Positions 1 through 64,000 of a stretch of DNA of 64,000 nucleotides are shown in pieces (the first letter of the stretch is position 1; the number at the start of each line of letters is the position of its first letter). The notes below the pieces were generated by a model. The model was not told where the DNA came from. It did no database searches and worked only from the letters and a program-made list of their open reading frames with translations. This DNA is from Acidobacteriota bacterium (GTDB lineage Bacteria; Acidobacteriota; Vicinamibacteria; Fen-336). A program made the translations under genes and the position numbers. Where the stretch lies: assembly GCA_003223555.1 (NCBI GenBank), contig QHVM01000086.1, positions 4,596-68,595 on the forward strand, given 5' to 3'.

Positions 1-871
1 TGGCCTCGAGCGCAGGCAGGCCGAAGCCCTCGTACTCGGAGAGCTGCACGGCCACGTCGGCCGCGGCGTAGCGCTCGACGAGAGCGGCCTCGCTCACGAA
101 GCCCGAGAGGCGGACGTTCCGCTCCAGGCCGAGGCCGGCCACGAAAGCGGGCAGGTCGAGGGGCGGGTGGGTGCGGTCCTCGCCGACGACGTCCAGCACC
201 AGGTCCGGCCACTTGCGGACCAGACGTGCGGCGGCGCGAAGCAGGTCGGGCAGACAGCGCCGGTTGAAGATCGCCCCCACGGCCAGCAGCAGCGGGCCAC
301 TCACGCCCAGCCGCGCGCGGGCGTCGTCCCGGGAAGGTGGCCGGGGAAGGTCGTCGTCGGCCGCGAGGGGAATGCGGACGATCTTCGGCTCCGCCTCGGG
401 GAACCGGGCCAGGATCTCCCGCCGCGTGAAGTCCGAGACCACGAGCACCGAGCGCGCCGCCCCGATGCTGGCCGCGACGAGGAGCCGCCGGCGCAGGCCG
501 TCCGGCAGCGTGAAGTCGCGGGGCAGCGCGAAGAACGACAGGTCATGGACGGTCGTGACCCGGGGAAGGCGGAGCCGCAGCGGGCAGACGTAGGCGGGGG
601 CGAAGAACACGTCGAGCCGATCCTGCCGCGCCGCCGGCGGCAGGAGGGACTCCTGCCACCGCAGGCCGCGCGCGCGCCCCGAGCCCACCGGCCGCTTGAC
701 GACGGCCGGATGGTCCAGGACCGGGTCCTCCGGCGCCGGTCCGTTGAAGTAGGCGAAGAAGCGGTCGCCCGGCGCGATGCTCCCCGTCCAGGATCGGAGC
801 AGGCTCCGCAGGTACCGGCCGATGCCGGTCGTCAGCCCCTGCAGCTCACGCGCGTCGATGCCGACGTTCAC
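1..871 (-). CDS. glycosyltransferase family 1 (partial; C-terminus runs off the window)
   Basis: Not in the supplied ORF track (GTG start at 869-871, no stop inside the window). My minus-strand translation reads VNVGIDARELQGLTTGIGRYLRSLLRSWTG ... DVAVQLSEYEGFGLPALEA, which carries the GT-B/GT1 EGFGLPxLEA motif. It starts 22 nt after the stop of the upstream GT gene. Confidence 0.75.
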   Translation of the reverse strand, partial: MNVGIDARELQGLTTGIGRYLRSLLRSWTGSIAPGDRFFAYFNGPAPEDPVLDHPAVVKRPVGSGRARGLRWQESLLPPAARQDRLDVFFAPAYVCPLRLRLPRVTTVHDLSFFALPRDFTLPDGLRRRLLVAASIGAARSVLVVSDFTRREILARFPEAEPKIVRIPLAADDDLPRPPSRDDARARLGVSGPLLLAVGAIFNRRCLPDLLRAAARLVRKWPDLVLDVVGEDRTHPPLDLPAFVAGLGLERNVRLSGFVSEAALVERYAAADVAVQLSEYEGFGLPALEA

Positions 872-892
872 GAACGAGCGGGGCGGCTCCGG

Positions 893-2008
893 TCAGGGCC
901 CGAGGACACGCCGGTAGAACTCCAGCGTCCGGGCCGCGGTCGTGTCCCAGTCGAACTGGCGGCTCTGCTCGAGCCCCCGGCGCCGCTGGGCGTCGGCCAG
1001 GGCCGGATCGTCGAGCACCCGCTCCATGCCGTCGGCGATGGACCTGGTGTCGAGAGGGTTGACGAGGGTCGCCGCGCCGCCCGCCACCTCCTCGAGCGCC
1101 GAGCCGCGCGAGCAGACGACCGGAAGCCCCGCCGCCATCGCTTCCGCGACGGGTAGGCCGAAGCCCTCCTCGAGCGAGGGCAGCACGAGCAGGGCCGAAG
1201 CGGCCATGAGGGCCCGCATCTCGCTCGTCTCCAGGTACCCCACCGCCCGGATCTGGGGACCGACGTCGGTTCCGCCCTGCGCCCACCAGGACCCGGGGCC
1301 GACGAGCACGAGCGGCGGCGTGCGCTTGCGCCGCCGGGCCAGCCCCATGTAGGCCATGGCGAGGTTGACGAGGTTCTTGCGCTTGTCCTCCGTGCCCACG
1401 TAGAGGATCGCGCCCTTCGGCAGCCGCCGCCGCGCGAGCACCACGTCGACGGCCTCGGGGGCGATCGGGGAGCGGTAGGCGGGGTCGACGCCGTTGGGGA
1501 TGACGGCGATCTTCGCCGGGGGGACGTCGAGGAGCAGGCGCGCCTCCGAGGCGGTGTGCTCCGAGACGCAGATGACGCCGTCGGCGCGCCGGACGTGCTT
1601 GGCCACGAGCGGCGCGTAGTCCCGCCGGATCTCCGCCTCCGTCATCTCCGGGTGCTTCAGGAAGAAGAGGTCGTGCAGGGTGACGATGTGCTTCGCCTTG
1701 CGCGCGGGGACCAGCAGCGGGTGGGGCGAGTGCACCAGGTCCAGGGAAGCCCGGGCCAGCATGTCGAGCGACGGCCATCCCAGCCGGTTCCATGCGAAGT
1801 TGAGCGCCCGCACGGGCAGCCGGCGGTCGACCAGGGTGACGTTGGACGGCCAGGCACGGACCGGGTAACGGTCGCGGAGCGAAGCGGAGAAGTAATAGAA
1901 ATGATGGTCGGGGGCCGACGAGGGCAGCCGCTGGACGAGACCCAGCACGTACGTGCCCACGCCGGTCGGCCGCGCGAGAGAGGGTCGCACGTCGAACCCG
2001 ATGTTCAT
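893..2008 (-). CDS. glycosyltransferase family 1 (GT4-like)
   Basis: 371-aa ORF. The N-terminus MNIGFDVRPSLARPTGVGTYV and the C-terminal LVLPSLEEGFGLPVAEAMAAGLPVV motif are typical of GT1/GT4. Confidence 0.85.
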   Translation of the reverse strand: MNIGFDVRPSLARPTGVGTYVLGLVQRLPSSAPDHHFYYFSASLRDRYPVRAWPSNVTLVDRRLPVRALNFAWNRLGWPSLDMLARASLDLVHSPHPLLVPARKAKHIVTLHDLFFLKHPEMTEAEIRRDYAPLVAKHVRRADGVICVSEHTASEARLLLDVPPAKIAVIPNGVDPAYRSPIAPEAVDVVLARRRLPKGAILYVGTEDKRKNLVNLAMAYMGLARRRKRTPPLVLVGPGSWWAQGGTDVGPQIRAVGYLETSEMRALMAASALLVLPSLEEGFGLPVAEAMAAGLPVVCSRGSALEEVAGGAATLVNPLDTRSIADGMERVLDDPALADAQRRRGLEQSRQFDWDTTAARTLEFYRRVLGP

Positions 2009-2072
2009 CAGAAACGCGGAATGATACCAAGGCTCGCCCCCGCGGGCGGCCTCATGCTAGGCTCCGCTCGCT

Positions 2073-3371
2073 TTGAGGATCGCGGTGGTGGGGACGGGCT
2101 ACGTCGGGCTGGTGGTGGGCACGTGCCTGGCCGAGAACGGCAACACCGTCGTGTGCGTCGACAACGACGAGGGCAAGATCGCCGCCCTGCGGCGCGGCGA
2201 GATGCCCATCTACGAGCCGGGGCTCGACGAGATGATCCCCCGCAACGTCGCCGAGGAGCGCCTCTCCTTCTCGACGGACCTCGCCGCCGCCGTCCGCGCG
2301 AGCGAGATCGTGTTCATCGCCGTCGGCACGCCCCAGGGCGAGGACGGCTCGGCCGACATGACCCACGTCCTGGCGGTGGCCGAGGGCGTCGGCCGGGCGA
2401 TGAACGGCTACAAGGTCCTGGTCAACAAGTCGACCGTGCCGGTGGGGACCGCCCGCCGGGTGCGGGAGGTGGTATCCCGCCTCACCTCCCATCCCTTCTC
2501 GATCGTCTCCAACCCGGAGTTCCTCAAGGAAGGGGTGGCCATCGACGATTTCCTGAAGCCGGACCGGGTGGTCGTGGGCACCGACGACCCGCGGGCGGAG
2601 GCGGTCATGCGGGAGCTGTACGCCCCCTTCGTGCGCACCGGCAATCCCATCCTCGTGATGGACCTCGCCTCCGCCGAGCTCACCAAGTACGCGGCCAATG
2701 CCATGCTGGCCAGCCGGATCTCCTTCATGAACGAGATCGCGAGCCTCTGCGACCGCGTGGGCGCCGATGTGGGCGAGGTGCGCAAGGGGATCGGCACCGA
2801 CTCGCGCATCGGCTCGTCGTTCCTCTTCCCCGGCATCGGCTACGGCGGCTCCTGCTTCCCCAAGGACGTGAAGGCCCTGCGCCTCATGGGCCGGGAAGCC
2901 GGGCTGCCCCTGCACGTGGTGACGGCGGTGGACCTCGTCAACGACGCGCAGCGGGTGGTGCTGGTGCCGAGGATCGAGGCCCACCTGGGCGGCCTGCCGG
3001 GCAAGGTGATCGCGGTGTGGGGGCTGGCCTTCAAGCCCCGCACCGACGACCTGCGCGAGGCGCCCGCGCTGGCCGTCATCGAGGCCCTCCTCGCCCGGGG
3101 CGCCGCCGTGCGCGCCTACGACCCCAAGGCCGTCCCCGCCGCCCGCCGGCTGCTCGGCGACCGGGTGACCTTCTGCCACCGCAGCTACGAGGCGGTGGAA
3201 GGGGCCGACGCGCTGGTGCTGGCCACGGAGTGGAACGAGTTCCGCGAGCCGGACTTCGAGCGCGTCCGGGCCCTCATGCGGCGCCCGGCCATCTTCGACG
3301 GCCGCAACATCTACAACCCGCGCCACCTGCGGGAGCTGGGCTTCCACTACGAGGGGGTCGGGCGGCGGTGA
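2073..3371 (+). CDS. ugd: UDP-glucose 6-dehydrogenase
   Basis: 432 aa with a TTG start. Rossmann motif [13 protein letters not shown], catalytic GGSCFPKD, and full-length similarity to the UDP-glucose/GDP-mannose dehydrogenase family. Confidence 0.9.
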
Positions 3372-4369
3372 AGGTCCTGGTGACCGGGGGTGCCGGCTAC
3401 ATCGGCAGCCACGCGGTCCGCGAGCTGAGGGACGCCGGTCACGAGGTTTCGGTCCTCGACGACCTGTCCCAGGGACATCGCAAGGCGTTGCCGCCGGAGG
3501 TGCCGCTGGTGCGGGGCGACCTGGGCGATGCGGCGAGCCTGGCCCGCGCCATGGCGGGCGTGGACGCGGTCATGCACTTCGCCGGCCTGCTGAGCGTTGC
3601 CGACTCGATGGCCGACCCCGCATCGTACTACCGGACCAACGTCGTCAAGGGACTCGCCCTGCTCGAAGCCATGAGCGCGACCAGCGTGCGCGACATCGTG
3701 TTCAGCTCCACCTGCGCCGTCTACGGCATGCCGGTGCGGGTGCCGATGGACGAGGACCACCCGCGGGAGCCCATCAACCCCTACGGGGCGACCAAGCTCG
3801 CCTTCGAGCGCGCGCTGGCCGACCACGGCCGCGCCGGCTCCCTGCGGGCGGTGGCCCTGCGCTACTTCAACGCGGCCGGCTGCCATCCGGACGGCAGCCT
3901 GGGCGAGGACCACCGGCCGGAGGTGCACATCGTCCCGCGGGCCGTCGACGCCGCGCTGGGCCTGGCCGAGGGCCTCACCATCCACGGCGAGGACTACGAC
4001 ACGCCGGACGGAACCTGCATCCGCGACTACATCCACGTCCAGGACCTCGCCCGTGCCCACGTGCTCGCGCTGGAATTCCTGCGCGGGCGAACCGCCGAGG
4101 GCGCGGCCTTCCAGGCGTTCAACCTCGGCACCGGCCGGGGCCGATCGGTGCGGGAGGTGATCCAGGCCGTGGAGCGCGTGGCGCGGCGGGCGGTCCCGGT
4201 CCGGGTGGGCCCGCGGCGGCCGGGCGACCCGCCGCGCCTGGTCGCCGCCGTCGAGCGCGGGCGCCGCGGGCTCGGCTTCGAGGCGCGGCAGGTCGAGCTG
4301 GACCCGATGGTGGAGAGCGCGGTGCGCTGGCGGCGGGACCACCCGCAGGGCTACGGACCGGCTTCGTGA
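3368..4369 (+). CDS. galE: UDP-glucose 4-epimerase
   Basis: This is the last 334 codons of track ORF 1556..4369. The GTG start overlaps the ugd stop (GTGA). Motifs [15 protein letters not shown] and YGATKLAFE (YxxxK) indicate the extended-SDR epimerase family. Confidence 0.85.
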
Positions 4370-5079
4370 GCCGCGGCCGCGCGACGCCGCTCGCCGACCC
4401 GCTGCTCAGCGTCGTGATGCCGGTCTACAACGAGGCCGGCACCGTGCGCGAGATCGTCGAGCGCGTGCTTTCGGTGCCGCTGCGCATCGAGCTGATCGCC
4501 GTCGACGATGCGTCGACCGACGGCAGCCGCGACGCGCTCGAGGAGCTCTCCCGGCGCCGGGGCTTCAAGCTGCTCGTGCAGGACCGGAACCGGGGCAAGG
4601 GGGCGGCGGTCCGGCGGGGCATCGCCCAGGCGGGCGGGGACGTGATCCTGGTCCAGGACGCCGACCTCGAGTACAGTCCGGAGGAGTACCCGGAGCTGCT
4701 GGACCTCATCGTCAAGGGCAAGGCCGATGCCGTGTTCGGCAGCCGTTTCATCGGCCGGCACCGCTGCTTCCTCTTCACCCACTACCTGGCCAACCTGTTC
4801 CTGAACCTCGTCACCAACGTGCTCTACAACACGACGATGACGGACATGGAGACCTGCTTCAAGGCGGTGCGGGCCGACGTGTTGAAGGCGCTGCCCCTGC
4901 GCAGCGACCGGTTCGGCATCGAGCCGGAGATCACGGCCAAGCTCTTCAAGCGGGGGGCGCGCGTGTACGAGGTGCCGATAACGTACGAGGGACGTGATTA
5001 CTCCGAAGGCAAGAAGATCACCTGGCGCGACGGCTTCCCTGCCCTGTGGACGCTGATCAAGTACCGGTTCGTGGACTAG
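4366..5079 (+). CDS. glycosyltransferase family 2 (polyprenol-phosphate glycosyltransferase-like)
   Basis: 237 aa. Motifs [24 protein letters not shown] and VQDADLEY (DxD) are present. The GTG start overlaps the galE stop. Confidence 0.85.
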
Positions 5080-5484
5080 CGGAGCGGGGAGGGGGGCCGC
5101 CGCGCCGCCACCGCCCCCCACCGCATCTTCCTCATGGCTTCGGCTCCTTCAAGAAACGTCGCCAGGATCAGACGATCAGCGGCGGAGAGCGGCGGAGGCC
5201 GCTGTGACGCTTCCCGCGCTGTCTCGTCGGCGCCGCCCGGGCGGGTTGTCGAGGGAAGGCTATCCGCCTTATACTTGCCGATCCGCTCGGCGTGCTAACA
5301 TGCGCCACGGCAAGGAGATGACCCCATAGCCGTCCCCGCCACCCCGCCCGTCGCGACGCCGAGGGCCATCGTCGCGAGGCGGCGGCCGTCGAGTTGGCGC
5401 GGACGCCTCGCTTCGCTGTGGGCCGACGCCCGCGTCGAGGCGCGGCAGTTCCGGCGCCTCTTCGGCTACAGCCGTCCCTACCGC

Positions 5485-7176
5485 GTGCTGCTCGTCGCCT
5501 CCTGGCTGGCGACCGCCGGCTATGCCGCCGCCGGGGCCGGCATCGTCCACATGGTGCAGCCGATCTTCGACGACGTGCTCATCCGCAGCGTCAACGTGAA
5601 GGCCGTCGCCCTCACGATGCTGGGACTCTACGCGGTCAAGGGCCTGTGCTCGTTCCTGTCCACGACGATGGTCGCCGCCGCGGGCCAGCGGGCGGTCACC
5701 GACCTGCGCAACGACCTCTACCGGCACGTCCTGAACCAGTCGTTCACCTTCCTGAGCCGCCACAGCACCGGCTCGCTGATGAGCCACGTGACGACCGACG
5801 TCGAGAAGATCCAGAACGCCGTCTCGGAGATGGCGGGCGACGTGCTGAAGGAAGGGCTCACGGTGGTCGGCCTGGTGATCGTGCTGTTCGTCAAGGACTG
5901 GAAGCTGGCCCTGCTGTCCCTGGTCGGGATGCCGCTCGCCTTCTACCCGCTGGTGCGCCTCGGCCGGCACCTCCGGGCCTCCAGCGAGACCTCGCTGCGG
6001 CGCTGGCGCGACATCTCGGAGATCCTCCAGGAGACGATCTCCGGCTTCCGCGTGGTGAAGGCCTTCGCGATGGAAGGCTTCGAGATCGGCCGCTTCCGGA
6101 AGGCGGCCTGGCGGCTCTTCACCGTCAACATGAAGATCACCCGCACGACCGCCATCCTGCCGCCCCTGATGGAAGGCGTGGGCGGCCTGGCGATCATCGC
6201 CGCGCTGTTCTACGGCAGCCACGCGATCAAGGCCGGCCACCTCACGACGGGCGCCTTCACGTCCTTCGTGGCCGCCCTGTTCGCGATGTACACGCCCATC
6301 AAGCGGCTGTCGCGGGTCAACGCGACGCTGCAGGGCGCGCTGGCCGCGGGGTCGCGCATCTTCGAGGTGCTCGACACCCACCTCGAGGTGCAGGAGTCGC
6401 CCGGAGCGGTGGAGCTGCCGCGCATGGGCCGGGAGATCGAGTACCAGGAGGTCGGCTTCCGCTACGCCGACGGCGACGGGCCGGTGCTGCGCCGGGTGAA
6501 CTTCAGCGCCCGGTCGGGGGAGATCGTGGCCATCGTGGGCACGAGCGGGGCGGGCAAGACCACCCTGATGAACCTCCTCCCGCGCTTCTACGACGTCACC
6601 GAGGGGGCGATCCTCGTCGACGGCGTGGACGTGCGGCGGGCGAGCCTCAAGAGCCTCCGCGAGCAGATCGGCCTCGTCACCCAGGAGACGGTGCTCTTCA
6701 ACGACACCGTGCGCGCCAACATCGCCTACGGGCTGGAGGACGTGGACGAGACGCGGATCGAGTCGGCGGCCCGGGCCGCCTTCGCCCACGACTTCATCCT
6801 CGACCTGCCCCGCCGCTACGACACCATCATCGGCGAGCGGGGCAGCCGGCTCTCGGGCGGCCAACGCCAGCGCATCGCCATCGCCCGGGCCATCCTGAAG
6901 GACCCGCCCATCCTGATCCTCGACGAGGCCACCTCGGCCCTCGACGCCGAGTCGGAGCGCCTCGTGCAACAGGCTCTCTCGAACCTCATGGAGGGGCGCA
7001 CCACGCTCGTCATCGCCCACCGCCTGGCCACCGTCCGCAACGCGGACCGGATCGTCGTCCTCGATGGAGGCGAGATCAGGGAGATCGGCACCCACGAGGA
7101 GCTGCTCCGCCGCGGGGGCGGCCTCTACAGCCGCCTCCACGAGCTGCAGTTCAGGCCGGAGGACCCCGCGCTGTGA
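5485..7176 (+). CDS. ABC transporter, fused permease/ATPase (MsbA-like lipid/polysaccharide exporter)
   Basis: Six-TM ABC exporter domain followed by Walker A GTSGAGKTT, signature LSGGQRQR and Walker B ILILDEATSALD. N-terminal homology (FRRLFGYSRPYR) continues upstream of the GTG at 5485, so the true start is unresolved (see finding). Confidence 0.85.
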   Translation: MLLVASWLATAGYAAAGAGIVHMVQPIFDDVLIRSVNVKAVALTMLGLYAVKGLCSFLSTTMVAAAGQRAVTDLRNDLYRHVLNQSFTFLSRHSTGSLMSHVTTDVEKIQNAVSEMAGDVLKEGLTVVGLVIVLFVKDWKLALLSLVGMPLAFYPLVRLGRHLRASSETSLRRWRDISEILQETISGFRVVKAFAMEGFEIGRFRKAAWRLFTVNMKITRTTAILPPLMEGVGGLAIIAALFYGSHAIKAGHLTTGAFTSFVAALFAMYTPIKRLSRVNATLQGALAAGSRIFEVLDTHLEVQESPGAVELPRMGREIEYQEVGFRYADGDGPVLRRVNFSARSGEIVAIVGTSGAGKTTLMNLLPRFYDVTEGAILVDGVDVRRASLKSLREQIGLVTQETVLFNDTVRANIAYGLEDVDETRIESAARAAFAHDFILDLPRRYDTIIGERGSRLSGGQRQRIAIARAILKDPPILILDEATSALDAESERLVQQALSNLMEGRTTLVIAHRLATVRNADRIVVLDGGEIREIGTHEELLRRGGGLYSRLHELQFRPEDPAL

Positions 7177-7213
7177 GCGGCACGCGGCGGCCGGTTGGTT
7201 TGGGCTCGAATCG

Positions 7214-8095
7214 ATGATTCGGTCCATGACGGGGTACGGAAGCGCGTCGGCCGACGCCGAGACCGGCCGCGTGTCGGTGAGCGTGCGGGCGCTCAACCAC
7301 CGCTTCCTCGACCTCGCCGTGCGTCTGCCCCGGCGGCTCGAGGGCCTCGAGCCCGAGGTGCGCCGCCTCGTCCAGTCGCGCATCCAGCGCGGGCGGGTCG
7401 AGCTGTCGGTGCAAGCGGCCCTGCGCGGGGAGGAAGGCTCGGCGGTCGTCGTGTCGGCGCCGGTCGTCTCCGGCGTGGTCAGCGCGCTACGGCAGATCCA
7501 GGCCCAGTACGAGCTGGCCGGCAAGCTGCGTCTCTCCGACGTCGCCCGTTTCCCCGGCGCCCTCGAGCTGGTGGAGACCGACGGGGCCCTGGACGACGAC
7601 CACCGCCGCGACCTCGTGGGGCTCGTCGAATCGGCGCTGGAGGCGCTCGACCAGATGCGGCGGGCGGAAGGCGAGAACCTGGAGCGGGACCTGCTGCAGG
7701 CGCTGGCCGGCGTCGAGAGCTGTGCGTCACGGCTGGAGGCGGGATCCCAGGCCGAGCGGGACGCGCGGCGGGACGCGCTCGTCGAGAAGGCGCGCACGCT
7801 TCGGGACGAGCTGGGCCTGGAGGACGGGCGCCTCTACCAGGAGGTCGTGCGGCTGGTGGACCGGCAGGACGTGGCCGAGGAGCTGCAGCGGCTGCGGAGC
7901 CACGTCGCGCAGGCCCGCGACGTCCTGCGGGGCGGAGGTCCCTGCGGCAAGCGGCTCGACTTCCTGGCCCAGGAGCTGGCCCGCGAGGCGAACACCATCG
8001 GCAGCAAGTCCGCCTCGGCGACGCTGGCCCGGGAAGTCGTCGATCTCAAGGGCCAGATCGAGCGGCTGCGCGAGCAGGTGCAGAACGTTGAGTAG
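7214..8095 (+). CDS. yicC: YicC-family stress-induced protein
   Basis: N-terminus MIRSMTGYGSA and C-terminus LAQELAREANTIGSKS are hallmarks of YicC/TIGR00255. It sits in the conserved yicC-gmk-rpoZ order. Confidence 0.85.
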   Translation: MIRSMTGYGSASADAETGRVSVSVRALNHRFLDLAVRLPRRLEGLEPEVRRLVQSRIQRGRVELSVQAALRGEEGSAVVVSAPVVSGVVSALRQIQAQYELAGKLRLSDVARFPGALELVETDGALDDDHRRDLVGLVESALEALDQMRRAEGENLERDLLQALAGVESCASRLEAGSQAERDARRDALVEKARTLRDELGLEDGRLYQEVVRLVDRQDVAEELQRLRSHVAQARDVLRGGGPCGKRLDFLAQELAREANTIGSKSASATLAREVVDLKGQIERLREQVQNVE

Positions 8096-8726
8096 TCACG
8101 CGCCCATCGTGATCGTCGTGTCGGGCCCCTCGGGGGCCGGGAAGTCCACGATCCTTCAGCGGGCGCTGGCCGAAGTGCGCCGCCTGCGCTTCTCGGTCTC
8201 CCACACGACGCGGCCGCCGCGTTCCGGGGAGCGCGAGGGGATCGACTACCACTTCGTGTCGCGGAGCGAATTCCAGCGCCTCGTGGACGACAGGATGTTC
8301 CTGGAATGGGCGTCGGTCCACGACGACTGCTACGGCACCGCCCGCTCCGAGTACGACCGCGCGGCGGGGGACGGGGTGGACCTGCTGCTGGACCTCGACG
8401 TGCAGGGCGCCCGGTCCGTGCGCCAGCAGTTCCCCGACGCGGTCTCCGTGTTCGTCCTGCCTCCCTCCTACGAGCACCTCGAGCGCCGGCTGCGCAGCCG
8501 GGGCCCGGCCGACGAATCGGTCTATGCCAGGCGGCTGCGGGTGGCGGCGGAGGAGCTGCGGGTGTTTCCCCAGTACGACTATGCCATCATCAATGATGAC
8601 CTCGACGAGAGCGTCGACAGCCTGAAGGCCATCATCCGGGCCGCCCGGTGCCGCACCAGCCGGGTCGAGCCGGCGGCCCGCAAGATCCTGAGCACGTTCG
8701 ACCCCGACGAAAAGGAGAGCCGATGA
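8088..8726 (+). CDS. gmk: guanylate kinase
   Basis: P-loop VSGPSGAGKST and SVSHTTRPPRSGEREGIDYHF. A TTG start is proposed at 8088, overlapping the yicC stop; the start is +/- a few codons. Confidence 0.9.
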   Translation: MSSHAPIVIVVSGPSGAGKSTILQRALAEVRRLRFSVSHTTRPPRSGEREGIDYHFVSRSEFQRLVDDRMFLEWASVHDDCYGTARSEYDRAAGDGVDLLLDLDVQGARSVRQQFPDAVSVFVLPPSYEHLERRLRSRGPADESVYARRLRVAAEELRVFPQYDYAIINDDLDESVDSLKAIIRAARCRTSRVEPAARKILSTFDPDEKESR

Positions 8727-8941
8727 CGCACTTGATCCTACCGAAGGACGTGGACAGCAAGTTCCGCTTCATCACCGTGGCCGCCCAGCGGGCGAAGCAG
8801 CTCCAGAACGGGGCCAAGCCGCGGGTCGAGGCCCGCAGCCGCAAGCCCACGCGCGTCGCCATGCAGGAGGTGCTGGCGGGCGCGGTGTCGTGGGAGGTCA
8901 AGGACGAGAAGGCGCCGGCGGAGGTCGCGGAGGCGAGTTAG
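8723..8941 (+). CDS. rpoZ: DNA-directed RNA polymerase subunit omega
   Basis: 72 aa starting at an ATG preceded by AAAGGAGAG. The FRFITVAAQRAKQLQNGAKP motif and the position after gmk support the call. Confidence 0.8.
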   Translation: MTHLILPKDVDSKFRFITVAAQRAKQLQNGAKPRVEARSRKPTRVAMQEVLAGAVSWEVKDEKAPAEVAEAS

Positions 8942-8945
8942 CACC

Positions 8946-10133
8946 TTGCCGACCGTGGTCCTGGGCGTCACGGGCTGCATCGGGGCCTACAAGGCCTGCG
9001 AGGTCCTGCGCGAGCTGCAGAGGCGGGACGTGGACGTCCACGTGGTCATGACCGAGCACGCCACGCGGTTCGTGGGCGCGATGACCTTCGAGGCGCTGTC
9101 GCGCCATCCCGTGTTCATCGACCAGTTCGCGCTCGGCGCGGAGAGCGAGATCCGGCACGTGAGCCTGGCCGACGCGGCCGACCTGCTGCTGGTGGCGCCC
9201 GCGACGGCCAACGTCCTGGGCAAGTTCGCCCGCGGCATCGCCGACGACGCGCTGACCACGCTGTTCCTGGGCACCACCGCGCCGGTGCTGGTGGCCCCGG
9301 CCATGAACGTCAACATGTTCCGCCACCCGGTGGTGGTCGAGAACCTGGAGATGCTGCGCTCGCGCGGCGTCGGCGTGGTCGAGCCGGGCACCGGCTACCT
9401 CGCGTGCGGATGGCTCGGCGAGGGACGGCTGGCCGAGGTGCCGGACATCGTGGACGCGGCCATGGCCGCGCTGTCCCGCCGCCGGAGCCTCGCGGGGGAG
9501 ACGGTGGTCGTCACCGCGGGCCCGACGGTCGAGGACATCGACCCGGTCCGCTTCATCTCGAACCGCTCCTCCGGGCGGATGGGCTACCGGCTGGCCGAGG
9601 TCGCCCGCGACCGGGGGGCGACAGTCGTGCTCGTCACCGGCCCCACCGTTCTGCCCGCGCCGCGCGGGATGGAGGTCGTGGCCGTCCGTTCGGCCGAGGA
9701 GATGGCGCGGGCAGTAGCCGAGAAGGCGCCGGGGGCCGGGATCGTCGCCATGGCGGCGGCGGTGTCGGACTACCGCCCGGCCGCCGTGGCGCCGGGCAAG
9801 ATCAAGAAGCAGGACGGCGCCCAGAAGCTGGACCTCGTCCGCACCACGGACATACTCGAATCGCTCGGCGAGGCGAAGGGGACGCGCTTCCTCATCGGCT
9901 TCGCCGCCGAGACGGACGACCTCGTCGAGAACGCGCGCAAGAAGCGGATGGCGAAGCGGGTCGACCTGATGGTGGCCAACGACGTGAGCCGGAACGGAGC
10001 CGGCTTCGCGTCCGAGAAGAACGCGGCCGTGCTTATCGACGCGAAGGGCCAGACCGATCTGCCCCTCATGAGCAAGCGCGAGCTGGCCGAGCGGATCTGG
10101 GACCGGGTCGCCGAGCTGCGCGCGCGCGCGTGA
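8946..10133 (+). CDS. coaBC: bifunctional phosphopantothenoylcysteine decarboxylase / phosphopantothenate-cysteine ligase
   Basis: 395 aa. N-terminal flavoprotein domain (LGVTGCIGAYKA, PAMNVNM) and C-terminal DFP domain (ITAGPT..ISNRSSGRMG, AAAVSDYRP). Confidence 0.9.
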   Translation: MPTVVLGVTGCIGAYKACEVLRELQRRDVDVHVVMTEHATRFVGAMTFEALSRHPVFIDQFALGAESEIRHVSLADAADLLLVAPATANVLGKFARGIADDALTTLFLGTTAPVLVAPAMNVNMFRHPVVVENLEMLRSRGVGVVEPGTGYLACGWLGEGRLAEVPDIVDAAMAALSRRRSLAGETVVVTAGPTVEDIDPVRFISNRSSGRMGYRLAEVARDRGATVVLVTGPTVLPAPRGMEVVAVRSAEEMARAVAEKAPGAGIVAMAAAVSDYRPAAVAPGKIKKQDGAQKLDLVRTTDILESLGEAKGTRFLIGFAAETDDLVENARKKRMAKRVDLMVANDVSRNGAGFASEKNAAVLIDAKGQTDLPLMSKRELAERIWDRVAELRARA

Positions 10134-10828
10134 GCGAGCTGTCCGAGATCATCGCCGACCTGCGCGAGCGGGCCCGCTATTACGCGACGCTGACCGACCT
10201 CGGCCTGCCCCCGCGCGAGCCGGCGGCCTCGCCGCGCGGCGACGCCGCCGATCCGGCCGCCGGTCTCTTCGACGGCGGCGCGCGGCTTCGCGCCGTCCGC
10301 GAGGAGGTGGGTGATTGCCGGCGGTGCAAGCTGTCCCGGGGCCGCCACAGCATCGTCTTCGGGCAAGGCAATCCCGATGCCCGGCTGATGTTCATCGGCG
10401 AAGCGCCCGGGGCGGAAGAGGACGAGCAGGGCCTGGCCTTCGTGGGACGGGCGGGGCAGCTCCTCACGGACATCATCGAGAAGGGCCTGAGGATCCCCCG
10501 CCGGGACGTCTTCATCGCGAACGTGCTGATGTGCCGCCCGCCCGACAACCGCAACCCCGAGCCGGACGAGATCCTCGCCTGCCAGCCCTTCCTCGAGCAG
10601 AAGATCGACGCCATCAAGCCCGACGTGATCGTCGGCCTCGGCAAGTTCGCCGGGCAGTGGCTGCTCAAGACGGCCGAGCCCATCTCGCGCATCCGCGGGC
10701 GCGTCGGCGAGTACAGGGGGGTCAAGGTCGTGCCGACCTACCACCCGGCCTTCCTGCTCCGCAACCCGAGTGCGAAGAAGGAAGTCTGGGAGGACATGAA
10801 GCTGGTGCGGAGGCTGCTGGCCGGATGA
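10130..10828 (+). CDS. uracil-DNA glycosylase, family 4
   Basis: The GTG start overlaps the coaBC stop. CRRCKL Fe-S cysteines, MFIGEAPGAEEDEQGLAFVGRAG and the HPAFLLRNP motif are present. Confidence 0.85.
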   Translation: MSELSEIIADLRERARYYATLTDLGLPPREPAASPRGDAADPAAGLFDGGARLRAVREEVGDCRRCKLSRGRHSIVFGQGNPDARLMFIGEAPGAEEDEQGLAFVGRAGQLLTDIIEKGLRIPRRDVFIANVLMCRPPDNRNPEPDEILACQPFLEQKIDAIKPDVIVGLGKFAGQWLLKTAEPISRIRGRVGEYRGVKVVPTYHPAFLLRNPSAKKEVWEDMKLVRRLLAG

Positions 10829-10868
10829 TCTGACCCCGGCTGGCGCTGGTCCCCGCTAGACTGGCCCG

Positions 10869-13203
10869 ATGTCTTCTCGCGCGGTCGGCGTGGCCCTCCC
10901 GCTCCCGGTCCAGACCAGCTTCACCTACCGCCTGCCTGAGAACTTCGCAGGGCCCGAGCGGGGCGCGCGGGTCCTCGTGCCCTTCGGGCCGCGGCGCGTG
11001 ATCGGTGTCGTGACCGCCCCGCTCGACGGAAGCGCGCCGGAAGGGCTCGCGCTGAAGGACGTCCTCGACGTCCTCGACGAGACGCCCCTCGTTCCGGCGC
11101 CGCGCGCCGCCGGGCGAGTGCTACCGGCTGGTCCTCCCGCCGGAGGGAGTACGGGCGAGCCGGGCGGTGGCGCGCCTGCTGCGGGCCGACGCGCCGGCCG
11201 GCGACGCCTACGTGGAGGCGCTGCGGGAGGGGCCGCTGCGCGTCTCCACGCTCGCGCGGCGCCTGGGCGGCGACCCGGCCTCGCGGCTGGCCCGGCTGCG
11301 GCGAGCCGGGCTCGTCGCGGTCGAGCAGGACCTGGCGGCCCGCGGTTTCCGCCGGGTGCAGGTCGCCGTGCAGACGCGCGCGCCCTTCTCGCCGCGGGGC
11401 AAGGCGCAAGCCGAAGTCGTCCGCCGGCTGGAGGCGGCGGGCGGCCGGGCCCGGGTGAGCGACCTCGTCCGCGATCGGCCCGCGCTGCGGAGTGCGGTCG
11501 GCCGCCTGGCCAAGGCCGGCGTCCTTCGCATCGAAGAAGAGCGGGCGGCGAGGATTCCCGGCGTGATGGAGGGCGAGGTTCCCGGCCGGCCCGAGCCGAC
11601 TCCGGATCAAGCGAAGGTCCTGGCCGTCCTCGGAGACGCCGTCGCTCGCGGCGGCTATGCCCCGTTCGTCCTGCACGGCGTCACCGGCAGCGGGAAGACC
11701 GAGGTGTATTTCCGGGCCGCCGAGGCCGCGCTCGCCGCCGGCCGGGGCGTGATCCTCCTCCTGCCGGAGATCGCCCTCACGCCGCTGCTCGTGCGGGCGG
11801 CGGTCGCGCGCTTCGGCCCGACGGTCGCCGTGCTCCACAGCGAGCTGTCGATGGGCGAGCGCCACGACCAGTGGTGGCGCATCCGCGAAGGCGAGTCGCG
11901 CATCGTCGTCGGAGCGCGCTCGGCCGTCTTCGCGCCGGTCTCCGACCTGGGCCTGCTCGTGGTGGACGAGGAGCACGAGGCGGCCTACAAGCAGGAAGAG
12001 AGCCCGCGCTACCACGCCCGCGACGTGGCCGTGATGCGGGCGAAGCTCGAGGGAGCGCCGATCGTGCTCGGCTCGGCGACGCCTTCGCTCGAGTCCCACG
12101 CCAACGCCGTCAAGGGGAAGTACCGGCGGCTGGTCCTGCCCGTCCGCATCGGCCCCCGCGGGCTGCCGAAGGTCGACGTGGTGGACCGCCGCGAGGTGAT
12201 GAAGGCGGGGGCCGAGCCGATCCTCACCCCGCCGCTGCGCGAGGCGCTGGCCGACCGTCTGGCCCGCCGGGAGCAGTCGCTGCTGCTGCTGAACCGCCGC
12301 GGCTATGCGACGAGCCTGCTCTGCCGGGAATGCGGGCAGCAGGCGAGCTGCCCGAACTGCTCCGTGTTCCTGACCCTGCACCGCGGCGGCCGCCATGCGA
12401 TGTGCCACTACTGCGGCTATCAGGTCCCGGCCCCGACGGCGTGCGGCTTCTGCCGGGGCGACTACCTGCGCTTGAGCGGATACGGGACGGAGAAGGTGGT
12501 GGAGGCGGTCCAGGCCGCGCTGCCCAGCGCCCGCGTGGACCGTCTCGACCGCGACCTCGCCGCGCGCCGGGGGGCGGTCGAGAAGGTGCTGGCGGACTTC
12601 GAGGCCGGCCGCACCGACGTCCTCGTCGGCACGCAGATGATCGCCAAGGGGCACGACTTCCCGAAGGTCACGCTGGTCGGCGTCGTGGACGCCGACGTGG
12701 GCCTCGGCCTTCCCGATTTCCGGGCCGCGGAGCGGACCTTCCAGCTCCTCACCCAGGTCGCCGGCCGGGCCGGCCGGGCCGACCTGGCCGGGGAGGTGAT
12801 CCTGCAGAGTCACCTCCCCGACCACTACGCGCTGCAGCTGGCCTGCGCGCAGGACTACGAGTCGTTCTTCGAGCGCGAGATGGAGTTCCGGCGGACGATG
12901 GGCTATCCGCCGGCATCGGCCCTCGTCAACCTCGTCCTGCGGTCGCGTGACGCGGCGGCGGCCGCGGCGGACGCGGACCACGTCGCGCGGCGCCTGCGCG
13001 AGGGCGCGCCCGGCCGCTACCGCGTCCTCGGTCCCGCCCGCGCGCCGCTGGCCCGCCTGAAGCAGGAGCACCGCGTCCAAATCCTGCTGAAGGGCGACCG
13101 CGCCTCCATGCGCGAGGCGGTCCGGTCGGCGCTCGTCGAGCGCTACGGCGAGACCCGGTGGCCGGGAGTGGCGGTGGACGTGGATCCCGTCAGCGTGATG
13201 TGA
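10869..13203 (+). pseudogene. priA: primosomal protein N' (PriA helicase), reading frame broken near 11100-11112
   Basis: The N-terminal ~78 aa (SFTYRLPE..VLVPFGPRRVIGVV..LDETPLVPAP) lie in the 10869 frame. The rest (GECYRLVLPPEG.., Walker A HGVTGSGKTE, DEEH, Zn-finger CPNCS..CHYCG) lies in the 11167 frame. About 15 conserved residues between the two parts appear to be missing. Confidence 0.8.
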
Positions 13204-14107
13204 GGCCGATCGCCTGGAAGAACTCGCGCCAGGACCAGACGATCGGGTTGGGGACGAAGCAGCCGATGAAGACGACCAGGCCGAGGACCGCGATCCAGAC
13301 GCGGGCCGGCCCGAGGGCCGGCTCGTCGTCGAGGGTGGGGGGATGGCGCCGCCCGAGGATGCGGAGGAGGATGGACCAGAAGAGCCAGTTGGGCCCGAAG
13401 TAGATGAGCGCGACGCACACCCAGCTCCCGACCCGCGAGACGAGGGCGGCCCGCTGGCGCGCGACGGCGTAGGTGACGTGGCCGCCGTCGAGCTGGCCGA
13501 TGGGGATCAGGTTGAGGGCGGTGACGAAGAGGCCGAACCATGCGGCCAGGCCGAGGGGACCGAGAGTCAGCGTCAGGTCGTCGGGCAGCGCTCCCTTCAT
13601 CAACCAGACCGCGCCCTTGAAGAAGAGGGGCTCGCCGAGGTAGATCCCGGCGCCGGGAGACTGCGGCAGCAGCTTCGCCTCGCGGACGCCCAGGGCGAGG
13701 ACCGGCAGGCACAGGACGAAGCCGGCCAGCGGCCCGGCGATGCCGATGTCGAAGAGGGCGCGCCGGTGCGGGATCGGACCGCGGATGCGGATGAAGGCCC
13801 CCAGCGTGCCGACGAGGCTGAAGACGGGAAAGGGCAGGAAGTAGGGCAGCGTCGCGTCGACGCCGTAGTACCGGCAGGCGACGTAGTGGCCCATCTCGTG
13901 GGCCATGAGGATGCTGAGGAGGCCGAAGACCAGGCGGGGTCCGCCGCTGATGTAGACCGAGACGACCGTGAGGACGAACAGGACGACGTTGCGCGCCGCG
14001 CCCTTCCACGGCGAAGGCAGGAGCGCCCGCCGCAAGTGGCGGCTGGAAGGCGGGAAGACCCACACCTCCTCCGGGGCCGGTCCGACCGAGGGATTGGGGA
14101 AGCTCAC
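13190..14107 (-). CDS. site-2 protease family (M50) membrane metalloprotease
   Basis: 305 aa, multi-TM. It has the HEMGH zinc motif and a downstream NLIPIGQLDGGH motif. It converges on priA with a 14-nt overlap. Confidence 0.8.
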   Translation of the reverse strand: MSFPNPSVGPAPEEVWVFPPSSRHLRRALLPSPWKGAARNVVLFVLTVVSVYISGGPRLVFGLLSILMAHEMGHYVACRYYGVDATLPYFLPFPVFSLVGTLGAFIRIRGPIPHRRALFDIGIAGPLAGFVLCLPVLALGVREAKLLPQSPGAGIYLGEPLFFKGAVWLMKGALPDDLTLTLGPLGLAAWFGLFVTALNLIPIGQLDGGHVTYAVARQRAALVSRVGSWVCVALIYFGPNWLFWSILLRILGRRHPPTLDDEPALGPARVWIAVLGLVVFIGCFVPNPIVWSWREFFQAIGLTSR

Positions 14108-14125
14108 GGGCCGGGGAGCCGGAGG

Positions 14126-14398
14126 CTACTGGCTCAGGTTCTGGAGGTCCTTGCCGGGCTTGAAGCGGATCGTGCGGCCGGGCGGGATCTTGACCTCCTT
14201 GCCCGTCCGCGGGTTGCGGCCGATGCCGCGCTTGCGGGGCTTGACCTGGAAGACGCCGAAGCCGCGCAGCTCGATGCGCTCTCCGCGCATCATCGAGTCC
14301 TTCATGGCTTCGAGGACGGCCTCGACCGCCGTCTCCGCCTTGACCTTCGTGATGTCCGCGGCCTTGGAGACCTCGTTGATGATGTCCACCTTGATCAT
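14126..14398 (-). CDS. HU/IHF-family DNA-binding protein
   Basis: 90 aa from the MIKVDII start, preceded by GGAAGGAG. The motif RGFGVFQVKPRKRGIGRNPRTGKEV is present. The longer track ORF to 14566 is rejected. Confidence 0.85.
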   Translation of the reverse strand: MIKVDIINEVSKAADITKVKAETAVEAVLEAMKDSMMRGERIELRGFGVFQVKPRKRGIGRNPRTGKEVKIPPGRTIRFKPGKDLQNLSQ

Positions 14399-14438
14399 GC
14401 CGGGGGTGCTCCTTCCTGAGTGGTACGTATTATAGACG

Positions 14439-15721
14439 ATGATCCCGATCCCCAAAATCGCCCTGGTGGGCCGGCCCAACGTCGGCAAGTCCACGCTGTT
14501 CAATCGGATCTGCGGCCGGCGCAAGGCCATCACCGACCGCAAGCCCGGCTCCACCCGCGACCGCAACTACGCGCAGGCCTCCTGGCAGGGCGCCGGCTTC
14601 GAGCTGATCGACACCGGCGGGCTCCTGCTGGAGACGGACGATCCGTTGCTCGGGCCGGCCGCGCGCCAGGCGGAGCGGGCCATCGACGAGGCCGACCTGG
14701 TGCTGCTCGTCGTGGACGGCCGGGCCGGCCGGCTGCCCGACGACGAGGCGATCGGGTCGCGGTCAACAAGCTCGAGGGACCCGGGGACGGGACCGAGGAG
14801 TTCGCCCGGCTCGGCTTCGACCGGGTCATGGCCCTCTCGGCCGAGCATGGGCAGGGGGTAGGCGACCTCCTCGACGCGGCGCTCGAAGAGCTGCCGCGGG
14901 TGGGGCCGCCCGAGGACGAGACCGGGCCACTGCGCATTGCGATCGTGGGCCGGCCCAACGTCGGCAAGTCGTCGCTGCTGAACCGGTTCCTCGGCTCGGA
15001 GCGCGCGGTCGTGTCGCCCATCCCGGGCACGACCCGCGACGCGGTCGACAGCTTGCTCGAACGGGCTGGCAAGCGTTACCTCTTCGTGGACACGGCCGGG
15101 ATCCGGCGCGTGCGGCACCTGGACGAGAACGTCGACCACGTGAGCGTCGTGCAGGCCCGGCGCTCGCTGGAGCGCGCCGACGTGGCGCTGCTGATCCTCG
15201 ACGCCGCCGAGGGGCTGCGGGACATGGACGCGACGATCGCGGGCTACGTGCAGGAGGCCGGCCGGCCGGTGGTCGTCGTGGTGAACAAGTGGGACGTGGC
15301 GGGCGAGCGCGAGCTTAAGCAGCGCGCGTTCGAGCAGGCGGTGCGGGACCGCCTGAAATTCCTGGCCTGGGCGCCGGTCGTGTTCGCCTCCGCCACTACA
15401 GGCAAGGGCCTCTCCGCCGTGCTCGCCGCCGCCGAGCGGGCCCACCAGTCGAGCCGCACCCGCATTGCCACCGGCCCTCTCAACCGCCTGCTGGCCCGCG
15501 CCACCGCCCTCCAGGCCCCGAAGGCCGCGAAAGGAAACCAGGCCGTCAAGCTCCTGTTCGCGACGCAGATCGGGGTCGCGCCCCCCACCTTCGTGCTCTC
15601 GATCAACCATCCGGTAGACCTCCACTTCTCGTACAAGCGCTTCCTGGAGAATCAGTTACGGAAGGAGTTCGGGTTCGAGGGCACGCCCATGGTGTTGAAG
15701 GTGCGTGGCCGCCGCCACTGA
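14439..15721 (+). pseudogene. der: ribosome-associated GTPase Der/EngA, reading frame broken near 14753-14756
   Basis: GTPase domain 1 (GRPNVGKSTLFN, DTGG) is in the 14439 frame up to PDDEAI. AVNKLEG, the second G domain (GRPNVGKSSLLN, DTAG, NKWD) and the KH-like tail are in the 14420 frame. About 11-12 residues between DEAI and VNK are missing. Confidence 0.8.
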
Positions 15722-15746
15722 CGAGGAGCACGCGAACCGTTTCTTC

Positions 15747-15775
15747 TTGACATCTCCCGAGGCCACTCATATAAT
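15747..15775 (+). promoter_or_regulatory. consensus sigma70-type promoter upstream of the ihfA-like gene
   Basis: TTGACA (15747-15752), an exact 17-nt spacer, then TATAAT (15770-15775), set in a locally AT-rich patch of an otherwise ~70% GC sequence, about 70 nt upstream of the ATG at 15847. Confidence 0.6.
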
Positions 15776-15846
15776 GCTCGAAACTTTCGAGTCTAACTAG
15801 TTGTAAACACTGATTTTTTGTGTCCTCGCGGGGGTACCGGGGCCCC

Positions 15847-16122
15847 ATGACGAAGGCGGACATCGCGCGCATCGTCTATGAGAGGCACGGGGGTCTTTCG
15901 AACCGCGAGGCGGCGCGGCTGGTGGAGATCATCTTCGACTCGATCAAGAACCGGCTCGGCGACGGCGAGAAGGTGCAGATCACCGGCTTCGGAACGTTCG
16001 TGATCCGCCAGAAACGGGAGAGGCGCGGGCGCAATCCCCAGACTGGAGAGGAGATGCTCATCAAGCCGCGCAGGTCGGTCGTCTTCCGTCCCTCCAAGCT
16101 CTTCGGCGCGGCCGCCGATTAG
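15847..16122 (+). CDS. ihfA: integration host factor alpha-like DNA-binding protein
   Basis: MTKADIA.. start, then GFGTFVIRQKRERRGRNPQTGEEMLIKPRRSVVFRPSK, which resembles E. coli IhfA (GFGNF..GRNPKTGE..RRVVTFRPG). It is followed by a MerR gene and tRNA-Pro, a commonly conserved arrangement. Confidence 0.8.
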   Translation: MTKADIARIVYERHGGLSNREAARLVEIIFDSIKNRLGDGEKVQITGFGTFVIRQKRERRGRNPQTGEEMLIKPRRSVVFRPSKLFGAAAD

Positions 16123-16140
16123 CCGGCGCGGCCGCCCTTC

Positions 16141-16530
16141 ATGGAAAGGAAGATCCCGAACAAGCTCTTCTTCAAGATCGGGGAGGTGTGCGAGCTGACC
16201 GACACCCAGCCGTACGTGCTCCGTTACTGGGAATCGGAGTTCCCGGCCCTCGCCCCCGCCAAGAACACCTCGGGACAGCGGATCTACCGCCGCCGCGACA
16301 TCGAGACCGTGCTGCGCATCAAGCAGCTCCTCTACGAGGAAGGGTTCACGATCGCGGGCGCGAAGAAGCGGCTCGAGATGGAGATGGCCGGCCGCGCGCC
16401 GAGCCCCGGCTCGCTTCCGCCGGGTGGCAACGGTGGCGGCGAGGCGGCGAAGAAGGCGCTGCACGAAGTCCGCGACCAGCTTCGGGAAATATTGACTCTC
16501 CTGGAGAGGAATGATAGAAAGCAGGTCTGA
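16141..16530 (+). CDS. MerR-family transcriptional regulator
   Basis: 129 aa. The N-terminal [59 protein letters not shown] is typical of MerR. Confidence 0.8.
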
Positions 16531-16542
16531 TCGTCGGCGGAT

Positions 16543-16619
16543 CGGGATGTAGCGCAGCCTGGTAGCGCACCTGCTTGGGGTGCAGGTGGTCGGCGGTTCA
16601 AATCCGCCCATCCCGACCA
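16543..16619 (+). tRNA. tRNA-Pro (anticodon GGG)
   Basis: Hand-folded cloverleaf. Acceptor CGGGATG/CATCCCG, D arm GCGC..GCGC, anticodon stem CCTGC/GCAGG with loop TTGGGGT, T arm GGCGG-TTCAAAT-CCGCC, and an encoded CCA. Confidence 0.9.
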
Positions 16620-16674
16620 GGCTCTTTCCGGTCATCCTCGCCCCGGACGGAGGTCACCTCGGTCTGGGGCGTTC

Positions 16675-17472
16675 TTGTCTATGGGTCAACCGCTCATCCT
16701 GGCGACCAACGACGACGGCGTGAACGCGCCGGGGATCAAGGCCCTCTGCGCCTCGCTCGCCCAGCGCGGCGAGGTGCACGTCGTCGCGCCCGACCGCGAG
16801 GTGAGCGCCTGCGCCCAGTCGCTGACGTTGAAGCACCCCCTACGGGCCGAGCGGATCGAGGAGCGCGTCCACGCCGTGGACGGGACGCCCGCCGACTGCG
16901 TCAACCTGGCGCTGGTGAAGCTGCTGCCCCGGCGCCCGGACCTGGTGGTGTCGGGGATCAACCGCGGCGCGAACCTCGGCGAGGACGTCTTCTACTCGGG
17001 CACGGTGGGGGGGGCGCGCGAGGGCACCTTCTTCGGCGTGCCCTCGATCGCGATCTCGCTCGCCGCCCGCGCCGAGGCCGACTTCGCTCCCGCGGCGGAG
17101 TTCGCGGCCCGGCTGTCCGCCCTGGTCCTCGAGAAGGGCCTGCCCGAGCGCACGATGCTGAACGTGAACGTGCCGCCGGGGATGCCGCTGGGCGCGGTCA
17201 TCACCGTGCAGGGCCGCCGCGAGCACGAGGGCACGATCCTCGAGGGGCTCGACCCGCGCCGGCGCACGTACTACTGGATCGAGGAGGGCAACGACCGCTG
17301 GTTGAGCGACGAGCTCTCCGACATCAACGCCGTGCGCCGCGGCTACATCTCCATCACCCCGCTGCAGACGGACACGACCCACCACGCCGTGCTGGCCGCC
17401 TTCCGGGCCTGGGAGCCCGCCCTCGGCAACGGCCACGCCATCCCCGCGGGTCCCCGTCGCCGGGGGGAGTGA
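16675..17472 (+). CDS. surE: 5'/3'-nucleotidase SurE
   Basis: LILATNDDGVNAPGI, GINRGANLGEDVFYSGTVGGA and SITPLQ motifs. An alternative ATG start lies at 16681. Confidence 0.9.
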   Translation: MSMGQPLILATNDDGVNAPGIKALCASLAQRGEVHVVAPDREVSACAQSLTLKHPLRAERIEERVHAVDGTPADCVNLALVKLLPRRPDLVVSGINRGANLGEDVFYSGTVGGAREGTFFGVPSIAISLAARAEADFAPAAEFAARLSALVLEKGLPERTMLNVNVPPGMPLGAVITVQGRREHEGTILEGLDPRRRTYYWIEEGNDRWLSDELSDINAVRRGYISITPLQTDTTHHAVLAAFRAWEPALGNGHAIPAGPRRRGE

Positions 17473-17478
17473 GGCGCG

Positions 17479-18468
17479 CTAGAACGCGTGGCTGTAGCCG
17501 GCGATGACCAGGTAGTCGGCGAAGGCGGCGTCGCCGTGGCCGCCGCTGGCCTTGTCCGCCACGCTTCGGGTGCGATTGCGGTAGACCGCGAAAGGCACGC
17601 CGAGCGAGAAAGCTGACTTCCCGCGGATGTAGGTCACTCCCGGCTCGATCGAGACTGCGTAACCCGGCCGGCGGAATCCCCGGCTCCCGCCGATCACGTC
17701 CTCCGCCGGGACGCCCTCCAGCCGGCCGCCCAGGTTGAGGGTCCAGGATCCCTTGGCGCGGAACGAGGTCGCCAGCCCCGCCCGGACGAGGTATTGATCG
17801 GCGACCGACATCTCCTGCGTCAAGGGGTTGGTGCCGCCGTTGCTCGTGTGGTTCGTCTCCCTCGGGTTGAACAGGTACGAGCCCGAACCGTATCCGACCA
17901 GCCGGCCGAGCCTCTGGAACGCCGTCCCCTCGACGGTGAACCCGAACCCTCCGTCCCCCGGCTGGATCGACTGGTCCACCGGCTGGATGGTGCTCACGAT
18001 GCCGCCGTTGCTGAAGGTCCGCCGGACGTCGAGATGGTCGTCGTCTCCGGTGGGGAGCTTCAGCCCGACGCCGAGCGAGACGTTCCCGTTCCCGTGCGAG
18101 TCCGGCGCCAGCACCCAGCGCCGGGCGGAAAGCGTGATGTCGCTCAGCCCGTGCGCCTGCGTCACCGAGCGGTCGATCACCTGCCGCGTCTGGTCGCGGA
18201 TCGGGTTGGAGCGGTCCGCGATCAGGAACGGAAGGCCGAGGGTGAGGCTGGAGCGGGGGCTCAGGTTGTACCGGACCGAGAGGTCGAGCAGGTGGATGCG
18301 GTTGATGACCTGGCTCGAGTCGGTCTCCCGGTTCTTCTGCTCCTCGGAGCCCACGAAGTGGCGGTCCGATCTCTGCCATCGATAGCCGCTCGAAACCTGC
18401 CACGTCCCGGCCCTGGCGTAGGGGCTCTTATCCGTGCCGATCACGGGCACGTCCATGCGCGCCGCCAC
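17479..18468 (-). CDS. putative outer-membrane beta-barrel protein (signal peptide separated by an in-frame TGA)
   Basis: Alternating beta-strand pattern with a C-terminal ..AGYSHAF ending in Phe. The ORF as given has no signal peptide. An in-frame signal-peptide-like segment lies directly upstream of a TGA at 18469-18471 (see finding). Confidence 0.6.
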   Translation of the reverse strand: MAARMDVPVIGTDKSPYARAGTWQVSSGYRWQRSDRHFVGSEEQKNRETDSSQVINRIHLLDLSVRYNLSPRSSLTLGLPFLIADRSNPIRDQTRQVIDRSVTQAHGLSDITLSARRWVLAPDSHGNGNVSLGVGLKLPTGDDDHLDVRRTFSNGGIVSTIQPVDQSIQPGDGGFGFTVEGTAFQRLGRLVGYGSGSYLFNPRETNHTSNGGTNPLTQEMSVADQYLVRAGLATSFRAKGSWTLNLGGRLEGVPAEDVIGGSRGFRRPGYAVSIEPGVTYIRGKSAFSLGVPFAVYRNRTRSVADKASGGHGDAAFADYLVIAGYSHAF

Positions 18469-18871
18469 TCAACCTTGCGCGAACGCCTCCCGCGGCGCCA
18501 GGCTCGCGAGGGTGATCGCCGCCACCCCGAGCCCCCGGCCGCCCCGGATCCAGCGCGGGTCTTCCACCGGCCCTTCCTTTCCTTGGAGACGGAAGCCGTC
18601 GGCCGGCACCTAGCAAGCCGCGGGCCGGGCGGAGGCCGCCTGGCCCGGATCGAGGAACGAATGCGCGGAGCAAGGAGTTAGGGTCGACATCCCAGGCCCG
18701 GGCCTGCGGCGGCCAGTCGCCCTCGCATACGGGTTATGGCCCGGTGAGCGGCCGCCGCATAGGACCTACGGCGAACGCATCAGCGACGTGACTCCGCCTG
18801 GGCGGGCCGATCGTCGAAGCCGGTGCCTCGTCCGAGCGCCTCCGCGTATGATAGGGACCTGCGTCTCTAGC

Positions 18872-20452
18872 ATGGGTGTCGCGGTCGGGAACCTCCTCCT
18901 TCTGGCTGCGGTGTCGGCGGCGGGCCCCACCCGCGCGGGCCGGCTCAGCGCCGACGTCTGGGCGACCGATCACGACCGGATCCTGCGCATCGCCGATCCA
19001 GCCCTCGGCGAGGCGCCGGTCACCGTGACCGCCGCGTCGTCGCCGCGGAGCGCCGGGGGACCTCACGACTACTTCTCCGAGGCCGACTACTGGTGGCCGG
19101 ACCCCGCGAACCCCGGCGGCCCCTACATCCAGCGCGACGGCATGAGCAACCCCGACAACTTCGACGACCACCGCAAGGCGATGCGCCGGCTGAGCGTGGC
19201 GGTCCCCGCCCTGGTCGCGGCCTGGAAGCTGACCGGGCAGCCGCGCTATGCCGAGCAGGCCGTGCGGCACCTGAGGGCGTGGTTCGTGGACGAGGCGACC
19301 CGGATGAGCCCGCACCTGCACTACGCGCAGGCCATCCATGGCCGGGTGACCGGGCGCGGCACCGGGATCATCGACACGCTCCACCTCGTGGAGGTGGCGC
19401 GGGCGGTCGAGTGGCTCGATGCCGCGCCGTCCTTCGACGCGGGCATGCGCGCGGGCGTGCGCGGCTGGTTCGCCGACTACCTCCGCTGGATGACCACCGA
19501 CAAGAACGGGATCGAGGAGCGCGACGCGAAGAACAACCACGGCACGTGCTGGGTCCTGCAGGTGGCCGCCTTTGCCCGTGTCACGGGCGATCGCCAGCTC
19601 ATGGACTACTGCCGGAACCGCTTCCGGACCGTCCTCCTGCCGAACCAGATGGCCGCCGATGGCAGCTTCCCGGAGGAGCTGCGCCGGACGAAGCCCTACG
19701 GCTACTCGCTCTTCAACCTGGAGGCGCTGGCCGGGATCGCCCAGCTCCTGTCGACGCCGTCCCGGGGCCGCGAAGCGGACGATTTGTGGGCCTTCACGCT
19801 GCCCGACGGCCGCGGCATGCGGCGCGCCATGCAGTTCATGGTGCCGTACATCCGGGACAAGAAGAGCTGGCCGCGCCCGCCCGACGTGATGTACGACCGC
19901 GAGTGGCCCATGCGCCAGGCCAGCCTGCTCTTCGCCGGCCTGGCTCTCTCCGAGCCGGGCTACGTCGAGCTGTGGCGCAAGCTGCCCGCCGATTCGGACG
20001 TGGACGAGGTGATCCGAAACTTCTTCATCCGGCAGCCGGCGCTGTGGCTGGACGGACCGGCCCTGTCCCGGGGGGAGTGGGGTGCGCCCGTAGTCACGGT
20101 GACTCAGGCGGGCGAGAAGTGGACGATCGCCGGGCAGCGCCAGCGGGTCGTGTTCGACGCCGCGGATCTCTCGATCCGCGTGGACGCGGGGGCGGCGCAG
20201 TGGCGGATGCAGTCCTCGGCCCCGGGCGACCTGCAGGCGCGGGCCGAGGGCAAGACACTCTCCCTCCGGCGGCGGACGCTGAGGCTGCCGCTCACGTTCC
20301 TGGGCAAGGGGCGCTACCATGCCACGCTCGGGAGGGACGATCCGGTGAACGGAGCGGCCGTCCAGCTCGAGCCGCGGGAGCTGACCCGGCAGGACTTCAT
20401 CGATGTGCCGCTCCGCGACGGGGGCGGCTTCATCGCCCGGCGGGCACGGTAG
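18872..20452 (+). CDS. alginate-lyase-fold polysaccharide lyase-like protein (secreted), with a heterologous-looking C-terminal tail
   Basis: Signal-like start MGVAVGNLLLLAAVSAAG (alternative starts at 18788 and 18848). The DYWWPDP.., KNNHGTCWVLQVAAFA and FPEELRRTKPYGYSLFNLEAL segments resemble the Alginate_lyase (PF05426-type) fold as I remember it. The last ~55 aa resemble a GH97 C-terminus. Confidence 0.6.
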   Translation: MGVAVGNLLLLAAVSAAGPTRAGRLSADVWATDHDRILRIADPALGEAPVTVTAASSPRSAGGPHDYFSEADYWWPDPANPGGPYIQRDGMSNPDNFDDHRKAMRRLSVAVPALVAAWKLTGQPRYAEQAVRHLRAWFVDEATRMSPHLHYAQAIHGRVTGRGTGIIDTLHLVEVARAVEWLDAAPSFDAGMRAGVRGWFADYLRWMTTDKNGIEERDAKNNHGTCWVLQVAAFARVTGDRQLMDYCRNRFRTVLLPNQMAADGSFPEELRRTKPYGYSLFNLEALAGIAQLLSTPSRGREADDLWAFTLPDGRGMRRAMQFMVPYIRDKKSWPRPPDVMYDREWPMRQASLLFAGLALSEPGYVELWRKLPADSDVDEVIRNFFIRQPALWLDGPALSRGEWGAPVVTVTQAGEKWTIAGQRQRVVFDAADLSIRVDAGAAQWRMQSSAPGDLQARAEGKTLSLRRRTLRLPLTFLGKGRYHATLGRDDPVNGAAVQLEPRELTRQDFIDVPLRDGGGFIARRAR

Positions 20453-20457
20453 GAGCA

Positions 20458-21228
20458 ATGTTCCGGCTCGACGGCAAGGTCGCCGCGGTGACGGGGGCCG
20501 GCTCCGGCATCGGCGAGGCGATCGCCCGGCTCTTCGCCGGCCAGGGCGCGGTCGTCCAGGCCCTGGACGTCGACGAGCGGGCGGCCTGCGCCACCGCGGA
20601 GAGGATCACCCGGGAGGGCGGCCGCGCCGACGCCCGCCACTGCGACGTCGGCGATGCGGCCGGCGTCCAGGCCGTGTTCGCCGCGATCGCCGGAGAGCGC
20701 GGCCGGCTCGACATCCTGGTCAACAATGCCGGCATCGCCCACGTGGGCACCATCGAGACCACCGCCGAGGCCGACTTCGACCGCGTTTTCCGCGTCAACG
20801 TCAAGGGGATCTATCTCTGCGCGCAGGCGGGCGTGCGGCAGATGCTGAAGCAGGGCGGGGGGGTGATCCTCAACATGGCGTCCACCGCCGCCCACGTCGG
20901 CATCCCCGACCGCTTCGCCTACTCGATGAGCAAGGGCGCCGTGCACACGATGACCATGTCGATCGCCGCCGATTACGTGAAGAAGAACATCCGCTGCAAC
21001 TGCATCTCTCCCGCGCGGGTCCACACGCCGTTCGTGGACGGCTACCTCGCCAAGAACTATCCGGGCCGCGAGGAGGAGATGTTCCGGACGCTCTCCGAGG
21101 CCCAGCCCATCGGCCGGATGGGCCGGCCGGACGAGGTGGCGGCCCTGGCCCTCTACCTCTGCTCGGACGAGGCGTCGTTCGTCACCGGTCACGCCTATCC
21201 CATCGACGGAGGAGTGCTGGCGACATGA
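20458..21228 (+). CDS. SDR oxidoreductase (candidate 2-keto-3-deoxy-L-fuconate 4-dehydrogenase)
   Basis: TGAGSGIG, NNAG and YSMSKGAV (YxxxK) motifs. It is translationally coupled to the FAH-family gene downstream. The pathway role is inferred from context. Confidence 0.85.
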   Translation: MFRLDGKVAAVTGAGSGIGEAIARLFAGQGAVVQALDVDERAACATAERITREGGRADARHCDVGDAAGVQAVFAAIAGERGRLDILVNNAGIAHVGTIETTAEADFDRVFRVNVKGIYLCAQAGVRQMLKQGGGVILNMASTAAHVGIPDRFAYSMSKGAVHTMTMSIAADYVKKNIRCNCISPARVHTPFVDGYLAKNYPGREEEMFRTLSEAQPIGRMGRPDEVAALALYLCSDEASFVTGHAYPIDGGVLAT

Positions 21229-22082
21229 AGCTCATCCGTTTCGGCGAGCCGGGACGGGAGAAGCCCGGCGTGGCGCTCCCGGACGGGACGCGCGTGGACG
21301 TCTCCGCCGCGGTCCCGGACTTCGACGAGGGCTTCTTCGGCGGCGACGGTCTGGCCCGGCTCGCCGCGTGGCTGGAGAAGAACGGGGACAAGGCCCCCCT
21401 GGTGCGGCGCGGGGAGCGGCGGGGGCCGCCGATCCGCCGGCCGAGCAAGATCATCTGCGTCGGTCTCAACTTCCGCGACCATGCCGCGGAGACGGGAGCC
21501 GAGCTGCCGAAGGAGCCGGTCATCTTCTTCAAGTCCACGACGGCCCTCGTGGGGCCGAACGATCCGCTGGTGATGCCCCGCGGGGCGACCAAGGTGGACT
21601 GGGAGGTGGAGCTGGCGGTCGTGATCGGCAAGACCGCGCGCTACGTGACGGAGGCGCAGGCCTACGAGCACGTGGCCGGGTACGCGCTGCACAACGACTA
21701 CTCGGAGCGCAGCTTCCAGCTCGAGCGGGGCGGGCAGTGGGTCAAGGGCAAGAGCGCCGACACGTTCGCGCCGCTCGGGCCGTACCTGGCCACCCGGGAC
21801 GAGGTATCCGACCCCCATCGCCTGCCGATGTGGCTCAAGGTCAACGGCGCGTACCGGCAGCGTAGCACCACCGCGAACATGGTCTTCGGCGTGCCGGCGC
21901 TCGTCAGCTACCTGAGCCAGTTCATGACGCTGCTGCCGGGTGACCTCATCAGCACCGGCACGCCGGCCGGCGTGGGCCTGGGCATGAAGCCGCAGCCCGT
22001 GTACTTGAAGCCGGGCGACGTCGTCGAGCTGGGCATCGAGGGCCTGGACGAGCAGCGACAGGAAGTGGTGCCTTCCCGGTGA
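21225..22082 (+). CDS. fumarylacetoacetate hydrolase family protein (candidate 2,4-diketo-3-deoxy-L-fuconate hydrolase)
   Basis: FAH-fold motifs: KIICVGLNFRDHAAE, VDWEVELAVVIGK, GKSADTF and STGTPAGVG. It has an ATGA overlap with the upstream SDR. Confidence 0.85.
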   Translation: MKLIRFGEPGREKPGVALPDGTRVDVSAAVPDFDEGFFGGDGLARLAAWLEKNGDKAPLVRRGERRGPPIRRPSKIICVGLNFRDHAAETGAELPKEPVIFFKSTTALVGPNDPLVMPRGATKVDWEVELAVVIGKTARYVTEAQAYEHVAGYALHNDYSERSFQLERGGQWVKGKSADTFAPLGPYLATRDEVSDPHRLPMWLKVNGAYRQRSTTANMVFGVPALVSYLSQFMTLLPGDLISTGTPAGVGLGMKPQPVYLKPGDVVELGIEGLDEQRQEVVPSR

Positions 22083-22459
22083 CGCGCTACGTGATGGCGG
22101 TCGACCTGAAGGATGACCCGCCGGGCATCGCCGAATACCGCCGCCACCACCGACGGATCTGGCCGGAGGTCCGCGACAGCCTGCGGCGGGTCGGCGTGCG
22201 GCGCATGGACATCTACCAGATCGAGCGCCGGCTGGTGATGGTCATGGACACCAGGGACGGCTTCGACCTCCGGCGCAGCTTCGCCGTCCATGCCGCGTCC
22301 CACCCGCGGTGCGCCGAGTGGGAGGAATTGATGAAGACCTTCCAGCAGGCGCCGCCCGGAGCGGCGCCGGGACGCCTCTGGACGCCGATGGTGCCGATCT
22401 TCCACCTCGAGCGCGGGCCGCGGTCCTCGCGAAAAGCCCGGCGGCGCCGCTCCCGATGA
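22079..22459 (+). CDS. L-rhamnose/L-fucose mutarotase family protein
   Basis: 126 aa. The segment LKDDPPGIAEYRRHHRRIWPEVRDSLRRVGVRRMDIY matches the RhaM-type mutarotase pattern. It has a GTGA overlap with the FAH gene. Confidence 0.8.
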   Translation: MTRYVMAVDLKDDPPGIAEYRRHHRRIWPEVRDSLRRVGVRRMDIYQIERRLVMVMDTRDGFDLRRSFAVHAASHPRCAEWEELMKTFQQAPPGAAPGRLWTPMVPIFHLERGPRSSRKARRRRSR

Positions 22460-23190
22460 GCGATCCGGTCCAGCTCTTCCACACCTGCCTCGTCAACGAG
22501 ATCGGCCCCGAGGTGGGGATGGCCGCCGTCCGCCTGCTGGAGCGGCTGGGGCACCCGGTAGGCGTCCCTCTCGACCAGACCTGCTGCGGGCAGCCCGCCT
22601 ACAATGCCGGCTTCCACGACGAGGCCCGCTCCGCCGCGCGGCACATGCTGCGGGTGCTGTCGGCGACGGAGGGCGTCATCGTCATACCGTCAGGCTCCTG
22701 CGCCGACATGCTGGTGCACCAGTACGAGCTGCTGTTCCGCGACGAGGCCGAGTGGCGCGAGAAGGCCCATGCGATCGCCGGCCGCTGCCGGGAGCTGAGC
22801 CAGCTCCTGGCCGAGGAATGGCCGCGGATGCCGGCCGGGGCGCGCCTGAGGGCGCGCGTCGCGTATCACCCGTCCTGCCACCTGCTGCGGGGCCTGGGCG
22901 TGCGCGACGCGCCCCTCGAACTGTTGCGCGCGGTGGAGGGCGTGACGCTGGCGGAGGTCGAGGATCAGGAAGAGTGCTGCGGCTTCGGCGGGCTCTTCTC
23001 GGTGAAGCAGCCCGAGATCTCCGGCCGCATGCTGGAGCGCAAGCTGGCCGCCGTCGCGGCCTCGGGCGCCGACCGCCTGGTGAGCTGCGACCTCGGCTGC
23101 CTCATGCACCTGGCGGGCGGGCTCCGGCGACAGGGCGTGGGCCTCGCGGTCCAGCATCTGGCCGAGCTGCTCGACGAGGCGCTGCCTTGA
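22456..23190 (+). CDS. lutA: lactate utilization protein A, (Fe-S)-binding CCG-domain oxidoreductase
   Basis: Two CCG motifs (DQTCCGQPAYNAG and EECCGFGGLFS) and length fit LutA. It has an ATGA overlap with the mutarotase gene. Confidence 0.85.
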   Translation: MSDPVQLFHTCLVNEIGPEVGMAAVRLLERLGHPVGVPLDQTCCGQPAYNAGFHDEARSAARHMLRVLSATEGVIVIPSGSCADMLVHQYELLFRDEAEWREKAHAIAGRCRELSQLLAEEWPRMPAGARLRARVAYHPSCHLLRGLGVRDAPLELLRAVEGVTLAEVEDQEECCGFGGLFSVKQPEISGRMLERKLAAVAASGADRLVSCDLGCLMHLAGGLRRQGVGLAVQHLAELLDEALP

Positions 23191-24761
23191 GCGCGGTCCC
23201 CCCCTTCGTCGAGCGCGTACGCTCGGCGCTCGGCGACGAACGGCTCCACGTGGCGCTGGGCCGGGCGACCGAGGCGCTGCGCTCGCGCCGCGCGAGCGCC
23301 TTCGCCTCGCTGGAAGACTCGGACCGGGTGCGCGACCTCGCCCGGAAGGCCAAGCTGGAGGTGCTGGCCGACCTCGCCTCGCAGCTCCAGCGCTTCGAGG
23401 AGCGCCTCGTCGCCAACGGCGTCGAGGTCCACTGGGCGGAGACCGGCGAGGAGGCCAACCGGCTGGTCCTGGAGATCGCCCGGCGGCACGGGGTGAAGCG
23501 CATCGTCAAGTCGAAGTCCATGGCGACCGAGGAGACGCACCTGAACCACGCGCTGGAGCGGGCGGGGATGGACGTCGTCGAGACCGACCTCGGCGAGTAC
23601 ATCGTCCAGCTCAACCAGGACCGGCCCTCGCACATCATCCTTCCGATCATCCACCTGACGCGCGAGGACGTGGGAGCGGTCATGCACCGGCGCATCCAGG
23701 TGCCGCTCTCCGACGATCCCCGGACGCTGGCCGGCTTCGCCCGCGCCAAGCTGCGCGAGGAGTTCCTGCGGGCCGACATGGGGATCACCGGGGCCAACTT
23801 CGGCGTCGTGGAGACGGGGACGATCTGCCTGGTGACCAACGAAGGCAACGGCCGCATGGTGACGACGCTGCCCCGCGTGCACGTCGCGGTGATGGGGATC
23901 GAGAAGCTGGTGCCGACGCTGGAGGACCTCGACCTCTTCCTGAGGCTGCTGGCCCGGTCGGCCACCGGGCAGAAGATCACGACCTACACCACCCTGCTCC
24001 GGGGCCCCCGGCGGCCCGGCGACGAGTGCGGCCCAGAGGCGATGCACGTCATCCTGCTCGACAACGGCCGGAGCCGGCTCCTGGCCGGCGACGACGCCGA
24101 GATCCTGGGCTGCATCCGTTGCGGGGCCTGCCTGAACGCGTGCCCGATCTACAAGAGCATCGGCGGCCACGCCTACGGCGATACCTACCCTGGCCCGGTG
24201 GGGGCGATCGTCACTCCGGGGCTGCGCGGGTTGCACGGCTGGAGCGAGCTGCCCGCGGCCAGCACGCTCTGCGGCGCGTGCCGTGACGTCTGCCCGGTGC
24301 GGCTCGACATCCCGCGGATGCTTCTCGGCCTGCGCCGGGAGACCGTGCGTACCGAGAAGACGCCGCTCGGCCTGCGGCTGGGCCTGAAGGCCTTCGGCTG
24401 GATCGCCCCGCGGCCGAAGCTGTACCGCGCCGCCGCCGCCGCCGCCCGCCGGCTGGTGCGCGCGCGGGCCCGCGAGGGCTGGGTGCGGCGGCTCCCGGGC
24501 CTGGGTGGAGGCTGGACGCAGGCGAGGGACCTCCGGGCCCCCGCCGCGACCACGTTTCAAGAGCAGTGGACCCACAGACAACAGACGGCGCGAGCGACGG
24601 GATCCACTCCCGGCGCGAGCGCGGGGGGTGCGGGGGGTGCGGGCGTGCGTCGCCAGCAAGCCCACAAGCCAGAAGCTGCGAGCGGAGCGGGATTGACTCC
24701 CGCGGAGCGAGCGGGGGGTCCGGGGGGTGCGGCGCAGCACCCCCCGGCTCGAAGAAGATGA
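23187..24761 (+). CDS. lutB: lactate utilization protein B (4Fe-4S iron-sulfur protein), with a C-terminus extended through repeat copies
   Basis: TTG start overlapping the lutA stop. LUD-type domain (GITGANFGVVETGTICLVTNEGNGRM) and ferredoxin cysteines (CIRCGACLNACP, CGACRDVCP). The final ~65 codons read through repeat DNA. Confidence 0.85.
   Translation: MSAVPPFVERVRSALGDERLHVALGRATEALRSRRASAFASLEDSDRVRDLARKAKLEVLADLASQLQRFEERLVANGVEVHWAETGEEANRLVLEIARRHGVKRIVKSKSMATEETHLNHALERAGMDVVETDLGEYIVQLNQDRPSHIILPIIHLTREDVGAVMHRRIQVPLSDDPRTLAGFARAKLREEFLRADMGITGANFGVVETGTICLVTNEGNGRMVTTLPRVHVAVMGIEKLVPTLEDLDLFLRLLARSATGQKITTYTTLLRGPRRPGDECGPEAMHVILLDNGRSRLLAGDDAEILGCIRCGACLNACPIYKSIGGHAYGDTYPGPVGAIVTPGLRGLHGWSELPAASTLCGACRDVCPVRLDIPRMLLGLRRETVRTEKTPLGLRLGLKAFGWIAPRPKLYRAAAAAARRLVRARAREGWVRRLPGLGGGWTQARDLRAPAATTFQEQWTHRQQTARATGSTPGASAGGAGGAGVRRQQAHKPEAASGAGLTPAERAGGPGGAAQHPPARRR
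24590..24657 (+). repeat. double-hairpin intergenic repeat, degenerate copy A1
   Basis: GCGAGCGACGGGATCCACTCCCGGCGCGAGCGCGGGGGGTGCGGGGGGTGCG... Hairpin 1 is retained (CGGGA-TCCAC-TCCCG). The 3' arm of hairpin 2 has decayed. Confidence 0.6.
24678..24754 (+). repeat. double-hairpin intergenic repeat, copy A2
   Basis: GCGAGCGGAGCGGGATTGACTCCCGCGGAGCGAGCGGGGGGTCCGGGGGGTGCGGCGCAGCACCCCCCGGCTCGAAG. It ends 3 nt before the lutC ATG. Confidence 0.85.
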
Positions 24762-25387
24762 CTGCGCGCGAGAGCATCCTCTCCCGCGTCGCCGCGGCCC
24801 AGCGCACGGCGCGGCTGCCTGCCCGGCCGGTGGCGGAGCCGATGGCGGCGGCCACGCGCAGCCGGTCGCACTGCCTGGAGCGCTTCGGCCAGGAGCTGGC
24901 GGCCCTGGGCGTGGGCTGCCACGTCGAGACGACCGCCGAGGCCGTCCGCGAGCGCGTTCGTTGCCTGGTCGAAGGCCAGCGCGTCCTGAGCTGGGACGCC
25001 GAGCACCTGCCGTACGAAGCGGGAGCCGTGCTCACGGCCGCCAGCCGCGGATCGAGCCCGCGCGCGGAGCAGGCGGCGGCCGAGGTGGGAGTGACCGGCT
25101 GCGATGGCGCGATCGCCGAGACCGGCACGCTCGCGCTCCTCTCGGGGCGCGGGCGCTCGCGCGCGGTCTCGCTCCTGCCGCCCGTGCACGTGGCCATCGT
25201 GAGGCCGGAAGACCTCTGCTTCAGCATGGGCGAGTTCTTCGCCCGCCACGGCGCGCGCATGAGCCAGGAGCCCTCCTGCACGTTCGTCACCGGCCCCAGC
25301 CGGACGGCCGACATCGAGCTGACGCTGACCCTCGGCGTGCACGGCCCCGGCCGGGTCGTCGTCGTCATCGGCCCCGAACCGGCATGA
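24758..25387 (+). CDS. lutC: lactate utilization protein C (LUD domain)
   Basis: MTARESILSRV.. start with an ATGA overlap with the lutB stop. The segments GVTGCDGAIAETGTLAL and PPVHVAIV match LutC/YkgG. Confidence 0.8.
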   Translation: MTARESILSRVAAAQRTARLPARPVAEPMAAATRSRSHCLERFGQELAALGVGCHVETTAEAVRERVRCLVEGQRVLSWDAEHLPYEAGAVLTAASRGSSPRAEQAAAEVGVTGCDGAIAETGTLALLSGRGRSRAVSLLPPVHVAIVRPEDLCFSMGEFFARHGARMSQEPSCTFVTGPSRTADIELTLTLGVHGPGRVVVVIGPEPA

Positions 25388-25396
25388 GCAACAGGA

Positions 25397-25472
25397 GCGA
25401 GCGGAGCGGGATTCACTCCCGCGCAGCGAGCGGGGGGTCTGGGGGGTGCGACGCAGCACCCCCCAGCTCAAC
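25397..25472 (+). repeat. double-hairpin intergenic repeat, copy B
   Basis: GCGAGCGGAGCGGGATTCACTCCCGCGCAGCGAGCGGGGGGTCTGGGGGGTGCGACGCAGCACCCCCCAGCTCAAC, lying between lutC and the amidohydrolase gene. Confidence 0.85.
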
Positions 25473-25478
25473 AAGGGG

Positions 25479-26327
25479 ATGAAGGTCGACTCTCACCAGC
25501 ACTTCTGGAAGTACGAACCGCGCGAGTACGCCTGGATCGTCGAGAGCATGGGCGCGCTCAAGCGCGACTTCCTGCCCGCCGACCTCCAGCCCGAGATGGC
25601 GCGGGCGGGCGTGGCGGCCTGCGTGGCCGTCCAGGCCCGCTCGACCCTCGAGGAGACCGCGTGGCTGCTCGAGCTGGCCGATCGCCATCCCTTCGTCGCC
25701 GGCGTCGTGGGCTGGGTCGACCTCCGCTCGCCGGAGGCGCGCGCGCAACTCCAGCGCTTCGCGGCCCACCCGCGCCTCGTCGGCATCCGGCACATCGTCC
25801 AGGACGAGCCCGACGACCGCTTCCTTCTCCGCCCCGACTTCCTCCGCGGGATCGGCCTCCTGGAGGAGTTCGGCCTGGCCTACGACATCCTCATCTACCC
25901 GCGCCACCTGCAGGTCGCCACGGACCTCGTGCGGATGTTCCCGCGGCAGCGCTTCGTGCTCGACCACCTGGCCAAGCCCCGGATCCGAGCGGGTGAGGTC
26001 ACGGCGTGGGCGGGCGCCCTGTCGGCGCTGGCCCGCCAGCCCCACGTGATGGGCAAGCTGTCCGGCCTCGTGACCGAGGCGGATGGGCAGGGCTGGCAGC
26101 CCGAGCAGATCCGTCCCTACCTGGACATCGCCTTCGAATGCTTCGGGGCCGACCGGCTCATGATCGGGTCCGACTGGCCGGTGTGCACGCTCGCCGCGGA
26201 CTACGGGCGCACGCTGGGGCTGGTGACCGAGTACCTCGAGGGACGGCCGCCGGCGGAGCGCGACGCCGTGCTGGGAGGCAACGCGCAGAGGTTCTGGAAC
26301 CTCCAGGTCAAGGAGCACAGCCCATGA
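25479..26327 (+). CDS. amidohydrolase-2 family lactonase (candidate L-fucono-1,5-lactonase)
   Basis: MKVDSHQHFW start (metal-binding HxH), internal VLDHLAKP, and C-terminal GSDWPV. It resembles the amidohydrolase-family sugar lactonases. Track ORF 25446 begins inside the repeat; the ATG at 25479 is preferred. Confidence 0.8.
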   Translation: MKVDSHQHFWKYEPREYAWIVESMGALKRDFLPADLQPEMARAGVAACVAVQARSTLEETAWLLELADRHPFVAGVVGWVDLRSPEARAQLQRFAAHPRLVGIRHIVQDEPDDRFLLRPDFLRGIGLLEEFGLAYDILIYPRHLQVATDLVRMFPRQRFVLDHLAKPRIRAGEVTAWAGALSALARQPHVMGKLSGLVTEADGQGWQPEQIRPYLDIAFECFGADRLMIGSDWPVCTLAADYGRTLGLVTEYLEGRPPAERDAVLGGNAQRFWNLQVKEHSP

Positions 26328-27316
26328 TGAAGAGTGCGGCGATGAGCGCGGCGGCGATGGCGCTGCTGGCGGGGCTGGCTGCGTGCGGCGGCCGGCGCGA
26401 GGCGGGGCGGACCACGATCGCCGTCATCCCCAAGGGCACGTCCCACGTGTTCTGGCAGAGCATCCACGCCGGAGCGGCGCGGGCCGCCGCGGAGCTGAAC
26501 GTCGACATCGTCTGGCGCGGCCCGCTCCGCGAGGACGACCGCGACTCGCAGGTCTCGGAGGTGGAGGACTTCGTCAGCCGGGGCGTGTCGGGCATCGTCC
26601 TGGCGCCGCTCGACGAGAGCGCGCTGGCGGTGCCGGTGGCGAGCGCCGTGCAGCGCGGCATCCCGGTGGTGATCATCGACTCGGGGCTCAAGGGGGAGGG
26701 CTACGTCAGCTTCGTGGCCACGGAAAACTACCAGGGAGGCCGGCTGGGAGGCGAGGAGCTGGCGAAGAGGCTGGGCGGCAAGGGCAAGGTGGTCCTGCTC
26801 CGCTACAGCGAAGGCTCGGACAGCACCAACAAGCGCGAGCAGGGCTTCCTGGACGCGATGAAGGCCAGCCCGGGCATCGAGGTCGTCAGCTCCAACCAGT
26901 ACGGCGGGGCCGATGTCGAGAGCGCCTACAAGAAGAGCGAGTCGCTCCTCAGCAACTACAAGAAAGCGGACGGGCTGGTGATCGACGGCATCTTCTGCCC
27001 CAACGAGTCGACCAGCTTCGGCATGCTGCGCGTGCTCCAGGACGACGGCTGGGCGGGCAAGGTCCGCTTCGTGGGCTTCGACAGCTCCGACAACCTGGCC
27101 AAGGGGCTCCACGACGGCCAGATCGACGCGCTCGTCCTGCAGGACCCCGTTCGCATGGGCTATCTCGGGGTCAAGACCATGGTCGCGCATCTCCAGGGCC
27201 AGCCGGTGGAGAAGCGCATCGACACCGGCGTCCACGTCGTCACGAAGGAGAACATGGACACCCCGGAGATGAAGGAGCTGGTGCACCCGGACCTGTCGAA
27301 ATGGCTGAAGCCGTAG
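26324..27316 (+). CDS. sugar ABC transporter substrate-binding lipoprotein (ribose/monosaccharide-binding family)
   Basis: Lipobox LLAGLAAC followed by a periplasmic-binding-protein type I fold (IAVIPKGTSHVFWQS, VVIIDS, FVGFDSS). It has an ATGA overlap with the amidohydrolase stop. Confidence 0.85.
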   Translation: MMKSAAMSAAAMALLAGLAACGGRREAGRTTIAVIPKGTSHVFWQSIHAGAARAAAELNVDIVWRGPLREDDRDSQVSEVEDFVSRGVSGIVLAPLDESALAVPVASAVQRGIPVVIIDSGLKGEGYVSFVATENYQGGRLGGEELAKRLGGKGKVVLLRYSEGSDSTNKREQGFLDAMKASPGIEVVSSNQYGGADVESAYKKSESLLSNYKKADGLVIDGIFCPNESTSFGMLRVLQDDGWAGKVRFVGFDSSDNLAKGLHDGQIDALVLQDPVRMGYLGVKTMVAHLQGQPVEKRIDTGVHVVTKENMDTPEMKELVHPDLSKWLKP

Positions 27317-28733
27317 CTCCGCGCTTCCGGATGCGCGGCATCCGGAAGGCCTTCGGCGCCACCGTCGCCCTCGACGGCGTGGACCTGGAGGTCGCGCCCG
27401 GCGAGGTGTGCGCGCTCGTGGGCCAGAACGGCGCCGGCAAGAGCACGCTCATGGCCGTCCTCTCCGGCGCCCTCGCCCCCGACGGCGGCGAGATGACGCT
27501 CGACGGCGCGCCGTACCGGCCGCGCGACCCGCTGGAGGCCAGGCAGGCCGGGGTGGCGATGATCTACCAGGAGCTGTCGCTGGCTCCGCACCTCTCCGTG
27601 ATGGAGAACGTCGCGCTGGGCATGGAGCCCACCCGGCTCGGCCTGATGCGGTGGGACGAGACCCGGCGGCGGGCCCGGGCGGCGCTGGCCCAGCTCGAGC
27701 ATGCCGAGATCGCCCCCGAGACGCCGGTGTCGCGGCTCTCGGTGGCCGGCCAGCAGCTCGTGGAGATCGCGCGCGCGTTCGCCGTCGGGTGCCGGGTGCT
27801 GGTGCTGGACGAGCCCACGAGCAGCCTCGCCCAGGCCGACGCCCGGCGGCTCTTCGAGCTGGTGGCCCGGCTGAAGGACCAGGGCCATGCGATCGTCTAC
27901 ATCTCGCACTTCCTGGAGGAGGTGAAGCAGGTCGCGGACCGCTTCGTCGTCCTGCGCGACGGTCGCAACGCCGGTGGGGGGCGCACGGCCGACGCCTCGC
28001 CGCGCGAGATCGTGGCGATGATGGTCGGGTCCGCGGTGGGAGAGGTGTATCCCCGCTCCGCGCGGCGGCGAGGCGAGCCCATCCTGGAGGTCGGCGGCTG
28101 GGGACCCGGCTCGGCTCCGCTGACGCTGCACCGCGGGGAAGTCGTGGGCATCGCGGGCCTGCTCGGCGCCGGACGGACGAGCCTGTCAAGGCGATCGAGG
28201 GCTTCCACTCCCCGACCCGCCGCTGGCGGCAAGGCGTGGGCTTCCTCAGCGAGGACCGCAAGGACGAGGGCCTGGCGCTGGGGCTGAGCGTGGCCGACAA
28301 CATGACGCTGTCCCGTCTGGCCGGGCTGGGGCCGGGGCCGCTCGTCCTGCCCCGGCCCCAGGCGCGGGCCGCGGCCGGCCTCATCCAGCGGCTGGGGATC
28401 CGCTGCCGCGGGGCGGCCCAGGCGGTGCGCGAGCTGTCGGGCGGCAACCAGCAGAAGGTGGCCCTCGCGCGCCTGCTTCATCACGACGCCGACCTGCTGC
28501 TGCTCGACGAGCCGACGCGCGGCATCGACGTCGCGAGCAAGACGCAGATCTACGCCCTCGTCGACGCGCTCGTCGCCGATCCGGGAGAGGGACGGCCGGC
28601 CCGCGCGGTGCTCTTCGTGAGCAGCTACTTCCCGGAGCTGCTCGGCCTCTCCGACCGGATCGCGGTGATGTCCTCCGAGCTGGACGAGCACCGTCTGATC
28701 CTGGAAGCGGCGGGCACGAAGGGCGCGGCGTGA
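27301..28733 (+). pseudogene. sugar ABC transporter ATP-binding protein (two fused ATPase domains), reading frame broken near 28179-28183
   Basis: Domain 1 (GQNGAGKST, LSVAGQQ, VLVLDEPTS) and the second Walker A (GLLGAGRT) are in one frame. The rest (VGFLSEDRKDEGL, LSGGNQQK, LLLLDEPTRGID) is in the 27408 frame. About 16 residues after Walker A are missing. Confidence 0.8.
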
Positions 28734-29683
28734 AGGCGCGCGAGCTGCTGAGCCGGGGCGGGCCCTTCCTCGGCCTGGTGCTGGTGAGCGCCCTCTTCGG
28801 CGGGCTGGTCGGCCCCCAGTTCTTCACGCCGGGGAACCTGGAGCTGATCGCCCGCCAGACCGCGATCGTGGGCATGGCCGCGCTGGGGATGACGCTGGTG
28901 ATCGCGTCGGCGGGCATCGACCTGTCGGTCGGATCGGTGATCTCGCTGAGCACGGTGGTGGTCGCTCTCCTGCTCCGCCACGCGGCGAGCCCCGCCTTGG
29001 CCGCCCTGGCGGCGGTGGCGGCGGCCGCGGTGTGCGGCCTCGTCACCGGCCTGCTCGTCACCGGGCTCCGGGTCGTCCCCTTCATCGTTACGCTGGGGAT
29101 GATGCTGCTCGTCCGCGGGGCGGCCAAGGGACTGGCCGAGGAGCGCCGCATCGAGGCGCCGGTCACGTGGCTGAACGACCTGCTGCGCACGCACGCGGCG
29201 GGGGTCGGGGTGCTGCTGCCCACCGGCATCTGGGTGCTGCTCGCGATGGCGCTGCTGGTCGCCGGCGTGCTGCGCTACACCCGCTTCGGGCGCCACCTGC
29301 TGGCCATCGGCTCCAACGAGCGCACCGCGCGGCTGTGCGGGGTGCGGGTGGGGCGCTGCACGGTGGCGGTCTACGCGATCGAGGCCGCCCTGACCGGGCT
29401 GGCCGGCGTGATGCAGTTCGCGAAGCTCTCGGTCGGGGACCCGACGGTCGCGGTGGGGCTCGAGCTCGACGTCATCGCGGCGGTGATCATCGGAGGGGGC
29501 AGCCTGACCGGCGGCCGGGGCACCGTCTTCGGCACGCTGGTCGGGGCGGTGCTCATGACCGTGATCCAGATCGGATGCTCGCAGCGCGGGCTTCCCAACT
29601 GGGTGCAGCAGATCGTGACCGGAGGAGTGATCGTGGCCGCGGTGGCCATCGACCACTGGCGCCAGCGCGCCCAGGCCGCGTAG
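28730..29683 (+). CDS. sugar ABC transporter permease (RbsC/branched-chain type)
   Basis: 317 aa, about 9-10 TM. The segments IDLSVGSV and GGGSLTGGRGTVFGTLVGA are typical of this permease family. It has a GTGA overlap with the ATPase stop. Confidence 0.85.
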   Translation: MKARELLSRGGPFLGLVLVSALFGGLVGPQFFTPGNLELIARQTAIVGMAALGMTLVIASAGIDLSVGSVISLSTVVVALLLRHAASPALAALAAVAAAAVCGLVTGLLVTGLRVVPFIVTLGMMLLVRGAAKGLAEERRIEAPVTWLNDLLRTHAAGVGVLLPTGIWVLLAMALLVAGVLRYTRFGRHLLAIGSNERTARLCGVRVGRCTVAVYAIEAALTGLAGVMQFAKLSVGDPTVAVGLELDVIAAVIIGGGSLTGGRGTVFGTLVGAVLMTVIQIGCSQRGLPNWVQQIVTGGVIVAAVAIDHWRQRAQAA

Positions 29684-29713
29684 CCGTGGAGCTGGAAGCA
29701 ACGAACAACGGCC

Positions 29714-29795
29714 GCGAGCGGAGCGGGATTCACTCCCGCGTAGCGAGGGGGGGTCTGGGGGGCGCGCCGCTAGCGCCCCCCAGCTCAAAGACGAT
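29714..29795 (+). repeat. double-hairpin intergenic repeat, copy C1 (first of a tandem pair)
   Basis: GCGAGCGGAGCGGGATTCACTCCCGCGTAGCGAGGGGGGGTCTGGGGGGCGCGCCGCTAGCGCCCCCCAGCTCAAAGACGAT. Confidence 0.85.
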
Positions 29796-29875
29796 GCGGA
29801 GCGGGATTCACTCCCGCGTAGCGAGGGGGGGTCTGGGGGGCGCGCCGCTAGCGCCCTCCAGCTCAAAGACGATGC
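29796..29875 (+). repeat. double-hairpin intergenic repeat, copy C2 (second of a tandem pair, 78-bp period)
   Basis: GCGGAGCGGGATTCACTCCCGCGTAGCGAGGGGGGGTCTGGGGGGCGCGCCGCTAGCGCCCTCCAGCTCAAAGACGAT. It is near-identical to C1, with one mismatch in the 3' arm of hairpin 2. Confidence 0.85.
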
Positions 29876-29880
29876 GGGGA

Positions 29881-30666
29881 TCAGTCGGCGGTGGCCTTGA
29901 GCGAGCCGGTCGTGATGCCGCCGTCGACGAGCAGGGTCTGGCCGGTGACGTAGGCGCTCGCCTCCGAGGCGAGAAACACGATCGCGCCGTCGAGGTCGTC
30001 GGGCAGCCCCGGGCGGTGGAGGGGGATGCGCTCGCGGAGGTACTCGACCCAGCTCGGGTTCTCGTAGAGGACCTTGTTCTGCTCGGTCCGGAACCAGCCG
30101 GGGGCGAGGCAGTTGACGTTGATGCCGTGGCGCCCCCACTCGTCGGCCAGGCTCATCGTGAGCTGCTTGACCCCCCCCCGGCTGGCGCAGTAGGGAGCGA
30201 TGCCGCCGTAGCCGAAGACCGACGTCACCGAGCCGATGTTGACGATGCGGCCGTAGCCGCGGGGGATCATCCGCCGCGCCACCGCCTGGGCCACGAAGAA
30301 GGTGCCGCGGAGGTTGGTGTCGAGCACCTTGTTCCAGTCCTCCCAGGCCACCTCGACCGAAGGCTTGCGCACGTTGCAGCCCGCGTTGTTGACGAGGATG
30401 TCGACCTTGCCGAAGGCGGCCTCGGCCTCCTCGGCCATGTTCCGGATGCTGGCCTCGTCGCGCACGTCGAGGGAGAGGGAGGCCGCGCCCCGGCCGAGGG
30501 CGCGGAGCTCGCGCGCGAAGCTCTCGGTGTCCTCGCGCCGCCGGGCGGTCACGACCAGGTCCGCTCCGGCCTGGGCGAGGGCGCGCGCGAGGTACTGGCC
30601 GAGGCCGCGGCTGGCGCCGGTGACCAGGGCGACGCGGCCCGAGAGATCGAAGAAGTTCTTGACCAT
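29881..30666 (-). CDS. SDR oxidoreductase (gluconate-5-dehydrogenase / KduD-like)
   Basis: 261 aa. TGASRGLG, NNAG and YCASRGGV (YxxxR in place of YxxxK) motifs are typical of a classical SDR. Confidence 0.85.
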   Translation of the reverse strand: MVKNFFDLSGRVALVTGASRGLGQYLARALAQAGADLVVTARRREDTESFARELRALGRGAASLSLDVRDEASIRNMAEEAEAAFGKVDILVNNAGCNVRKPSVEVAWEDWNKVLDTNLRGTFFVAQAVARRMIPRGYGRIVNIGSVTSVFGYGGIAPYCASRGGVKQLTMSLADEWGRHGINVNCLAPGWFRTEQNKVLYENPSWVEYLRERIPLHRPGLPDDLDGAIVFLASEASAYVTGQTLLVDGGITTGSLKATAD

Positions 30667-30693
30667 GGGACCTCCGACTCGCCCCGGCGTCGC

Positions 30694-31704
30694 TCAGGCG
30701 TTGGGCTTGAGGATGACCTTCATGAGGCCGGGCTCCCGGTGGTGGAGCCGGCGGAACCAGAGCGGGCCTTCCTCGAGGGGGGCGGTGGCCGAGATGAAGC
30801 GGTCCACCCGGACCTTCCCGGACGCGATCAGCGCGAGGGACTCCGGGTACTCGCCGTTCGAGGCGCAGGAGCCCTGCAGGCGGATCTGCCGCGTCACCAC
30901 CGACTGGATCGGGAGGGTGACCTCCGGGGCCATCAGGCCGACGAGCGTCACGCATCCGCCTTTGCGGACGGCGGCGATGGAGGCGCGCACGGTGGCCTCG
31001 ATGCCGACCGCCTCGAGGGCCACGTCGGCCCCGCGGCCGCCGGTGAGCGAGCGGATCGCCTCCACCGAGTCGGCCGTCCGGGAGTTGACGGCGTGGGTGG
31101 CGCCCAGCTCGCGGGCCAGCGCGAGGCGGTCGTCCTCGATGTCGACCGCCACGATGCGGCGGACGGAGGCGGCTTTCAGGACCTCCCCGAAGACCGCCAC
31201 CGTGTCGTCCGGGGCCACGGGCGTGAGGTTCCGCGCGTGGACCGCCACGGAGACCGGCTCCGCCATCGCCGCGTGCTCGAAGCTCATCCCGGGGGGGAGC
31301 GGGTAGACGATGTGCGCGGGCACCGAGACCAGCTCCGCGAAGGCCCCGTCCTGCCGGTAGTCCTCGCACGAGACCCCGAGCACGCGCCGGTCGTCGCAGA
31401 GGTTGGCCAGGCCGCGCTGCGAGAAGAAGCTCTCCGGGTTGTATACCGTGGAGTCGAACGTGACCCGGTCTCCGGGCTTCAGCCCTTCGACCCGCGGCCC
31501 GACCCGCTCGACGAGGCCGGCCGCCTCGTGCCCCATGACGACCGGCGGCCGGCGGCGGCCGGTGCTGCCGTCCAGGCCGTGGATGTCGCTGCCGCAGATG
31601 CCGCACGCCATCACCCGCACCAGCACGTCGCGTGGTCCCACCGCGGGCTCGGGCCGGTCCTGCACCTCCAGCTCGCCGTACGCCTTCAGCACCAGCGCCC
31701 TCAT
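30694..31704 (-). CDS. zinc-dependent medium-chain alcohol/polyol dehydrogenase
   Basis: MRALVLK.. start (AAGGGA 6 nt upstream; track ORF begins 18 nt earlier). Motifs CGICGSDIH and GHEAAG, plus the Rossmann stretch VAVFG. Confidence 0.85.
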   Translation of the reverse strand: MRALVLKAYGELEVQDRPEPAVGPRDVLVRVMACGICGSDIHGLDGSTGRRRPPVVMGHEAAGLVERVGPRVEGLKPGDRVTFDSTVYNPESFFSQRGLANLCDDRRVLGVSCEDYRQDGAFAELVSVPAHIVYPLPPGMSFEHAAMAEPVSVAVHARNLTPVAPDDTVAVFGEVLKAASVRRIVAVDIEDDRLALARELGATHAVNSRTADSVEAIRSLTGGRGADVALEAVGIEATVRASIAAVRKGGCVTLVGLMAPEVTLPIQSVVTRQIRLQGSCASNGEYPESLALIASGKVRVDRFISATAPLEEGPLWFRRLHHREPGLMKVILKPNA

Positions 31705-31778
31705 GGTGTCCCTTACTACCACGTTCCGCGTCCGCTCCGCCAGCGCAGCGGGCGCCCTTGCCAGGAGAGAGATCGCCC

Positions 31779-32805
31779 ATGACGAACCGCCGCGCGTTCC
31801 TCGCCGCCACCCTCACGTCGACCGCGGGCGCCGTGCTCGCCCGGGCCGCGCGGGCCGACGAGCGCGACTGGTCGGGGGTCCGCCCGGTCCGCTATCCGGA
31901 TCCCGACGTGGTCGCGCTCGACCCGCGCTTCCAGAAATACAAGCTCGGCAACGCCGCCATCCAGCGCCTGCACACCGGCATGGCCTGGGCGGAGGGTCCG
32001 GCCTGGAGCACCGGCGGGCGTTACCTGGTATGGAGCGACATCCCCAACGACGTCCTGCTCCGGCGTCTCGACGAGGACGGCCACGTGGTCCGGCAACGTC
32101 AACGGCAACACGTTCGACTTCGAGGGGCGGCAGATCTCGTGCGAGCACGCCAACCGGCGCGTGGTCCGCCACGAGCACTCGGGGGCGGTGACCGTGCTCG
32201 CCGAGCGCTGGAACGGCAAGCCGCTCAATGCCCCCAACGACGTCGTGGTCCATCCCGACGGGGGGATCTGGTTCACCGACCCCGGCTACGGCAGCATGGT
32301 GAACTACGAGGGGCACAAGGGAGACCTGCAGGTGAAGGAGGCGGTCTACCGGATCGATCCCCAGGGAGGGCGGATGGACCTCGTCTCCGACGAGCTGAAG
32401 AAGCCGAACGGACTCTGCTTCTCGCCCGACCAGCGGAAGCTCTACGTCGTCGACACTGGAGTCTCGCCGCCGGGGATCATCCAGGTGTACGACGTCGTCG
32501 ACGGCCGCCGGTTGTCCGGCAGCCGGCTCTTCGCGAAGATGGAGCTGAGCGGCAAGCAGGGCGGCTCCGACGGCGTCCGCACGGACGTCGACGGGAACTT
32601 GTGGGCGAGCGCGGGCTGGGGCGGCGACGGGTTCGACGGCGTGCACGTGTTCGCGCCTGACGGGAATCGCATCGGCCTCATCCGCCTGCCCGAGACCGCC
32701 TCCAACGTCTGCTTCGGCGGGGCCAAGCGGAACCGCCTGTTCGTGACCGCCAGCCAATCGCTCTACGCGCTCTACGTCGAGACCCAGGGCGCCCACATCG
32801 CGTGA
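31779..32805 (+). pseudogene. SMP-30/gluconolactonase/LRE-like lactonase with Tat signal, reading frame broken near 32088
   Basis: The Tat-type start MTNRRAFLAATL and the segment AEGPAWSTGGRYLVWSDIPNDVLLRRLDEDGHV are in one frame. SGNVNGNTFDFEGRQISCEHANRRVVRHE..NAPNDVVVHPDGGIWFTDP..SNVCFGG is in the 32161 frame. About 6 residues are missing at the junction. Confidence 0.8.
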
Positions 32806-32816
32806 GAGGCACTGCT

Positions 32817-32892
32817 GCGAGCGGAGCGGGATTCACTCCCGCGAAGCGAGCGGGGGGTCTGGGGGGTGCGCCGCTAGCACCCCCCAGCTAAA
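32817..32892 (+). repeat. double-hairpin intergenic repeat, copy D
   Basis: GCGAGCGGAGCGGGATTCACTCCCGCGAAGCGAGCGGGGGGTCTGGGGGGTGCGCCGCTAGCACCCCCCAGCTAAAAC. It ends 2 nt before the SDR ATG. Confidence 0.85.
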
Positions 32893-32894
32893 AC

Positions 32895-33677
32895 ATGGAA
32901 TATTCCGACAAGGTCGTCATCGTCACCGGGGGAAGCAAGGGGATCGGCGAAGGCTGCGTGCGCGTCTTCGTCGAGGCGGGGTCCAGGGTCGTCTTCTGCG
33001 CGCGCAGGCGGGAGGCGGGGGAGGCGCTGGCCCGAGAGGTCACCGCGAAAGGCCCCGGGGAGGCGCACTTCGTCGCCTGCGATGTCTCGAAGATGGAGGA
33101 CATCCGCCGTCTCGTCGAAGGCACCGTCGAGCGCTACGGGCGCATCGACTGTCTCATCAACAACGCCGGCTGGCATCCACCCCACAAGCCGATCGACGGC
33201 TTCACGGTGGATGAGTTCCGCCGGCTCCTCGACCTGAACCTGGTGAGCATCTTCGCCGCCTGCCAGCTCGCCCTGCCTCACCTCCGGAAGACGAAGGGCA
33301 ACATCATCAACCTGTCGAGCCTGGTCGGCCGCATGGGCCAGCTCCACGCCACCACCTACGTGGCGACCAAGGGGGCCGTCACCGCCTTCACCAAGGCGCT
33401 GGCCATCGACGAGGCGGCCCACGACGTCCGTGTGAACTCGGTGTCCCCGGGGAACATCTACACGCCGCTGTGGCAGGAGGCGATCGACGCCGCGCCCGAT
33501 CCCGCCCGCTGCCGCGCCGACGGGGAGGCGGCCCAGGTCCTGGGCCGCATGGGGACGATCGAGGAGACGGGGCGCCTCTGCCTGTTCCTGGCCGCGGAGG
33601 CCACCTTCACGACCGGCGTCGACCACGTCCAGTCGGGGGGCGCCGAGCTGGGCTACGGCCGGAAGACGCGTCATTGA
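32895..33677 (+). CDS. SDR oxidoreductase (candidate L-fucose 1-dehydrogenase)
   Basis: 260 aa. TGGSKGIG, NNAG and YVATKGAV motifs. The overall sequence resembles HSD17B14-type SDRs, which have been reported to oxidise L-fucose. The role is inferred from context. Confidence 0.8.
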   Translation: MEYSDKVVIVTGGSKGIGEGCVRVFVEAGSRVVFCARRREAGEALAREVTAKGPGEAHFVACDVSKMEDIRRLVEGTVERYGRIDCLINNAGWHPPHKPIDGFTVDEFRRLLDLNLVSIFAACQLALPHLRKTKGNIINLSSLVGRMGQLHATTYVATKGAVTAFTKALAIDEAAHDVRVNSVSPGNIYTPLWQEAIDAAPDPARCRADGEAAQVLGRMGTIEETGRLCLFLAAEATFTTGVDHVQSGGAELGYGRKTRH

Positions 33678-33809
33678 GCAAGGGGGCGCTAGCGGCGCGC
33701 CCCCTTGAACCCCCGCTCGCGTCTTCCGCGGCGACGAAGTGAATTCGCCGCCGCTCATTTTGCGGGGCCGCTTCGCGGCCCCGGGGTGAGTGAATCCCGC
33801 TCCGCTCGC
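33674..33809 (-). repeat. two decayed reverse-orientation copies of the double-hairpin repeat
   Basis: The plus strand reads TTGAGCAAGGGGGCGCTAGCGGCGCGCCCCCTTGAACCCCCGCTCGC..., then GCGGGGCCGCTTCGCGGCCCCGGGGTGAGTGAATCCCGCTCCGCTCGC. This is the reverse complement of the consensus with many substitutions. A new hairpin GGGGCCGC-TTC-GCGGCCCC is present. Confidence 0.65.
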
Positions 33810-33889
33810 AGCCGTTGCTCGTTCGCCTCCACTCCTTCGCTGCGGTCTCTGCGCGTTCTCTGCGGTCTCTGCGTTCCAGCGCCGACGGC

Positions 33890-34639
33890 CTAGGTGCCCT
33901 CCTCGGTGGCGAGGGCGAGCTGGGCCAGGCGGATGTGCTCCTCCATGGCCGCGCGCGCGGACTCCCCGTCGCGGGCCCGGATGGCCTGATAGATCTTCCG
34001 GTGAGCGTCGGCGGACTCGCGCAGGTTGCGGGCCCGCTCGATCGTCACCCGCCGCTGCTCGAAGAACAGGGCGGCCACCGCCTCGATGATGGCCCCCAGC
34101 ATCGGGTTGTTGGCGGCCGCCGCCACCGCCCGGTGAAAGCGCAGGTCGTGGTCGAGGAAGGTCTGCGGCTGATGGAGCGCCGAATACATGCCGGTGACCT
34201 CGTCCGAGAGCGTCGCGATCTGCTCCGCCGACGCCCTCTCCGCGGCCAGCGACGCCGACCCGGCCTCCAGCACGCGGCGCACCTCCCAGAGGCCCCCCAG
34301 ATCCAGTCCGTGGAGGGAGGCGATGAGCCGCAGCGGCTCGCTGACGAGCGTCGGCGGACCGGCGGTGATGAACGTGCCGGCCCCCCGGCGCGTCTGCACG
34401 ACGCCCATGGCGGCCAGCGAGCGCAGGCCGGCCCGTACGCTCGTGCGGCTGACACCGACCTGCGAGGCCAGGTCGCGCTCCGAGGCGAGCCGGTCACCCG
34501 GACGGAGCGCGCCCCGTTCGATGAGGCCGCTCACGTGGAGCATCACCTGCTCGGCGGCCGCCGCGTCCTGGGAACCGTCGTTTCTGAGCGCGGAGGCCGC
34601 CATATCTAGCCGTTTACCTAAGCCCATGCTGTACCACAT
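33890..34639 (-). CDS. GntR/FadR-family transcriptional regulator
   Basis: The wHTH segment PGDRLASERDLASQVGVSRTSVRAGLRSLAAMGVVQTRRGAGTFI is followed by an FCD-type helical C-terminal domain. An alternative start (MAASALR) lies at 34603. Confidence 0.85.
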   Translation of the reverse strand: MWYSMGLGKRLDMAASALRNDGSQDAAAAEQVMLHVSGLIERGALRPGDRLASERDLASQVGVSRTSVRAGLRSLAAMGVVQTRRGAGTFITAGPPTLVSEPLRLIASLHGLDLGGLWEVRRVLEAGSASLAAERASAEQIATLSDEVTGMYSALHQPQTFLDHDLRFHRAVAAAANNPMLGAIIEAVAALFFEQRRVTIERARNLRESADAHRKIYQAIRARDGESARAAMEEHIRLAQLALATEEGT

Positions 34640-34850
34640 GTCAAGAGGTCCATCTACTGGTCCAACCTGACGATCGCATTTTCGGTATTGACACGTCAGT
34701 AAAGGCCGTGATACAGCCTTGAGTATAGAATCGGTCCCATAAGGAATCAGAGGCAGTCTTGAGTGGTTGGTCCACTCGGTTGCGATCGCGCTGGGCTTCG
34801 GCCCGCTTCCGGCGATCCGTGCCGGGGAAGGACTTCAGGAGGAGGGCCTG

Positions 34851-37800
34851 ATGTCGACCGCTAGGTTCTTGCGCCTCGCATCCGCCGCGTTCGTGCTGGC
34901 GCTCTGGATCGGCCGGGCGGACGCCCAGGAGATCACGGGCACGATCTCCGGGACGGTCACCGACGAGCAGGGCCAGGTGCTTCCGGGGGCCACGGTCACC
35001 GCAATGGACGAGCGCACGAGCTACTCGCGCGCCGGGGTCACCGACGCCAAGGGCAACTTCCTGTTCAGCGTGATGCCGCCCGGGACATACACCCTGCGGG
35101 TCGAGATGGCGAACTTCCGGACCGTCGAGCGCAAGCGGAACGTCCTCAGTCCCTCCGAACGCCTGTCGCTGGGCACGATCCGGCTGACCGTCGGCCTCGG
35201 CGAGAGCATCGTCGTCGAGGCGAGCGGGGCCCGGGTGAACACCGAGGAGACCCAGCATTCCGGCCTGATCACCTCCCAGCAGATCGAGCAGGTCCAGACG
35301 AAAGGGCGCGACGTCACCTCGCTCATGCGGCTGGTGCCCGGCGTGCGCTACGAGGACACCGTCGAGTCGCTCGGCGAGAGCTTCGGGACCCTGGTGCCGC
35401 AGGTCAGCGGCATGCGCCGCGACTGGAACCACATCACGGTGGACGGCGTGCTCGGCAACGAGGTCGGCCAGACCAACCGCATGGCGCAGAACATCAACCT
35501 GGACGCGGTGTCCGAGGTCAGGGTCCTGCTCAACACGTTCCGGGCCGAGTACGGCCGCACGGGGGGCGCGCACATCGAGATCATCAGCAAGGGCGGCGAC
35601 TCGCAGTACCGGGGCAACGCCTACTACTACGGCCGCAACGACCACCTGAACGCCAACGACTTCTTCAACAACCGGGCGGGACGGGTCCGGCCGCGCTACC
35701 GCTTCAACACCTACGGCTTCAACCTGGGCGGCCCCGTCCCGGGACTGAACAAGGACGGTGACAAGAAGCTGTTCTTCTTCTACTCGCTCGAGGCGCCGAT
35801 CACGGAGAAGCCGGGCAACCTGCTCCAGTGGACGATGCCCACCGAGCGCGAGCGCAACGGCGATTTCTCCCAGACCTTCGACAGCGCGGGCAAGCTGGTC
35901 GTGATCAAGGACCCGCTGACCGGCCAGCCGTTCCCCGGCAACATCATCCCGGCCAGCCGCATCAGCCCCAACGGCCGCGCCCTGCTCAACGTGCTGCCGC
36001 TGCCCAACACCCTCGACCGGAGCTTCACCAAGGGGCAGTTCAACGACCAGACGCAGTTCATCAACGACAACCCCAAGCTGAACAACATCCTGCGTCTCGA
36101 CTGGAGGCCGTCGGACAAGGACAGCCTCTACGCGACGATCAAGGACTGGCGCTCCGACCAGCGCGGCGTCGGGGGAACGGGCGGGGTGACCGCCGGTCCG
36201 GCCGGCTGGGGCTGGTTCAACGCCCACTACGACAACACGGACCGGACCTACAGCCTGAGCCATACCCACGTCTTCAGCGCCAACCTCATCAACGAGGCCC
36301 AGGTGGGCGCCCGCCGGCAGAGCGAGAACTTCCGGCCGGTCAGCGACGCCGACCTCCAGCGCCTGTCTCGGGCGGGGGCCGGCTTCACCCTCGGCCAGTT
36401 CCACCCCGAACTGAATCCGATCGGCGCCCTGCCCAAGGTGACGTTCGGGGGCAGCGCGACCCCCAACCCCCCGAACTTCACCTACGACAACCGGATCGTC
36501 GGCAACGGAGGCGTGGCCTGGGTGCATTCGTTCAACGACAACCTGACCTGGGTCAAGGGCAGCCACGCGTTCAAGACCGGGCTCTACTTCGAGCACCTCT
36601 ACAACACCGAGGGGAAGGGCTTCTCGGCCCAGGCCTCCTTCGCCGGCCAGTACGACTTCACTCCCGACAACAACAACCCGCTCGACACCGGCTATACATT
36701 CTCGAACGCCCTGCTGGGCAACTTCAGGACCTATTCCGAGATCGACGCCCTGCCCGAGGTGGACTCGCACCGTTACCTCGTCGAGTCCTACCTGCAGGAC
36801 ACCTGGAAGGCCTCTCGGCGGCTGACCCTCGACTACGGGGTGCGCTTCCTGTGGTTCAAGCCTTGGTACACCAAGCTGCCCGCGGCGACGTTCGCGCCCG
36901 ACCGCTACGATCCGGCCAGGGCGCCGCGCCTCTACCAGCCGGCCCGGATCAACGGCGTCAACGTGGCCCTCGATCCGGTCACGGGGCAGACGAAGCCCAA
37001 CATCTTCGTGGGCAGCTTCGTGCCCGGCACCGGCGACCCGTACAACGGCATGGTGCTCAACACCGACCCGAACTACCCCAGGGGCTTCCGGGACAACCAG
37101 GGGATCATGCCCGAGCCGCGCCTGGGCATGGCCTGGGACATCACCGGCAAGGGCAAGACGGCCCTGCACGCGGGGGTGGGCCTGTTCCACAACTCGCAGG
37201 TCACCGCCCGCAGCATGGACCTGAGCGCCGCCAACCCGCCGGCGGTGAACACGCCGCAGATCGCCTACGGCACGATGGAGACGCTGCTGGCCACGGGCGG
37301 CTTCTCGCTCCGGCCGAGCACGGCCTTCTCGCTGGAGCGAGACGCCAAGACCCCTAGCACGTACCAGTGGTCGCTCGGGTTCCAGCAGGACATCGGGTGG
37401 GGCACCGTGGTGGACCTCACGTACGTCGGCTGGGTCGGGCGGCACATGGAGCAATACACGAACATCAACGTCGTCCCCGACGGGGCGAAGTTCGTGAACC
37501 TGCACCCCGAGAACGCCAACCCCCAGAACCCGTCCACGGCCAAGCCGGACGACTTCCTCCGTCCCTATCTCGGGTACGGGGACATCCTCCGGCGCTCGAA
37601 CTTCGGCACCGCGAACTACAACGGCCTCCAGGTCCAGATCAACCGGCGCTACATCCACGGCCTGCAGTTCGCGGTCGCCTACACCTATTCGAGGTCGCTG
37701 GGCATCGCGGACGAGGACGAGTGGCAGGTCAGCATCGCCCGGCCCCTGAGGGCCTGGCACTACGCGCCTCTCAGCCAGAGCCTGACCCACGACCTCGTCA

Positions 37801-38384
37801 TCAACTACACGTGGGACATCCCGAAGGCCAGCAAGCTCTGGAACAACGCGGTCGTCCGCGCCCTCTTCGACGGCTGGCAGCTCTCGGGCGAGAACGCGTT
37901 CGTGAGCGGGGAGTGGGACCGCCTCGTCATTGCCACCACCGACAACTTCGACTTCACCGGCGGCACCGGCGGCAACGGCGCCGCGCTCCCCGGCGAAGGC
38001 GCGAACAACCTGCGCGTGGTGCGGCCGAACATCGTGGGCAACCTCACGGGGGGCAACCGCAACGCCACCCCGGGGGCGGACGGGTCCTGGCTGGATCCGG
38101 CGGCGGTGGCCCGGCCCGCGAAAGGCGACCCCGGCAACGCGTCGCGGCCGATCGACAACTGGAACCTCGCGTTCTTCAAGAATTTCGGGCTCGGCGGCAA
38201 CGGCAAGCGCCGCCTGCAGCTCCGTTGGGAGATGTACAACGTGCTGAACCACATCCAGTTCGCCACCATCGACAACACGGCCCGGTTCGACACGGCGGGC
38301 AACCAGGTGAACGCCGGCTTCGGCGAGGCGATCGCGGCCCGCAAGCCCCGCATCATGCAGGGCTCGGTAAGGGTCTCGTTCTGA
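34851..38384 (+). CDS. TonB-dependent receptor with N-terminal carboxypeptidase-regulatory-like domain
   Basis: Start MSTARFLRLASAAFVLALWIGRADAQE preceded by AGGAGGAG. It has the ITGTISGTVTDEQGQVLPGATVTA CarboxypepD_reg-like module, plug and barrel, and a C-terminal ..GSVRVSF. Total 1177 aa. Confidence 0.85.
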   Translation: MSTARFLRLASAAFVLALWIGRADAQEITGTISGTVTDEQGQVLPGATVTAMDERTSYSRAGVTDAKGNFLFSVMPPGTYTLRVEMANFRTVERKRNVLSPSERLSLGTIRLTVGLGESIVVEASGARVNTEETQHSGLITSQQIEQVQTKGRDVTSLMRLVPGVRYEDTVESLGESFGTLVPQVSGMRRDWNHITVDGVLGNEVGQTNRMAQNINLDAVSEVRVLLNTFRAEYGRTGGAHIEIISKGGDSQYRGNAYYYGRNDHLNANDFFNNRAGRVRPRYRFNTYGFNLGGPVPGLNKDGDKKLFFFYSLEAPITEKPGNLLQWTMPTERERNGDFSQTFDSAGKLVVIKDPLTGQPFPGNIIPASRISPNGRALLNVLPLPNTLDRSFTKGQFNDQTQFINDNPKLNNILRLDWRPSDKDSLYATIKDWRSDQRGVGGTGGVTAGPAGWGWFNAHYDNTDRTYSLSHTHVFSANLINEAQVGARRQSENFRPVSDADLQRLSRAGAGFTLGQFHPELNPIGALPKVTFGGSATPNPPNFTYDNRIVGNGGVAWVHSFNDNLTWVKGSHAFKTGLYFEHLYNTEGKGFSAQASFAGQYDFTPDNNNPLDTGYTFSNALLGNFRTYSEIDALPEVDSHRYLVESYLQDTWKASRRLTLDYGVRFLWFKPWYTKLPAATFAPDRYDPARAPRLYQPARINGVNVALDPVTGQTKPNIFVGSFVPGTGDPYNGMVLNTDPNYPRGFRDNQGIMPEPRLGMAWDITGKGKTALHAGVGLFHNSQVTARSMDLSAANPPAVNTPQIAYGTMETLLATGGFSLRPSTAFSLERDAKTPSTYQWSLGFQQDIGWGTVVDLTYVGWVGRHMEQYTNINVVPDGAKFVNLHPENANPQNPSTAKPDDFLRPYLGYGDILRRSNFGTANYNGLQVQINRRYIHGLQFAVAYTYSRSLGIADEDEWQVSIARPLRAWHYAPLSQSLTHDLVINYTWDIPKASKLWNNAVVRALFDGWQLSGENAFVSGEWDRLVIATTDNFDFTGGTGGNGAALPGEGANNLRVVRPNIVGNLTGGNRNATPGADGSWLDPAAVARPAKGDPGNASRPIDNWNLAFFKNFGLGGNGKRRLQLRWEMYNVLNHIQFATIDNTARFDTAGNQVNAGFGEAIAARKPRIMQGSVRVSF

Positions 38385-38400
38385 CGAAGCGCGTACACCT

Positions 38401-38664
38401 ATCTTCCGGTACTCGCTGGAGGCTCCGCTGACGGCGAGGCCGGGCACGCAGCGCAACTTCCGGATGCCGACCGAGCGGGAGCGGAGGGGCGATTTCTCGC
38501 TCTCCGGAGTCATTCAAGAACATCAGGATCAAGGGAGGTCTCACCACGCACCTTCGCATCGAGGCCTACAACGTCTTCAACCACAGCCAGTTCAACGAGG
38601 TCAACGTCAGGGCGCAATGGGATCAGTCCGGGGCGCAGGTCAAGCCCTCCTTGTGAAGTTCTGA
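38401..38664 (+). pseudogene. collapsed remnant of a paralogous TonB-dependent receptor
   Basis: Three pieces lie in shifting frames. IFRYSLEAPLTARPGTQRNFRMPTERERRGDFS matches residues FFYSLEAPITEKPGNLLQWTMPTERERNGDFS of the intact receptor. FKNIRIKGGLTTHLRIEAYNVFNHSQFNEVNVRAQWDQSGAQV matches FKNFGLGGNGKRRLQLRWEMYNVLNHIQFATIDNTARFDTAGNQV. A terminal ..LLVKF-stop follows. Confidence 0.6.
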
Positions 38665-38699
38665 CCCGGCGGTTCGCCGCCTGACTTCAGGAAGGCCCC

Positions 38700-40046
38700 A
38701 TGACCCTCTCGCGTCGCGACACCCTCAAACGGCTCGGCCTCGGCGCGGCCGCTGCCGTCTCTCCCGTTCTCGCTCCGCCCCAGAGCGCTCCGCCTCCCCC
38801 CTCTGCCGCACCCACGCCGAGCCCGGCCGAGACAGCCGACCGTGCGCGGCGCATGAAGTGGTGGCACGAGGCGAAGTTCGGGATGTTCATCCACTGGGGC
38901 CTCTACAGCGTGCTCGGTCGCCACGAGTGGGCGATGGAGAACGAGGCCATCCCGGTGGCGGAATACGAGGTGCTTGCGAAGCGCTTCAACCCCAAGCCCA
39001 ACGCGGCACGCGACTGGGCCCGCCTGGCCAAGCACGCCGGCCAGAAGTACATGGTCATGACGACCAAGCACCACGAGGGCTTCTGCCTCTTCGACACGAA
39101 GACGACGAGCTACTGCGCCGCGAAGCGGGCGGCGGGGCGGGACCTCGTCCGCGAGTACGTGGAGGCGGCGCGCGGAGAGGGCCTGAGGGTCGGCTTCTAC
39201 TACTCGCTCATGGACTGGCACCATCCCGACGGTGCTCGCTGCGAGAAGGACGAGGCGGCCCGGCGGCGCTTCGTGGACTACATCCACACCCACGTCCGCG
39301 AGCTGATGACGAACTACGGCAAGGTCGACGTGCTCTGGTACGACGTGGCGTGGCCGCTCGACGCGGAGGGCTGGGAATCGAGGAGGATGAACGAGATGGT
39401 GTTCTCGCTCCAGCCCGACATCATCGTCAACAACCGCAACAAGCTCCCCGGCGACTTCACGACGCCCGAGCAGCGGATCGAGGCGGCGGAGGAGGGACGG
39501 GCCTGGGAGGCGTGCATGACGATGAACGGGAGCTGGGGCTACCAGGCCGCCGACGACGACTGGAAGACGCCCAAGACGATCGTGCGCAACCTCATCTCGT
39601 GCGCCCGCGACGGCGGCAACTACCTGCTCAACATCGGTCCCCGGCCCGACGGCTCGGTGCCCCAGGAATCGGTGCGCATCCTGGAGAACGTCGGAGCCTG
39701 GACGACGAAGAACGCCGAGGCGATCCATGGCAGCGACCGCTGCCAGCCGCGCCGCTCCAACTACGCCAGCTTCACCCGCAAGGGCAATACCCTCTACATG
39801 CACGTCCACTTCTGGCCCGGGGACACGGTGGCGCTCGCCGGCCTGCTCGTGCCCGTGAAGTCGGCCCGCCTCCTGGCCGGCGGCCGGCCGGTCCCCTTCA
39901 TGCAGGAGCCGCTGCGGGTCCGCTTCACGGGCCTTCCCGCCCAGGCCCCCGATCAGCCGGCGACAACGATCGCCCTCGAGTGCGAAGGGGAGCCCAGGCA
40001 GGACCAGTTGGCCGTGCGCCGGGAGAAGAAGCGCGAGCAGGTCTAG
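38700..40046 (+). CDS. alpha-L-fucosidase (GH29), Tat-exported
   Basis: Tat-like MTLSRRDTLKRLGLGAAAA, then WWHEAKFGMFIHWGLYSV and KYMVMTTKHHEGFCLFDT, the canonical GH29 N-terminal motifs. Confidence 0.9.
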   Translation: MTLSRRDTLKRLGLGAAAAVSPVLAPPQSAPPPPSAAPTPSPAETADRARRMKWWHEAKFGMFIHWGLYSVLGRHEWAMENEAIPVAEYEVLAKRFNPKPNAARDWARLAKHAGQKYMVMTTKHHEGFCLFDTKTTSYCAAKRAAGRDLVREYVEAARGEGLRVGFYYSLMDWHHPDGARCEKDEAARRRFVDYIHTHVRELMTNYGKVDVLWYDVAWPLDAEGWESRRMNEMVFSLQPDIIVNNRNKLPGDFTTPEQRIEAAEEGRAWEACMTMNGSWGYQAADDDWKTPKTIVRNLISCARDGGNYLLNIGPRPDGSVPQESVRILENVGAWTTKNAEAIHGSDRCQPRRSNYASFTRKGNTLYMHVHFWPGDTVALAGLLVPVKSARLLAGGRPVPFMQEPLRVRFTGLPAQAPDQPATTIALECEGEPRQDQLAVRREKKREQV

Positions 40047-40345
40047 CAGACCGCCGAAAAACCGCCCATGAAGGTCATTCGGTCCTCGGCTGAGAAGATC
40101 GGCGCGATGCCGACGCGTGGCGGGCGAGCCAGTTTCAGCCTCAAGTATTACTTGAAGCAACTTGTTCTGGACCAAGTACGAAAGGTAACAACGGCGCAGG
40201 CGAGATATAGCGGACATCGCGTCCGGCTCGCTGTGCGTCACCCCTCATTCGGTCCTCCGTGATTGTTTCGCTACGGAGGGTACGACCATGACCAGCCATA
40301 TCAGGCCTTTTTCCGAGGCCGGCTAGTCTAGACTAGGCCCGCGCG

Positions 40346-42166
40346 ATGAGGATGACCCGCCGCGAGGCGCTCCGTCTTGCCGCCGCCGGCCCCTTCGTGA
40401 GGCTCGGCCTCCCTCGGGCGCCGTCGCCCGGCGCGGCCGGGCTGGACCTCGACACCCTGAAGCGGGCTCCCAGCCGCGTCGTCACCGCCGGCGGCGTCGC
40501 GGGCACCGACCACCTCCGGATCGAGCGCCGGTGGGACGGCGACCTCTGCCGGTCGCGCCTCGTCAACACCGGACGCGAGGCGGCGAGGGTCAACGAGGTC
40601 GTGCTGTTCGACCTGGCGCCCGGCCTGGCGCCGGAGACCGCTCTCTACGGCGAAGGCTTCCAGATGCTGAGCCAGACCGGGGGCACGCTGGGCCGGCCGC
40701 TCGATCTCGGCGACTACACGGACGCTGGCCACTACAAAATGCCGCAGCCCGTGGGCATGCGCGTCGTGCACGGCCTGCTCACGCTGTCGCCGCCTCGCGG
40801 CGGCCATCGGCTGCTGGCCTTCGCGTCCTGCCGCCGCTTCGATGGCCAGTTCCGGCTCGGCGACGGGCGTTTGCAGGCGGTCGTGGACGCCGAAGGCCTC
40901 GCGCTGGGACCGGGCGAAGCATGGGAGCTGGAGGAACTGACCTTGCTGTCAGGGCCTGAACGGGAGCCGCTACTCGCCACGCTCGCCGACCGCCTGGCCG
41001 TGAACCATCCGCGCCTGCCTTCGGGCGCGCCGCCGGCCGGCTGGTGCTCGTGGTACTGCTTCGGCCCTCGCATCACCGCCGAACAGGTCCTGGCCAATCT
41101 GGACGTCATCGCCCGCGAGGTCCCCGGGCTCAAGCACGTCCAGATCGACGACGGTTACCAGCCGGCGATGGGGGACTGGCTGGAGACCGGGCCCGCCTTC
41201 GGGGGCGACGTGGGCGGCGTGCTCCGCCGAATCCGCGAGCGCGGGTTCCAGCCGGCGATCTGGGTCGCCCCCTTCATAGCGGAGAAGGGCTCGCGGCTGT
41301 TCCGCGAGCACCCCGACTGGTTCGTCAAGGACGCGGACGGGGACCCGCTCGCGTCGGACAAGGTCACCTTCGGGGGCTGGCGTCGCGGTCCGTGGTACGC
41401 CCTCGACGGGACGCATCCCCTGGCGCAGGGCCACCTGGAGGCCGTGTTCCGCACGATGCGGGAGCGCTGGGGCTGCACCTACTTCAAGCTCGACGCCAAC
41501 TTCTGGGGCGCGGTCCACGGCGGGCGCTTCCACGACGCGCGGGCCACGCGGATCGAGGCGTACCGCCGGGGCATGGCGGCCGTGCGCCGCGGCGCCGGCA
41601 ACGCGTTCCTGCTCGGCTGCAACCATCCCATGTGGGCGTCGCTCGGCCTCGTCCACGGCTCGCGCAGCTCGAACGACATCAAGCGGACCTGGGCGCGCCT
41701 CGCGGGAACGGCGCGGCAGAACCTGCTCCGCAACTGGCAGAACGGCCGGCTGTGGTGGAACGATCCCGACGCGGTCGTGCTGATGGGCGAGCTGCCGGAG
41801 AACGAGTTCCTCTTCCACGCGACCGCGGTGTACGCGACGGGAGGCATGCTCCTTTCCGGCGACGACCTGACAGCGATCAGCCCCGCCCGGCTGGCCCTGC
41901 TGAAGAAGATGCACCCGCCGACCGGCGTCCCGGCCCGCTTCGTCGACGACTCGTTGCGCGTCGGCGAGGTCGTCTTGCCCGACCGGAAGCTCTTCTGCCT
42001 GCTGAACTGGAGCGAAGCCCCCTCGACGCTCTCCTTCGTGCTGAAGGGCCCGCATCTCCTGCGCGAGCTGTGGACCGACGCAGAGCTGGGGCGCCAGGTG
42101 GGCGTCGTGTCGAGGCGTCTGCCGGGGCGGTCGGGCCAGGTCATCGCATGCCTCCGGACGCGGTGA
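40346..42166 (+). CDS. alpha-galactosidase-like glycoside hydrolase (GH36/GH27 clan D), Tat signal
   Basis: MRMTRREALRLAAAG start. GWCSWYCFG, VQIDDGYQ, YFKLDANF and WNDPD segments are characteristic of melibiase-type enzymes. The exact family and substrate were not determined. Confidence 0.7.
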   Translation: MRMTRREALRLAAAGPFVRLGLPRAPSPGAAGLDLDTLKRAPSRVVTAGGVAGTDHLRIERRWDGDLCRSRLVNTGREAARVNEVVLFDLAPGLAPETALYGEGFQMLSQTGGTLGRPLDLGDYTDAGHYKMPQPVGMRVVHGLLTLSPPRGGHRLLAFASCRRFDGQFRLGDGRLQAVVDAEGLALGPGEAWELEELTLLSGPEREPLLATLADRLAVNHPRLPSGAPPAGWCSWYCFGPRITAEQVLANLDVIAREVPGLKHVQIDDGYQPAMGDWLETGPAFGGDVGGVLRRIRERGFQPAIWVAPFIAEKGSRLFREHPDWFVKDADGDPLASDKVTFGGWRRGPWYALDGTHPLAQGHLEAVFRTMRERWGCTYFKLDANFWGAVHGGRFHDARATRIEAYRRGMAAVRRGAGNAFLLGCNHPMWASLGLVHGSRSSNDIKRTWARLAGTARQNLLRNWQNGRLWWNDPDAVVLMGELPENEFLFHATAVYATGGMLLSGDDLTAISPARLALLKKMHPPTGVPARFVDDSLRVGEVVLPDRKLFCLLNWSEAPSTLSFVLKGPHLLRELWTDAELGRQVGVVSRRLPGRSGQVIACLRTR

Positions 42167-42231
42167 GGTCCGGCCGCGGGGGTGGCCCCCGAGCCACCCG
42201 CCGTGTTACAGTACAGTTCTTCGTCGGCTGT

Positions 42232-42309
42232 CGGGGCGTGGCTCAGCCTGGCTAGAGCGCCTGGTTCGGGACCAGGAGGTCCCCGGTTCAAATCCGGGCG
42301 CCCCGACCA
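42232..42309 (+). tRNA. tRNA-Pro (anticodon CGG)
   Basis: Hand-folded. Acceptor CGGGGCG/CGCCCCG, anticodon stem CCTGG/CCAGG with loop TTCGGGA, T arm CCCGG-TTCAAAT-CCGGG, and an encoded CCA. Confidence 0.9.
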
Positions 42310-42403
42310 AAACATCGGCGACTTAATTTAATTGCAATTCCTTCGGTAGACCTCGGTGGACCCTGCCGTGACTCTGCGCTGCGACTGAGCGGGAACACGC
42401 GAC

Positions 42404-43012
42404 CTACCTGCCAAGGAGCACCCTCTCGAGCAGCAGGTGCGTGGGCCAGTAGACGATCACCGGGAAGAAGACCATGACGCAGGCGAGGTACGCTGGAGCC
42501 GGGATGCGCCTCTGCGGGCGCGCACCGGGGCCGAAGACCCAATTGACATTCTCCGACGGGTCGGTGAGCCGATAGCTCAGGAGGACCAGGACCTCGACGA
42601 GAGCGACCTGGCCGGACAGCGCACGCGGGTCATAGCCGAGCCGGCGCACCGTGAAGATCACCAGGACGGGGAGCACCACATGAAAGAGCGACAGGGCCCG
42701 CAGGAACGCCGGCTTGCGCGCGTCGAACATGTAGTCGGCGAGACCGATGAGACGCCTCCCGGTGACCAAGCGGGCGAAGAAGTCCACGTTCCAGGCCAGC
42801 TCCGGCAGGGCCACCGCCAGCGCCATCATGCTGGCGATGAGGCGGCTCTCGAGCCAGAGGGCCGGGACCATGGCCAGGAGCGCGACATCCGAGAACCAGA
42901 GGAAGTTGCCCATGCTGTAATACCGGAGATAGACGGGCACGAGCAGGCACACGAAGCCGGTGTAGGCGAGCTTGATCCAGAGGGGGATCTGAGCCGTCGC
43001 CTCCGCTGACAT
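42404..43012 (-). CDS. hypothetical integral membrane protein (last gene of the NRPS-strand operon)
   Basis: 202 aa with about 6 hydrophobic helices (LWIKLAYTGFVCLLVPVYL, ALLAMVPALWL, etc.). I recognise no family motif. Coding is judged from GC3-rich frame consistency and operon packing. Confidence 0.5.
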   Translation of the reverse strand: MSAEATAQIPLWIKLAYTGFVCLLVPVYLRYYSMGNFLWFSDVALLAMVPALWLESRLIASMMALAVALPELAWNVDFFARLVTGRRLIGLADYMFDARKPAFLRALSLFHVVLPVLVIFTVRRLGYDPRALSGQVALVEVLVLLSYRLTDPSENVNWVFGPGARPQRRIPAPAYLACVMVFFPVIVYWPTHLLLERVLLGR

Positions 43013-43057
43013 CGCCGCGCTCAGGATCGGGGCGCGCCTGGAGAGTGCAGTTCGGCC

Positions 43058-43411
43058 TCAGCAGGTGACGTGCACGATCACGTTGGTATCGGCGGGCAGC
43101 GCCTCGTTGATCAGCTTCACCAGCTCCGGCGTCGTCCTCATCACCAGCTCGACGCCGCGCCGGCGTGCCTCCTCGCGGAAGTCGTCCGGCACCGGCAGCC
43201 GGCCGTGAGCGCCCGTTCCTATCCAGAGATGCTTCGCGTCCCAGGGCACGTTCTCGGCCGGCGTGAGAGGCGTGTGCCCGAACTCTCCCTGCCTCGGCTT
43301 CGACGGTCCCTTCTTCCGATTCCGGATCGCGCCGCCCTCGATCACGATGTCGTGCTCGTAGGCGACGCCATCGATGGTGATTCGACCGAACGTGTACTCG
43401 TCGACGCGCAT
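43058..43411 (-). CDS. Mth938-like (DUF498) domain protein
   Basis: 117 aa from MRVDEYTFGRITIDGVAYEHDIVI.. through LWIGTGAHGRLPVPDDFREEARRRGVELVMRTTPELVKLINEA, which fits the Mth938/NDUFAF3-like pattern as I remember it. The long track ORF (to 44065) is rejected. Confidence 0.65.
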   Translation of the reverse strand: MRVDEYTFGRITIDGVAYEHDIVIEGGAIRNRKKGPSKPRQGEFGHTPLTPAENVPWDAKHLWIGTGAHGRLPVPDDFREEARRRGVELVMRTTPELVKLINEALPADTNVIVHVTC

Positions 43412-43476
43412 GGAAGCCCTCGTCTCCACCTCAGGGTAGCACCTCTCCTCGAGGCGTTCGTCGCCAGGGAGCAGAA

Positions 43477-44226
43477 CTACTTCGCGTCGTTGACCGCCGG
43501 AATCGTGGACATGATCGCGAAGGCCAGCTCCGCCCGGCCTCGCGCGGCCACGGCCAGCCGGTAAGACGGCCGCGGCTGATGGAGGGCGAATTGCCAGGCC
43601 GCCGGATCGTCCTGAACGCTCGCCGCGAAGGAGATCGCCGGCCGCCCCCCCGGGGGGAAGTCGAAAGAGAACCCGTCGAGCGGGATCTCCAGGCCGAGCC
43701 CGCGGGCCTTGATGTAGGACTCCTTGAGCGTCCAATAGTCGAAGAAGGCGTCCGTGCGCGCGGCGGAGGACAGCTTCGCGAGCGCTTCGATCTCGGACGG
43801 AGAGAAGTAACGCTTCCACACGTCGTCGGTCGCGCGCCGGCCGTCGACCCGCTCGACGTCGACGCCGACGTCGCGCTGCGTCGTCACCGCGCACGCCACC
43901 AGGCCCCTCGTGTGGGACAGGTTGAAGCGCAACGAGGTGGCGGCCGCCGGGAACGCGATCTCCGGACGACCGTGAGCTGCGGTGCGGAAGCGCCACTGCC
44001 CGGGCGGGACCGCCGCATACCGCGAGAGCGTCGTGCGGAGGAGGGCGTGGGCCACCAGGAAGCAATGGCGGTCCTCCGCGAACTTGAACTGCGCGTGGCG
44101 GGCGCGCTCCGTCTCGCCGAGCAGCGCCAGGTACGCCGCCTCGCGAGCCGCCCCGCTCGCCTCGTCGGTGAACGTGTACCAGACGTGCACGTCATCGGGT
44201 CCGAGCGGCCGCGGAGCGTCGCTCAT
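43477..44226 (-). CDS. 4'-phosphopantetheinyl transferase, Sfp type
   Basis: Motifs GRPEI, FNLSHTRG, GVDVE and the C-terminal WTLKESYIKARG are the canonical Sfp-group PPTase signature. Confidence 0.85.
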   Translation of the reverse strand: MSDAPRPLGPDDVHVWYTFTDEASGAAREAAYLALLGETERARHAQFKFAEDRHCFLVAHALLRTTLSRYAAVPPGQWRFRTAAHGRPEIAFPAAATSLRFNLSHTRGLVACAVTTQRDVGVDVERVDGRRATDDVWKRYFSPSEIEALAKLSSAARTDAFFDYWTLKESYIKARGLGLEIPLDGFSFDFPPGGRPAISFAASVQDDPAAWQFALHQPRPSYRLAVAARGRAELAFAIMSTIPAVNDAK

Positions 44227-44241
44227 GCCCGATGCGAGTGA

Positions 44242-44589
44242 TCAGGCGCCGGGCTTGAACGCCTCGAGCGCCAGCTCCGGGGAGTCGTAGACCTCGAACG
44301 CCTTGTCGAGGCGGAGCAGCCGGAAGATCTCCCGGGGCTGGCCGTTCAGGCTGGCCAGCTTCACGTCGCCCTGCACGAGGCGCACCCGCTTGAACAGGGA
44401 GACGATGGCCCCGATGCCGGAGCTGTCGATGTACTTGACGCCGGCGAGGTCGAGGACCACGCGGGTCCGGCCGAGCGCGACGAGCTGCTCGTTCTTCGCG
44501 GCCATCTGCTTCTCGACCTCGATGGTCAGCGGGCCCTGGAGGGCCAGGTGCGTCACGTCGCCGTGCTCTTGCTCGACGAAGTTGATCAT
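44242..44589 (-). CDS. STAS-domain protein (anti-sigma-factor antagonist, SpoIIAA-like)
   Basis: 115 aa. VVLDLAGVKYIDSSGIGAIVSLFKRV with the conserved DSSG phosphorylatable-serine context. Confidence 0.8.
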   Translation of the reverse strand: MINFVEQEHGDVTHLALQGPLTIEVEKQMAAKNEQLVALGRTRVVLDLAGVKYIDSSGIGAIVSLFKRVRLVQGDVKLASLNGQPREIFRLLRLDKAFEVYDSPELALEAFKPGA

Positions 44590-44602
44590 CGGAAGGCTCC
44601 CG

Positions 44603-45067
44603 TCAATGGTAGACCATCAGGAACAGCGAGCCGAAGGGGAGGGCCAGGGCGACGAGGCCCCAGCCGAGCCACCGGCGGGCGAGGGCGAAGTACTCGGGGG
44701 GGACCGCCTGGTCCGGGCCGATGCCCTCGGCCAGGGCGAGCTGGCGGAGCTGGACCGGGCGCAGCACCCGGCTCCAGACCAGGCCCGACAGGATGAACAA
44801 CACCTGCGCGGCGGCGTAGGTGGGCGTGGTCCAGACCGCGATGCCGAGGAGGCGGGCGCTCGCGTAGCCGGAGACGACGAGCACCGCGACGCTCGGTATC
44901 AGGAGGTACCGGTCGGTGAGCATCACCTGGCGCTGCGCCCACGCGATCACGCGCGGTTCCCGGGAACGGTCGGCGAACCACTTCCAGACCGCGGTCACCA
45001 GTATGTCGCCGAGGAACACCACCACCGCGGTGAGGTGCAGGAACCGGAGGGCGATCCCCGCCGTCAT
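44603..45067 (-). CDS. DUF2269-like small integral membrane protein
   Basis: 154 aa, 4 TM (LRFLHLTAVVVFLGDILVTAVW ...). Its ATG overlaps the NRPS TGA (ATGA). The family assignment is from memory only. Confidence 0.55.
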   Translation of the reverse strand: MTAGIALRFLHLTAVVVFLGDILVTAVWKWFADRSREPRVIAWAQRQVMLTDRYLLIPSVAVLVVSGYASARLLGIAVWTTPTYAAAQVLFILSGLVWSRVLRPVQLRQLALAEGIGPDQAVPPEYFALARRWLGWGLVALALPFGSLFLMVYH

Positions 45068-48000
45068 GGCGTGAGTCGCGCGCGGAGGTGGCGCGCCAGG
45101 ACCTCGACGTGGGGCTCGCGGACCAGGGTCAGGTGGGTGCCCGGGACGCGGCAGGCCGCGACCGGGCTCGAGGTGAAGCGGTTCCAGCCCAGCGTCTCGT
45201 CGGCGATCAGCGCTCCCACTTCCGGGTGGTTGGGGTCGTTCTTCTCCTCGGCGCGGAAGACGGCCAGCGGCACGTGATGGCCGCGGCGCGGCTGGTAGCG
45301 GGTGGCGTCCTGGGCCCGCGCGACGTTGAGGATGCCCATCACGTGGCTCGGGCCGGCGCCCGGCGGCAGGATGCCCGCCGCGGTCAGGCGCATCACGAAC
45401 GTCTCGAAGCGAGCCGCCTCGTCCATCCCCCGCAGGGCATCCAGCCCGAGGCCGACCTCGACGTTGAAGAAGCCCTCCATGACCCCCGCGATCTGGACCA
45501 GCCACTGCGAGACGTCCCAGCCCTGGCCCATGGGCCGGGTGGCCTCCGGGAAGGGGGCCACCGTGTCCAGGAGCGCGACCAGGCCGATCTCGTGTCCCTG
45601 CTCCTTGAGCTGCTGCGCGATCTCGTAGGCGACGTGGCCGCCGACCGAGTGGCCGCCGACGAAGTAGGGCCCCTCCGGCTGCACCGAGCGGATGGCGCCC
45701 GCGTACCACGCGGCGGTCTCTTCGACCGTCTGGTGCGGCGGAGCCTCGCCGTCGAGGCCGCGGGGCTGGAGGCCGAACACCGCGGTCCCCTCCAGGCGTC
45801 TGGCGAGCGCGGTCAGGTAGAACGGGGTCGAGCCGCCGCCCGGGACCAGGAAGAGCGCCCTCGCGCCGCCGCGGCCTGCGCCGACGGCCATCAGCTCCCG
45901 GGCGGCCGCCGTGAGCGGGACCAGCGGTGACGATGGCGCGGACGCGCCGGTGCGAAGGACGGCGCCGAGCTGGGCCGGAGTGGGGTTCTGGAAGAGAGCG
46001 AGGAGCGGGAGCGGGCGCTCGAGCCGCTTCTCCACCGAGAGCTTCAGCTTGAGCGCGAGCAGGGAGTGGCCGCCGAGGTCGAAGAAGCTGTCGTGGATGC
46101 CGACGTCGGAGGTTCCGAGGACCTCCTCGAAGAGGCGCACCAGCTCCAGCTCGATCGTGTCCCGGGGGGCGCCGCCTTGCCGCGGCGCGCGCTCTTCGGC
46201 GACCTCCAGCGCGGCGAGCCCGCGGCAGTCCACCTTCCCGTTCGGCGCGTGGAGGAGGCCCGGGAGCACCACGAAGCGGCCGGGGACCATGTGCGCGGCC
46301 AGCTCTCGCCCGACGAAGCCCTTCAGCTCCGCTGTCGCGGGCGGCTTCTCCCGGTCCCTCGGCACGACGAACGCCACGAGGCGGGCGTCGCCGCCGGAAC
46401 CGCGCACGAGCGCCGCCACCTCACGCACGGCCGGATGGCGAGCGACCGCGGCTTCGACCTCGCCCAGCTCGATCCGGTAGCCGCGCAGCTTGACTTGCCG
46501 GTCGGCCCGTCCGCCGAACAGCAGCGTACCGTCGGCGAGGCGGCGCACCACGTCGCCGGTCTTGTACATCCGGAGCCGCGGGCCGCCCGGGAAGGCGTGC
46601 TCGATGAAGCGCGACGCCGTCAGCTCCGGCCGGTTCAAGTAGCCGCGGGCCAGACCCGGCCCGGCGAGGTACAGCTCGCCGGGCGCGCCATCGGCGACGG
46701 GGCGGAGCCTGGCGTCCAGGACCAGGGCTTCCATCCGCCGGATCGGAAGGCCGATCGGCTCGGTCGCGCCGTGGGCGCCGGCCGTCTCGGGCCGGCACCG
46801 GTGGGCGGCGGCGTCGATGGTCGCCTCGGTCGGCCCGTAGAGGTTCCAGACCTCGGCCTTCGAGACGCCGAAGAGCTTCCGCACCGTGGCCGAAGGGAGC
46901 GGCTCGCCGCCCGCGCACACGCGGCGCAGCGTGGCCACGCGTCCGAGCTCGGGCTCCTCCACCAGCGCGGTCAAGAGCGACGGGACCATCTGGACCACGG
47001 TGACGCCGTGGTCGGCCATGACCCGGGCCAGCCGCTCGGTGTCGGCGCCGAGATCGGGCGGCGCGAGCACGAGGCGCGCCCCGGCCATCAAGGGGGCGAA
47101 CAGCTCCCAGACCGAAGCGTCGAAGCTCAGCGAGGTGCGCTGGAGGACCCGGTCGTCCGGGCCGAGCGGCATGGCCGCGCTCATCCAGTCCATGTGGTTG
47201 GCAAGGGCGGCGTGCTCGATGAGGACGCCCTTCGGCTGGCCGGTCGAGCCCGAGGTGTAGAGGCAATAGGCCAGCGGGCCGGGCCGCGCCTCGAACGGCC
47301 GATCGTCGATCGGGTCCTCGCCCTCGCCCTCGCCGAGGATGAGCGCCTCCACATCCGGGAACTGCTCGGCCAGGCGCGTCCGGGTCAGGACGACCCGCGC
47401 GCCGCTGTCCTTCAGCATGAAGGCCAGCCGCTCGCGCGGGTAGGCGGGGTCGAGCGGCACGTAGGCGGCGCCGGCCTTCAGGATCCCCAGCAGCCCCGCC
47501 ATCATGTCGAGCGAGCGCTCCACCGCGATGGCGACCAGCGTCTCCGGAGCGACCCCGCGGGTGGCCAGGGCCGCCGCGACCGCGCCGGCGCGAGCCTCCA
47601 GCTCCGCATAGGTCAGCGTGCTGCCATCGGCGGCCTCGACGGCAATCGCGCCGGGGGTCTTGCGCGCCTGCTCCGCGATCGCCTCGTGCACTGCGGGCAG
47701 GGGTGGCGCCTCCGCGGGAGCGCGGGGGACGAGCCTCGCCCGCTCCTCGGCGCTCAGCAGCTCGACGTCGGAGATCTTCGCCTTCGGGTCGGACACCAGC
47801 CGGTCGACGAACCGGGCGAGCTGCCTCGCCATCGCCTGGACGCGCGGCGCGTCGAACAGGTCGAGGTCGTACTCGATCCCGCCGGCGATGCCGCCGTCGG
47901 TCTCCGCGAGCGAGAGGGTCAGGTCGAACTTGGACGTGCCGCTCTGCGCAGACAGGGGCTCGACCTCGAGCCCGGGCAGCTCCATCCCGCCCCGGTGCGT

Positions 48001-51000
48001 CTGCTGGAGCGCGAACATGACCTGGAAGATCGGGCTCGTCCCGAGGACGCGCTCCGGATGCAGCTCTTCGACCAGCTTCTCGAACGGCACGTCCTGGTTC
48101 TCGTGGGCGCCCAGCGCCTGCCCCCGCACGCGTTGCAGCAGCTCGAGGAACGAGGGATCGCCGCCGAGGTCGACGCGCAGCGGCAGCGTGTTCACGAAGA
48201 ACCCGATCAGGGGCTCGGTCTCGGCGATCCGGCGCCCCGCGAAAGGCGAGCCGATGACGAGGTCGTCCTGGCCGCTGATGCGGCCGAGCCAGGCGCCGAA
48301 CGCCGCCAGCAGCGCCATGTAGAGGGTGGTCCCGGACTCGCGGCCGAGCGCGTGCAGCGCGCGCGTCGCCTCCCCGCCCAGGTCCACGCGCTGGGTCCCG
48401 CCCCGATGGGTGCGCGCGACCGGGCGGGGCCGGTCGGTGGGCAGGTCCAGCACGGCCGGCGCGCCGGCCAGCGCGCTCTTCCAGTACGCGAGCTGCCGGT
48501 CGCGGACGTGGCCGTCGAGCCAGCCCCGCTGCCACGCGGCATAGTCGGTGTACTGGATCGGCGGCGGGGGAAGCCGCAGCTCCTCGCCCCGGACCTCGGC
48601 CGCGTAGAGCGCGGACAGCTCGCGCATCAGGATCCCGATCGACCAGCCGTCGGACACGATGTGGTGCATCACGATGAGGAGCACCCGCTCCGCGTCCGCG
48701 ACCTGGAACAGGTGGGCTCGCACGACCGGGCCGGTGGCCAGCGAGAACGGCCGCGCCGACTCCTCCATCAGGCGCCGCTCGAGCGGCGGCGCGCCCGTCC
48801 GGCCCAGGTCCTCGGTCGCCAGGGGGAGGCCGGCGGGGAGGAGGCGGGCCACGGGCTCTCCGTCGGCGATCGGGAAGGAGGTGCGCAACACCTGATGCCG
48901 ATCGGCCAGGGCGGCGAGGCTCCGTGAGAGCGCGCCCTCGTCGAGCCGGCCGCGTAGCGAGAGCGCCACCGGTATGTTGTAGGCCGCGCTGTCGCCCTCC
49001 AGCTCGGCCAGGAACCGCAGGCGCTCCTGCGCGAACGAGAGCGGGCGATCAGCGGGCGGACCGCCGGTGGCGTCGGCGAGGCGGACGACCGGCGGCAGCT
49101 CGGGTCCGCCCTCGCGGGCCGCGATCACCGAGGCCAGCGCCTCGAGGGTGGGATGATCGAAGATCGCCGACAGCGGCACGTCGACGCCGAAGGCCTTCCG
49201 GACGCGGCTCATCACCTGCGCGGCGAGGAGCGAGTGCCCGCCGAGCTGGAAGAAGTCGTCGTGGGCGCCGATCGGCTGGCGCTCGAGCAGGCCGCCCCAG
49301 ATCCCGGCCAGGACCTGCTCGGCCGGCGTGCGCGGCGCGACGAAGGCCGCGCCATCCTCGGTCCCTTCCCGCCGCGGCGCGGGGAGGCGCCGCTTGTCCA
49401 CCTTGCCGTTCGGCGTCAGCGGGAACGCCTCCAGCAGCACGATGTCGGCCGGCACCATGAAGTCCGGGAGCCGCTTCCGCGCGTGCTCGCGCAGGGCGGC
49501 TGCCTCCACGGCGCGCTTCGGGACCACGTACGCGACGACGATCTGCGCGGTCCCCGATCCCCGCACGACGACCAGGGCCCGGGCGACGTCGGGATGGGAG
49601 GCGATCGCCGCCTCGATCTCTCCCAGCTCGATCCGGAAGCCGCGGAGCTTGACCTGGTCGTCGATGCGCCCGAGGTACTCGAGCCGGCCGTCCCTCCTCC
49701 ACCGGACGAGGTCGCCGCTCCGATACAGGCGCGCCGACGGGCGGAACGGGTGAGGGATGAACTTCTCCCTCGTCAGCTCCTCGCGGTTCAAGTAGCCGCG
49801 CGCGAGGCCGACCCCTCCGATGTGCAGCTCGCCCGGCACGCCGATCGGCTGGAGCCGGCCGCGGCGGTCGAGCACGTGGCCCTCGAGGTTGAGGGCCGGA
49901 CGGCCGATCGGCGGCGGGCCGGGCTCGGCCGGGTCGCAGCGGCCGAGCGTGGTGCAGATGGTCGACTCCGTCGGGCCGTAGCCGTTGTAGAAACGGACGC
50001 CCCGGCTCGCCCACCGCGTCACGACCTCCGGGGAGCAGGCCTCCCCGGCCGAGATCACCTGGCGGAGCGACGGATACTCGCGGTCCTCGGGCAGCGCCAG
50101 GAGCGACGTGGGCGGCAACGTCGTGTGCGTGACGCGGCTCTCGACGAGGACCCTCGCCAGCTCGTCGCCGGCGAGGAGGGTGTCCGCGGGCACGAGCACC
50201 AGCCGCCCGCCGCTGGCCAGCGCCATGACGATCTCCCAGACCGACGCGTCGAACGAGATCGAGGCGAACTGGAGGACGACGCAGCTCGAGTCGACGCCGA
50301 GCTCGTGCCGCTGGATCTCCGGCACGTTCGCGAGCCCGCGGTGCTCGAGGACGACGCCCTTCGGCCGGCCGGTCGAGCCCGAGGTGTAGATCACGTAGGC
50401 GGCGTCCTCCAGGCGGACCCCCGCCCTCGGGTCGTCGCTGCGGTCAGCGCCGGTCTCGTCGTCGAGCCGCAGCGTGCGGACGTGCGGCGCGCACCACCGG
50501 GCCGCGGCGGCGTGGGTGCTGACGAGCAGCCCGGCCTGGCAGTCCTCCAGGACGTCGTCGAGCCTGGCCTTCGGGTACGACGGATCGAGCGGCACGTACG
50601 CCGCGCCCGACTTCCAGACCGCGAGCAGCGCCGCGATCAGGTCGAAGGACCGCGGCACGCACAGCGCCACGAGCTTCTCGCGCCCCGCGCCGAGGTCGAT
50701 CAAGCGATGGGCGAGACGGTTGGCCCGCTGGTTCAGCTCGCCGTAGGTGAGCGTGCGGCCCGCGCACTCCAGCGCCACCTGGCGCGGCGTCCGCCTCGCG
50801 TTCTCCTCGAACAGCTCGTGGAGCGGCAGCGCGTGGGCGGGGGAGAGCACGCGGCCCCGGCCGAACGCGGCCACCTGCGCGCTCTCCGCCTCCGGAAGCA
50901 GCGCCAGCTCGGAGATCCTCTTCTTCGGGTTCGCCACCGCGTCCTCGAGCAGCCCGCGGAGGTGCTCGGCCATGCGCGCGATGCGGTCCGGATCGAAGAG

Positions 51001-54000
51001 GTCGGTGCTGTACTCGAGCGCCCCGCGGAGGCCGTCGCTCCCGGGTTCCAGGACCAGCGAGAGGTCCGACTTCGAGATGCCGATCTCGAGGTCCAGCGGC
51101 GCGACGGCCAGGCCGGGAAGGCCCAGGTCGGCCGCGGGCGTGTTCTGGAGCACGAGCATCGCCTGGAACAGCGGTGCATGGCTCATGTCCCGCTCGGGCG
51201 CGACCGCTTCCACGATCTTCTCGAGGGGGACGTCCTGGTGCGCGTACGCGTCGAGCGCGGCCCCGCGCACGCGCGCGAGCAGCTCCTCGAAGGTCGGGTC
51301 CGAGGACAGGTCCACCCGGATCGGCAGCGTGCCCACGAAGAAGCCGATGAGGGACTCCAGCTCCGCGCGATCGCGGTTGGCGACCGGCGTCCCGACCACG
51401 ATGTCGTCCTGCCCGGTGATCCGGGAAAGGTATGCCGCGAAGCCGGCCAGCAGCGCCATGAAGCTGGTGCCGCCGAGGCGGCGGCCCAGCGCTTCGAGCG
51501 CCTCGCTCAGCTTCCGGCCGAGGGCGATGCGCTGGGTGGCGCCGCGGAGGCTCGGCTTCGGCGGCCGCGGGCGGTCCAGGGGCAGGCTCAGCGCCGCCGG
51601 CGCGCCGCCCAGCGCCTTCCGCCAGTGACCCAGGCGCTCCTCGAGGACCGGCCCCTGGAGGTGACGCCGCTGCCGGTACGCGTAATCGAGATAGCCGATC
51701 GCCAGCTCGGGCAGCGCGACCGGCGCCCCGGACACGCGCCCCGAATAGAGCTGGGACAGCTCGCGCACGAGGACGCTGATCGACCAGCCGTCGCCGACGG
51801 CGTGGTGCATGGTGGAGACGACGACGTGCTCGTCGGGCCCAAGCCGGAACAGGCGCGCGCGGAACAGGGGGCCGCGCGCCAGGTCGAAGGGCCGGGCCGC
51901 CTCTTCCGCGATCGTCCGGCGCAGGTCCTCGGCCGGGGTCGGGCCCAGCTCGACCAGTTCGAAGGGCGAGGCGCCTTCCTCCCGCGGCTCCTGCCAGACG
52001 CCGCCGTCGCGCTCCACGAAGCGCATCCGGAGGACCGGGTGCCGCTCCACGATCTGGGCCAGGCTCTGCTCCAGCGCCTCCACGTCGAGCCGGCCGCTCA
52101 GCCGGAGGGCGATCGGCAGGTTGTACGCGGCGGTGCCCCCGTGGAGCTGGTCGAGGAACCAGAGCCGCTCCTGCGAGAACGACAGCGGGATCCGCGCCCC
52201 TTCCGGCGCCGGGTCGATCCGCGCCAGCGCGAGCGTCGTTCCTCCCCGGCGCGCGTCGATGGCGCGGCCGAGGGACGCGACGGTCGGGTTCTCGAACAGC
52301 TCCGAGACGCGGAGGTCCGCGTCCAGCTCGTCCCGGATGCGGGCGACGGCCTGCATGGCGAGGAGCGAGTGACCGCCCAGCGAGAAGAAGTCTTCGTCGG
52401 CGCCGACCTGTCCGCGCCCGAGCACCTGCTCGAAGGCCCGGGCCACGATCTCCTCCGTGGCCGTCCGGGGCTCCGGCGCGAGCCGGGCGCGCGTTTCCGG
52501 AACCGGCGCGGGAAGCGTCCGGCGGTCGACCTTGCCGCTGGGCGTCCGCGGAAGCGCCGCGAGCTTCACGAAGAGCGCGGGCACCATGTACTCGGGCAGG
52601 TCTCGGGCGAGGAACGCGGGCAGCGCGTCGACGGGCGCCGTCTCCGGCACGACGTAGGCGACGAGCCGCTTGTCCCGGGCCGGGCCCTCGTCGGCGATCA
52701 CCGCCGCGTCCCGCACGTCCGGGTGGGCACAGAGCGCGCGCTCGATCTCGCCGGGCTCGACGCGGAAGCCGCGGATCTTGATCTGGTCGTCCGCGCGCCC
52801 GAGGAACTCGATCGTCCCGTCGGGGGACAGCCGCCCGAGGTCGCCGGTGCGGTATGCCCGCGTGGGGGTGCGGCCGCATACGTCCAGCTCGACGAACCGC
52901 TCCGCGGTCAGCTCCGGCCGGAAGAGGTAGCCGTCGGCGAGGCAGGTCCCCGTGAGGTACAGCTCTCCCGGCACGCCGACCGGCACCGGCCGGCGCCGCG
53001 CGTCGAGCAGGTGGACGCCGGAGTTGGCGATCGGGCGGCCGATGGACGGGATCCCCGGCCAGAGATCGGGGTCGCCGTCCAGCGCGTGCGCGGTCACCAC
53101 GTGCGATTCGGTCGGGCCGTAGTGGTTGTGGAGCCGCTTCCGGCCCGCGCGGAACCAGCGGCGGATCGGGTCGGTGACGCGCAGCTGGTCGCCCGCGGTG
53201 ATCACCTCCTCGAGGCTCGGGACCAGGCGGCCGGTCCGCAAGGCCGCCTGGGCCAGGTGGTGGAGCGCCACGGCGGGGAGGAAGAGGCGCTGGATCCCCG
53301 ACCGGTCGAGGAGCTGGACGAGCGCGTCGGGGTCGCGGCGGGTGGCCTCGTCGACGAGGACCAGCGTGCCCCCGGAGCACCAGGTGGAGAAGGTCTCCTG
53401 GAACGAGACGTCGAAGCTGAGCGGCGCGAACTGGAGCGTCCGCGCGGCCTTCGCGTGCTCCGTCTGCCACTCGATGAGGTTGACCAGCGCCCGGTGGGGC
53501 ATGGCGACGCCCTTCGGCTTGCCGGTCGAGCCCGAGGTGTAGAGGACGTAGGCGAGGTGATGCGCTTGCAGCTTCGGCGGGGCGCGCCTCGCCGCCGCGC
53601 GCGCTTCGGCTTCGTCGGCCAGGATGACCTCCACGCCCGCGGCGGGGAGGAGGTCCCGGTACCTCTTCTCGGTGACGAGGACGCTCGCCTGCGCGCTCTC
53701 CAGCATGTAGCGGAGGCGCTCGGGCGGGTACGAGGGGTCGAGCGGGACGTAGGCGCCGCCGGCCTTGAGCGTGGCCAGCATGGACGTCAGCGCGGCGATC
53801 GATCGGTCGAGGCAGAACGCGACGCGCGCGCCGGGGCCGACGCCGAGCGCGGCCAGCCGATCGGCGAGGGCCTCCGCCTCCTGGTCGAGCTGGCGGTAGG
53901 TCCGGGTCTCGCGGCCGTGCTCGAGCGCCACGCGGTCGGGCGTCTGGCTCGCCTGGCTGGCGAAGAGCTGGGGCAGCGTCCGCCCCGGGTCGTATGCACG

Positions 54001-57000
54001 CTCCGTCCGGTTGAGGTCGGCGATGAGGCGCTGCTCGTCCGCGGACAGGAGCGGGATCTCGGAGAGGCGCAGCTCGGGCCGGGCGATGACGGCTTCCAGC
54101 AGCCTCCCGAGGTGGGCGGCCATGCGCTCGATCCGGTCGTCGTCGAACAGGTCCGTGCTGTATTCGAGGACGCAGGCGAGCGCGCCCTCCCGCGGCTCCA
54201 CGAACAGGGTGAGGTCGAACTTGGAGGTGGGGCTCTCGAAGGCGGGAAGGTCGACGCTGAGGCCGGGCAGCCGGATGTCGCCTCCGCCCTGGCCCTGGAT
54301 CACGAACATCACCTGGAAGAGCGGGTTGTGCCCGAGGGCGCGGGGGACGCCGAGCCCGGCGACCAGCTTCTCGAAGGGGACGTCCTGGTGCGCATAGGCC
54401 TCGAGCGCGGTCTTCCGGACGCGGGCCACGACCTCGGCGAAGGTGGGATCGCCCGCCAGGTCGACGCGGAACGCCAGCGTGTTGAGGAAGTAGCCGACCA
54501 CGCCCTCGGTCTCGCGGCGGTCGCGATTGGCGGCCGGCGACCCGACCACCACGTCTTCCTGGCCGCTGATCCGGCCGAGGTACGCCGCGAAGGCGCCCAG
54601 CAGCGTCATGAAGAGCGAGGCGCCCGACCGCGTGGCCAGCTCCTCGAGCCGCTGGCCGGCCGGGGCCGGGAGCACGAAGGACCTCGTCTTCCCCCGGAAG
54701 CTCGGCCGCTCGGGGCGAGGGCGGTCGCCGGGGAGGGTGACCGTGCCGGGAGCGCCCTTCAGCGCTCCCCGCCAGTACGCGAGGCTCTGCTCGAGGCGGC
54801 CGCTCTCCAGCCGCCGCCGCTGCCAGCAGGCCCAGTCGGCGTAGCGGATCGGCGGGTCCGGCAGCGCCGGCTCCGCGCCGCTCGCGAAGGCGGCGTACGC
54901 GACGCAAAGCTCGCGCAGCAGTACGCCGATCGACCACGCGTCGACGATGATGTGGTGCTGGTTGATGACGAGGACGTGCTCGTCCGGACGCAGGCGGAGC
55001 AGGCGCGCCCGGAAGAGGGGCCCGGTCGCGAGCGAGAAGGGGGCGGCGATCTCCTCGGCGATGCGCCGGTCGAGGAAGGCCGGCTCGACGTCCTCGATCG
55101 CCAGCACCGAGGGCGCGGAGGGCGGCGGTCCTATCCTCTGGACCGGGGTCCCCCCGGAGCTGTCGTGGAACGTCGTGCGCAGCGCCTCGTGACGCTCGAC
55201 CAGGAGCGCGATGGCCCGGGCGAGCGCGCCCGCGTCGAGCGCGCCGCCGAGCCTGAGCACGAGCGGCACGTTGTAGGCCGCGTTCCCGCCGCCCAGCGCA
55301 TCGATGAACCACAGGCTTTCCTGGCCGGGGGCGAGCGGCAGGTCGCCGGACAGGTCGGCGCGCGGGATCGGCTCGGCGGACGCGCCCGGCGTGGAGACCG
55401 CCTCGGCCAGCCGCGCGATCGTCTTGCGCTCGAAGATCACCCGGACCGGCAGCTCGACGCCGAAGGCCTCGCGGATCCGGGAGACGACCTGGGTCGCGCG
55501 CAGCGAGTGTCCCCCCAGCTCGAAGAAGTCGGCGGTCACCCCGGGCGGCGTCCGGCCGAGCACCTCGGTCCAGATGCCGGTGAGGACCTCTTCCTCCGGC
55601 GTGCGCGGCGGGACGTGGACTCTCCCCTCCGACTCGGTGGCCCGGGCGGCCAGCGCGGCGTAGTCGACCTTCCCGTTCGGCGTGAGCGGGAGGTCGTCGA
55701 CGACGAGGATCCGGCTCGGGACCATCGCCGCGGGCAGCTTCGCCGCGAGGTAGCTCGCGAGCACGTCGGACGTCGACGGCTGGCCGCCCGGCCGGGCCGC
55801 GGCGAAGGCCAGGAGCTGGAGGTCCACGCCCGAACCCTGGGTGACGACGGCCGCTGCTTCGATGCCGGGGTGCTCGGCGAGGGCGGCCTCGATCTCGGCC
55901 GGCTCCACGCGCACGCCGCGGACCTTGATCTGCCGGTCCCGCCGCCCGTGGAACGCGATCGTGCCGTCGGGGTTGAAGCTGCCGAGGTCACCGCTGGCGT
56001 ACATCCGCGCGCCAAGCGGTCCCGGGGCCGGATCGTCCCAGAACGGGTCGGGGAGGAAGCGCTCCTCGGTCAGGTCGGGACGATTCAGGTAGCCACGGGC
56101 GACGCCCGCGCCGCCGATGAACATCTCGCCCACCACCCCCGGGGGAACCGCGCGCCGCGCTTCGTCGAGGATGTAGACGGCGGTGTTGCCGATGGGCCGG
56201 CCGATCGACGGGAGGCCCTCTCCTCCCTCGGGCACCACGCCGGTCGTCGCGCACACGGTGGTCTCGGTCGGGCCGTACGCGTTCGACAGCGCGAAAGGGA
56301 GGCCGGGGGGCGCGAAGATGTGGAGGCGATCCCCCGCCACGTGCATCACGCGGAGCGATCCGCCCTCGGGCCACGGCCGCGCCAGCGCGGCCTCGGCCAG
56401 CGGGGTGGGGAGGAAGCACAGCGTGATGCCGCTGGCGGCGATCCAGTCGGCCAGCGCCGCGGGCTGGGGCACCAGCTCGGCCGGCACCACGTAGAGGGCG
56501 GCCCCGGCCGCGAGGGGCGGCCAGATCTCCCAGACGGTCGCGTCGAAGGCCACGCTCGCGAGCTGCGTGCATCGATCGGCGGGGCCCAGCTCGAAGTGGT
56601 CGTTGTGCCAGAGGACCGTGTTGTGCAGGTTCCGCTGCGACACCAGCACGCCCTTCGGCACGCCCGTGGAGCCCGAAGTGTAGATCACGTACGCGAGGTC
56701 GTCCGGCCGGGTGGCGGCCGGCGCCTCCGCCGGGCCGCCCTCGTCGAGGCGGCCGAGGACGTCCAGGCGCGGGATGGTCCGGTCGACGATCGGGTCGACG
56801 GCGCCCCGGGTGAGGATCACCCGCGGCGCGGCGTCGCCGGCGATGAACGCCAGGCGGTCGCTCGGGTACCCGGGATCGAGCGGCAGGTACGCGCCGCCCG
56901 CCTTCCAGACCGCGAGCTGGCCGACCACCAGCTCCAGGGAGCGCTCGATGCAGACCCCGACGATCGTCTCCGGCCCCACCCCCATCGCGCGGAGCCGCCG

Positions 57001-60000
57001 CGCGACCGCGCCGGCGCGGGCGTCCAGGTCGCGGTAGCTGAGCGTCGCTCCGTCGGGGCCGATGAGCGCCGGAGCCTCGGGCGTGGCGCGGGCGTGCTCG
57101 GCGATCAGCTCGGGGACGGCGGCGCGGAACGGCCGATCCTTCCGGGGCCCCCGGCTCCAGGCCACGATCCGGCGCCTTTCCTCCGCGGACAGGATCGGGA
57201 TCTCGAGCAGCGGCAGATCCGGGTCCCGCGCCACGGCCTGGAGCGCGTTCTCGAGGTGGGCCGACATCTGGACCATCCGCGCCTCGTCGAACAGGTCGGT
57301 GCTGTACTCGAACGCGCACGCCAGCCCCTCGTCCTTCGGCTCCACGACGAGCGCGAGGTCGAACTTCGACGTGGTGGTCTCGAAAGGAGGCATCTCCACC
57401 TGGAGATCGCCCAGCCGCATCTCGCTGGAGCTCTCGGGCTGGATGGTGAACATCACCTGGAACAGGGGGTTGTGCCCCAGGTCCCGCGGCGCTCCGAGCG
57501 CGGCCACCACGCGCTCGAAGGGCACGTCCTGATGCGCATAGGCCTCGAGCGCGGAGCGGCGGACGCGCTGCACCAGCTCGGCGAAGGTGGGGTTGCCCGA
57601 GAGGTCGATCCGGATGGCCAGGGTGTTGAGGAAGAAGCCGACGACGCCCTCGGTCTCGCGCCGGTCCCGGTTGGCCGCCGGCACGCCGACCACGACGTCG
57701 TCCTGCCCGCTGATGCGTCCCAGGTACGCGGCGAACGCGCCGAGCAGCGTCATGAACAGCGAGGCGCCCGCGCTCCGGGCCAGCTCCTCCAGCCGGCGGC
57801 CGAGCGGCGCCGCGAGCGTGAAGGACTTCGTGCTCCCGCGGAACGACTGCTCCCGCGGCCGCGGGCGATCGGCGGGCAGGGTCAGGCAGGGCGGCGCGGC
57901 GGCCAGCGCCTTGCGCCAGAAGGCCAGGCTCTCGTCGAGCTGGCCGGTGGACAGGCGCCCGTGCTGCCAGGCCGCCCAGTCCGCGTAGCGGATCGGCAGC
58001 TCCGGCAGCTCCGGGCTCCGCTGCGCCGAGAACGCCGCGTAGGCATGTCCGAGCTCACGGAGGAGTATGGCGAGCGACCATGCGTCGGCCACGATGTGAT
58101 GCTGGTTGATGACCAGGACGTGCTCGTCCCGGCCTCGGAGCCGGAGGAGACGGGCCCGGAAGAGGGGGCCGGCGGTCAGCGAGAACGGCGTGTTGACCTC
58201 TTCCTTGACGCGCTCGTCGACCTGGAGGGGGTCGACGTCGTCGACCGTCAGCACCTCGGCGCTCCGGCGCGCGATCCGCTGCACCGGATGCCCGGAGCGG
58301 TCGGCGAACGTGGTGCGCAGCGCGTCGTGACGGTCGACCAGCACCTCGAGCGCCTTGCGGAGCGCGGCGACGTCCAGCGCGCCCGTCAGCCGGAGGACCA
58401 GCGGGACGTTGTAGGCGGAGCTGGCGCCGCTCAGCGCGTCGAGGAACCACAGGCGCTCCTGGCCCGGCGCGGCCGGGACGTCTCCGGTCAAGTCGACGCG
58501 GGGAATGCTCTCGAGGCCGGCGCGGCCGCCGGCGATCGCCTCGGCAAAGGCCGCGATCGTCCGTCGCTCGAAGATCAGCCGCACCGGGAGGTCGACGCCG
58601 AAGACCTCGCGGGCGCGAGCGATGACCTGGGTGGCCTTGAGCGAGTGGCCGCCGATCGCGAAGAAGTCGTCGTTCACGCCGATCCGCTCCCGGCCGAGGA
58701 CCGCGCTCCAGATCCCGGCCACGACCTCCTCGTGAGGCGTCCGGGGAGCGACATGGTCGGCCGCGGCCCGCGTCTCCCTGGCGCGGGCCACGAGCGCGGC
58801 ATGGTCGACCTTGCCGTTCGGAGTGAGCGGCAGCTCGTCCACGAGGACGATGCGGCTGGGGAGCATCGGCGGCGGCAGGCGCCTGGCCAGGTGGCTCGCG
58901 AGCGCGGCGGCGTCGGTCGGGCTCTCGGGCCGGCCGGCGGCGAAGGCGACCAGGCGGACGTCGCCGTTCTGGAGCGCGTCCTCGCTCACGACCGCGGCGG
59001 CGGCGACGCTCGGGTGGCCGGCCAGCGCGGCCTCGATCTCGCCCGGCTCGACGCGGACGCCGAGCACCTGCACCTGCCGGTCGGAGCGGCCGTGGAACGC
59101 GAGGGTGCCGTCCGGGAAGAAGCTCGCGAGGTCGCCGCTCGCGTACATCCGGGCATCCGGCGCGCCGCAGAAGGGGTCGGGCACGAACCGCGCGGCGGTC
59201 AGCTCCGGACGATTCAGGTACCCGCGGGCGACGCCGGCGCCGCCGATGTACAGCTCGCCGACGACGCCGGGGAGGACCGGCCGCCGCCGCCGGTCGAGGA
59301 CGTAGACGCGCGCGTTCGCGACGGGGCGCCCGATCGAGGGCAAGGCGCCGCCGCCGGCCGGCGGGCCGACGGGGCCGGAGGTGGCGACGATGGTGATCTC
59401 GGTCGGGCCGTAGTTGTTGACGAGCTGGAACGGCAGCCCCGGCGGAGGGAAGGCGTGGAGCCGATCGCCGCCCGTGAGCAGGAAGCGCAGCGCGGTACCC
59501 GGGGGCCACGCCAGGGAGAGCGCCGCCTCCGCGACCGGCGTCGGAAGGAAGCTGATCGTGATCTCGTGGTCCACCAGCCAGCGCGACAGCTCGGGGGGCG
59601 CCGCGGAGAGATGGGGGGGAACGAGGCAGAGCGTGGCGCCGGCGGCGAGCGTCGGCCAGATCTCCCACGCCGAGGCGTCGAAGGCCACGCTGGCGAGCTG
59701 CGTCGTGCGGTCCTTCGCGGTCAGGGAGAAGGCCTCGGTGTGCCAGGAGACGAGGTTGGCGAGGCTCCGGTGGGTGACCATGACGCCCTTCGGCGCTCCG
59801 GTCGAGCCCGAGGTGTAGATCACGTAGGCCAGGTCGTCGGCCCGCGCGGGCTCGCGGGCGACGGCCGGCGCCCCGGCCTCGCCCGCGATCGCGGCGACGT
59901 CGAGCCGGGGGATGGTCGAGCCCGGGATCGGATCGGCGCCCGCGATCAGGATCGCTTGCGGCGCGGCGTCGCCCACGATGAAGGCCAGCCGTTGGCTCGG

Positions 60001-61650
60001 ATAGCTCGGATCGAGGGGAAGGTAGGCCCCCCCGGCCTTCAGCACGCCGAGCAGCCCGGCCACCAGCTCCACCGACCTGCCGATCGCGACCCCGACGATC
60101 GCTTCACGCCCGACGCCCACCGCGCGCAGGCGTTGCGCCACCCGCTCGGCCTGCTCCTCGAGCTCGCGGTAGCTGACCCGCCGGCCGTCGGTCCCCACCA
60201 GTGCCGTCGCGTCCGGATCGCGGCGGGCCCGCGCGGCCACGCGCTCGGGGACCGGCACCTCGGTGTCGAAGGGGCGAGGGTTCCGGCTCCAGTCCTCGAG
60301 CGCGCGCCGGCCGGCTTCGTCGAGGAGGTCGATCTCACCGAGGGTCTGGCCTTTCGTGCCGGCGGCGAACGCCGAGAGCGCCGCCTCGAGGAGGCCGGTG
60401 ATCCGCTCGGCCGCCGCGCGGGAGAACAGGCCGGCGTCGAACATCACCCGCAGCTCCAGCGACTCGCCGGGGATCGCGACCAGCGTCAGCGGGTAGTTGG
60501 TGCGCTCGTAGGTCGTGATCGCGCTGATCTCGAGGTCGCTCCGCTCGAGCAGCGCCGAGCGGTCGATCGGATAGTTCTCGAAGACCATGAGGCTGTCGAA
60601 GAGCGGCCGGTCGTGGGGCGCGTCCGACCACACCTGGATGTCCGCGAGGGAGGAGTAGCCGCAGGGCTCCAGGGCGCCCTGGCTGGCCTGCACGCTCGAC
60701 AGGAACGCCGAGACCGGGGCGTCGTCGTCCAGGCGAGCGCGGAGCGGCACGGTGTTGATGAACAGCCCGACGATCGATTCGGCGCCCTCCAGCTCGGCGG
60801 GTCGGCCCGAGACGGTCACGCCGAACACGACGTCGTCCCGGTCGGCCGCCCTCCCGAGGACCAGCGCCCAGGCCGCCTGGACGAGCGTGTTGAGCGTCAG
60901 CCGCTCCTCCTTCGCGAAGGCGGCCAGCCGGCCGGTCAGCTCGGCCGGCAGGTGCCGGATCACCTGGGGCTGGGCGTCGCCGGACGACCCGCTCTCTTCT
61001 TGCCGCTGGAGGAAGGGGAGGGGGGTGGGCTGGTCGAAGCCGGCGAGCGCGCTTCGCCAGAACTTCTCGGCCGGGGCCGGATCCTGCTCCTGGAGCCACG
61101 CGATGTAGTCGCGGTAGGGGCGCGCCGGAGGGGGCAGGGCCTCGGTACCCGACTCGACCACCTCCAGTACCTCGCGCAGCACGATCGAGAAGCACCAGCC
61201 GTCGAGCAGGAGGTGGTGGTAGGTCCAGACGAAACGGTGGCGGACCTCGTCGAGCCGGAACAGCGCGCAGCGGACGAGGGGCGCGGCATCGAGCGCGAAC
61301 CCCCGCCGCCGGTCCTCGCGCAGGAAGTCTTCGATCCGCTGCTCCTGGGCGTCCGGCGCGGCTCCCCGCAGATCCTCGACGTGCCAGGCGAGCCGGGCCT
61401 CGCGCGAGACCACCTGGACCGGCTTCTCCAGCCCCTCCCACATGAACCCCGAACGCAGGACCGGGTGCCGGGCGAGGACGCGCTGCCAGGCGTCCTGCCA
61501 CCGGGCCAGCGGCAGGTCGCCCCGCACGTCGCAGGTCATCTGCTCGACGTACATGCCCGCGCTCGGGTCGAGCAGCGAGTGGAAGAGCATGCCCTGCTGC
61601 ATGGGCGTCAGCTCGTAGATGTCTTCGATCTGGTCTTCGGCGGTGGTCAT
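45064..61650 (-). CDS. non-ribosomal peptide synthetase, five modules: (C-A-T)x5-TE
   Basis: 5528 aa. C motifs: [35 protein letters not shown] and HHIVSDGWS. There are five YTSGSTGxPKG A-cores, at about 59.81, 56.68, 53.53, 50.38 and 47.25 kb. Five GGHSL carrier serines lie at codons about 1003, 2049, 3095, 4140 and 5196. The terminal thioesterase GGHSVGG is at about codon 5335. Module length is about 1046 aa. Confidence 0.95.
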
Positions 61651-61684
61651 GGCGAAGTGTTCCCTCCCCGGTGGCCGGCGGAGG

Positions 61685-64000
61685 TCAGCCCGTCTTCTTC
61701 TTGCCGAGCACGCGCTTCAAGTCCCTGGCGCTGAGCCGGGCCGCCGGGAAGTCGGCCGCCACGCGGACCGCGGCCCGCGGCTCTCCGCGTTCCCGGATCA
61801 GCGCCCGGACGCCGGCGACGAACGAGCCACCGAGGCGCTCGATGGCCTCCGCGCGAAGGACCTCGGCGCCGAAGGTCCAGTTGACCCGGAGGCGCCCGGT
61901 CTCCAGCCGGGCGTTGACCTCGATCCGGTGGGGCCGGGCGGCGAGCGGGGAATGGAGCGGCCCCCGGCCTTCCCGGGCTGCTCCGCGCACGACGCCGTGC
62001 GCGGGGACCGCACCGAGCTGCCCGAGGTAGTTGAACACCACCGGGGCGGGGGGGACGGCCCCCAGCCGCGCGCGGATCGACGCGTCGGCCGACAGGTGAC
62101 GAAGGATGCCGTAACCGATCCCGCCGTGGGGGATCCGGCGCAGCGCGTCCTTCACCCGGGCGAGCGTCTCGCGCTCGGTCTCCCGGGCCCCCACGCGCAG
62201 CCGGAGCGGGAAGAGTGCGGTGAACCACCCCACCGTGCGGCTCAGGTCGACGTCCTCGAACAGGAACTCCCGCCCGTGCCCTTCGAGGTCGATCCGGACG
62301 CCGCGGTGGCCGGTCCAGCTCGAGACGGCCCGGGCGAGCGCCGCGATCAGCGCTTCGTTGACCTTGACCTCGTAGGCCGCCGGCACCTCGGTCAGCAGGG
62401 TCTCGGTCTCTTCCGCGTCCAGCCAGGTCGCGATCGTGGACGCGTCACCGACCGTGTCCGGCGCAGTGGGATCGTGCAGCGGGATCTCGTGCGAGCCGTC
62501 GCGGTCGGCGGCGGCCAGCCAGCCGTCCAGCTCCGCGCGGGCATCCGGCGTGTCGGCGTGCGTTTCGAGGCGCTGCGACCAGTGCTGGAACGACGTGGTC
62601 TTCGGCGGCAGCTCGACCGCGCGGCCGCTCGCGAGCTGGCCGTACGCGGTCAGGAGGTCCTCGAGGATGATCCCCCAGGACACCCCGTCCACCACCAGGT
62701 GGTGGGCGACGAGGGCGAGGCGCGCCGACGCCGGCCCGGGGCGAAGGACGGCCGCCCGCATCACCGGACCGCGCTCGAGGTCGAGCGCCCGGTGCAGCTC
62801 GGCGAGCGCCGCCTCCAGGCTCGACGGGGTCGACTCCTGGAGGGGGATCGAAGACGTGGCGTCGGCGTGGCGCTGGGTCCATGCGGCACCCTCCCGGTGG
62901 AAGCGGAGGCGCAGCGCGTCGTGGTGGGCCTCCACCGCGTCGAGCGCGCGGCGGAGCACGCCGAGGTCGAGGGCGGGATCCACGTCGAGCAGCATCGCCA
63001 TGTTGAAGTGCTGCGGCTCGGCCCGCCCCTGCTCGAAGAACCAGCGCTGGATCGGCGTCAGCGGCGCGCTCCCCTTCACCGGGCCCTGCTCGGCCTGGAT
63101 CGCCGGGCCGCTGGAAGCCGCCCGGGCCAGCTCGGCGATCGTCTGGTGCTCGAAGAGCTGGCGCGGCCGCAGGCGAAGGCCGGCCCGGGTCGCGCGGGCG
63201 ATGATCTGGAGGCCGAGGATCGAGTCGCCGCCGAGCGAGAAGAAGTTGTCGTGGATCCCGATCGGCTCCTTCTTCAGCGCGGCGGCCCAGATGCCGGCCA
63301 GCAGCTTCTCGGTCTCGGACTCCGGAGCGGCGAAGGCGGCCCGCTCCTGGGCGGCCTCGGGATCGGGGAGCCGGTGGCGGTCGATCTTGCCGTTCGGCGT
63401 GACCGGGAACTCCTCGAGCAACAGCATCCGCGACGGCACCATCGAGTCGGGGAGCCGGGTCCGCGCGTGCTCGCGGAGGGCCTGGACCGTGGGGACCATG
63501 CCCTTCTTTCCGGTCAGGTAGGCCACGAGCTGGTTCTTGTGCACGAGCGCCAGCGCCTGCTGGACGCCGGAATGGCTCTCGAGCACGGCCTCCACCTCGC
63601 CCAGCTCGATCCGGTAGCCGCGCAGCTTGACCTGGTGGTCGAGGCGGCCGAGGTAGTCGATCTTGCCGTCCGCGCGCCAGCGGGCGAGGTCGCCGGTGCG
63701 GTAGAGCCGCGCGCCCGGCTCGCTCGCGAACGGGTCCTCGATGAACCGCTCGGCGGTGAGCGCGGCCAGGCCGAGGTACCCGCGGCCGACGCCGATCCCT
63801 CCGACGCACAGCTCGCCGGGGACGCCGATCGGCGACAGGCGACGATCGGGGTCGAGGATCCGCGCGACCAGCCCCGGGAGCGGGCGTCCGATCGAGAGTG
63901 GGCCGGGCTCGCCGGGGCTGGCGTCCTCGATGGTCGCGCAGATCGTGGACTCCGTCGGCCCGTACCCGTTGTAGAAGCGCCGCGACTCCGTCACCCACTT
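61685..64000 (-). CDS. non-ribosomal peptide synthetase (partial; N-terminus outside the window), ending ...A-T-E
   Basis: It contains the A-domain C-terminal half ([35 protein letters not shown]) and a carrier domain (FFSLGGDSILG). An epimerization domain follows (HHLVVDGVSWGI, FNYLGQ), then a short basic tail. It stops 34 nt before the next NRPS start. Confidence 0.9.
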   Translation of the reverse strand, partial: KWVTESRRFYNGYGPTESTICATIEDASPGEPGPLSIGRPLPGLVARILDPDRRLSPIGVPGELCVGGIGVGRGYLGLAALTAERFIEDPFASEPGARLYRTGDLARWRADGKIDYLGRLDHQVKLRGYRIELGEVEAVLESHSGVQQALALVHKNQLVAYLTGKKGMVPTVQALREHARTRLPDSMVPSRMLLLEEFPVTPNGKIDRHRLPDPEAAQERAAFAAPESETEKLLAGIWAAALKKEPIGIHDNFFSLGGDSILGLQIIARATRAGLRLRPRQLFEHQTIAELARAASSGPAIQAEQGPVKGSAPLTPIQRWFFEQGRAEPQHFNMAMLLDVDPALDLGVLRRALDAVEAHHDALRLRFHREGAAWTQRHADATSSIPLQESTPSSLEAALAELHRALDLERGPVMRAAVLRPGPASARLALVAHHLVVDGVSWGIILEDLLTAYGQLASGRAVELPPKTTSFQHWSQRLETHADTPDARAELDGWLAAADRDGSHEIPLHDPTAPDTVGDASTIATWLDAEETETLLTEVPAAYEVKVNEALIAALARAVSSWTGHRGVRIDLEGHGREFLFEDVDLSRTVGWFTALFPLRLRVGARETERETLARVKDALRRIPHGGIGYGILRHLSADASIRARLGAVPPAPVVFNYLGQLGAVPAHGVVRGAAREGRGPLHSPLAARPHRIEVNARLETGRLRVNWTFGAEVLRAEAIERLGGSFVAGVRALIRERGEPRAAVRVAADFPAARLSARDLKRVLGKKKTG

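Follow-up and report, generated by a model that had tools for sequence, protein, structure and literature searches.

In REPs, which are imperfect palindromes 20-40 nt long, a conserved GT[AG]G precedes the hairpin foot at a distance of 0-2 nt (PMC6006769, PMC3733652). The REP/BIME elements of Proteobacteria are short, GC-rich hairpin repeats, present in many copies, mainly extragenic, near stop codons and in tandem clusters; they are mosaics of modules, without terminal inverted repeats and usually without target duplication, and are likely to act post-transcriptionally, as 3'-end barriers. The RPEs of Rickettsia are structured repeats of ~100 nt, which occur between genes and also in frame within essential genes, where they add a short hydrophilic peptide. 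MIRUs (mycobacterial interspersed repetitive units) are reportedly units of 50-100 bp, forming direct tandem arrays between the cistrons of operons, and short ORFs across the unit are said to run into the adjoining stop codon on one side and start codon on the other; they are not known to be built on strong conserved hairpins or to vary in orientation with respect to transcription, and are restricted to mycobacteria. MITEs (Correia of Neisseria, ERIC/IRU of enterobacteria) are small, non-autonomous and co-transcribed, and their folded RNA alters stability or processing, while the IS200/IS605-derived PATEs lack terminal inverted repeats and target duplication, carry subterminal hairpins recognised on one strand and may form head-to-tail arrays. 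In the traits listed for REP/BIMEs, RPEs, MITEs and PATEs the repeats described below are, or may be, alike; a possible likeness to MIRUs lies in direct tandem units, in the placement between cistrons and in an ORF of the element (25384-25482) that overlaps the flanking stop and start codons.

These repeats were analysed in a 64-kb window (the whole stretch of DNA under study) and are, rather probably, structured mobile repeats of a new, non-autonomous kind, similar in behaviour to REP/BIMEs and Rickettsia RPEs. A search of the window with R1, a covariance model of the element, run with filters off, distinguished six copies on the forward strand, of which one is degenerate, and a reverse composite of ~145 nt, all at 24.58-33.81 kb. 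A repeat search of the window found a five-copy family (at 24682, 25401, 29718, 29796 and 32821), and the 19-mer of hairpin 1 occurs six times at no more than 3 mismatches, vs. 0.07 in shuffles. The features are as follows:

24579-24667, forward strand: degenerate copy, hairpin 1 being CGGGATCCACTCCCG and hairpin 2 decayed (R1 21.9 bits, E = 0.0046)
24669-24757, forward strand: full copy at the lutB/lutC junction (R1 93.1 bits; predicted fold -53.4 kcal/mol, z = -4.2)
25388-25476, forward strand: full copy at the lutC/amidohydrolase junction (R1 91.5 bits)
29705-29793, forward strand: full copy, tandem unit 1 (R1 88.2 bits)
29794-29871, forward strand: tandem unit 2, 5'-truncated, 78-nt period (R1 59 bits; 99% identity to unit 1)
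32808-32897, forward strand: full copy between lactonase and SDR genes (R1 94.4 bits; predicted fold -51.7 kcal/mol)
33669-33812, reverse strand: composite variant of ~145 nt (R1 40.6 bits for 33669-33760, and a hairpin-1-only match at 33778-33805; predicted fold -83.5 kcal/mol)
33784-33812, reverse strand: composite part, leader and hairpin 1a
33763-33783, reverse strand: composite part, extra GC hairpin
33728-33754, reverse strand: composite part, hairpin 1b (GCGGCGACGAA/TTCGCCGCCGC)
33679-33707, reverse strand: composite part, hairpin 2
33840-33875, reverse strand: accessory module 5' of the composite, consisting of a CGCAGAGRCCGCAGAG doublet

The LutB ORF (23187-24761) runs through both the degenerate copy and the full copy that follows it, whose tail extends up to an ATGA stop/start overlap (24758-24761) and which encodes the LutB C-terminus (...AASGAGLTPAERAGGPGGAAQHPPARRR*). 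The next copy has ATGA on each side (25384-25387 and 25479-25482), joined by a 32-codon ORF spanning the element. Unit 1 of the tandem pair is sited between the permease stop (29683) and a convergent SDR stop (29881); unit 2 lacks the 5' leader and has a single mismatch in hairpin 2 (CCCTCC), and the same pair is present in L101, which reads CCCCCC there. The copy at 32808-32897 has the lactonase stop (GTGA, 32802-32805) on its 5' side and the SDR start (32895) at its 3' end, and L184, a contig of another assembly, begins inside this copy, at window position 32835. The tail of the composite abuts an SDR stop codon (33675-33677); locus L016 of MAG AA35 has the same composite architecture and aligns with it over the whole length. 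In AA35 loci the CGCAGAGRCCGCAGAG doublet recurs on the 5' side of copies, at a distance of 35-55 nt, and in L071 and L094 its copies are inverted and placed on the 3' side of the element. In the repeat stretch 5 of 11 gene junctions are occupied, vs. 0 of 34 elsewhere in the window (hypergeometric P ~4e-4); the local clustering is therefore real, yet the family is genome-wide.

The elements are ~85-95 nt long and non-coding, with two hairpins, in the order (5' to 3') leader (A)GGCAACGGGCTGC, hairpin 1, G run, hairpin 2 and a short A-rich tail. Hairpin 1 consists of (i) a nearly invariant core, GCGGGA-TTCAC-TCCCGC, whose inner-stem variants preserve both the pairing and the TTCAC loop; (ii) a purine internal loop, GGA/GNA; and (iii) a variable, covarying outer stem, often with tandem G.A mismatches, among whose variants are GCGAGC/GCGAGC (with G.A mismatches), GCGCGC, CGCGGC/GCCGCG, GCGAGC/GCTCGC, CGCCCAC/GTGGGCG and TCCGCCC/GGGCGGA. 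Hairpin 2 is an 11-bp G/C stem, whose sequence drifts through compensatory changes (in 8 of 11 pairs, with 97% of cells paired). Covariation of the whole structure was reached by 0 of 500 shuffles, and pairing amounts to 87.5% in the real register vs. 41-52% in slid-register controls; both stem-loops are real. The predicted hairpin stability is -46 to -53 kcal/mol, and the forward strand is predicted to fold better than the reverse (-49.9 vs. -42.3 kcal/mol). The tail after hairpin 2 is purine/A-rich, variable in length and sequence and low in information content; in the AA35 subfamily part of it is conserved (GCTCAA), with pairing to the G run in the predicted fold. Arrays are head-to-tail, with the later units 5'-truncated in the AA35 type and the upstream units 3'-truncated in the Vicinamibacteria type.

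The hairpin-1 19-mer matches at least 100 genome blocks, which, among the matches listed, come from about 30 MAGs, mostly of Vicinamibacteria and other Acidobacteriota. In the 710 kb of these blocks R1 detects 141 copies; a control set of 684 kb, made up of loci of other organisms, contains a single match (L106), the three further matches in this search being those of L101, the window organism's own contig. Going by MAG record titles, which may include mis-binned contigs, the matching loci belong to Vicinamibacteria, Thermoanaerobaculaceae, Terriglobia and other Acidobacteriota, and seven Actinomycetota loci among the matches listed carry a different composite with the same hairpin 1. In dnaE and on the 3' side of ssrA, a copy occupies the same site in different genomes, and independent assemblies (L101, L184-186) carry the same copies. 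The repeat family has spread through many soil Acidobacteria genomes.

An earlier note on this DNA had described a true repeat family with two stem-loops, which is borne out by the R1 matches, the shuffles and the covariation; its consensus and 78-bp tandem period were correct, as was the distance of 2-6 nt from the end of forward copies to the ATG that follows (at 24758, 25479 and 32895). It had found no copy in the rest of the window, and R1 gave no match better than E = 0.037 outside 24.5-33.9 kb. The proposed confinement to the sugar locus holds within the window and fails beyond it, where copies occur in a tRNA-tuf-secE-nusG cluster, 3' of tmRNA and within dnaE. What had been taken for two decayed reverse copies is one intact composite (leader, hairpin 1a, GC hairpin, hairpin 1b and hairpin 2). 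Nor does every copy fill a gap between genes: those at 24579-24757 lie within the LutB ORF, and the corresponding junctions of an orthologous operon (L102) have zero length.

The copies are positioned with precision relative to genes. No more than about 10 nt separate the 3' (hairpin-2) end from a gene start, a stop or the end of a tRNA or tmRNA, and tails abut tRNA 5' ends and the tmRNA 3' CCA. With genes taken from a crude GC3-based caller, and in modest numbers, (i) the median gap to the gene boundary is -3 nt for the 3' end vs. 38 nt for the 5' end (sign test p = 3.6e-5); (ii) convergent gene pairs hold 19 copies and divergent pairs 3; and (iii) tight co-directional junctions hold 13 sense and 3 antisense copies, vs. 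5 sense and 11 antisense at long-spacer junctions (Fisher p = 0.011), i.e., sense copies are found at tight operon junctions and antisense copies after stop codons, before long spacers. When all co-directional pairs are pooled, the two orientations are similarly frequent (14 vs. 11).

Several observations point to mobility. In L102 the lutB/lutC and lutC/amidohydrolase sites are empty, with overlapping GTGA stop/start codons, while at the latter junction L106 carries a diverged, independent copy of a different subfamily; judged from these sequences, insertion of the window copies took place at junctions whose length had been zero, the stop and start codons overlapping. A perfect 35-bp target duplication borders the copy in L042 and a 9-bp duplication that in L085, and a 4-bp one is possible in the window; these lengths (4, 9 and 35 bp) fit no standard transposase, and flank-to-flank alignment scores at 80 sites equalled those of permuted controls, revealing no general target duplication. 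Copies are also present within genes, in DnaE (L030, L047), an ABC exporter (L084, three units) and LutB (window), all read in the same frame and, as with RPEs, with the host protein retained. The break of an assembly contig (L184) inside a copy likewise points to mobility. The element can create a target duplication and survives in frame inside genes.

Comparison with known families gave no match. In Rfam (window at the gathering threshold and at E <= 10, together with 13 loci containing all element variants) only tRNA and tmRNA were found, the peptide encoded by the element has no significant Pfam or NCBIfam model match, and the searchable literature holds no matching description. The element, which the earlier note had called unrecognised, is uncatalogued. 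The same note had likened its behaviour to that of REP/BIME-type elements; this is supported for the behaviour (extragenic, in tandem arrays, with mosaic modules, rare between divergent genes) and not for membership. In an alignment of 59 copies GT[AG]G is absent beside either hairpin foot, the nearest motif being GNAG, 3' of the inner stem, with a variable N; opposite-strand R1 pairs within 200 nt, i.e., inverted doublets, which are common among REPIN/BIMEs, do not occur in the window or in 100 loci, and a RAYT, in REP systems a single-copy Y1 HUH gene flanked by the repeats, was not found in either. On the first two grounds membership of the REP/REPIN-RAYT group was rejected. Unlike REP/BIMEs, moreover, the element is a ~90-nt unit of two unlike hairpins with leader and tail, its hairpin 1 is cross-phylum and its 3' end is anchored on gene boundaries. 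RPEs differ in host phylum and, it appears, in sequence, and the element is mostly intergenic and anchored at gene ends. In contrast to MIRUs, it occurs in both orientations and mostly as single copies; a MIRU-like pattern is seen at 25384-25482 (ATGA...ATGA), 32802-32890 and the LutB read-through, where a GC content of 72% makes open frames expected by chance. An inverted-repeat search within copies recovered hairpin 2, plus hairpin 1b and the GC hairpin in the case of the composite, and no pairing between the element ends, leader and tail not being complementary; the core element was rejected as a MITE, lacking both terminal inverted repeats, which in a MITE match a parent IS, and a fixed-length target duplication, although it is sometimes flanked by another module that does have terminal inverted repeats (CGCAGAGGCCGCAGAG doublets). 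PATEs have similar hairpins at the IS200/IS605 ends, whereas the two hairpins here are unrelated in sequence; a conserved target tetranucleotide was not found, nor were TnpA/TnpB nearby. Two further candidates were discarded: (i) an intrinsic (Rho-independent) terminator, as the U-tract is absent (on the forward strand an A-rich tail comes after hairpin 2, on the reverse strand a C-run) and no copy was flagged on either strand; and (ii) an integron attC, a single long imperfect hairpin bounded by R''/R' core sites (RYYYAAC...GTTRRRY) in arrays of promoterless cassettes, as inspection of the alignment revealed two separate hairpins and no core sites, and L102 has the same operon order without elements.

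The repeats may alternatively be a conserved cis-regulatory or processing RNA motif selected in place, each copy regulating its neighbour gene, with hairpin 1 as a binding site for a conserved protein or RNase and hairpin 2 stabilising transcript ends. The near-identity of hairpin 1 in Acidobacteriota and Actinomycetota composites with a covarying outer stem, the G.A and G.U features favouring one strand, the exact positions at start and stop codons and at the ends of tRNAs and tmRNA, the same-site persistence in dnaE and after ssrA, and an orientation that varies with operon context all agree with such a motif. We still consider it unlikely, as both orientations are similarly frequent in the pooled co-directional pairs, copies lie within coding sequences and beside functionally unrelated genes, the close orthologous operon of L102 does without them, tandem arrays include truncated units, one copy has a 35-bp target duplication and no Rfam family matches; regulation and mobility are, in any case, compatible and not mutually exclusive. 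About equally improbable is that the repeats are REP/REPINs of a divergent family, spread by the product of a RAYT gene (TnpA-REP, Y1 HUH) at another place in the genome. The extragenic, numerous, hairpin-based copies, without terminal inverted repeats and usually without target duplication, would be as expected, as would the adjacency to stop codons known for GTAG REPs (PMC3733652); a hairpin-bulge-hairpin shape is known in some REP classes, and class 3 TnpA-Y1 was found in Acidobacteria with atypical REP-like sequences lacking GTAG (PMC6006769). The missing foot motif and inverted doublets, the size of the unit and its unlike hairpins argue against this origin, as do the absence of a Y1/HUH motif (HUH...Y) from the window and 100 loci, translated in six frames, and the lack of a recurrent gene family beside copies in the same set. 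Hairpin 1 is, moreover, common to different phyla; REP systems are usually lineage-specific and inherited vertically.

Less credible still is a retroposed small RNA, SINE-like but bacterial, in which a structured RNA ending in hairpin 2 and an A/G-rich tail is reverse-transcribed into nicked targets. The purine/A-rich 3' tail of varied length and sequence, the flanking duplications of varied length, the 5'-truncated later units of AA35-type arrays, the coincidence of tail end and anchored end and the absence of terminal inverted repeats fit this scheme, whereas no reverse transcriptase is linked to the element, most copies lack a target duplication and Vicinamibacteria-type arrays have 3'-truncated upstream units; the AA35 tail, partly conserved and paired with the G run, is therefore not simply an added tail. 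A purely local duplication, chance palindrome or assembly artefact, suggested by the confinement of all window copies to 9.2 kb, is refuted by the at least 100 blocks, the 141 R1 copies and the copies in L101: copies lie in unrelated loci and in MAGs from independent studies, the same ones recur in independent assemblies, and six hairpin-1 matches stand against the 0.07 expected. Given this dispersal beyond locus and genome, revealed by the covariance-model scan, the family is more than a local duplication.

Under the favoured reading, that of a mobile structured repeat, copying of the element would depend on an enzyme that acts in trans and whose gene lies at another site of the genome. This purely conjectural enzyme would recognise the folded, single-stranded form of hairpin 1 on one strand, by analogy with the HUH/Y1 enzymes that use REP or IS200-type hairpins. 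The anchoring of the 3' end at gene boundaries has no ready mechanistic explanation. The window copies would be insertions into a fucose-type sugar operon and, once inserted, would be transcribed together with it, the very stable hairpins then having effects that depend on orientation. A sense copy (purine-rich RNA) would be tolerated between cistrons, where the overlapping stop/start coupling would give way to a hairpin with a purine-rich tail, 7-12 nt ahead of the following start codon. In an antisense copy (pyrimidine-rich RNA) the hairpin would lie 0-9 nt past the stop codon, as a 3'-end barrier or terminator closing the transcription unit. Such putative orientation-dependent effects are suggested by positional statistics, and stabilisation of mRNA ends is a plausible role of the element.

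The repeat of the sugar-catabolism locus is an element of about 85-90 bases, in the alignment of which the following parts were distinguished in 5' to 3' order: a leader (A)GGCAACGGGCTGC, hairpin 1, a G-run, hairpin 2 and a short A-rich tail. Five forward copies were listed by a repeat search of the window (family D15), and the 19-mer of hairpin 1, with up to 3 mismatches allowed, was found there six times (0.07 expected from shuffles). A covariance model of the element (R1), built from 59 copies of the window and of other genomes, was used to scan the whole window with filters off, which gave the matches listed below.

Matches of the covariance model R1 in the window
24579-24667, forward strand, weak degenerate match
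24669-24757, forward strand, strong match
25388-25476, forward strand, strong match
29705-29793, forward strand, strong match
29794-29871, forward strand, strong match
32808-32897, forward strand, strong match
33669-33760, reverse strand, match forming part of a composite
33778-33805, reverse strand, match to hairpin 1 only

The repeat search, the 19-mer count and the R1 matches show that the family described in the earlier note is real, and its consensus, two stem-loops, 78-nt tandem period and short distance to the next ATG were all correct. The statement that copies are not seen outside the sugar locus within the window also held, as the rest of the 64 kb gave no R1 match better than E = 0.037. 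Two details had to be revised: (i) the supposed pair of decayed reverse copies is one intact composite of ~145 nt, built of two hairpin-1 modules, an extra GC hairpin and hairpin 2, with a matching composite in MAG AA35 (locus L016), and (ii) not every copy fills a gap, since the LutB ORF runs through the copies at 24579-24667 and 24669-24757, to ATGA at 24758-24761. Copies occupy 5 of the 11 junctions in the sugar-locus stretch vs. 0 of 34 in the rest of the window (~4e-4, our own arithmetic from the gene list). All four intra-operon copies of the window are sense with respect to transcription, and at both convergent boundaries the tails face a stop codon.

Some further features of this region were recorded. 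The gene content of the "lut" locus (20400-34650 of the window, and L184, a contig of another assembly) suggests an L-fucose-type sugar-acid pathway; the locus encodes a FAH-family hydrolase, lutABC-like proteins, an amidohydrolase-2 lactonase, a sugar ABC transporter, SDRs, a Zn-dependent dehydrogenase, an SMP-30 lactonase and a GntR/FCD regulator, and genes for a TonB-type receptor and an alpha-L-fucosidase follow on its 3' side. The ATPase gene of the sugar ABC transporter (27331-28733) is split over two frames (27331-28287 and 28236-28733), owing either to a frameshift that makes it a pseudogene or to a fault of the assembly. A perfect 11-nt inverted repeat (33660-33670 and 33718-33728; CGGAAGACGCG / CGCGTCTTCCG) encloses hairpin 2: one arm is formed by the final codons of the SDR gene (GRKTRH*), and the other is a segment inside the composite. 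In L016 this inner segment is present and the complementary flank is absent. A second repeat, consisting of doublets of CGCAGAGGCCGCAGAG, occurs at 33840-33875 of the window and in the 19-mer-matched loci L018 (3900-4040), L071 (4885-5075), L094 (6750-6925), L016 (7450-7495) and L065 (1930-1975). Two inverted doublets form ~38-nt terminal inverted repeats around a 52-nt AT-richer core in L018, which has a MITE-like look; the double-hairpin element is enclosed by the two inverted doublets in L071 and L094, and only the 5' doublet is found in the window, L016 and L065. The other direct-repeat families (D1-D14 and D16-D20; 3.1-kb period), located at 45064-63994, are modules of NRPS genes and are unrelated to the element.

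Hairpin 2 is well supported, with compensatory changes in 8 of its 11 pairs and 97% of cells paired. For the whole structure, the observed covariation was reached by none of 500 shuffles, and pairing was 87.5% in the real register vs. 41-52% when the register was slid. The inner stem and loop of hairpin 1 (GCGGGA-TTCAC-TCCCGC) were fixed by the search pattern; nearby variants of the inner stem in the same loci (GCGGAA/TTCCGC, GCGCGA/TCGCGC, GGCGAA/TTCGCC and GTGCGA/TCGCAC) keep the pairing and the loop. The inner stem is flanked by a purine internal loop (GGA/GNA or GA/GA) and a covarying outer stem, which in many copies is GCGAGC/GCGAGC with tandem G.A mismatches and in others GCGCGC, CGCGGC/GCCGCG, GCGAGC/GCTCGC, CGCCCAC/GTGGGCG or TCCGCCC/GGGCGGA. 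The predicted fold of single full window copies reaches -50 to -53 kcal/mol (z ~ -4 to -5), and that of a tandem unit without the leader -46 kcal/mol. Folding is predicted to be stronger for the forward strand than for its complement, and unpaired columns of the forward strand contain 37% G and 21% C; strand preference of hairpin 2 was not significant by our own count of G.U vs. A.C mismatches (14 vs. 7). Neither the inverted-repeat search nor the comparison of leader and tail revealed terminal inverted repeats in the core element. Readings of the hairpins as tRNA-like, T-loop, anticodon-loop, attC or hammerhead structures were ruled out by inspection.

Copies do occur beyond the window and its genome, in relatives where the earlier note had proposed looking for them: an exact-pattern scan of species-representative genomes gave at least 100 matches, and R1 found 141 matches in 710 kb of the 19-mer loci listed. 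Judging by record titles, the matches listed derive from ~30 MAGs; among them are Vicinamibacteria, Thermoanaerobaculaceae, one Terriglobia MAG and many unclassified Acidobacteriota, as well as 7 loci of 6 Actinomycetota MAGs (Gaiellales and relatives) and one "Deltaproteobacteria" MAG. In 697 kb of metagenome loci picked solely by a homologous amidohydrolase gene R1 matched 4 times: three matches lie in L101, a 13.7-kb contig of the window organism itself, and the sole match in the remaining 684 kb lies in L106, a locus of a relative, at the corresponding junction. The repeats of Actinomycetota, Thermoanaerobaculaceae and the L040 type have hairpin 1 in common, including the internal loop and the covarying outer stem, and differ in their downstream modules; the family is therefore mosaic. 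The L040-type repeats (L040:7350-7710, also L056, L061, L070 and L087) are a further hairpin-1-bearing family with outer stem TCCGCCC/GGGCGGA and loop GA/GA, hosted by Vicinamibacteria MAGs (the L087 record is labelled only "Acidobacteria bacterium") and present in L040 as three tandem 156-nt units. Viral contigs gave three bare 19-mer matches and no R1 matches, so the element is not phage-borne and isolated 19-mer matches are at chance level; those in Helicobacter (a coding repeat) and in L008 and L031 (isolated 19-mers without element context) were thus discounted.

One end of the element is anchored at gene boundaries. With neighbours defined by a simple GC3-based gene caller, checked on the window, the median distance to the neighbouring gene is -3 nt for the 3' end (R1 includes a 10-nt tail) and 38 nt for the 5' end (41 vs. 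11 sites, p = 3.6e-5). The neighbour of the 3' end is a start codon (element sense, upstream) or a stop codon (element antisense, downstream), and RNA genes follow the same rule. Locus L073 (77-3734) carries six sense copies in ~4 kb of a conserved tRNA-Thr / tuf / tRNA-Trp / secE-nusG-rplK cluster, a local accumulation similar to that of the window; two of their tails abut the tRNA-Thr and tRNA-Trp genes on the 5' side, finishing only a few bases from where the mature tRNAs start. A Thermoanaerobaculaceae-type variant (L013:5602-6059) abuts the 3' CCA end of tmRNA with zero spacer, and this junction sequence is identical in three MAGs (L013, L039 and L048). Orientation tracks transcriptional context: 19 copies lie between convergent genes vs. 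3 between divergent ones, and co-directional genes have 13 sense vs. 3 antisense copies at tight junctions and 11 antisense vs. 5 sense where a long spacer follows (Fisher p = 0.011 for the contrast between the two junction classes). Common orientation within a locus, a proxy for replication-strand bias, showed no bias (4 concordant vs. 9 discordant loci, by eye).

Some copies lie in frame within genes, namely in DnaE of two genomes, an ABC exporter (three tandem units) and LutB of the window, and all read ...AASGAGFTPAERAGGxGGAxQHPP.... The DnaE (DNA polymerase III alpha) copies of two Acidobacteriota MAGs (L030:5862-5950 and L047:7375-7463) are inserted at an identical site, just before the RFGL(S/A)A(L/I)(K/R)NVGEG motif, and add ~28 residues (QQAASGAGFTPAERAGGLGGAAQHPPEDI). 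The repeat-encoded peptide had no match in Pfam and NCBIfam, and its 27 matches in a protein database were all short and uninformative.

The element forms a structured, non-coding family that has proliferated and is present at some orthologous sites and absent at others. Locus L102, in which the lutB-lutC-amidohydrolase order is as in the window (amidohydrolase 75% identical at the protein level), carries no element; its lutB/lutC and lutC/amidohydrolase junctions are both overlapping GTGA stop/start codons, and exactly these junctions are occupied in the window. The copy at the lutC/amidohydrolase junction of L106 (71% identity) belongs to another subfamily (hairpin 1 GCCGAA/TTCGGC, loop GA/GA), so that two independent insertions into this junction are probable. 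In locus L042 (4030-4190) a 35-bp stretch (CGAGGACACGACGATCACGTGGGAGATGGTGTGAA) is perfectly duplicated, in direct orientation, on the two sides of a copy; it comprises the final codons of the upstream gene, the ribosome-binding site and the GTGA stop/start overlap, and greatly exceeds the target duplications that transposases usually leave. A 9-bp duplication containing ATGA was found in L085, and ATGA stands on either side of copy 25388-25476, with no general excess of flank duplication across 80 sites. Contig L184 of the other assembly begins within copy 32808-32897.

The element resembles several known repeats: REP/BIME in placement, arrays and mosaicism, Rickettsia RPE in its in-frame copies, and MIRU in its intercistronic tandem units. 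The resemblance to REP/BIME-type elements pointed out in the earlier note stands for behaviour, and membership fails, as the GTAG tag and inverted doublets of REP/RAYT elements are absent; membership among MITEs was rejected, terminal inverted repeats and fixed target duplications being absent. The sequence is unrecognised, as noted earlier: no Rfam, Pfam or NCBIfam model matches it (Rfam gave only tRNA and tmRNA, in the window at gathering, in 24.4-34.0 kb at E <= 10 and in 13 loci at gathering), the searchable literature holds no description by sequence string and keywords, and it is missing from the REP surveys PMC3733652 and PMC6006769. We rate the element as a small non-autonomous structured bacterial repeat; its cross-phylum hairpin-1 module and gene-boundary anchoring could hide something more novel. 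Mobilisation would occur in trans, by an enzyme recognising hairpin 1 on one strand, as is suggested by conservation of hairpin 1 across phyla, by purine mismatches forming on only one strand, and by the lack of inverted repeats and usual absence of target duplications. No candidate transposase emerged in the window and 100 loci, either from a search for Y1/HUH motifs or from clustering the proteins encoded beside copies. It is conceivable, and in our judgement rather unlikely, that an undescribed mobilisation system common to Acidobacteriota and Actinomycetota uses hairpin 1 (outer stem, GGA/GNA loop, GCGGGA-TTCAC-TCCCGC) as its recognition module, placing differing passenger modules precisely at start/stop codons and at tRNA and tmRNA ends, without inverted repeats and with only occasional 4-35 bp duplications, the inserted cassette acting as an orientation-dependent insulator or terminator. 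Such a system might insert a single strand under guidance of the hairpin, or retropose a small RNA that bears a tail.

At the RNA level, a sense copy would set a hairpin, with a purine-rich tail behind it, 7-12 nt ahead of the next start codon, and would break the stop/start overlap coupling; a bridging ORF such as that at 25384-25482 may re-establish this coupling. An antisense copy would put a hairpin 0-9 nt past the stop codon, with pyrimidine-rich RNA after it, and may close the transcription unit as a 3' barrier or Rho-type site. The copies are not canonical intrinsic terminators, and neither a promoter nor an intrinsic-terminator consensus was found at them.

Acidobacteriota, whose genetics is poorly studied, rank with the most abundant bacteria of soils. 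So frequent a repeat breaks metagenome assemblies at its copies, and can mislead gene callers through start codons called within hairpin 2 and through repeat-encoded peptides in LutB and DnaE. The element splits translationally coupled operon junctions, provides a natural marker for strain typing, and is an example, from hosts other than Rickettsia, of "selfish DNA" lying in frame within essential genes. Its conserved hairpin is usable as bait for an enzyme or host factor, and the fact that one end is strictly anchored at gene boundaries, if due to the mechanism, would represent a targeting principle undescribed for bacterial repeats.
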